A stretch of DNA of 16,834 bases from Thermoproteus sp. (GTDB taxonomy: Archaea > Thermoproteota > Thermoprotei > Thermoproteales > Thermoproteaceae): positions 1 through 16,834 of the forward strand of contig JBMFIG010000030.1 of NCBI GenBank assembly GCA_049976425.1, in the 5' to 3' direction. Each line of letters opens with the position of its first letter. Positions within the stretch are counted from its first letter, which is position 1. Of this stretch, positions 1-16,834 are shown in pieces. The position numbers and the translations under genes were made by a program. The notes under the pieces are model-generated. The model was not told the origin of the DNA and ran no database searches. It saw only the letters and a list, made by a program, of their open reading frames with translations.

Positions 1-879
1 CTCGCCTGTCACCTCCTCCCTCTTGGGAGCTATGGCGGCTATCTCGTCGATAAAGATAATCGCGGGCGCGTTCTTCTTAGCCTCGTCGAATATCTCCCTA
101 AGCTTCGCCTCAGACTCCCCATAGTACTTCGACATAATCTCGGGACCATTAATAGCGATAAAGTACGCATTAGCCTCGTTAGCAACAGCCTTAGCCAAGA
201 GGGTCTTGCCGGTGCCGGGAGGGCCGAACAGAAGGATGCCTTTCGGCGGCTCTATGCCTAGGTGCTTGAACAGCTCTGGATGTCTTAGAGGAAGCTCCAC
301 CAACTCCCTAATCTTCTGCTTAGCCTCCTCCAAATCGCCGATATCCTCCCAAGTCACGGGAGGTATCTTGACGCCGGAGACCGGCTTCTCGTACAGCTGT
401 ATCTGGGTGTCGTCGGTCACTAGGAGGACGGCGTTGGCCGGGCGGGCCTGCACCACCTGGAACGTCAAGGGCTGGCTCAACACGTATATCTGGAGTATGT
501 CGCCCTCTACGAGGACGTAGTCGCGGAGCCTCTGTTTTATGTACTGCAGGAAGTTGGAGTCGACGGCTATGGTCATGGAGACCGGCGCCAGCTTCACCGA
601 CTGGGCCGGCCTCGGCTCGACCTTCCTTATCCTGACCGTCTCGTTGAGGGAGACGTCGGCGTTCTTCCTCAGTATGGAGTTCATGCGGATTATGCCCTTG
701 CCGCGGTCCTCGGGGAGGCCGTTCCACACCTTGGCGGCCGTCCTCCTCCTCCCCATGATCTCCACCACGTCGCCCACCATTATGCCGTGGCGCTCCATCA
801 CGTCGGGATCTATACGCACTATGGGCCTATTCGCGTCGCGCGCCTTGCTCTCGGCCACTCTGAGCTCTACCCAACTCAC
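1..879 (-). CDS. cdc48: CDC48/VCP-family AAA+ ATPase, N-terminal part (runs off the window edge)
   Basis: Manual translation from GTG at 879: [33 protein letters not shown]...[83 protein letters not shown]...IIFIDEID. This gives the N-domain, Walker A and Walker B. Absent from the ORF track because no stop lies in the window. TATA-like TTTTTATA at 900-907 on the minus strand. Confidence 0.97.
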
Positions 880-915
880 GCGCCTTAAGCCATTAGGTCT
901 ATAAAAAGCTATATC

Positions 916-1194
916 CTAGAAGCTCAGCCGCGAGAAGTACTCCAGCTCGATGTTGCCCACGCCTTGCACCGACCTCAGAAGCTCCTCCACCTCGTCGGAC
1001 GTGTATTCGTCCGATTCGGGATGCCTCACATAGACCTTCAAGGCAGTTATGCCGAAGCCTATGGGCTCCTCCTCTATCCTATCCACCTTGTACTTGGGCT
1101 CCAGCTTCTTGGTTATCTCCTGCTTCAGCTTGGCCAGATCCACATCGGCGCTGTCCGGCAGGACTCTATATATCAACGCGACCTCCGCCGACAT
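916..1194 (-). CDS. ef1b: Archaeal translation elongation factor 1-beta
   Basis: 92 aa with [10 protein letters not shown] and [14 protein letters not shown] motifs typical of aEF-1beta; TTTTTAAA about 28 nt upstream; lies next to the Zn-ribbon gene, a common archaeal pairing. Confidence 0.95.
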
Positions 1195-1228
1195 AGGAGC
1201 CGACCTGACAACCCTTTAAAAATTTTGC

Positions 1229-1426
1229 CTAAGGCCCCTCGAACCCGCAGACCGGGCACTTGTAGGATATGCCCAGCTTCCTCGCCTTGTAGCTCCTGAT
1301 TATGGTGGACCTGCCGCAGTTGGGGCAGACGAACTCGACCCCCCTCTCCAGCGGGGCCAGCGTCCAGTTAGTCATCGTGTCGCTCGGCGGAGACGGCCCG
1401 TACAGCTTGGCGCCCCTAATCGACAT
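1229..1426 (-). CDS. Small Zn-ribbon protein (COG2888/DUF1610-like, usually adjacent to EF-1beta)
   Basis: FVCPNCG...YKCPVCGFEGP C-terminus. Start moved to ATG at 1426 (MSIRGAK) because ATATAAA begins 28 nt upstream. Confidence 0.88.
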   Translation of the reverse strand: MSIRGAKLYGPSPPSDTMTNWTLAPLERGVEFVCPNCGRSTIIRSYKARKLGISYKCPVCGFEGP

Positions 1427-1511
1427 GCCACCCCTCGACAAGCCCCATTTATATGCTTTATGCGTCGGGCGGCGCTCCGTCAAACTTTATTATCCGTCTC
1501 CACCCGCCCCT
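1427..1511. promoter_or_regulatory. Divergent promoters of the Zn-ribbon and S9 peptidase genes
   Basis: ATATAAA (minus, 1448-1454) and TTTATTA (plus, 1486-1492). Confidence 0.7.
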
Positions 1512-3215
1512 ATGGATCTGCTGGCGGCCAGGCTCCTGTCCGTCAAGAGCGCCGTGGCGCCCTCGGCGGGGCCCGACGGGGCGGTGCTGTACCTCTCTGA
1601 CGCGACGGGGCAGTACCAGATATGGCGTTTCGACGGTAGGCGGCACGACGTCTACATCCCCTGGGACGGGAGGGTGGGGGGATACGTCGTCTCCCCGAAA
1701 GGCGCGGTGGCCTTCTCCGCCGACGTGGGGGGCGACGAGCGTTGGAGGATCTACGTAGCCGAGGGCGAGGAGGTGAGGGACGTGTCCGTCGAGGGCTTCA
1801 ACAACCTCGGCGCGTGGAGCCCCGACGGCTCGCGGCTCGCGTACACCTCTACCGTCGAGAGGCCGGAGGACTTCTCCCTCTACGTCTTCGAGGGCGGCGG
1901 GGCCCGGAAGGTCGCCGACCTGCAGGGGATAAACATAGCCGTGGACTGGTGCGACGAGGGGATATTGGTGGAGCACCACGAGTCGAGCAGAGACGGCGAC
2001 ATCTATCTGGCTTCCGGCGGGGAGGTCAAGAATCTGACTAAGCACTCTGGCGAGGAGGTCAACGCGTCGCCGCGATGTCTCGGCGGGGGCAAAATCGCAT
2101 ATCTGACCGACAGATGGTCGGAGTATAGGGGGATCGCCGTCATGGATCTGAAGACGGGCGAGGCGAAGCCCCTAGTCCAGCTGGACAGAGAGATAGAGCT
2201 CTTCGACGTCTGGGGCAACTACCTCGCATATGTGGCCAACGAGGACGGCTACTCCGGCCTGTACGTGATGCACCTCCCGACGGGCCTTACGCACAAGGTG
2301 TCCGTCCCGCCGGGCGTCGTCACCTATCTGAGCTGGCGATTCGGGAAGCTCGTCTTCTCGCTGTCGGGCCCTCGGGTCGGCCACGAGGTTTTCGTCTACG
2401 CGGGCGAGGTCAGGGCGCTCACCGACTCGCCGAAGTACGGCGTCGATATGTCGAGGAACGCCGTGCCGGAGGCCGCAAGGTTCAAGGCAAGCGATGGGCT
2501 GGAGGTTCCGCTCCTGCTGTATAGGCCGCAGACGGCTCCTCCCCACAAGGCGGTCTTCCTACTGCACGGGGGGCCCGAGAGCCAGGCGAGGCCCTACTTC
2601 GAGCCCCTGACGCAGCTTCTGGTCAGGCTCGGCTACATGGTCGTCGCCCCCAACTTCAGAGGATCGACGGGCTACGGCAAGACCTACGTGAGGCTGGACG
2701 ACGGCGAGAGGAGGCTGGACGCCGTGAGGGACGTGGCCGAGGCCGTCGGCTGGCTCGCCGGCCGGGGGCTGATCGCCGGGAGGCCTTGCGTGTTGGGAGG
2801 GGGCTACGGCGGATATCTGACGTTGATGTCCCTGGCGCTTTACCCAGACCTCTGGACCTGCGGCGTCGAGATGGCCGGGATAGTGAACCTCGCCACGTTC
2901 CTCGAGAGGACGGCTCCCTGGCGGAGGCGGCACAGAGAGGCTGAGTACGGCAGGTTGGAGGACAGAGAGCTTCTGGCCAAGCTCAGCCCGATAACCTACG
3001 CCGATAGGATAGCCGCGCCTCTGTTGGTGATACACGGCGTGAACGACATAAGGGTCCCCGTCTCCGAGGCCGACCAGCTCGTGGCGAGGCTGAGGGAGCT
3101 GGGCCGGCGCGTCGAGTACTTGAGGCTGGAGGGCGAGGGCCACGTCTTCTCGTCGGCCGCCAGGCCCAGGATATACGGCGAAGTGGCCAAGTTCGTGAAG
3201 GCCTATCTAGGCTGA
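1512..3215 (+). CDS. S9/prolyl-oligopeptidase family (acylaminoacyl-peptidase-like) protein; nucleophile Ser position reads Gly
   Basis: Beta-propeller-like N-region (WSPDGSRLAY), LHGGPESQ, NFRGSTGYG, GGGYGG in place of GxSYGG, HGVNDIRVP (Asp), EGEGH (His). Start ATG 1512 lies 26 nt after TTTATTA. Confidence 0.9.
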   Translation: MDLLAARLLSVKSAVAPSAGPDGAVLYLSDATGQYQIWRFDGRRHDVYIPWDGRVGGYVVSPKGAVAFSADVGGDERWRIYVAEGEEVRDVSVEGFNNLGAWSPDGSRLAYTSTVERPEDFSLYVFEGGGARKVADLQGINIAVDWCDEGILVEHHESSRDGDIYLASGGEVKNLTKHSGEEVNASPRCLGGGKIAYLTDRWSEYRGIAVMDLKTGEAKPLVQLDREIELFDVWGNYLAYVANEDGYSGLYVMHLPTGLTHKVSVPPGVVTYLSWRFGKLVFSLSGPRVGHEVFVYAGEVRALTDSPKYGVDMSRNAVPEAARFKASDGLEVPLLLYRPQTAPPHKAVFLLHGGPESQARPYFEPLTQLLVRLGYMVVAPNFRGSTGYGKTYVRLDDGERRLDAVRDVAEAVGWLAGRGLIAGRPCVLGGGYGGYLTLMSLALYPDLWTCGVEMAGIVNLATFLERTAPWRRRHREAEYGRLEDRELLAKLSPITYADRIAAPLLVIHGVNDIRVPVSEADQLVARLRELGRRVEYLRLEGEGHVFSSAARPRIYGEVAKFVKAYLG

Positions 3216-3251
3216 GGGGAATCCTTATATAGGCTCGCCGAGGCGCTTGGT

Positions 3252-4148
3252 ATGATTCCCCAGAAGGGGAAGGAGCTACTATCGGCGGTGAGGCCCGTCT
3301 GGGTCGAGACCGTGTCTTGGCACAGCTCCCTCGCCATGCAGATAGAGGGGATTAGGTACATGAAGCGGACCAGGTACCAGGAGCTGGCCATAATAGACAC
3401 GGTGGATTTCGGCAGGGCGTTGGTGCTCGACGGCTTTATCCAGTCCACGTACGCCGACGAGCCCTACTACCACGAGTCCCTGGTCCACCCCGCCATGGTG
3501 GCGCACCCGTCGCCGAGGAGGGTCCTCATCTTGGGAGGCGGCGAGGGGGCCGCGCTTAGGGAGGTGCTGAAGCACAAGACCGTGTCGGAGGCGGTCATGG
3601 TCGACATAGATGGGGAGGTCGTGGAGGCGGCCAAGGAGTATCTGCCGGCCATGCACCAAGGCGCGTTTAAGGACCCGCGGGCCAAGGTGTTGATAATGGA
3701 CGGGGCCAAGTACGTCGAGGACGCCTTGGCGCGGGGGGAGAAGTTCGACATAGTCGTGATGGATCTGACAGATCCCTACGGCCCCGAGATAGCGCAGGGC
3801 CTCTACTCTGCGCAGTTCATCGGCAAGGTCAAGGGGGTTATGGCCGACGGCGGCGTCTTCGTGACGCAGGCGGGCAGTAGCTTCTTCTTCGAGGAGGAGT
3901 ACGACGCGGTGTTGAGGAACGTGTCGGCGAATTTCCGCATAGTGGTCGAGTACACCGTGTGGATACCCTCGTTCGGCTACGCGGTCAACTTCATAGCGGC
4001 CAGCGACTCGGCCGATCCCAGAGCGCTGACCGCTGAGGAGGTCGACAAGACGCTCGCCGAGAGGGGCGTCTCGACCGTGTTCTACTCCGGCAGAGCCCAC
4101 GTGGCGCTTATGAACATGCCGATATATAGGAGGTTCAAGAGGGCTTAG
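3252..4148 (+). CDS. speE: Polyamine aminopropyltransferase (spermidine/thermospermine synthase family)
   Basis: LVLDGFIQST, YHESLVHP, LILGGGEGAALREVLKH, VDIDGEVV and DLTDP motifs; TTATATA 27 nt upstream. Confidence 0.95.
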   Translation: MIPQKGKELLSAVRPVWVETVSWHSSLAMQIEGIRYMKRTRYQELAIIDTVDFGRALVLDGFIQSTYADEPYYHESLVHPAMVAHPSPRRVLILGGGEGAALREVLKHKTVSEAVMVDIDGEVVEAAKEYLPAMHQGAFKDPRAKVLIMDGAKYVEDALARGEKFDIVVMDLTDPYGPEIAQGLYSAQFIGKVKGVMADGGVFVTQAGSSFFFEEEYDAVLRNVSANFRIVVEYTVWIPSFGYAVNFIAASDSADPRALTAEEVDKTLAERGVSTVFYSGRAHVALMNMPIYRRFKRA

Positions 4149-4833
4149 CCCTTTTCGGCTTCACCGCCATCAAGGCCCTCACCAGCTCGTAGTGCTTCAG
4201 CTCGTCGAACTCTATCGATTTTATGAGGGCCCTCACCAGGGGATCCTCGACTCTGGAGAGCGCGGCGAGGCTCTCCCTCATCCCCTTCTCCTCCTCCGAG
4301 ACGGCCCTCAGCTCCTCCTCGGTCAGCGCGATCTCGTCGGCCTTGATCCTGCCGGACAGATAGTCGAGGATCGTGGTGAGTATCTCGGCGTGGCGCAGGC
4401 TGTCCATGGCTATCTGCATGAAGAGCGCTCTGGCCAGAGGGTTGGCCGATCTGTAGGCGAGCGCCATGCTCCTATTGGCCGTCTCCTGCTCCAGCTTTAT
4501 GCGCTCCATTATGAGGAGGGTCACGTCGGCCTCGGCGCGGCTCGGCGCCTCGAAGGCGTTCCTCACCGCCTGGGCCAGATCGGTGAGGTCCAGCACGGCG
4601 GATCTCCCGCCCTCGGCGAACGCGTCGACGTAGGATCTGATTATCGACATGACCCGCTCGTCGGCCTCTATCTTGGCCACGAGCTCCCCTCCCCTCTTCC
4701 CGCTGGCGTAGAGCGAGACCGCGGCGGCCGTGACGCCGAGGAGCCTGGCCGTCTCGTTGACGGAGAAGCCCCGCCGGACCATCTCCTTGGCCACGACGGC
4801 CCTCACAGCTGATATGTATTTGTCCAAAGACAC
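4135..4833 (-). CDS. HTH transcriptional regulator fused to a C-terminal ferritin/rubrerythrin-like four-helix domain
   Basis: N-terminal HTH (GFSVNETARLLGVTAAAVSLYASGKRG); C-terminal EQE...DSLRH and EEE...DELKH repeated helix pairs. Start set at GTG 4833 from TTATAA at 4854-4859 (TTG 4827 is an alternative). Confidence 0.72.
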   Translation of the reverse strand: MSLDKYISAVRAVVAKEMVRRGFSVNETARLLGVTAAAVSLYASGKRGGELVAKIEADERVMSIIRSYVDAFAEGGRSAVLDLTDLAQAVRNAFEAPSRAEADVTLLIMERIKLEQETANRSMALAYRSANPLARALFMQIAMDSLRHAEILTTILDYLSGRIKADEIALTEEELRAVSEEEKGMRESLAALSRVEDPLVRALIKSIEFDELKHYELVRALMAVKPKRAKPS

Positions 4834-4920
4834 TGAGGATGGGGGCGCCGCGCTTATAAGGTTTCCGCCTTCGGCCCCACGGCGAAACAACGGTTATATA
4901 CCGACGGCACTGCAGTGGCT
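4834..4920. promoter_or_regulatory. Divergent promoters of the HTH-ferritin gene and the hypothetical gene
   Basis: TTATAA at 4854-4859 (minus) and TTATATA at 4894-4900 (plus), each about 26-27 nt from a start codon. Confidence 0.7.
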
Positions 4921-5352
4921 ATGTATAGGGTGTACGAGAGGTCGGTCGAGGTCCCCATAAGGATCTCGAAGACCGCAGACGAGCAGGCCAGGCTGAGGAG
5001 GCTCGAGAGGTGGCCCAGGGAGAGCGGGCTCAGCCTAGTCCTCGACGAGTCGGGCAGCAACTTCAACAAGCTGATGCAGATGTACGCCTCCGACTACGGG
5101 CTGGAGCTGGGCGAGAAGAAGTGGAGCGCCGACTCCTCCGGCGACGAGATAAAGGCAGGTCTAGAGGTCCCGTTGCTCAAGGCGGGGCAGGTGAAGGGCA
5201 GGGCCGTCATGCAGGCGAGGATACCCAAGAAGCCGACAGGCGAGGAGGGGAACAACTACGTCTTCACCGCCTCCGTAAACTACTTCATAGAGCTGGAAGA
5301 CGACGTGTTGGCCGAAGGCGCCACCAGCGGGATGGTGGAGTTCACGCTGTAG
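4921..5352 (+). CDS. Hypothetical protein (143 aa), no family recognised
   Basis: Host-like codon usage; own TATA (TTATATA 4894-4900) 27 nt before ATG 4921; divergent from the HTH-ferritin gene. Confidence 0.8.
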   Translation: MYRVYERSVEVPIRISKTADEQARLRRLERWPRESGLSLVLDESGSNFNKLMQMYASDYGLELGEKKWSADSSGDEIKAGLEVPLLKAGQVKGRAVMQARIPKKPTGEEGNNYVFTASVNYFIELEDDVLAEGATSGMVEFTL

Positions 5353-5385
5353 CCAACATATAAAAAGTGCCCTTTCCGTAGCCTC

Positions 5386-6792
5386 ATGCAGGTATCTCCC
5401 ATTGTCAGCTATTCGACAGTTAGGGAGGTCAAGGGCCCTCTGCTCGTCATAGAGAGGACCCGGGGGGTTGCCTACGGCGAGCTGGGCGAGGTGGTGGGGC
5501 CCGACGGGGAGCCCCGCCGCGTCCAGGTCATCGAGGTGGGCACGGACTACGCCGTGGCGCAGGTCCTAGGCCCCACCCTCGGCCTCCCCGCCAAGGGATC
5601 GACTGTTAGGTTCTACGGCAAGACCTACAGGCTGGGCGTCAGCGAGGACCTAATAGGCCGTATCCTCGACGGCAAGGGGCAGCCGCGCGACCACATGCCT
5701 CTGCCGCCGCCCCAGGACTTCAGGGACATCAACGGCGAGCCCCTCAACCCCTACGCCCGCGAGTACCCCGAGGAGCCCATAGAGACCGGCATATCGGCCA
5801 TAGACGGGCTCTACACCCTCGTGAGGGGCCAGAAGCTGCCCATATTCTCGGGCACCGGCCTGCCGCACAACGTCATGGCGGCGCAGGTGGTGAGGCAGGC
5901 GACTGTGAGGGGGAGCGAGGAGGGCTTCGCGGTGGTCTTCGTCGGAATCGGCATCAGGAGCGAGGAGGCGATGTACTTCATGGACGAGTTCAGGAGGACG
6001 GGCGCTCTGAGGAGGGCGGTCGCCGTCATAAACCTCGCCTCCGACCCCGTGGCGGAGCGCATCCTGGCGCCCCGCGTCGGCTTGACCATAGCGGAGCACC
6101 TCGCCTGGGATCTCGGCTACCACGTGCTGGTGGTCATAACCGACATGACCAACTACGCCGAGGGCCTCCGCGAGCTCTCGTCGGGCAAGGGCGAGCTCCC
6201 CGGCAGGCGCGGCTACCCGGGCTATATGTACACCGACCTGGCGAGTATATACGAGAGGGCCGGAAGGGCTAGGGGGCGCAAGGGCTCCGTCACGCAGTTC
6301 CCCATACTCACCATGCCGCACGACGACATAACCCACCCCATACCCGACCTCTCGGGCTACATCACCGAGGGACAGCTGGTGCTCAGCCGCGCCATGTGGG
6401 GCAAGGGCATCTACCCGCCCTTCGATATAATAATGTCGCTCTCGCGCCTCGCCAAGGACGCCATCGGCGAGGGCAAGACGCGCGAGGACCACAAGGACGT
6501 GGCGAACACGCTCATCGCCGCCTACAGCCGCGCCCTGGAGCTGAGGAGCTTGGCCACTCTGGTGGGCGAGCGCAACTTGGGCTGGCGCGAGAGGAGGTAC
6601 CTCCGCTTCGCCGACGCCTTCGAGCAGAAATTCGTCAAGCAGGGGGTCTACGAGAGGCGGACCTTCGAGGAGACGCTTGACATAGGGTGGGACGTGCTCT
6701 CGATACTGCCGGAGGACGAGCTGACCAACGCCAGGCCGGAGATATCGGCAAAGTACTACCGCAAGCACATCTTCGAGTCGGTGGCCCTCTAG
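5386..6792 (+). CDS. atpB: A/V-type ATP synthase subunit B
   Basis: [48 protein letters not shown] and [18 protein letters not shown] motifs; own TATA at 5358-5365. Confidence 0.98.
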
Positions 6793-6799
6793 GCGGCGG

Positions 6800-6813
6800 A
6801 ATACACGCGTATT
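6800..6813. promoter_or_regulatory. Palindromic operator candidate AATAC-N4-GTATT upstream of the RHH gene
   Basis: AATAC-ACGC-GTATT about 12 nt upstream of the TATA box; same arms as at 8659-8672. Confidence 0.5.
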
Positions 6814-6852
6814 ACCTGGAAGACTAATTTAAGTGCCTCCCTTCTACACATC

Positions 6853-7089
6853 ATGCCTCGGAATAAGGGGCAGGAGAAGATGTCGCTGATCTCTGTCCAC
6901 GTCCCGAAACGAATGTTGGAGGAGCTGGACGAGCTCGTCAGGAGGGGTATATACCCAAATAGGAGCGAGGCCATAAGGGCCGCCATAAGGGAACTGCTCT
7001 ACAAGGAGTCCTTGAAGCCGGCGGCTAGGCAGACAACGGCTGAGGAGATCGAGGAGGGCGAGGAAATAGAGGTTTTAACCGGCCGCTAG
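6853..7089 (+). CDS. Ribbon-helix-helix (CopG/Arc/MetJ) transcription factor, CdrS/aCcr1-like
   Basis: ISVHVPKRMLEELDELVRRGIYPNRSEAIRAAIRELL is a beta-strand plus two helices with the NRSEAIR signature; acidic C-terminal tail; TATA-like AATTTAAG at 6826-6833. Confidence 0.88.
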   Translation: MPRNKGQEKMSLISVHVPKRMLEELDELVRRGIYPNRSEAIRAAIRELLYKESLKPAARQTTAEEIEEGEEIEVLTGR

Positions 7090-7126
7090 ACCCGGCCAAT
7101 TCTTATTAATCGAATAGATTTTAGCC

Positions 7127-8605
7127 GTGGCCTTGGTCTCGCCCCTGGAGTACGCGATATTGAGGTCGGCCGGGCGGCGGAGGAGCTTGAGGGAGGTCGC
7201 CGCCGAGCTGGGGACGAAGCCCGAGGACCTCATGAGGTACGTCGAGTCTCTGAGGGCCAGAGGGCTGATACGCGTCGAGCGGCGGGAGGTCGAGGTCTAC
7301 GAGCTGACGGAGGAGGGGGCCAAATACGCGAGGGAGGGGTTGCCCGAGCTTGCGGCTCTGAGGGCCGCCAAATGCGGCGATATATGCGTCGTCGAGGTGC
7401 CGGACACGCCAGAGGGGAGGATAGTCCTCGCCAACCTGGCCAGATACGGACTGCGCCCCCGCGGCGGGAGGATCGAGGCGCCGAGAGACGAGGTCGAGAA
7501 GGCGCTTAGGGCCGTCGAGGAGAGGCAGAGGCTCCTCGAGGCCTTGGCCGCGGGCGGGGAGATACCGCGCGACGCCTTGCAGGAGTTCCAGAGGAGGAGG
7601 CTGGTGAGGAGGTCGTCGCGGGTGGAGATCTATGTGGAGTCTGCGGCGGACCTCGCGTCGTTGCGGGTTGCCGAGATGAAGACCGCGCTCACCTCCGAGG
7701 ATCTGAGGAGCGGGGCCTGGAGGGAGATCGTCCTCAAGCCCATAGACGCGACGATAGAGGTGCCTCCCGCCCCGGCCCCCGTCCCCCACTTCTTCCAAGA
7801 TTTCCTGGAGTACGTGAGGGAGGTCATGGTGGGGCTCGGCTTCGAGGAGGTGAGGGGGCCGATCCTCGAGTACGAGTTCTGGAACTTCGACGCGTTGTTC
7901 CAGGCGCAGGACCACCCGGCCAGGGAGGTCCACGACACGTTCTTCGTGGAGTGGGGAGGACGGCCGCCGGAGCCGCCTCCACCGGAGCTCATGGAGAGGG
8001 TGGGGAGGGAGCACGAGGCCGGCTGGGGCTACCGCTGGAGCCGCGAGAAGGCCCTCGGCCTGGTCTTGAGGAGCCAGACCACTGCGACGACCATAAGGGC
8101 GCTCGCCGAGAGGGGTGAGGGGACCTACAAGGTCTTCGCAGTAGGGAGGGTCTTCAGGCCGGAGCACATAGACGCCAAACACAACGTGGAGTTCCACCAG
8201 CTCGACGGGATAGTGGTGGGGCCGGGGCTCGCCTTCAAGCACCTGTTGGGGCAACTGGAGCAGATAGCGAAGGCCCTAGGCATGGCCGAGGTTAAGTTCA
8301 AGCCGGCCTACTTCCCGTTCACCAGCCCCTCCGTGGAGGTCTACGCGAGGCACGAGAAGCTGGGCTGGATCGAGTTCGGCGGCGCCGGGATATTCAGGCC
8401 AGAGGTGACGCGCCCCCTCGGCGTCGAGAGGAGCAGAGTCCTCGCCTGGGGCTGGGGCCTCGACAGAGTCGCCATGATACTGCTGGGCATAGAGGACATA
8501 AGGGACCTCTTCACGGCCGATCCCGAGAAGCTCGCCGAGTACTACCGCAGATGGAGCGCCTTCAAGAGGACGGTGGGCTCGCGGGGGGCGAGGTATACGC
8601 TGTAG
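7127..8605 (+). CDS. pheS: Phenylalanyl-tRNA synthetase alpha subunit (archaeal long form)
   Basis: FWNFDALFQAQDHPARE, LRSQTT, GRVFRPE, EFHQLDG, PAYFPFTSPS and AWGWGLDR motifs; N-terminal winged-helix extension. Confidence 0.97.
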   Translation: MALVSPLEYAILRSAGRRRSLREVAAELGTKPEDLMRYVESLRARGLIRVERREVEVYELTEEGAKYAREGLPELAALRAAKCGDICVVEVPDTPEGRIVLANLARYGLRPRGGRIEAPRDEVEKALRAVEERQRLLEALAAGGEIPRDALQEFQRRRLVRRSSRVEIYVESAADLASLRVAEMKTALTSEDLRSGAWREIVLKPIDATIEVPPAPAPVPHFFQDFLEYVREVMVGLGFEEVRGPILEYEFWNFDALFQAQDHPAREVHDTFFVEWGGRPPEPPPPELMERVGREHEAGWGYRWSREKALGLVLRSQTTATTIRALAERGEGTYKVFAVGRVFRPEHIDAKHNVEFHQLDGIVVGPGLAFKHLLGQLEQIAKALGMAEVKFKPAYFPFTSPSVEVYARHEKLGWIEFGGAGIFRPEVTRPLGVERSRVLAWGWGLDRVAMILLGIEDIRDLFTADPEKLAEYYRRWSAFKRTVGSRGARYTL

Positions 8606-8658
8606 CCTTCTAGGCCCTAACAAGGTGTGTCGTAGAATCTGGGGTATCTACATTTTGT

Positions 8659-8672
8659 AATACTAAGGTATT
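8659..8672. promoter_or_regulatory. Palindromic operator candidate AATAC-N4-GTATT upstream of the VapB-like gene
   Basis: AATAC-TAAG-GTATT overlapping the TATA-like TATTTATT (8669-8676). Confidence 0.5.
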
Positions 8673-8689
8673 TATTGCTGTTTGTAGAC

Positions 8690-8935
8690 GTGCAGGTTGT
8701 GCTGAACGTAAGGATTCCAAAGGAGTTGAAAGAGAGGATGGATAGGTATAGAGTCGACTGGAAGAAAGTCATAACCGAGGCTATCGAGGAGAAGCTTAGA
8801 CAGCTGGAGGCCGAGGACGCCCTTAAAGAGCTGGAGAGGCTGAACGAGGGCCTCCCGCCAGCGTCGGCGCCCAGCTGGAGGCTCATTAGGGAAGACCGTG
8901 ATAGTATGACCCCCAGCGTATCAAGCGTCTTGTAA
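8690..8935 (+). CDS. VapB-like RHH antitoxin, orphan (no intact toxin follows)
   Basis: VLNVRIPKELKERMDRYRVDWKKVITEAIEEKL...SWRLIREDRDS resembles archaeal VapB antitoxins, which often end in IREDRD; codon usage is more AT-rich than the neighbours. Start is GTG 8690 or GTG 8699. Confidence 0.75.
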   Translation: MQVVLNVRIPKELKERMDRYRVDWKKVITEAIEEKLRQLEAEDALKELERLNEGLPPASAPSWRLIREDRDSMTPSVSSVL

Positions 8936-9008
8936 TCGCTGAGGGCAGACCTCCCAAACGCCCCGTCCGGAAAATCGACGTCGACGGGGCCGTAGGCCCC
9001 CGACGCGC

Positions 9009-9841
9009 CTAACGCCGCGCTACCTCCAGCACGGCCTCCGCTATGGCGCCGGCGACGTCGACGCCCGTCACCCTCTGGACGTTCTTGAATTCGGGCACGC
9101 CGTTGACCTCCAGCACCTTGTAGCCGTCCCTCGACTCGACGACGTCGATCCCCGCGTACATCACGCCGACGGCCTCCGCGGCTTTGACCGAGATCTCCTC
9201 CAGCTCGCCGTCTATCTCGACGGGCTCCGCCTTGCCGCCTCTGGCCGTGTTGGTGCGCCAGTCCGACGACGAGTATCTGTATATCGCCGCGACGGCCCTA
9301 CCAGCCACCACGGTCACCCTTATGTCCCTCCCCGGCTTCTCCACGTATTCCTGCACCAGGAACTCCTGCATCGAGGACTCGAGGTGCCTCTTGTGGGCGA
9401 CTATCGACGCAAGGTCGTCGGGCGACTTGGCGAGGCTGACGAGCCTCCCCCAGGAGCCGTCCAGAGGCTTCACTATGACGGGGTAGCCGAGGGCCTCGGC
9501 CGCCTTGAGGGCGGGCTCGAGGCCGAACGCCAGAGCCGTCCTGGGCGTGGGGACGCCGACGCGTCTAAGGGCTAGATAGGTCAGGTACTTGTCGTGGGAT
9601 ATATATAGCGACTGGGCCGAGTTTATAGATACGCCGCCGGCCGCCTCGTAGGTGTGGGCCAGCGGGAGGACCTTGGACCTCCCCGCGACTCTTATAAGGC
9701 CCACGAGGCCCAGCCCGTCGGGCGCGGCGAGGTTCTCGGCGTCTACAAGCCTCACGGAGGCGTTGCGCCTCTTTAGCGCGTCTAACAGCAACCGCTCGTC
9801 GAGCCTCAGCAGGTCGTAGACGAAGTCGATTTCCCCGACAT
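9009..9841 (-). CDS. lysX: LysX alpha-aminoadipate--LysW ligase (RimK/ATP-grasp family); needs a -1 frameshift near codon 3-4
   Basis: KPLDGSWGRLV, VQEYVEKPGRDIR, AIYR, WRTNTARGG and EVNGVPEFKNV motifs (NV suggests LysX rather than ArgX-type GF). The conserved N-terminus IDFVYDLLRLDERLL has no in-frame start before an upstream TAA. ATG 9841, 28 nt after TTATAAA, is out of frame (span 833 nt = 3n+2). Confidence 0.88.
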
Positions 9842-9862
9842 CGCCGTCTGGAGGCGCCGGCC

Positions 9863-9870
9863 TTTATAAG
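9863..9870 (-). promoter_or_regulatory. TATA box of lysX
   Basis: CTTATAAA on the minus strand; TTATAAA begins 28 nt before ATG 9841, the same spacing as other genes in the window. Confidence 0.8.
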
Positions 9871-9871
9871 C

Positions 9872-11149
9872 TTATTGTTGACAGATAGAGAGCTTCTCCT
9901 TAGCCGAGTTCCTAACCCTCTCGGGGTCGGGGGAGCCCAACACGGGCCTCCTCACGGCCTCGCGGGGGTCCGGAAGGTCGGCGGAGCCCGCCTTCACCGC
10001 CTCGGCGGTCTTGAAGTAGGCCTCTCTGAAGGGGACGCCGCTGAGCGCCAGCCTCTCCGCGGCGTCCGACGACGTCGTGGGGTACCTCTTGGCGTCTTGG
10101 TAGGCCTTGTCGCAGTTGAACCTCATGCCCTCCAGGAAGCTCCTCAACACGGCGACGCCCTCCTCGGCGGTCTTGAACACGCGCCAGAGGTGCCGCGTCG
10201 CCTCCTGGAGGTCGAGGCTGTAGCCGTACCCTATCTTTTCCTGGACCGCTAGGAGGGCCGAGGCGTCCGCCACCGCCTCGGATATACGGGCTCTCAAGAC
10301 CTCGAGAGTCACGGGGTTCCTCTTGTGCGGCATTATGCTGCTGGTAGATACGTGTTCGGCGGGCGGCTCCACGTAGCCCAACAACGGGCTGGACCAGGCC
10401 ACCAGATCGTCCACGAACCTCGAGAGCTCGGCGAGGGCCGAGGCCACGACGGACGCCGCGAGGCTTGCGAAGAAGCGGCTCGACGAGGCGTACAAAGTGT
10501 TCTCGACGACGCCGCCGAAGCCCGCCAGCTGGGCCAGCCTCCTGCGGTCCAGCGGGGCCGTGGTGCCGCCGGAGGGCCCCGAGCCTAGAGGCGACTTGTC
10601 GACGATAGGCCTAACCGCCGAGAGGGCTGAGAGGAGGTCGGACAGAAGCTCGTAGAGGGCGAGGAGGTAGTGGCCGAAGGTTATGGGCTGGGCCGGCTGG
10701 AAGTGGGTGAAGGAAGGCATGACGCAGTCGGCGTATTCCGCCGCGCGGCGCGCCGCGACGCACATGAGGCCCTTGACCTCTCTGGACAGATCGTCCATGT
10801 GGCGCAGGAGCCTCAGCCTTATGGCGGCCGCCACGTGGTCGTTCCTGCTCCTGCCGAGGCCGACCCAGCCCCCGGCGGGCCCCACCTTCCTGATGAGGTA
10901 GTCCTCGAGGGCCTCGTGGACGTCCTCGTAGCCCGGCCTCAGGAGATCCTCGACGCGGACCTCCCCCAACGCCTCGAGCACGGCCTCCCCGTCGCCCCTC
11001 GGCACAAGGCCCGCCTCGGCCAAATGGGCCGCGTGGGCCTTCATGACCTCAACCACCTCCCTCGCTATCTCGGCGTCGTCCTGGATGCTGGAGGTGTACC
11101 CGGCCACCACGTCGCTCGAGCCCCCGATCCATCTCCTGTAGAGGGCCAT
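9872..11149 (-). CDS. argH: Argininosuccinate lyase
   Basis: GRSRNDHVA, MPSFTHFQPAQPITFGH and SSIMPHKRNP (fumarase/ASL signature); TATTTATA 27 nt upstream. Confidence 0.96.
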   Translation of the reverse strand: MALYRRWIGGSSDVVAGYTSSIQDDAEIAREVVEVMKAHAAHLAEAGLVPRGDGEAVLEALGEVRVEDLLRPGYEDVHEALEDYLIRKVGPAGGWVGLGRSRNDHVAAAIRLRLLRHMDDLSREVKGLMCVAARRAAEYADCVMPSFTHFQPAQPITFGHYLLALYELLSDLLSALSAVRPIVDKSPLGSGPSGGTTAPLDRRRLAQLAGFGGVVENTLYASSSRFFASLAASVVASALAELSRFVDDLVAWSSPLLGYVEPPAEHVSTSSIMPHKRNPVTLEVLRARISEAVADASALLAVQEKIGYGYSLDLQEATRHLWRVFKTAEEGVAVLRSFLEGMRFNCDKAYQDAKRYPTTSSDAAERLALSGVPFREAYFKTAEAVKAGSADLPDPREAVRRPVLGSPDPERVRNSAKEKLSICQQ

Positions 11150-11245
11150 GTGGGCCCGGAGCCCCGGCTATAAATACGCGCCGCCTGCCAATATATTATC
11201 GAAAATAGCGCGAAAGACTTATATATGTCAAATGTCGTAGAGGCG
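11150..11245. promoter_or_regulatory. Divergent argH/carA promoter region
   Basis: TATTTATA (minus strand, 11169-11176) for argH; GAAAGAC-TTATATA (BRE-TATA-like, 11212-11225) for carA. Confidence 0.78.
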
Positions 11246-12321
11246 ATGTCCCAGGGGCGAACCACAGGGCCTACCTCGTCCTCGAAGACGGGACAGTCCT
11301 AAAAGGCAGGGCGTTCGGCGCAGAGAAGACGGCTGTCGGCGAGGTCGTCTTCACGACCGCCGTCGTCGGCTATCCGCAATCCATCACGGACCCCAGCTAC
11401 AAGGGGCAGATACTGGTCTTCACCCACCCGCTCATCGGCAACTACGGGGTCTCGGAGGACCAGTACGAGTCCGACGGGCCGCAGGCCGAGGCCGTGGTCG
11501 TCCACGAGGCGACGCGGCCGAGCCACTACAAGGCGGTCATGTCCCTCGACGAGTGGCTGAAGGCTTCCGGCGTGCCGGGGATAGAGGGGGTGGACACGAG
11601 GGCTCTCGTCCTCAAGCTGAGGGAACACGGCGTCATGATGGGGGCCGTCGGCCAGGAGCCCCCCGACGAGTTGCTGGAGAAGGTGAGGAAGTCGCCGAAG
11701 TACGACGAGGTGAACTACGCCTTGATGGTCTCGCCTAAGGAGCCCGAGGAGCTCGGCGACGGGAAGATCTGCGTGGGGGTCGTGGACTGCGGCGTCAAGA
11801 GGAGCATACTGAGGGAGCTCGTCAAGAGGGGGGTCAGGGTCTTGAGGGTGCCTTGTCTGAGGTGGGAGCTGGCGCTCAAGTGCGACGCGGTGCTCTTCAG
11901 CCCAGGCCCCGGCAACCCCAACCTGCTGGATAGGGTGGCAGAGGGAGTCAAGGCGGCGGTGGAGATGAGGCTCCCCGTAATGGGCATATGTCTAGGCCAC
12001 CAAGTGGTGTCCAAGGCGCTCGGCGCGAGGCTGTACAAGCTGAAGTTCGGCCACCGCGCCTCCAACAAGCCGGTCAGAGACTTGGCCTTCACCGGCAAGA
12101 CCTACATAACCACGCACAACCACGGATACGCTGTCGATCCGGCCGGGAGCGGGCTGAGGCCGTGGGCCGTACAGCCCGACGACGGCACCGTGGAGGGGCT
12201 CTACCACCCAGACCTGCCTATCCTGACGACACAGTTCCACCCAGAGGCGGGGCCAGGCCCGAGAGACACGACGTGGGTATTCGACAAGTTTCTAAAGATG
12301 GTCGGAAACGGCCTCCGCTAG
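11246..12321 (+). CDS. carA: Carbamoyl-phosphate synthase small (glutaminase) subunit; needs a -1 frameshift near codon 4-5
   Basis: The frame of ORF 11494-12321 extends upstream as RAYLVLEDGTVLKGRAFGAEKTAVGEVVFTTAVVGYPQSITDPSYKGQILVFTHPLIGNYG (canonical CarA N-terminus) with no in-frame ATG/GTG/TTG after an upstream TAG. ATG 11246, 27 nt after TTATATA, is out of frame (span 1076 nt = 3n+2). Catalytic GICLGHQ and QFHPE are intact. Confidence 0.93.
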
Positions 12322-12599
12322 CCCCACATCTCCCTTGTTGTTAGGTATTTCCTCAGCGTCTCCGGGTCTATTGCGCATCCGTTGTTGTTTAGCCATTTTT
12401 GGAGCATTGTCAATATCAGCTCTGCGTTGTGTCTTCCCACCAGCGTCGTCAAGACGTCGTAGGTCCTCCAAGGCTCCTCCAGAAGAACCTTGTCGAAAGG
12501 GTAGCCCAAAGCCGCAAGAGACTTGAAATGGAGAAGGCCTCTAAGAGAGAAATCCAAAGAACCGTAAAAACGAGCCAACAAAGACCGAGTGAGACACAT
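12318..12599 (-). CDS. Small hypothetical protein, possibly DUF3227/NitrOD-like helical domain
   Basis: 93 aa with LLHFKSLAALGYPFDKVLLEEPWRTYDVLTTLVGRHNAELIL pattern; lower GC than flanks; TTTTTAT about 29 nt upstream. Family call is from recalled pattern only. Confidence 0.6.
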   Translation of the reverse strand: MCLTRSLLARFYGSLDFSLRGLLHFKSLAALGYPFDKVLLEEPWRTYDVLTTLVGRHNAELILTMLQKWLNNNGCAIDPETLRKYLTTREMWG

Positions 12600-12660
12600 A
12601 GAAGAATGGCCGAAGTCTAGGATAAAAATTTTATGTTATATTTAGTGTGTCTAGCGGAAT

Positions 12661-12715
12661 ATCCGCCCCCGTTTCTAGTCCGAAATACGTATCGGGCCGG
12701 ATCTCGGCGGCGGAT
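12661..12715. repeat. Long imperfect inverted repeat (hairpin) in the intergenic region upstream of fusA
   Basis: ATCCGCC(12661-12667) pairs with GGCGGAT(12709-12715), CCG with CGG, and GTCCGA(12678-12683) with TCGGGC(12692-12697), around an 8-nt loop. Confidence 0.6.
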
Positions 12716-12749
12716 TAAATGTTTTTATATCGATGCCTCACTGCCTCGC

Positions 12750-14972
12750 ATGTCCAGCGTCGTCAGGATAGTCGAGAAGCAGCTGGACGAGATCTTGGCC
12801 ATAGCTAGGAACCCCGCCCAGATACGGAACGCCGGCACCCTCGCCCACGTGGACCACGGCAAGACAACCACGTCCGACTCGCTCCTCATGGGCGCCGGCC
12901 TCCTCTCGCCGAAGGTGGCGGGCAAGGCTCTTGCGATGGACTACGTCGAGATAGAGCAGTTGAGGCAGATGACGGTCAAGGCGGCCAACATATCGCTGTA
13001 CTTCGAATACGGCGGCAAGCCGTATCTCATAAACTTCGTCGACACGCCGGGACACGTCGACTTCACGGGACACGTCACGCGATCCCTCAGGGTCATGGAC
13101 GGAGGCCTCGTCGTCGTCGACGCCGTGGAGGGCGTCATGACGCAGACCGAGACCGTGGTCAGACAGGCGCTGGAGGAGTACGTGAGGCCCGTCCTCTTCA
13201 TCAACAAGATAGACCGCTTGATAAAGGAGCTTAGGCTCTCGCCGCAGGAGATCATGCAGAGGATACTGACAATAGTGAAGGAGTTCAACTCCCTTATAGA
13301 CATGTTCGCCCCGCCCGAGTTCAAGGACGCGTGGAAGGTGGACCCGGGCAAGGGCCAGGTTGCCCTCGGTTCGGCCCTACACAAGTGGGGCGTGACCATA
13401 CCCATGGCCCAGAAGACCGGCCTCAAGTTCAGCAACATCGTCGACGCATACGAGAAGGGCTACGTGGACAAGCTGGCGACCGACTACCCGCTCTACAAGA
13501 CCCTCCTGTCGATGATAATTGAGCACGTCCCGCCGCCCAACGTGGCCCAGAAGTACAGGATACCGAGGCTCTGGAGAGGCGACCTCAACAGCGAGGTAGG
13601 CAAGGCCCTCCTCGAGGCGGACCCCAACGGGCCCACGGTCATTGCGGTCAGCAAGGTCAACGTGGACCCGCACGCCGGCCTCATCACGACCGGCCGCGTC
13701 TTCTCGGGGACCATAAGGGAGGGCGACGAGGTATACATAATCGGCGCCAAGTCCAAGAGGAAGGTCCTCCAGACCTACATCTACATGGGCCCGTCCCGCA
13801 TAGTGGTGCCCTACATGCCGGCCGGCAACATAGTGGCGTTGCTAGGCACCGACGACGCGAGGGCCGGCGACACCATCGTGGCGGCCAACTTCAGCAACAT
13901 ACCGCCGTTCGAGCGCATGAAGTACATATCGGAGCCGGTGGTCACCGTGGCGATAGAGCCCAAGAACCCCGCCGACCTGGCCAGACTTGTGGAGGCCCTC
14001 AAGGAGCAGGTCATCGAGGACCCGACCCTCGAAGTAAAGATAGACCAGGAGACCGGCCAGATACTGCTGTCGGGCGTCGGCACGCTCCACCTGGAGATAG
14101 CCACGTGGATGCTCAAGGAGAGGACCAAGATAGACTTCACCGTGTCGCAGCCGTTGATAAGGTTCCGCGAGGCCGTTAGGGCCAGATCCGACGTGTTCGA
14201 GGGCAAGTCGCCCAACAAGCACAACCGCCTCTACTTCTACGTGGAGCCTCTCGACGACACGACGATAGAGCTCATAGCGACGCGGGAGATAACCGAGGAG
14301 ATGGACCCGAGGGACCGCGCCAAGATATTGAGGGAGAAGGCCGGATGGGACACGGACGAGGCGAGGGGCATCTGGGCCATAGACGACCGCTACTTCAACG
14401 TCCTCGTCGACAAGACCTCCGGCATACAGTACCTCCGCGAGATCAGGGACTACATAGTGCAGGGATTCCGCTGGACCACCGAGGCGGGCCCGCTGGCCCA
14501 GGAGCCGATAAGAGGGCTCAAGGTCGTGTTGACCGACGCCGTAGTCCACGAGGACCCGGCCCACCGCGGCCCCGCCCAGATAATGCCCGCCACCAAGAAC
14601 GCCATATTCGCCGCCATCCTATCGGCGAAGCCGACCCTCCTGGAGCCCCTCCTGAAGCTCGACATCAAGGTGCACCCGGACTACATAGGCGCCATCACGT
14701 CGGTCCTCAACAAGCATAGGGGCAAGATACTGGACATGACCCAGGAGGAGTACATGGCCATGATAAGGGCCGAGTTGCCGGTCCTGGAGTCCTTCACCAT
14801 AAGCGACGAGCTACGCGCGGCCGCCGCCGGCAAGGTCTTCTGGTCCATGCAGTTCTCCAGATGGTCGCCGGTGCCCGAGGCGATGCTGGCCGACCTCGTG
14901 AAGCAGATACGCAAGAGGAAGGGCCTCAAGGAGGAGATACCGAAGCCCACCGACTTCATCGAGGCCCTCTAA
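12750..14972 (+). CDS. fusA: Archaeal translation elongation factor 2
   Basis: AHVDHGKTT, DTPGHVDF, NKID and the diphthamide loop HEDPAHRGPAQI; true start ATG 12750 (MSSVVRIVEK), 28 nt after TTTTTATAT. Confidence 0.98.
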   Translation: MSSVVRIVEKQLDEILAIARNPAQIRNAGTLAHVDHGKTTTSDSLLMGAGLLSPKVAGKALAMDYVEIEQLRQMTVKAANISLYFEYGGKPYLINFVDTPGHVDFTGHVTRSLRVMDGGLVVVDAVEGVMTQTETVVRQALEEYVRPVLFINKIDRLIKELRLSPQEIMQRILTIVKEFNSLIDMFAPPEFKDAWKVDPGKGQVALGSALHKWGVTIPMAQKTGLKFSNIVDAYEKGYVDKLATDYPLYKTLLSMIIEHVPPPNVAQKYRIPRLWRGDLNSEVGKALLEADPNGPTVIAVSKVNVDPHAGLITTGRVFSGTIREGDEVYIIGAKSKRKVLQTYIYMGPSRIVVPYMPAGNIVALLGTDDARAGDTIVAANFSNIPPFERMKYISEPVVTVAIEPKNPADLARLVEALKEQVIEDPTLEVKIDQETGQILLSGVGTLHLEIATWMLKERTKIDFTVSQPLIRFREAVRARSDVFEGKSPNKHNRLYFYVEPLDDTTIELIATREITEEMDPRDRAKILREKAGWDTDEARGIWAIDDRYFNVLVDKTSGIQYLREIRDYIVQGFRWTTEAGPLAQEPIRGLKVVLTDAVVHEDPAHRGPAQIMPATKNAIFAAILSAKPTLLEPLLKLDIKVHPDYIGAITSVLNKHRGKILDMTQEEYMAMIRAELPVLESFTISDELRAAAAGKVFWSMQFSRWSPVPEAMLADLVKQIRKRKGLKEEIPKPTDFIEAL

Positions 14973-14990
14973 ATTTATAGTTTATATACA
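14970..14990. terminator. AT-rich spacer between convergent fusA and Zn-ribbon genes, possible terminator
   Basis: TAAATTTATAGTTTATATA immediately after the fusA stop, in otherwise GC-rich sequence. Confidence 0.35.
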
Positions 14991-15008
14991 GTCGGCCCTC
15001 CCCCGGTT

Positions 15009-15227
15009 TTAGCCCACCCTCCCGGCCCCCAGCTCCCTCCTCCCCCTCGCGCCTTCGTTGTGGCGCGCCACGGCCTTCCTGACCTCCTCGGCCGACCCTG
15101 ACGCTATAACCGAGGCCCTCTCCAGATCTATCCTCGCCCCGCAGAACGGGCATACGTGCGACTTTGCGCCGGATCTGGCCGCGCTCGCCATGCCGCAACG
15201 GGGACAGACGACCGCCAGATACCTCAT
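15009..15227 (-). CDS. Small Zn-ribbon protein (CPRCG...CPFCG; DUF1922-like)
   Basis: Two CxxCG motifs; ATG overlaps the coaBC stop (ATGA), indicating translational coupling. Confidence 0.75.
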   Translation of the reverse strand: MRYLAVVCPRCGMASAARSGAKSHVCPFCGARIDLERASVIASGSAEEVRKAVARHNEGARGRRELGAGRVG

Positions 15228-16435
15228 CGCCCAAGCGCCTTGACGGCTCTGTCGAGGACAGCCCGCGCGAGCTCCCTCTTGTGGGCAGGCCCCAGCCTCT
15301 CGACCCTCCCGTCGCTATATATCGCTATGTACTGGTCCTTGAGCGTGCCGAAGCCCAGCCCCGAGACGTCGTGGGCGAGGACGAGATCCCAGCCGCCCTC
15401 CTCCATCCTCGCCCTGGCCCTTCTCAAGAGCTCCTCCTCCGATACGCCGTACTCCGCCTTGAAGCCCACGATATAGGCCTTGGGGTTCAGCCGCCTGGCC
15501 TCGGCCGCTATCTTCGGCGCTCTGAGGAGCCTCACGGTGTACTCGGCCACGTCGCTACTGATCTTCCCCGGCGCCCTCTCCGCCACGTAGAAATCCAGAG
15601 GAGCCGCCGCGAAGACCATGAGGTTCTGCGAGGGCGCGAGCTCGGCCACCGCCCTATACATGTCGAGGACCGACACCACGGGCACGGCCTTGACGTTCGG
15701 AGGCGCCTTGACGCCGGGGCCCGCCACCAGCGTCACCTCGGCCCCCCTGGCCGCCGCCTCCCTGGCAAAGTATATACCTGTGAGGCCGGAGCTCGGCGTA
15801 GATATGTATTTTATGTCGTCGATATGCTCGTGGGTGGGCCCCGCCGTGACGAGGACCCTCAGCCCCGACATGTCGCGGGGGGCCGACGCGTCTATCACAG
15901 ACTCGGCCACCTCCTCCACCTCCGGGTACTTAGCCTTCCCCTCCTCGATCTTCGGCTCCACCACCAAAACCCCCCAAGACCTCAGCCTAGAGAGGGCCTC
16001 CTGGAGGGCCGGGTTACGCCACATGGCTAGGTTCATCGTCGGCACGAACACCGACCGGGCCCCGGCTCCCAGAGCCGCGTGTATGCACGTGGTCGCCACG
16101 TCGTCGGCTATGCCCAGAGCGGCCTTGGCCACAGTGTTTGCCGTCGCGGGGGCGACGACCAGCAGGTCGGCCCTCGCGCAGACAGAGACGTGCTCGGCCC
16201 TCCCCGTCAGCCTGGAGACGGCCCTCCTCCCCGTAGCCCACCTAAACAGCTCGGGGCTCACGAGGCGCGCCGCCTTGTCCGACAAGACGGCGGTGACGTC
16301 GGCCCCGTGCCTAATTAAGAGCCGGGCGAGGTCTATAGACCTATATAGCGATATCCCCGAGGTAACTGTTAAGACGACCGACTTGCCGTCCAGAAGATGT
16401 GAGTAGGAATACCTAATCGGCTCGACCTCCGCCAC
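15224..16435 (-). CDS. coaBC: Bifunctional phosphopantothenoylcysteine decarboxylase/synthetase (Dfp)
   Basis: VVAPATANTVAK, PTMNLAMW, VLVTAGPTHEHID, SSGLTG and VGFKAE motifs. Start placed at GTG 16435, 26 nt after TTTTTAA (16455-16461). Confidence 0.95.
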   Translation of the reverse strand: MAEVEPIRYSYSHLLDGKSVVLTVTSGISLYRSIDLARLLIRHGADVTAVLSDKAARLVSPELFRWATGRRAVSRLTGRAEHVSVCARADLLVVAPATANTVAKAALGIADDVATTCIHAALGAGARSVFVPTMNLAMWRNPALQEALSRLRSWGVLVVEPKIEEGKAKYPEVEEVAESVIDASAPRDMSGLRVLVTAGPTHEHIDDIKYISTPSSGLTGIYFAREAAARGAEVTLVAGPGVKAPPNVKAVPVVSVLDMYRAVAELAPSQNLMVFAAAPLDFYVAERAPGKISSDVAEYTVRLLRAPKIAAEARRLNPKAYIVGFKAEYGVSEEELLRRARARMEEGGWDLVLAHDVSGLGFGTLKDQYIAIYSDGRVERLGPAHKRELARAVLDRAVKALGR

Positions 16436-16559
16436 GACGCCATAAGGGAGCCGGTTAAAAACCATGCCCCAGCCAGTATCAGTCGATCGTAAGAAATATA
16501 TTTACTTGATATTTCTATATTTATCTTATCTCTATATAGCGTAAACTGTTTAAAAACAC

Positions 16560-16697
16560 ATGAAGGTGGTCGAACTAAATAAAAAGGTGGCTGTGTTGAG
16601 GTTCGCCAAGGGAGGAATATTCGCGCTGATATTCGTCCTCGCGCTGGTCGGCATAATCAACCCGACCGGCATAAACTCCGGCGGAGGCATATTCTAA
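16560..16697 (+). CDS. Putative 45-aa membrane or secreted micropeptide
   Basis: MKVVELNKKVAVLRFAKGGIFALIFVLALVGIINPTGINSGGGIF: basic N-terminus, hydrophobic helix, Gly-rich tail; TATATA at 16533-16538, 27 nt upstream. Below the ORF-track cutoff. Confidence 0.6.
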   Translation: MKVVELNKKVAVLRFAKGGIFALIFVLALVGIINPTGINSGGGIF

Positions 16698-16834
16698 ACA
16701 ATTATATTTTCGCTCACAGCTTGGTAGACATAGCTTTTCTTTACCTGTTCCGGATCAGCTACATCAGCCACTATGGTCAGCTCGGCGTAGTTAGCTAAGA
16801 CGCCTAGTATTATTAGGTACTCCCTCGAATCGCC
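16694..16834 (-). CDS. C-terminal end of an unidentified CDS entering from the right edge
   Basis: Open frame GDSREYLIILGVLANYAELTIVADVADPEQVKKSYVYQAVSENIIV* ending at TAG 16694-16696 and overlapping the micropeptide stop. Confidence 0.55.
   Translation of the reverse strand, partial: GDSREYLIILGVLANYAELTIVADVADPEQVKKSYVYQAVSENIIV

What the first reader, a model, noticed from the sequence alone, without database searches (positions are those of the whole stretch)
9806..11302. Candidate amino-acid-sensing -1 ribosomal frameshift switch: G-GGG followed by the end-product codon at the start of lysX (AAA, Lys) and carA (CGA, Arg)
Seen: two separately promoted biosynthetic genes share one anomaly. 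Each ATG sits at the leaderless distance from a TATA box but opens a short dead-end ORF, and the enzyme is in the -1 frame. lysX reads ATG TCG GGG AAA and carA reads ATG TCC CAG GGG CGA. In both, a 0-frame GGG codon is preceded by G, so P-site tRNA-Gly can re-pair perfectly at -1. The next (A-site) codon specifies the pathway end product, and both AAA and CGA look rare here (AAG and AGG dominate by eye, not counted). Established: LysX starts the LysW-dependent AAA-to-lysine route, CarA supplies carbamoyl phosphate for arginine, and hungry codons promote slippage. Inference: starvation for Lys or Arg stalls the ribosome at the cognate codon, it slips -1 (to GGG GAA or GGG GCG) and makes the enzyme; when the amino acid is plentiful, only a short peptide is made. 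This would replace attenuation on leaderless mRNAs, which have no 5' UTR for attenuators or riboswitches. I do not know of a description of this system. Longer G6 runs at 1676-1681 and 5462-5467 are in frame, which argues against systematic homopolymer under-calling.
Basis: partly seen in the sequence, partly recalled or inferred. Interest (0 to 1): 0.95.

Follow-up and report, generated by a model that had tools for sequence, protein, structure and literature searches.

The report
Amino-acid-sensing frameshift switches in an archaeon
About nineteen amino-acid synthesis and tRNA-charging genes of this heat-loving archaeon can only be read after the ribosome slips one base, just before a codon for that pathway's own amino acid, which looks like an undescribed way for cells to sense amino-acid supply.

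Summary
lysX and carA each start with a TATA-spaced ATG that opens a dead-end ORF (11 and 18 codons). The enzyme lies in the -1 frame with no in-frame start. The junction is G-GGG followed by AAA (Lys) or CGA (Arg). The same arrangement occurs in 17 of 19 (lysX) and 19 of 19 (carA) genomes of the family, several of them single-contig genomes. A scan of the window's own genome that ignored the codon after the slip site found 19 such loci. They include thrC, trpE, trpB2, pheA, leuA, cimA, hisG, proC, homocitrate synthase, and the Ile-, Trp- and Cys-tRNA ligases. In all 16 genes with an unambiguous product, the codon after the slip site encodes the cognate amino acid (joint chance about 2e-23). 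ilvB carries Val, Leu and Ile sensors in tandem, and the aro leader carries Tyr, Trp and sometimes Phe. Between genera the sensors change only synonymously in the ATG frame. My reading is that the ribosome slips at a hungry codon, so that enzyme synthesis is gated by charged-tRNA supply. This is inferred from comparison only; no experiment supports it yet. Nine literature searches found no description, and public annotations place these gene starts inconsistently.

The parts
9863..9869 (-). TATA-like box of the lysX promoter, about 28 nt upstream of the ATG (the spacing expected for a leaderless mRNA)
   Evidence: Read directly. The same spacing is seen at all loci of the scans.
9839..9841 (-). 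Leaderless-type ATG of lysX, in the 0 frame and out of frame with the enzyme
   Evidence: Conserved in 17 of 19 family genomes.
9833..9836 (-). Slip site G-GGG. The P-site glycine tRNA on GGG 9835-9833 can re-pair on 9836-9834.
   Evidence: Invariant in 17 genomes.
9830..9832 (-). Sensor codon AAA (Lys), the 0-frame A-site codon at the slip
   Evidence: AAA in 17 of 17 genomes with the site. AAA is 15% of Lys codons.
9806..9808 (-). TGA stop of the 11-codon dead-end 0-frame ORF
9009..9836 (-). LysX reading frame (-1 relative to the ATG), from the re-paired GGG to the stop at 9011-9009
   Evidence: translation. TIGR02144 LysX_arch, 321 bits against cutoff 276. The N-terminal residues are conserved with synonymous changes.
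11219..11226 (+). TATA-like box of the carA promoter, about 27 nt upstream of the ATG
11246..11248 (+). Leaderless-type ATG of carA, in the 0 frame and out of frame with the enzyme
   Evidence: Conserved in 19 of 19 family genomes.
11254..11257 (+). Slip site G-GGG of carA
   Evidence: GGGGCGA is invariant in 19 of 19 genomes. In 5 genomes a TAA in the enzyme frame directly precedes it.
11258..11260 (+). Sensor codon CGA (Arg)
   Evidence: CGA in 19 of 19 genomes. CGA is 2% of Arg codons, the rarest.
11300..11302 (+). TAA stop of the 18-codon dead-end 0-frame ORF
11254..12321 (+). CarA reading frame (-1 relative to the ATG), up to the stop at 12319-12321
   Evidence: translation. PF00988, 171 bits, and PF00117, 146 bits.

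Best explanation
These are translational switches on leaderless mRNAs that sense the supply of one charged tRNA.

Proposed mechanism:
1. The ribosome starts at the 5'-terminal AUG and reads 0 to 4 codons, then GGG.
2. With the glycine tRNA in the P site, the A site shows a codon for the pathway's own amino acid.
3. If that aminoacyl-tRNA is plentiful, the codon is read in frame and the ribosome ends on a nearby stop, making only a peptide of 4 to 23 residues.
4. If it is scarce, the A site stays empty and the glycine tRNA slips back one base from GGG onto the overlapping GGG (the site reads G-GGG). A codon beginning with G is then read, and the enzyme is made in the -1 frame.

Variants of the same logic:
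- A +1 slip of the proline tRNA on CCC-C before His or Pro codons (hisG, proC).
- A short leader ORF ahead of carB.
- Several sites in tandem, which give OR-logic control by several amino acids (ilvB: Val, Leu, Ile; aro leader: Tyr, Trp, Phe).
- On tRNA ligase genes, the switch forms a feedback loop on charging.

What is shown: the anatomy, its conservation, and the match between codon and function.
What is inferred: that the ribosome does the shifting, that shifting rises on starvation, and that the mRNAs are leaderless.
For: 1. No other route to the enzyme. In G000 the enzyme frames have no ATG, GTG or TTG between the upstream stop and the slip site. In 5 relatives the carA enzyme frame has a TAA directly before GGG GCG.
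2. Not an error. The same layout occurs in 17 of 19 (lysX) and 19 of 19 (carA) family genomes, some of them single-contig genomes. An independent contig shows no gaps.
3. A scan blind to the following codon gave 28 ATG sites of the -1 G type. Fifteen of these are amino-acid or tRNA-ligase genes by NCBIfam or Pfam. Both +1 C-type hits are hisG and proC.
4. The sensor equals the cognate amino acid in 16 of 16 assignable genes. The joint probability is 1.8e-23, and 0 of 200,000 permutations reach 16.
5. Across genera, sensors vary only synonymously in the 0 frame: GTC/GTT/GTA, CTC/CTT, ATC/ATT, ACA/ACG, TGT/TGC, TTC/TTT, TAC/TAT. These same changes are non-synonymous in the enzyme frame.
6. Multi-sensor arrays fit branched pathways.
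7. No downstream RNA structure is needed or found (z from -1.8 to +1.3). This fits one-tRNA slippage with a vacant A site, as described in the 2021 review PMC8211752 (passages).
Against: - There are no RNA, ribosome or protein data. No RNA run holds this stretch.
- G-GGG without a stimulator usually gives low slippage in bacteria (recalled knowledge). Yet the essential Ile-, Trp- and Cys-tRNA ligases would depend on it, so basal efficiency would have to be substantial.
- Five sensor codons are common codons (TAC 76%, TTC 89%, CTC, GTC, TGC), so rarity is not the rule.
- Genus g2 uses ordinary starts for lysX, thrC, TrpRS and IleRS.
- Some relatives also have an in-frame start next to the site, so ordinary initiation may add to or replace slippage there. 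These are hisG in g2 and g3 (ATG right after CCC C), carA in g2 (GTG GTG), and carA in 2 genomes (ATG one codon before the conserved strand).
- Forty ordinary genes carry G-GGG within their first 8 codons.
- The glycine tRNA could not be found with ARAGORN.
Confidence: 0.82

Rival explanations
1. Constitutive programmed frameshift. The ribosome always slips at G-GGG at a fixed rate, which sets the expression level, and the following codon plays no sensing role.
For: The slip site itself is invariant. Fixed-ratio frameshifting is common in other systems (review PMC5009743, passages).
Against: It does not explain three findings: why the next codon names the cognate amino acid in 16 of 16 genes, why it changes only synonymously in the 0 frame, or why branched pathways carry one site per end product.
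Confidence: 0.04
2. The short 0-frame ORF is a stalling leader peptide, and the enzyme is started separately in its own frame. This would be by non-canonical initiation or re-initiation, with stalling at the sensor codon controlling access or mRNA fate.
For: carB has its own ATG behind such a leader. hisG in g2 and g3 has an ATG right at the site. The sister family uses mini-ORFs whose stop overlaps the main ATG. Public annotations assume non-canonical starts.
Against: For most loci no start or near-start codon exists in the enzyme frame between the TATA box and the conserved N-terminus. A ribosome stalled at codon 2-6 would cover any such site. The strict G before GGG, or C after CCC, would be unexplained.
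Confidence: 0.08
3. Transcriptional slippage or RNA editing adds a G in the G4 run, or removes a C in the C4 run, and so puts the ATG in frame.
For: One extra G would give the same protein. Slippage by polymerases near transcript starts is known in bacteria (recalled knowledge).
Against: Runs of four are short for polymerase slippage (recalled knowledge). It gives no role to the cognate codon. It needs opposite events at G runs and C runs. No RNA data were available to test it.
Confidence: 0.03
4. Sequencing or assembly error, or decaying pseudogenes.
For: The window comes from a 96-contig draft, and homopolymers are error-prone.
Against: The same frame arrangement occurs in up to 19 genomes of three genera, including single-contig genomes. 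An independent contig has no gaps. Coding sequence downstream is intact and conserved. G6 runs are in frame.
Confidence: 0.01

Closest known systems
Autoregulatory +1 frameshift of bacterial release factor 2 (prfB). Recalled knowledge; prfB is mentioned in passages of PMC3711429 and PMC6028130.
   Same: There is an early in-frame dead end. The A-site codon is read by the product of the regulated pathway, slow reading lets the P-site tRNA slip, and the full protein is then made. This is direct feedback, as on the tRNA ligase genes here.
   Different: The sensor there is a stop codon read by a protein factor, the direction is +1 at CUU U, and a Shine-Dalgarno-like stimulator is used. That is one gene. 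Here the sensors are sense codons for at least 14 amino acids, the direction is mostly -1 at G-GGG, the mRNAs are leaderless, and a whole regulon is involved.
Leftward frameshifting at hungry codons in E. coli (Gallant and Lindsley 1992, as cited in PMC8211752; passages seen)
   Same: One-tRNA P-site slippage with a vacant A site when an aminoacyl-tRNA is limiting, with no need for a downstream stimulator.
   Different: It is known as an error or from laboratory constructs. The 2016 review PMC5009743 (passage) calls its natural role unclear. Here it would be a conserved, selected regulatory device.
Leader-peptide transcription attenuation (trp, his, ilv and thr operons of bacteria; recalled knowledge)
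   Same: A short ORF carries codons for the end product, and the ribosome reads charged-tRNA supply. Multivalent leaders serve branched pathways (ilv: Val, Leu, Ile).
   Different: Attenuation needs a 5' leader with terminator and antiterminator hairpins. None is present here. Here there is one sensor codon per amino acid rather than runs, and the output is a change of reading frame within the same ribosome passage.
T-box riboswitches of Gram-positive bacteria (recalled knowledge)
   Same: The regulon has the same make-up, aminoacyl-tRNA ligases plus biosynthetic genes, each answering to the charging state of its own tRNA.
   Different: A T-box is a structured leader RNA that binds uncharged tRNA. 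No Rfam family matches in the window, and there is no leader.
Ty1 and antizyme +1 frameshifts (recalled knowledge; antizyme and polyamines in PMC5009743)
   Same: A slow A-site codon (the rare AGG in Ty1) or a metabolite level sets the frameshift rate, so they also work as sensors.
   Different: They are eukaryotic, single genes, and not tied to the amino acid made by the regulated gene.
Saccharolobus solfataricus fucA -1 frameshift (PMC8211752; passage seen)
   Same: An archaeal -1 frameshift that joins two frames into one enzyme.
   Different: It is an internal site in one glycosidase gene with no sensing role. The 2021 review calls it the only reported archaeal -1 case.

Membership tests
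Canonical -1 programmed ribosomal frameshift (X XXY YYZ heptamer plus downstream structure) | Tandem-slippage heptanucleotide X XXY YYZ | tested here: not met
   The sites are G-GGG followed by any sensor codon (AAA, CGA, ACA, TGG and others). Only the P-site codon can re-pair.
Canonical -1 programmed ribosomal frameshift (X XXY YYZ heptamer plus downstream structure) | Stimulatory hairpin or pseudoknot 5-9 nt downstream | tested here: not met
   I folded the 55 nt after the G run for 14 genes. The z-scores run from -1.8 to +1.3 with no shared structure (mononucleotide shuffles only). Pseudoknots were not tested.
Hungry-codon one-tRNA (P-site) slippage | The P-site tRNA can re-pair fully in the new frame | tested here: met
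   A G precedes GGG at every -1 site, and a C follows CCC at every +1 site. Five loci use GGA after G instead: pheA in two genomes of genus g2 and carA in three of genus g4.
Hungry-codon one-tRNA (P-site) slippage | The A-site codon is slowly decoded because its aminoacyl-tRNA is limiting | not testable with these tools
   Only indirect evidence. The codon is cognate to the pathway in 16 of 16 genes, and 7 of the 13 sensor codons used are minor codons.
Autoregulatory recoding of the prfB type | The sensor codon is decoded through the activity of the regulated gene product | tested here: met
   The Ile-, Trp- and Cys-tRNA ligase genes carry ATT/ATC, TGG and TGT/TGC sensors. Biosynthetic genes carry a codon for their end product.
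Autoregulatory recoding of the prfB type | +1 shift at CUU U with an upstream Shine-Dalgarno-like stimulator | tested here: not met
   The direction is -1 at G-GGG, or +1 at CCC C. At most 4 codons lie upstream of the site on an apparently leaderless mRNA.
Leader-peptide transcription attenuator | Alternative terminator and antiterminator hairpins between the leader ORF and the gene | tested here: not met
   The enzyme frame overlaps the leader ORF itself. No terminator-like site occurs in 9700-11400, and no Rfam leader family matches.
T-box riboswitch | Structured leader RNA with specifier loop and T-box sequence | tested here: not met
   No Rfam match at gathering score anywhere in the window.
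LysX (LysW-dependent lysine biosynthesis ATP-grasp ligase) | Match to the equivalog model above its curated cutoff | tested here: met
   TIGR02144 scores 321.4 bits against a cutoff of 275.6, over residues 12-284. A 40%-identical paralogue lies next to carB.
CarA (carbamoyl-phosphate synthase small subunit) | CPSase small-chain domain plus class-I glutamine amidotransferase domain | tested here: met
   PF00988 at 171 bits and PF00117 at 146 bits. The nearest database proteins are named accordingly.

The most novel reading that the evidence does not exclude
Thermoproteus- and Pyrobaculum-like archaea run amino-acid homeostasis largely through a readable 'frameshift code'. In this reading, nearly every separately promoted biosynthetic operon, and several tRNA ligase genes, begin with a leaderless mini-frame in which a slippery Gly or Pro codon is followed by a codon for each controlling amino acid. 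This would be the archaeal counterpart of attenuation and T-boxes. It would also be the first natural use of hungry-codon slippage as a sensor. The sensors could be read straight from DNA to predict what regulates a gene. For example, they would flag an unknown 223-residue protein as belonging to Lys/Arg/Pro synthesis, and they would tell LysX-type from ArgX-type paralogues. Related devices with cognate codons in the sister family suggest the principle is older and wider than the -1 form.
Probability: 0.72. Interest if true: 0.96.

Novelty: new variant of a known kind. Interest (0 to 1): 0.93.

Why it matters
- How hyperthermophilic Crenarchaeota with leaderless mRNAs regulate amino-acid synthesis is largely open. 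They lack room for riboswitches, T-boxes or attenuators.
- This finding offers a concrete, testable answer with about 19 natural test cases in one genome, and with built-in controls: synonymous sensor swaps, tandem sensors, and genera that lack the device.
- It would be the first natural regulon built on sense-codon-gated frameshifting. It would raise the count of archaeal -1 frameshift cases from one (review PMC8211752) to dozens per genome.
- It has practical consequences for annotation. Public records of these genes are truncated or start inside promoters.
- The sensors give a sequence-only way to assign regulation, and therefore likely function, to unknown genes.
- Compact, amino-acid-specific translational switches that work at 85-95 °C could also serve as parts for synthetic biology.

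Tried and rejected
**Explanations rejected**
- Sequencing error or pseudogene. Rejected by conservation in up to 19 genomes and by a gap-free independent contig.
- Canonical heptamer-plus-structure frameshift. Rejected.
- carB as a +1 frameshift gene. My first scan listed it that way. Reading the locus showed carB has its own ATG 78 nt downstream of a 6-codon leader ORF, so I reclassified it as a leader form.

**Scan hits set aside**
- C12(-)1841 and C38(+)7746: low-complexity translations, judged by eye.
- C5(+)20594: has an in-frame GTG start.
- C5(+)31531: proteasome beta subunit with its own ATG just downstream.
- C1(-)245327: alcohol dehydrogenase whose domain starts at residue 49.
- C52(-)355 (metallo-beta-lactamase), C22(+)8622 (cation efflux) and C15(+)11098 (ABC ATPase): no link to an amino acid.
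- L075, L077, L079, L145, L146, L152, L153 and L154: no family match.
- Not examined: five -1G hits (C1(+)172965, C12(+)34052, C3(-)94310, C32(+)7725, C5(-)63203), and L080, which was fetched but never scanned.

**Searches that gave nothing**
- RNA evidence: no RNA holder listed. Only contigs of two DNA runs could be laid.
- tRNA-Gly identification: ARAGORN found 13 and then 28 tRNAs, none of them Gly. I take this to be because of introns.
- Rfam: no match.
- Literature: nine searches found no description. I read passages only, using find, in PMC8211752, PMC3189178, PMC3711429, PMC6028130, PMC5009743 (first 300,000 characters held) and PMC5539422. All other papers I saw only as search listings. 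Subscription journals and supplements are not covered, and the GeneTack supplements (PMC3711429) could hold such gene clusters.
- Atlas search for the unknown protein: weak ATP-grasp leads only.

Full report
**What is in the window.** The window is a whole 16.8-kb contig (C30) of a 1.84-Mb, 96-contig, 60% G+C genome. On the minus strand, a LysX gene (TIGR02144 above its cutoff) lies in a frame that is open from 9863 down to its stop at 9011-9009. That frame holds no ATG, GTG or TTG until 9791, which is well inside the conserved N-terminal strand. One base out of frame, 28 nt downstream of a TATA-like box (9869-9863), an ATG (9841-9839) opens ATG TCG GGG AAA and seven further codons, then TGA (9808-9806). 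On the plus strand, carA (PF00988 plus PF00117) shows the same picture. It has a TATA box at 11219-11226 and an ATG at 11246. The 0 frame reads ATG TCC CAG GGG CGA and stops at 11300-11302. The enzyme is in the -1 frame, which is open from 11209 to 12321.

**It is not an artefact.** I searched 30 related genomes with both proteins, cut out the 5' ends, and later scored them with an automatic rule. The rule required:
- a 0-frame ATG within 33 nt;
- G before GGG or GGA in the frame that puts the enzyme at -1;
- the enzyme frame open to a tblastn anchor.

lysX has the arrangement with AAA in 17 of 19 genomes of the window's family: 9 of 9 in genus g1 and 8 of 8 in g3. The 2 genomes of g2 and the 10 sister-family genomes that yielded a lysX locus have ordinary in-frame starts. 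carA has it with CGA in 19 of 19 family genomes. Several of these genomes are single contigs. In five g3 genomes the carA enzyme frame reads TAA immediately before GGG GCG, so the change of frame can only happen on the G run. The residues after the junction are conserved as protein with synonymous DNA changes, so they are translated. A separately assembled metagenome contig covers 9700-11400 with 14 substitutions and no gap. It may come from the window's own sample, so I give it little weight beside the cross-genome evidence.

**The genome-wide scan.** I laid the genome and scanned both strands, requiring:
- an ATG with an A/T-rich 8-mer starting 25-34 nt upstream;
- a 0-frame ORF of at most 40 codons;
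- a run of four identical bases placed so that a P-site codon could re-pair at -1 or +1 within the first nine codons;
- the shifted frame open for at least 100 codons (earlier versions).

The identity of the next codon was not used. Rows per motif were:

| Motif | Rows |
|---|---|
| -1 G | 30 (28 distinct ATGs) |
| -1 A | 10 |
| -1 C | 9 |
| -1 T | 4 |
| +1 G | 10 |
| +1 A | 8 |
| +1 T | 5 |
| +1 C | 2 |

Family searches identify 15 of the 28 -1 G sites as amino-acid or tRNA-ligase genes:

| Gene | Sensor codon(s) after GGG |
|---|---|
| lysX | AAA |
| homocitrate synthase with a RAM domain | AAA |
| carA | CGA |
| thrC | ACA |
| transketolase N-subunit (head of an aromatic cluster) | TAC, then TGG |
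| prephenate dehydratase | TTC |
| trpE | TGG |
| trpB-like | TGG |
| Trp-tRNA ligase | TGG |
| Ile-tRNA ligase | ATT |
| citramalate synthase | ATC |
| isopropylmalate synthase | CTC |
| acetolactate synthase large subunit | GTC, CTC, ATC |
| Cys-tRNA ligase | TGT |
| cysteine-synthase-like PLP enzyme (below cutoffs) | TGC |

A sixteenth site heads a 223-residue protein of no known family, with AAA, CCA and CGA sensors. Both +1 C hits are real genes: hisG (CCC CAT) and proC (CCC CCA; below the NCBIfam cutoff, but Pfam P5CR_dimer matches). carB is preceded by a 6-codon leaderless ORF, ATG TCG GCG GGG CGA ATA TAG. Its -1 frame runs 28 codons and stops just past carB's own ATG. The remaining 12 -1 G sites are chance-like or were not examined; they are listed under Tried and rejected.

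**Statistics.** For the 16 genes whose end product is unambiguous, I fixed the expected amino acid(s) from the pathway. All 16 sensors match. Using amino-acid frequencies from 863 long ORFs, the joint probability is 1.8e-23. Shuffling the sensors among the genes gave a mean of 2.06 matches and a maximum of 11, and 0 of 200,000 shuffles reached 16. I assigned the expectations after seeing the genes, but they are textbook assignments.

**Conservation, and what selection acts on.** Results for the family's 19 genomes, from the automatic rule and my reading of the alignments:

| Gene | Result |
|---|---|
| trpE | 9 of 9 in g1. In g2 and g3 the gene is operon-internal with a normal start. |
| ilvB | Val and Leu sensors in 19 of 19. 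Ile sensor in 9 of 9 g1 and 4 of 8 g3. |
| thrC | Thr sensor in 17 of 19. An extra Ile sensor in 6 of 8 g3. |
| hisG | CCC CAT in 19 of 19. |
| Trp-tRNA ligase | 16 of 17 loci. |
| Cys-tRNA ligase | 7 of 8 g1 loci that include the 5' end, 0 of 8 g3. |
| Ile-tRNA ligase | 8 of 8 g1 and 7 of 8 g3. The eighth g3 genome has GTG GGG ATT. |
| pheA | 19 of 19, two of them with GGA. |

I also checked a six-genome panel made of G000 and five relatives. The sensors were present as follows:
- leuA, homocitrate synthase, cimA and the trpB-like gene: 6 of 6 each.
- proC: 5 of 5 loci found.
- The cysteine-synthase-like gene: 5 of 6.
- The unknown protein: all three sensors in 5 of 6, in the order Lys-Pro-Arg in g1 and Pro-Lys-Arg in g3.
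- The aromatic leader: Tyr plus Trp in 5 of 6, with a Phe sensor added in two.

Where sensors differ between genomes, they differ synonymously in the ATG frame: GTC/GTT/GTA, CTC/CTT, ATC/ATT, ACA/ACG, TGT/TGC, TTC/TTT, TAC/TAT. Those same changes alter the residue in the enzyme frame. Selection therefore acts on the amino-acid meaning of a codon in a frame that ends a few codons later. The same rule also found five non-cognate sites in family loci (L033, L044, L090, L173, L174). All are at odd positions and are not conserved.

**Mechanism (inferred).**
- The only start codon available downstream of each TATA box is the out-of-frame ATG. The spacing of 25-31 nt is that of leaderless archaeal mRNAs. 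Leaderless transcription was first described in Pyrobaculum (Slupska 2001, as cited in PMC6028130; passage).
- A glycine tRNA on GGG preceded by G can re-pair perfectly one base back. A proline tRNA on CCC followed by C can re-pair one base forward.
- The review PMC8211752 (passages) describes exactly this one-tRNA slippage with a vacant A site under aminoacyl-tRNA limitation, and notes that it needs no stimulatory structure. I found no such structure: in the 55 nt after the G run of 14 genes, z ranged from -1.8 to +1.3. There was also no Rfam family and no terminator.
- The A-site codon is therefore the natural sensor. When it is read quickly, the ribosome runs into a nearby stop. When it is read slowly, the enzyme is made.
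- Tandem sites give each limiting amino acid its own chance to trigger the shift, which is OR logic.
- On tRNA ligase genes the loop closes on charging itself. The regulon (ligases plus biosynthetic genes) has the same make-up as T-box regulons (recalled knowledge).
- Seven of the thirteen sensor codons used are minor codons: AAA 15%, CGA 2%, ACA 9%, ATT 6%, CCA 5%, CAT 21% and TGT 25%. TAC, TTC, CTC, GTC and TGC are common.

**Caveats.**
- Nothing here shows the slip happening or responding to starvation. No RNA run was available.
- Essential ligase genes behind an unaided G-GGG imply a high basal slip rate. That is unusual by bacterial standards (recalled knowledge).
- Genus g2 lacks the device at several genes.
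- hisG in g2 and g3 has an ATG as the first +1-frame codon. carA in g2 has in-frame GTGs, and two carA genes have an ATG just upstream of the conserved strand. Ordinary initiation may coexist with slippage there.
- In g1 hisG, that ATG position is ATA, and in two genomes no canonical start follows. This argues that the slip is used.
- Forty ordinary genes carry G-GGG early on, mostly followed by common codons.

**Comparison with what is known.**
- The logic is that of prfB autoregulation and of leader-peptide attenuation. The physics is that of hungry-codon slippage. The regulon resembles T-box control. Each of these fails as a family assignment (see the membership table).
- The 2021 review states that only one -1 frameshift has been reported in Archaea.
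- The 2016 review calls the natural role of hungry-codon frameshifting unclear.
- The Thermoproteus tenax genome paper contains no occurrence of 'frameshift'.
- Nine full-text searches found nothing on this system. That library lacks most subscription journals and all supplements, so prior description cannot be excluded.
- Public CarA records of relatives, named Thermoproteus and Pyrobaculum by their sources, begin at inconsistent places. Some start upstream inside the promoter, some at non-canonical codons, and some are truncated into the conserved strand. The recoding has therefore not been recognised in annotation.

**Verdict.** I class it as a new variant of a known kind, namely regulatory frameshifting with a sensor codon. 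Its scale and design have no described precedent that I could find.

Noticed in passing
Loci L205-L211 (hisG), L175-L180 (thrC), L050-L052 (carA) of sister-family genomes: Here the genes keep their own ATG but are preceded by a TATA-spaced mini-ORF of 5-8 codons whose stop overlaps the main ATG. One cognate codon (His, Thr or Arg) sits 2-3 codons before that stop. For carA the motif is G GGA CGA and the main frame is -1. This may be a related sensing device, but its logic is unresolved.
   Followed up: partly
Loci L053-L056 (carA, genus g6), L285-L296 (Ile-tRNA ligase), L229-L237 (Trp-tRNA ligase): Other conserved odd starts with a cognate codon. carA reads ATG ATT CGG, with the enzyme in the +1 frame and no in-frame start. 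The Ile ligase has a conserved TT ATT GAT T after GGTG in 10 of 10 sister-family genomes. The Trp ligase has a conserved TT ATC TGG in 9 of 10 sister-family genomes.
   Followed up: no
G000 contig C4, locus L063 (also L326-L329): A 223-residue protein of no Pfam or NCBIfam family carries three sensors (Lys AAA, Pro CCA, Arg CGA). They are conserved in g1 and, in a different order, in g3. This predicts a role shared by Lys, Arg and Pro synthesis. The protein atlas gave only weak RimK/ATP-grasp leads (0.91).
   Followed up: partly
G000 contig C34, locus L076 (also L331): carB, which is separated from carA in this genome, has a 6-codon leaderless ORF with GGG CGA. The -1 frame of that ORF ends just past the carB ATG, which suggests frameshift-dependent translational coupling. 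In four other panel genomes carB directly follows carA. A LysX paralogue (40% identity, possibly ArgX) lies downstream of carB.
   Followed up: partly
G000 contig C3, locus L062 (also L355-L358): The leader of the transketolase N-subunit gene (aromatic pathway) carries Tyr and Trp sensors. In two relatives it also carries a Phe sensor, so all three aromatic end products are represented.
   Followed up: yes
Public proteins P0003, P0004, P0007, P0008, P0010, P0014, P0016: Database CarA records of relatives have N-termini that disagree with one another: starts inside the promoter, non-canonical starts, or truncation into the first beta-strand. These look like mis-annotations caused by the frame change.
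   Followed up: partly
window 11225-11227: A second ATG lies 21 nt upstream of the carA ATG and in the same frame. It sits inside the TATA box itself, so it is unlikely to be on the mRNA.
   Followed up: no
window 1-16834: Other genes of the window, none showing the device:
- CDC48-type ATPase (1-879, minus strand)
- a peptidase/esterase-like beta-propeller protein (1302-3215)
- spermidine synthase (3252-4148)
- A-type ATP synthase B subunit (5386-6792)
- Phe-tRNA ligase alpha (7127-8605)
- argininosuccinate lyase (9872-11149, minus strand, ordinary leaderless ATG)
- elongation factor 2 (12633-14972)
- CoaBC (15224-16465, minus strand)
   Followed up: partly
G000 whole genome: ARAGORN finds only 28 tRNAs even with introns allowed, and none for Gly. 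I take this to be because of non-canonical introns. The tRNA that slips could therefore not be identified.
   Followed up: partly

What the first reader, a model, noticed from the sequence alone, without database searches (positions are those of the whole stretch)
11246..11302. carA slip site: ATG TCC CAG GGG CGA, 0-frame peptide MSQGRTTGPTSSSKTGQS*
Seen: GGGG at 11254-11257 is followed by CGA at 11258-11260, and the 0 frame stops at TAA 11300-11302. The first in-frame start in the CarA frame is GTG 11494, which would drop about 80 residues of clearly conserved CarA N-domain. A -1 shift gives MSQG-ANHRAYLVLEDG..., 358 aa, with intact catalytic Cys and His. Inference: an Arg-starvation switch on an enzyme sitting divergent to argH. 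It would be a functional analogue of the fungal arginine attenuator uORF on CPA1/arg-2, which controls the same subunit by a different mechanism. Basal slippage or another carbamoyl phosphate source would be needed for pyrimidines. TGTCCC (11247-11252) can pair with GGGACA (11290-11295), which might modulate the site.
Basis: partly seen in the sequence, partly recalled or inferred. Interest (0 to 1): 0.82.

Follow-up and report, generated by a model that had tools for sequence, protein, structure and literature searches.

The report
Arginine-sensing frameshift start of carA
The carA gene of this hot-spring archaeon can only be made if the ribosome slips back one base at GGGG just before a rare arginine codon, and the same trick, each time with the codon of the matching amino acid, sits at the start of at least 17 other amino-acid genes, which looks like a previously undescribed way for archaea to sense amino-acid shortage.

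Summary
ATG 11246 is out of frame with CarA. G_GGG_CGA lies at 11254-11260, and the 0 frame stops at 11300-11302. The CarA frame has no ATG/GTG/TTG before GTG 11494.

It is not an error or a pseudogene:
- The heptamer GGGGCGA, with a 0-frame ATG 2-4 codons upstream, is invariant in 29 of 29 family genomes (Thermoproteus- and Pyrobaculum-like).
- In 27 of the 29 a TATA box lies 26-29 nt before that ATG.
- In 11 of the 29 a stop sits directly before GGGG in the CarA frame.
- dN/dS of 11269-11493 is 0.03-0.24.

In the window's own genome the same design (5'-proximal ATG, G_GGG, then a sensor codon; the gene in the -1 frame) precedes 18 loci. The sensor codon always matches the pathway:
- CGA: carA, argG, carB leader
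- AAA: lysX, homocitrate synthase
- TGG: trpE, trpB2, TrpRS
- ACA: thrC
- ATT/ATC: IleRS, cimA
- CTC: leuA
- GTC+CTC+ATC: ilvB
- TTC: pheA
- TGT: CysRS

Sensor codons change synonymously between species. The best reading is hungry-codon -1 frameshifting used as amino-acid-specific attenuation. There is no experimental proof, and I found no published report. Interest is very high.

The parts
11219..11226 (+). TATA-like promoter box (TTATATAT) of carA; first T is 27 nt before ATG 11246, implying a leaderless or near-leaderless mRNA
   Evidence: sequence. A TATA-like box starts 26-29 nt before the 0-frame ATG in 27 of 29 family genomes (regex hits plus reading of the printed upstream sequences). 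The TATA-to-start distance rule is established knowledge of archaeal promoters (recalled).
11246..11248 (+). 0-frame initiation codon ATG (out of frame with CarA by +1)
   Evidence: A 0-frame ATG lies 6, 9 or 12 nt before the GGG codon in 29 of 29 family genomes.
11254..11260 (+). Shift and sensor heptamer G_GGG_CGA. GGG 11255-57 is the P-site codon and can re-pair with GGG 11254-56. CGA 11258-60 is the 0-frame A-site (sensor) codon. GCG 11257-59 is the first -1 frame codon.
   Evidence: Invariant in 29 of 29 family genomes while the flanks vary. CGA is 1.14 per 1000 codons and 1.6% of Arg codons in 737 GC3-validated ORFs.
11246..11302 (+). Short 0-frame ORF (18 codons, MSQGRTTGPTSSSKTGQS, stop TAA 11300-11302): the product when no shift occurs
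   Evidence: The 0-frame ORF is 8-26 codons long in the 29 genomes.
11254..12321 (+). CarA reading frame (-1 relative to the ATG), 355 codons plus stop TAG; the predicted product after the shift is 358 aa
   Evidence: CPSase_sm_chain E 1.2e-50, GATase E 1.1e-42. Relatives are 53-99% identical.
11269..11493 (+). 75 CarA codons upstream of the first canonical in-frame start (GTG 11494); translated and under purifying selection
   Evidence: dN/dS (NG86) against 24 relatives is 0.034-0.241; 4 further comparisons were saturated.
9863..9870 (-). TATA-like box (CTTATAAA) of lysX, directly after the argH stop (9872-9874)
   Evidence: the first T (9869) is 28 nt before ATG 9841.
9830..9841 (-). Second device in the window: ATG (9841-9839) TCG GGG AAA. 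The heptamer G_GGG_AAA is 9836-9830, with a lysine sensor codon.
   Evidence: ATG(xxG)GGGAAA is present in 26 of 26 Thermoproteus- and Pyrobaculum-like loci; the 2 loci of the third genus have an ordinary ATG.
9009..9836 (-). LysX reading frame (-1 relative to ATG 9841), 275 codons plus stop; the short 0-frame ORF ends at TGA 9808-9806
   Evidence: NCBIfam TIGR02144 LysX 321.6 bits (cut-off 275.6), aligned from residue 3. No in-frame start upstream.
9872..11149 (-). argH (argininosuccinate lyase), divergent from carA, with an ordinary in-frame ATG at 11149; context only
   Evidence: Lyase_1 E 5.2e-41; ASL_C2 weak.

Best explanation
carA is transcribed as a leaderless (or nearly leaderless) mRNA that begins at ATG 11246. 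Ribosomes start there and read Met-Ser-Gln-Gly. They then hold peptidyl-tRNA(Gly) on GGG 11255-57 in the P site, with the very rare arginine codon CGA in the A site.

If charged tRNA(Arg) for CGA arrives promptly, translation continues in the 0 frame and ends after 18 codons, so no CarA is made. If it is scarce, the P-site tRNA slips back one base onto the identical GGG 11254-56. Ala-tRNA then reads GCG and the ribosome makes full-length CarA (358 aa). This is one-tRNA, 'hungry-codon' -1 frameshifting used as a sensor.

The same device, with the sensor codon changed to fit the pathway, controls at least 18 loci in this genome. It is therefore an amino-acid-specific translational attenuation system of Thermoproteus- and Pyrobaculum-like archaea.

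Shown here: the anatomy, its conservation, the absence of in-frame starts, selection on the N terminus, the match between sensor codon and pathway, and the rarity of CGA.

Inferred: that the shift happens on the ribosome, that its efficiency rises when the cognate aminoacyl-tRNA falls, that the mRNAs are leaderless, and that closeness to the start codon is what makes the site active.
For: 1. carA anatomy and conservation.
- GGGGCGA is in the same frame relation in 29 of 29 family genomes, several of them single-contig assemblies.
- The CarA frame is closed by a stop directly before GGGG in 11 of 29. There is no ATG/GTG/TTG between the upstream stop and the conserved YLVLEDG in 21 of 29.
- The third positions of GGG and GCG are invariant, while neighbouring codons vary synonymously.
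- A TATA box lies 26-29 nt before the 0-frame ATG in 27 of 29.

2. dN/dS of 11269-11493 is 0.03-0.24.

3. An independent contig shows no indel at the site.

4. Other arginine genes carry the same heptamer.
- argG has ...TCG GGG CGA with the ArgG frame at -1 in 26 of 28 loci whose 5' end is visible. 25 of those 26 have no in-frame start.
- The ORF that heads the lysY/argC-like operon has G_GGG_CGA in 25 of 26 visible loci. It is usually preceded by G_GGG_AAA and G_GGG_CCA, and all three sites lead into the same frame.
- A carB leader reads ATG TCG GCG GGG CGA in the two genomes examined where carB is separate from carA.

5. Other pathways in the own genome, identified by NCBIfam.
- Homocitrate synthase and LysX: AAA.
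- ThrC: ACA.
- IleRS: ATT. CimA: ATC.
- LeuA: CTC.
- IlvB: GTC+CTC+ATC.
- Transketolase N subunit: TAC+TGG.
- AroD-chorismate mutase: TAC.
- PheA: TTC.
- TrpE, TrpB2 and TrpRS: TGG.
- CysRS: TGT.
- The rough joint chance of all these matches is 10^-27 (the sets of 'allowed' amino acids were chosen after the fact).

6. Conservation with synonymous change at the sensor codon: TTC/TTT, ATT/ATC, ACA/ACG, GTC/GTT/GTA, CTC/CTT. 12 of 17 Pyrobaculum-like ThrC leaders carry an Ile site as well as the Thr site.

7. Specificity control. Under strict criteria GGGG gives 12 sites in 9 loci, all matched to their pathway. Fifteen other tetramers give 0-1 each.

8. CGA is the rarest Arg codon.

9. No 3' stimulatory structure was found. 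That fits the one-tRNA hungry mechanism, which the review PMC8211752 (section 7 read) describes as independent of a stimulator.

10. An internal negative control. The third genus of the family (2 genomes) has ordinary in-frame ATG starts for argG, the lysY-operon ORF, TrpRS, IleRS and LysX. Its carA TATA box is placed so that transcription should begin at an in-frame ATG.
Against: - There is no experimental datum. No RNA run holds the locus, and no trans-frame peptide, ribosome profile or transcription start map is available.
- G_GGG_NNN heptamers are not depleted inside genes. G_GGG_CGA occurs 7 times against 3.2 expected, and G_GGG_CTC 173 against 111, in 737 ORFs. The heptamer alone cannot be strongly shifty, so an extra determinant has to be assumed (closeness to the start, or starvation itself).
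- For Trp sensors the -1 codon is GTG, a possible ordinary start. Many IleRS loci have an in-frame ATG 8 nt upstream or just downstream of the site. For those genes alternative initiation is not excluded.
- 8 of 29 carA loci have some in-frame start codon near the site.
- A tRNA-Arg(UCG) gene was not found (the methods are weak for intron-rich tRNAs). If CGA has no good decoder, the shift could be constitutive rather than arginine-dependent.
- CarA also feeds pyrimidine synthesis, so control by Arg alone needs basal slippage or another carbamoyl-phosphate source. The carbamate-kinase-like gene scores below its curated cut-off.
Confidence: 0.72

Rival explanations
1. A -1 ribosomal frameshift does occur at G_GGG_CGA, but at a fixed efficiency. 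It sets a low expression level or is a tolerated historical accident, and it does not respond to arginine.
For: No regulation data exist. A tRNA-Arg(UCG) gene was not located, so CGA might always be slow to decode. There is no 3' stimulator to tune the shift.
Against: A fixed-ratio device gives no reason for the A-site codon to match the pathway's amino acid at 18 loci, or to change only synonymously between species. It also gives no reason for multi-product pathways to carry several matching sensor codons: IlvB has Val+Leu+Ile, and ThrC has Thr+Ile.
Confidence: 0.1
2. No frameshift occurs. CarA is initiated in its own frame at a non-canonical codon, or by an unknown internal mechanism. The overlapping out-of-frame ATG...GGG CGA is a short regulatory upstream ORF, where stalling at the sensor codon modulates access to the main start.
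For: Public annotations already assume odd starts (ATA, ATT, TTG, or internal sites). For Trp sensors a GTG sits in the main frame at the site, and IleRS often has a nearby in-frame ATG. In the sister family some leaders are short ORFs that overlap an in-frame ATG.
Against: In 11 of 29 carA loci the main frame opens only at GGG. The few codons before the conserved YLVLEDG include no conserved near-cognate start. The same holds for argG (25 of 26), ThrC and LeuA. This reading does not explain why a G is always required before GGG, or why the frame offset is always exactly -1.
Confidence: 0.08
3. The frame is corrected at the RNA level. RNA polymerase stutters on GGGG (or an editing activity acts) and adds one G, giving an mRNA in which ATG and CarA are in frame.
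For: It would give the same protein. A homopolymer run is present at every site. No RNA data are available to exclude it.
Against: Known transcriptional slippage needs longer runs, mostly of A or T (recalled from the literature; the review PMC5009743 was only searched by terms). This reading does not explain why the codon after the run is conserved as a specific amino acid codon with synonymous variation, or why CGA is invariant in 29 of 29.
Confidence: 0.05
4. A sequencing or assembly error at the G run, or a recent carA pseudogene.
For: The window comes from a 96-contig draft. Homopolymer runs are error-prone.
Against: The arrangement is identical in 29 of 29 genomes, including single-contig assemblies. 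A second assembly has no indel. dN/dS is 0.03-0.24. This is the only carA in a 99.4%-complete genome. The same device is present at 17 other loci.
Confidence: 0.01

Closest known systems
Hungry-codon (one-tRNA, P-site) -1 frameshifting, described in E. coli by Gallant and Lindsley (cited in PMC8211752, section 7 read)
   Same: The P-site tRNA re-pairs one base back while the A site waits for a scarce aminoacyl-tRNA. No 3' stimulator is needed. Amino-acid limitation increases the shift.
   Different: In E. coli it is treated as a translation error under starvation. Here the site is conserved, placed at the very start of genes, and the hungry codon is matched to the pathway. That implies it has been recruited as a regulator. 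The review PMC5009743 (term search only) calls the natural role of hungry-codon shifting 'unclear'.
prfB (release factor 2) autoregulatory +1 programmed frameshift of bacteria (recalled)
   Same: How quickly the A-site codon is occupied by its cognate decoder decides between early termination and a frameshift into the full-length frame. The sensed molecule is the product, or a proxy for it.
   Different: The shift is +1 rather than -1. The sensed codon is a stop read by a protein factor. An upstream Shine-Dalgarno stimulator is involved. It is a single gene in bacteria.
Leader-peptide transcription attenuation of bacterial amino-acid operons (trp, thr, ilv, leu, phe, his; logic recalled; listings seen)
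   Same: Cognate codons in a short 5' ORF read out charged-tRNA supply. The same combinatorial logic appears: Thr+Ile for thr, Val+Leu+Ile for ilv, Leu for leu, Phe for phe, Trp for trp.
   Different: The output there is RNA polymerase termination through alternative hairpins, and the leader is a separate ORF. Here no conserved hairpins were found. There is one sensor codon per amino acid, and the sensing ribosome itself goes on to make the enzyme.
T-box riboswitches of Gram-positive bacteria (recalled)
   Same: The same kind of regulon: aminoacyl-tRNA synthetase genes plus amino-acid biosynthesis genes. Each is tuned to one amino acid by one specifier codon.
   Different: T-boxes bind uncharged tRNA directly in a long structured leader and act on transcription or initiation. 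No such leader exists here, because the mRNAs appear leaderless.
Saccharolobus solfataricus fucA1, the only archaeal programmed -1 frameshift reported up to 2021 (PMC8211752, abstract and section 7 read)
   Same: An archaeal cellular gene split into 0 and -1 frames and rescued by ribosomal slippage.
   Different: fucA1 uses A_AAA_AAT with flanking rare codons and a putative stem-loop, sits in the middle of the gene, is a single gene, and has no amino-acid logic.
Fungal arginine attenuator peptide uORF of CPA1/arg-2
   Same: Same target enzyme subunit (small subunit of carbamoyl-phosphate synthetase). Same effector pathway (arginine). Acts at translation from the 5' end of the mRNA.
   Different: The fungal uORF peptide stalls the ribosome in response to free arginine and blocks scanning. 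No frameshift or tRNA sensing is involved, and it is a eukaryotic mechanism.

Membership tests
Canonical programmed -1 ribosomal frameshift (tandem slippage) | Slippery heptamer X_XXY_YYZ that lets both P- and A-site tRNAs re-pair in the -1 frame | tested here: not met
   G_GGG_CGA allows re-pairing of the P-site tRNA only (GGG to GGG). CGA to GCG cannot re-pair (pattern as defined in PMC8211752, section 7).
Canonical programmed -1 ribosomal frameshift (tandem slippage) | Stimulatory RNA structure 5-9 nt downstream of the slippery site | tested here: not met
   Consensus fold of 23 sequences: -1.97 kcal/mol, 4 trivial pairs, 0 compensatory changes. The single-sequence fold has z = +0.93 against shuffles.
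Canonical programmed -1 ribosomal frameshift (tandem slippage) | Two overlapping frames, 0 then -1, with the functional product needing both, and conserved across species | tested here: met
   29 of 29 family genomes.
Hungry-codon one-tRNA -1 frameshift | The P-site codon can re-pair perfectly one base upstream | tested here: met
   GGGG at 11254-11257. A G always precedes GGG; the preceding codon is AAG, CAG, GTG, ACG, TTG or AGG.
Hungry-codon one-tRNA -1 frameshift | [quoted passage not shown] | tested here: inconclusive
   CGA is the rarest Arg codon at 1.14 per 1000. tRNA abundance and charging cannot be read from the sequence, and a tRNA-Arg(UCG) gene was not located.
Hungry-codon one-tRNA -1 frameshift | Shift efficiency rises when the cognate amino acid is limiting | not testable with these tools
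   Needs growth or in-vitro experiments. It is only implied by the codon-pathway match at 18 loci.
Leader-peptide transcription attenuator | Short 5' ORF enriched in codons of the regulated amino acid | tested here: met
   One cognate codon per end product, placed directly after G_GGG.
Leader-peptide transcription attenuator | Mutually exclusive terminator and antiterminator hairpins downstream of the leader ORF | tested here: not met
   No conserved structure. The 0-frame ORF overlaps the structural gene itself.
CarA (glutamine-hydrolysing carbamoyl-phosphate synthase small subunit) | CPSase small-chain N domain plus class-I glutamine amidotransferase domain with catalytic Cys and His | tested here: met
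   PF00988 E 1.2e-50 and PF00117 E 1.1e-42. GICLGHQ and FHPE motifs are present (their catalytic roles are recalled). carB is present elsewhere in the genome at 1224.9 bits against a cut-off of 1027.
Pseudogene or sequencing artefact | Frame disruption not shared by relatives; relaxed selection | tested here: not met
   Shared by 29 of 29 genomes. dN/dS is 0.03-0.24. No indel in a second assembly.

The most novel reading that the evidence does not exclude
Thermoproteus- and Pyrobaculum-like archaea run a genome-wide, codon-programmed 'frameshift attenuator' system. Genes for amino-acid biosynthesis and for aminoacyl-tRNA synthetases begin out of frame on leaderless mRNAs. They are entered only when peptidyl-tRNA(Gly) slips -1 on G_GGG because the next codon, a codon of the pathway's own end product, is not being decoded.

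Several sites in a row give OR logic for branched pathways: Val/Leu/Ile for ilvB, Thr/Ile for thrC, and Lys/Pro/Arg for the lysY-operon ORF.

This would be the archaeal functional counterpart of bacterial attenuation and T-boxes. It would be built from a different mechanism, and it would be the first natural regulatory use of hungry-codon frameshifting. Related leaders with other shift motifs in the sister family (Vulcanisaeta/Caldivirga-like) suggest that the principle is older than the G_GGG motif.
Probability: 0.65. Interest if true: 0.96.

Novelty: new variant of a known kind. Interest (0 to 1): 0.93.

Why it matters
1. A regulatory mechanism for archaea. How archaea couple amino-acid supply to expression of biosynthetic and tRNA-synthetase genes is largely unknown. 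They lack the bacterial attenuators and T-boxes. This finding offers a concrete, testable mechanism covering at least ten amino acids in one organism.

2. A natural role for hungry-codon frameshifting. It would turn a phenomenon regarded as a starvation error into a bona fide sensor. It would also raise the number of archaeal programmed -1 frameshifts from one reported case (as of the 2021 review PMC8211752) to dozens of conserved sites.

3. A fix for genome annotation. In public databases the N termini of CarA in these genera are annotated inconsistently (starts at ATA, ATT, TTG, or truncated by up to 80 residues). The other 17 genes probably have the same problem. Anyone expressing these thermostable enzymes from database sequences may be using wrong N termini.

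4. A design idea. The sensor is seven nucleotides long and its specificity can apparently be changed by swapping one codon. That makes it an attractive minimal part for amino-acid-responsive expression control in thermophiles.

Tried and rejected
- Sequencing error or pseudogene: rejected.
Other Thermoproteus-like genomes have GGCACA with no compensating change. No consensus structure. The fold is no better than shuffles.
- RNA evidence: no RNA holder was listed for window 11000-12300. Only DNA contigs could be laid, so the transcript 5' end and a possible extra G in the RNA remain untested.
- tRNA-Arg(UCG):
  - ARAGORN without introns found 16 tRNAs. With introns it gave implausible hits.
  - BLAST with the tRNA-Arg(GCG) gene found CCG and UCU relatives but no UCG.
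  - A stem-loop pattern search found nothing tRNA-like.
  - This is inconclusive, not absence.
- The first loose screen (G_GGG_NNN) gave 100 hits, most of them spurious frames.
  - A GC3 filter reduced 124 sites to 49.
  - 20 of those were sent to NCBIfam.
  - 13 were matched devices.
  - 5 were false positives with a real in-frame start just downstream or an unaligned N terminus: TyrRS, an MBL hydrolase, a HerA-like ATPase, Bax1, and an amino-acid transporter.
  - 2 stay unclear: HisG with GAG and NrdJ with GTG.
  - The remaining GC3-valid hits were judged only by eye as internal sites or as having a nearby Met.
- Three short promoter-proximal leaders (L212-L214) had no relevant downstream gene and were dropped.
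- Sister-family genomes (5 handles) were checked for ThrC and LeuA. No G_GGG device was found. Other conserved leaders are present that I could not interpret.
- Literature: 8 accepted searches found no report of frameshifting in carA or in any Thermoproteus/Pyrobaculum amino-acid gene. One search was rejected for a malformed term.
- Earlier findings of this scan: three look-ups returned nothing.
Full report
OBSERVATION

- ATG is at 11246-11248, followed by TCC, CAG, GGG (11255-57) and CGA (11258-60).
- The G run is 11254-11257.
- The 0 frame gives MSQGRTTGPTSSSKTGQS and stops at TAA 11300-11302.
- The CarA frame is the -1 frame. It is open from 11209 to TAG 12319-12321.
- The first ATG/GTG/TTG in the CarA frame is GTG 11494.
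- Pfam places the CPSase small-chain domain at residues 23-147 of that open frame (E 1.2e-50) and the amidotransferase domain at 191-364. A start at 11494 would therefore remove most of the N domain.
- The window is contig 30 of a 96-contig, 1.84-Mb draft estimated 99.4% complete. It holds a single carA.
- The closest named database proteins are CarA of Thermoproteus (93% and 88% identity) and Pyrobaculum (about 72%).

NOT AN ERROR AND NOT A PSEUDOGENE

I fetched carA from all 29 genomes of the family held by the tool. These comprise 9 of the window's genus, 18 of a Pyrobaculum-like genus and 2 of a third genus, and several are single-contig assemblies. Results:
- 29 of 29 carry GGGGCGA with GGG aligned to the CarA frame, and an ATG 6, 9 or 12 nt upstream in the frame that needs a -1 shift.
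- In 11 of 29 the CarA frame has a stop codon directly before GGGG. The change of frame can therefore happen nowhere else.
- In 21 of 29 there is no ATG/GTG/TTG anywhere between the upstream stop and the conserved YLVLEDG.
- The seven bases are invariant, although the codon before them (AAG, CAG, GTG, ACG, TTG, AGG) and the codons after them vary.
- The 75 codons between the site and GTG 11494 have dN/dS 0.034-0.241 against 24 relatives. Four further comparisons were saturated.
- A metagenome contig of a closely related strain covers 11000-12300 with 9 substitutions and no indel. It may come from a related sample, so I count it only as weak support.
- Public annotations of these proteins begin at mutually inconsistent places, such as MYVKW..., MFIYVK..., MDVKGAN..., MEDGS..., or a 275-aa truncation. 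None begins with the trans-frame sequence. Annotators evidently met the same problem and did not solve it.

PROMOTER CONTEXT

A TATA-like box (TTATATAT, 11219-11226) starts 27 nt before ATG 11246. A comparable box starts 26-29 nt before the 0-frame ATG in 27 of 29 genomes. By the usual archaeal spacing (established knowledge, not tested here) this puts the transcript start at or next to the ATG, which means a leaderless mRNA.

In the two genomes of the third genus the box lies only 13 nt before that ATG. This should move the transcript start to an in-frame ATG 14 nt further on. Those two genomes probably express carA without any shift.

THE KEY RESULT: THE SAME DEVICE ELSEWHERE IN THE GENOME

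I laid the whole genome and scanned it for GGGGCGA with three properties: a 0-frame ATG just upstream, a short 0 frame, and a long -1 frame. The motif occurs 461 times. Seven places passed. Four are internal to long ORFs. Three are true 5' ends:
- carA.
- argG, where ATG GCG AGT AAG TCG GGG CGA GAA TAA overlaps the end of a lysW-like gene.
- An unannotated 218-224 aa ORF at the head of the operon containing a semialdehyde dehydrogenase of the LysY/ArgC type.

Conservation of these sites:
- argG: the site is conserved in 26 of 28 loci whose 5' end is visible. All 9 and all 17 loci of the two main genera have it. The 2 loci of the third genus have an ordinary ATG instead. Only 1 of the 26 has an in-frame start as well.
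- The operon-head ORF: its leader reads ATG ... G_GGG_AAA ... G_GGG_CCA ... G_GGG_CGA. All three sites lead into the same -1 frame. The CGA site is present in 25 of 26 visible loci, and the third genus again has an ordinary ATG.
- carB: in this genome it lies apart from carA and has a normal ATG. It is preceded by a TATA box and the mini-ORF ATG TCG GCG GGG CGA ATA TAG. The -1 frame of that mini-ORF runs on and stops 19 nt past the carB ATG. One other genome with a separate carB has the same arrangement. Where carB directly follows carA there is no such leader.

GENERALISATION TO OTHER AMINO ACIDS

I then screened for any G_GGG_NNN in the same setting. The loose screen was noisy. Filtering on third-position GC content, which separates real frames from spurious ones, and then on a promoter box, left a clean set. 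NCBIfam gave the following identities for the -1 frame proteins. Each is listed with the 0-frame codon after GGG:
- Homocitrate synthase: AAA.
- LysX: AAA. This one lies in the window on the minus strand, with the heptamer at 9836-9830.
- Threonine synthase: ACA.
- Isoleucyl-tRNA synthetase: ATT.
- Citramalate synthase: ATC.
- 2-isopropylmalate synthase: CTC.
- Acetolactate synthase large subunit: GTC, CTC and ATC in series.
- Transketolase N subunit: TAC and TGG.
- Dehydroquinase-chorismate mutase: TAC.
- Prephenate dehydratase: TTC.
- Anthranilate synthase I: TGG.
- TrpB-like enzyme: TGG.
- Tryptophanyl-tRNA synthetase: TGG.
- Cysteinyl-tRNA synthetase: TGT.

With the four arginine loci this makes 18 loci. 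In every one the sensor codon encodes an end product of that pathway. Some identifications rest on best matches below the curated cut-off: TrpE, PheA, AroD and the transketolase subunit.

A rough joint probability of the matches is 10^-27. The sets of 'allowed' amino acids were chosen after seeing the data, so the figure is only indicative.

As a specificity control, the strict screen gives 12 sites in 9 loci for GGGG, all of them matched. It gives 0-1 hits for each of 15 other tetramers.

The misses are as follows. Of 20 screen hits sent to NCBIfam, 5 were false positives with a real start just downstream or an unaligned N terminus. Two are unclear: HisG with GAG and NrdJ with GTG.

CONSERVATION OF THE OTHER SITES

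| Gene | Result |
|---|---|
| TrpRS | ATGGGGTGG in 26 of 26 loci of the two main genera |
| LysX | ATG(xxG)GGGAAA in 26 of 26 |
| ThrC | G_GGG_AC[AG] in 26 of 26; 12 of the 17 Pyrobaculum-like loci add G_GGG_ATT in front |
| IleRS | G_GGG_AT[TC] with a 0-frame ATG in 22 of 27 |
| IlvB | Val + Leu (+ Ile) series in 6 of 6 genomes examined; one lacks the Ile site |
| LeuA | 6 of 6 |
| PheA | 6 of 6 (TTC or TTT) |
| CysRS, TrpE | only in the window's genus (3 of 3 there; 0 of 3 Pyrobaculum-like) |

Two points stand out:
- The sensor codon changes synonymously between species (TTC/TTT, ATT/ATC, ACA/ACG, GTC/GTT/GTA, CTC/CTT). What is conserved is therefore its meaning in the 0 frame.
- The Thr+Ile and Val+Leu+Ile combinations mirror the codon content of the bacterial thr and ilv leader peptides (recalled).

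The third genus of the family has ordinary ATG starts for argG, the lysY-operon ORF, TrpRS, IleRS and LysX. This shows what these genes look like without the device.

MECHANISM

The heptamer allows only the P-site tRNA to re-pair (GGG to GGG). CGA to GCG cannot re-pair. No conserved downstream structure exists: the consensus fold is -1.97 kcal/mol with no compensatory pair, and the single-sequence fold has z = +0.93.

Both features fit one-tRNA 'hungry' -1 slippage. [quoted passage not shown]

CGA is the rarest arginine codon here, at 1.14 per 1000 codons and 1.6% of Arg codons in 737 validated ORFs. It is invariant at the carA site in 29 of 29 genomes. A low-abundance isoacceptor would make a sensitive sensor.

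My reading:
- With enough Arg-tRNA, the ribosome reads on in the 0 frame and releases an 18-residue peptide.
- Without it, the ribosome slips and makes CarA.

An unresolved point is that G_GGG_NNN heptamers are not avoided inside genes. The heptamer is therefore not sufficient by itself. All 18 sites lie 1-11 codons after the start codon. I infer that early elongation on a (mostly) leaderless mRNA, with little or no mRNA upstream to hold the frame, is part of the signal. This is speculation.

For carA specifically, basal slippage or the carbamate-kinase-like gene (337 bits against a cut-off of 358) would have to cover the pyrimidine demand.

WEAK POINTS

- Nothing here is experimental. No RNA run holds the locus.
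- For Trp sensors the -1 codon is GTG. Many IleRS loci have an in-frame ATG close by. In Pyrobaculum-like genomes two TATA-like boxes and two ATGs, about 8-9 nt apart, suggest a constitutive and a regulated mRNA (my reading). Ordinary initiation cannot be excluded for those genes.
- I could not find a tRNA-Arg(UCG) gene. The methods are poor for the intron-rich tRNAs of this group.
- In the sister family, carA, ThrC and LeuA have other conserved 5' arrangements. These also place a cognate codon near an out-of-frame ATG, for example ATG ATG GGA CGA GCA TGA overlapping an in-frame ATG, ATGATTCGG, or ATG GAA AC[AC]. They lack G_GGG, and I cannot explain them.

COMPARISON WITH WHAT IS KNOWN

- By mechanism, the closest is hungry-codon -1 frameshifting.
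- By regulatory logic, the closest are RF2 autoregulation, leader-peptide attenuation and T-boxes.
- By target, the closest is the fungal arginine attenuator peptide.
- It is not a canonical X_XXY_YYZ-plus-structure site. Both defining features were tested and not met.
- The 2021 review of archaeal recoding states that only one archaeal programmed -1 frameshift (fucA1) had been reported. It does not mention carbamoyl-phosphate synthetase, Pyrobaculum or Thermoproteus.
- The 2016 review PMC5009743 (term search over the first 300,000 characters held) does not mention them either, and it calls the natural role of hungry-codon shifting unclear.
- Eight full-text searches found no report. Subscription-only papers and supplements were not searchable.
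- The T. tenax genome paper contains no occurrence of 'frameshift', 'carA', 'leaderless' or 'start codon'.

VERDICT

It turns out to be one instance of a family-wide, multi-amino-acid system. The hairpin idea is not supported.

- Confidence that a -1 recoding event is needed to make CarA: about 0.85.
- Confidence that it is ribosomal and responds to Arg-tRNA supply: about 0.72.

Noticed in passing
window 9830-9870 (minus strand): A second frameshift device lies in the same window. A TATA box sits directly after the argH stop, followed by ATG TCG GGG AAA, with LysX in the -1 frame. The lysine sensor codon is conserved in 26 of 26 loci of the two main genera.
   Followed up: yes
L205 (own genome contig 34) 515-640: carB has a normal ATG (619) but is preceded by a TATA box and the mini-ORF ATG TCG GCG GGG CGA ATA TAG. 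Its -1 frame ends 19 nt past the carB ATG. This may be frameshift-dependent translational coupling. One other genome with a separate carB (L225) has the same layout.
   Followed up: partly
L158-L170 (IleRS loci of Pyrobaculum-like genomes): Two ATGs lie 8 nt apart, the first in the IleRS frame and the second in the frame that needs the G_GGG_ATT shift. Two TATA-like boxes lie about 9 nt apart. This may give a constitutive and a regulated leaderless mRNA for an essential gene.
   Followed up: no
L022-L028 (carA) and L273-L281 (ThrC, LeuA) of the sister family: Different conserved 5' leaders without G_GGG. carA has ATG ATG GGA CGA GCA TGA overlapping an in-frame ATG, or ATGATTCGG with CarA in the +1 frame and a TGA just before it. 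ThrC has ATG GAA AC[AC] or GAA ACA in all 5 loci. LeuA has a conserved GATTGCTC directly after a stop. Cognate codons are again near the 5' end, but the mechanism is unclear.
   Followed up: partly
L044 and L053-L067 (lysW-argG junction): The lysW-like gene ends ...E-D-Y-G-E. The TAT GGN of Tyr-Gly supplies the out-of-frame ATG from which argG translation would start, 8 nt before the lysW stop. This may be termination-reinitiation followed by the frameshift.
   Followed up: no
L113 (HisG) and L115 (NrdJ with intein), own genome: Both passed the structural screen, with G_GGG_GAG and G_GGG_GTG respectively. The codon has no obvious link to the pathway, and the family alignments start 27-30 residues downstream. 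Their true starts are unresolved.
   Followed up: no
own genome C37:324-417, C1:103065-103175, C22:21826-21945: tRNA-Arg genes with anticodons GCG, CCG and UCU carry introns. Two of them have a second insertion in the T arm. No tRNA-Arg(UCG), the decoder of the CGA sensor codon, was found with the simple tools used.
   Followed up: partly
own genome C1:52583-53476 (L208): A carbamate-kinase-like gene (TIGR00746, 337.3 bits against a cut-off of 358.25). It is a possible second source of carbamoyl phosphate.
   Followed up: no
L033 (G038 carA), L026 (G027 carA), L219 (G014 ilvB): The search tool reported one in-frame stop (TGA, TAG and TAA respectively) inside otherwise full-length matches. I did not look at them.
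   Followed up: no
window 12318-12599 (minus strand): A 93-aa ORF with no Pfam match whose end overlaps the carA stop codon. It lies between carA and the EF-2 gene (12633-14972).
   Followed up: no
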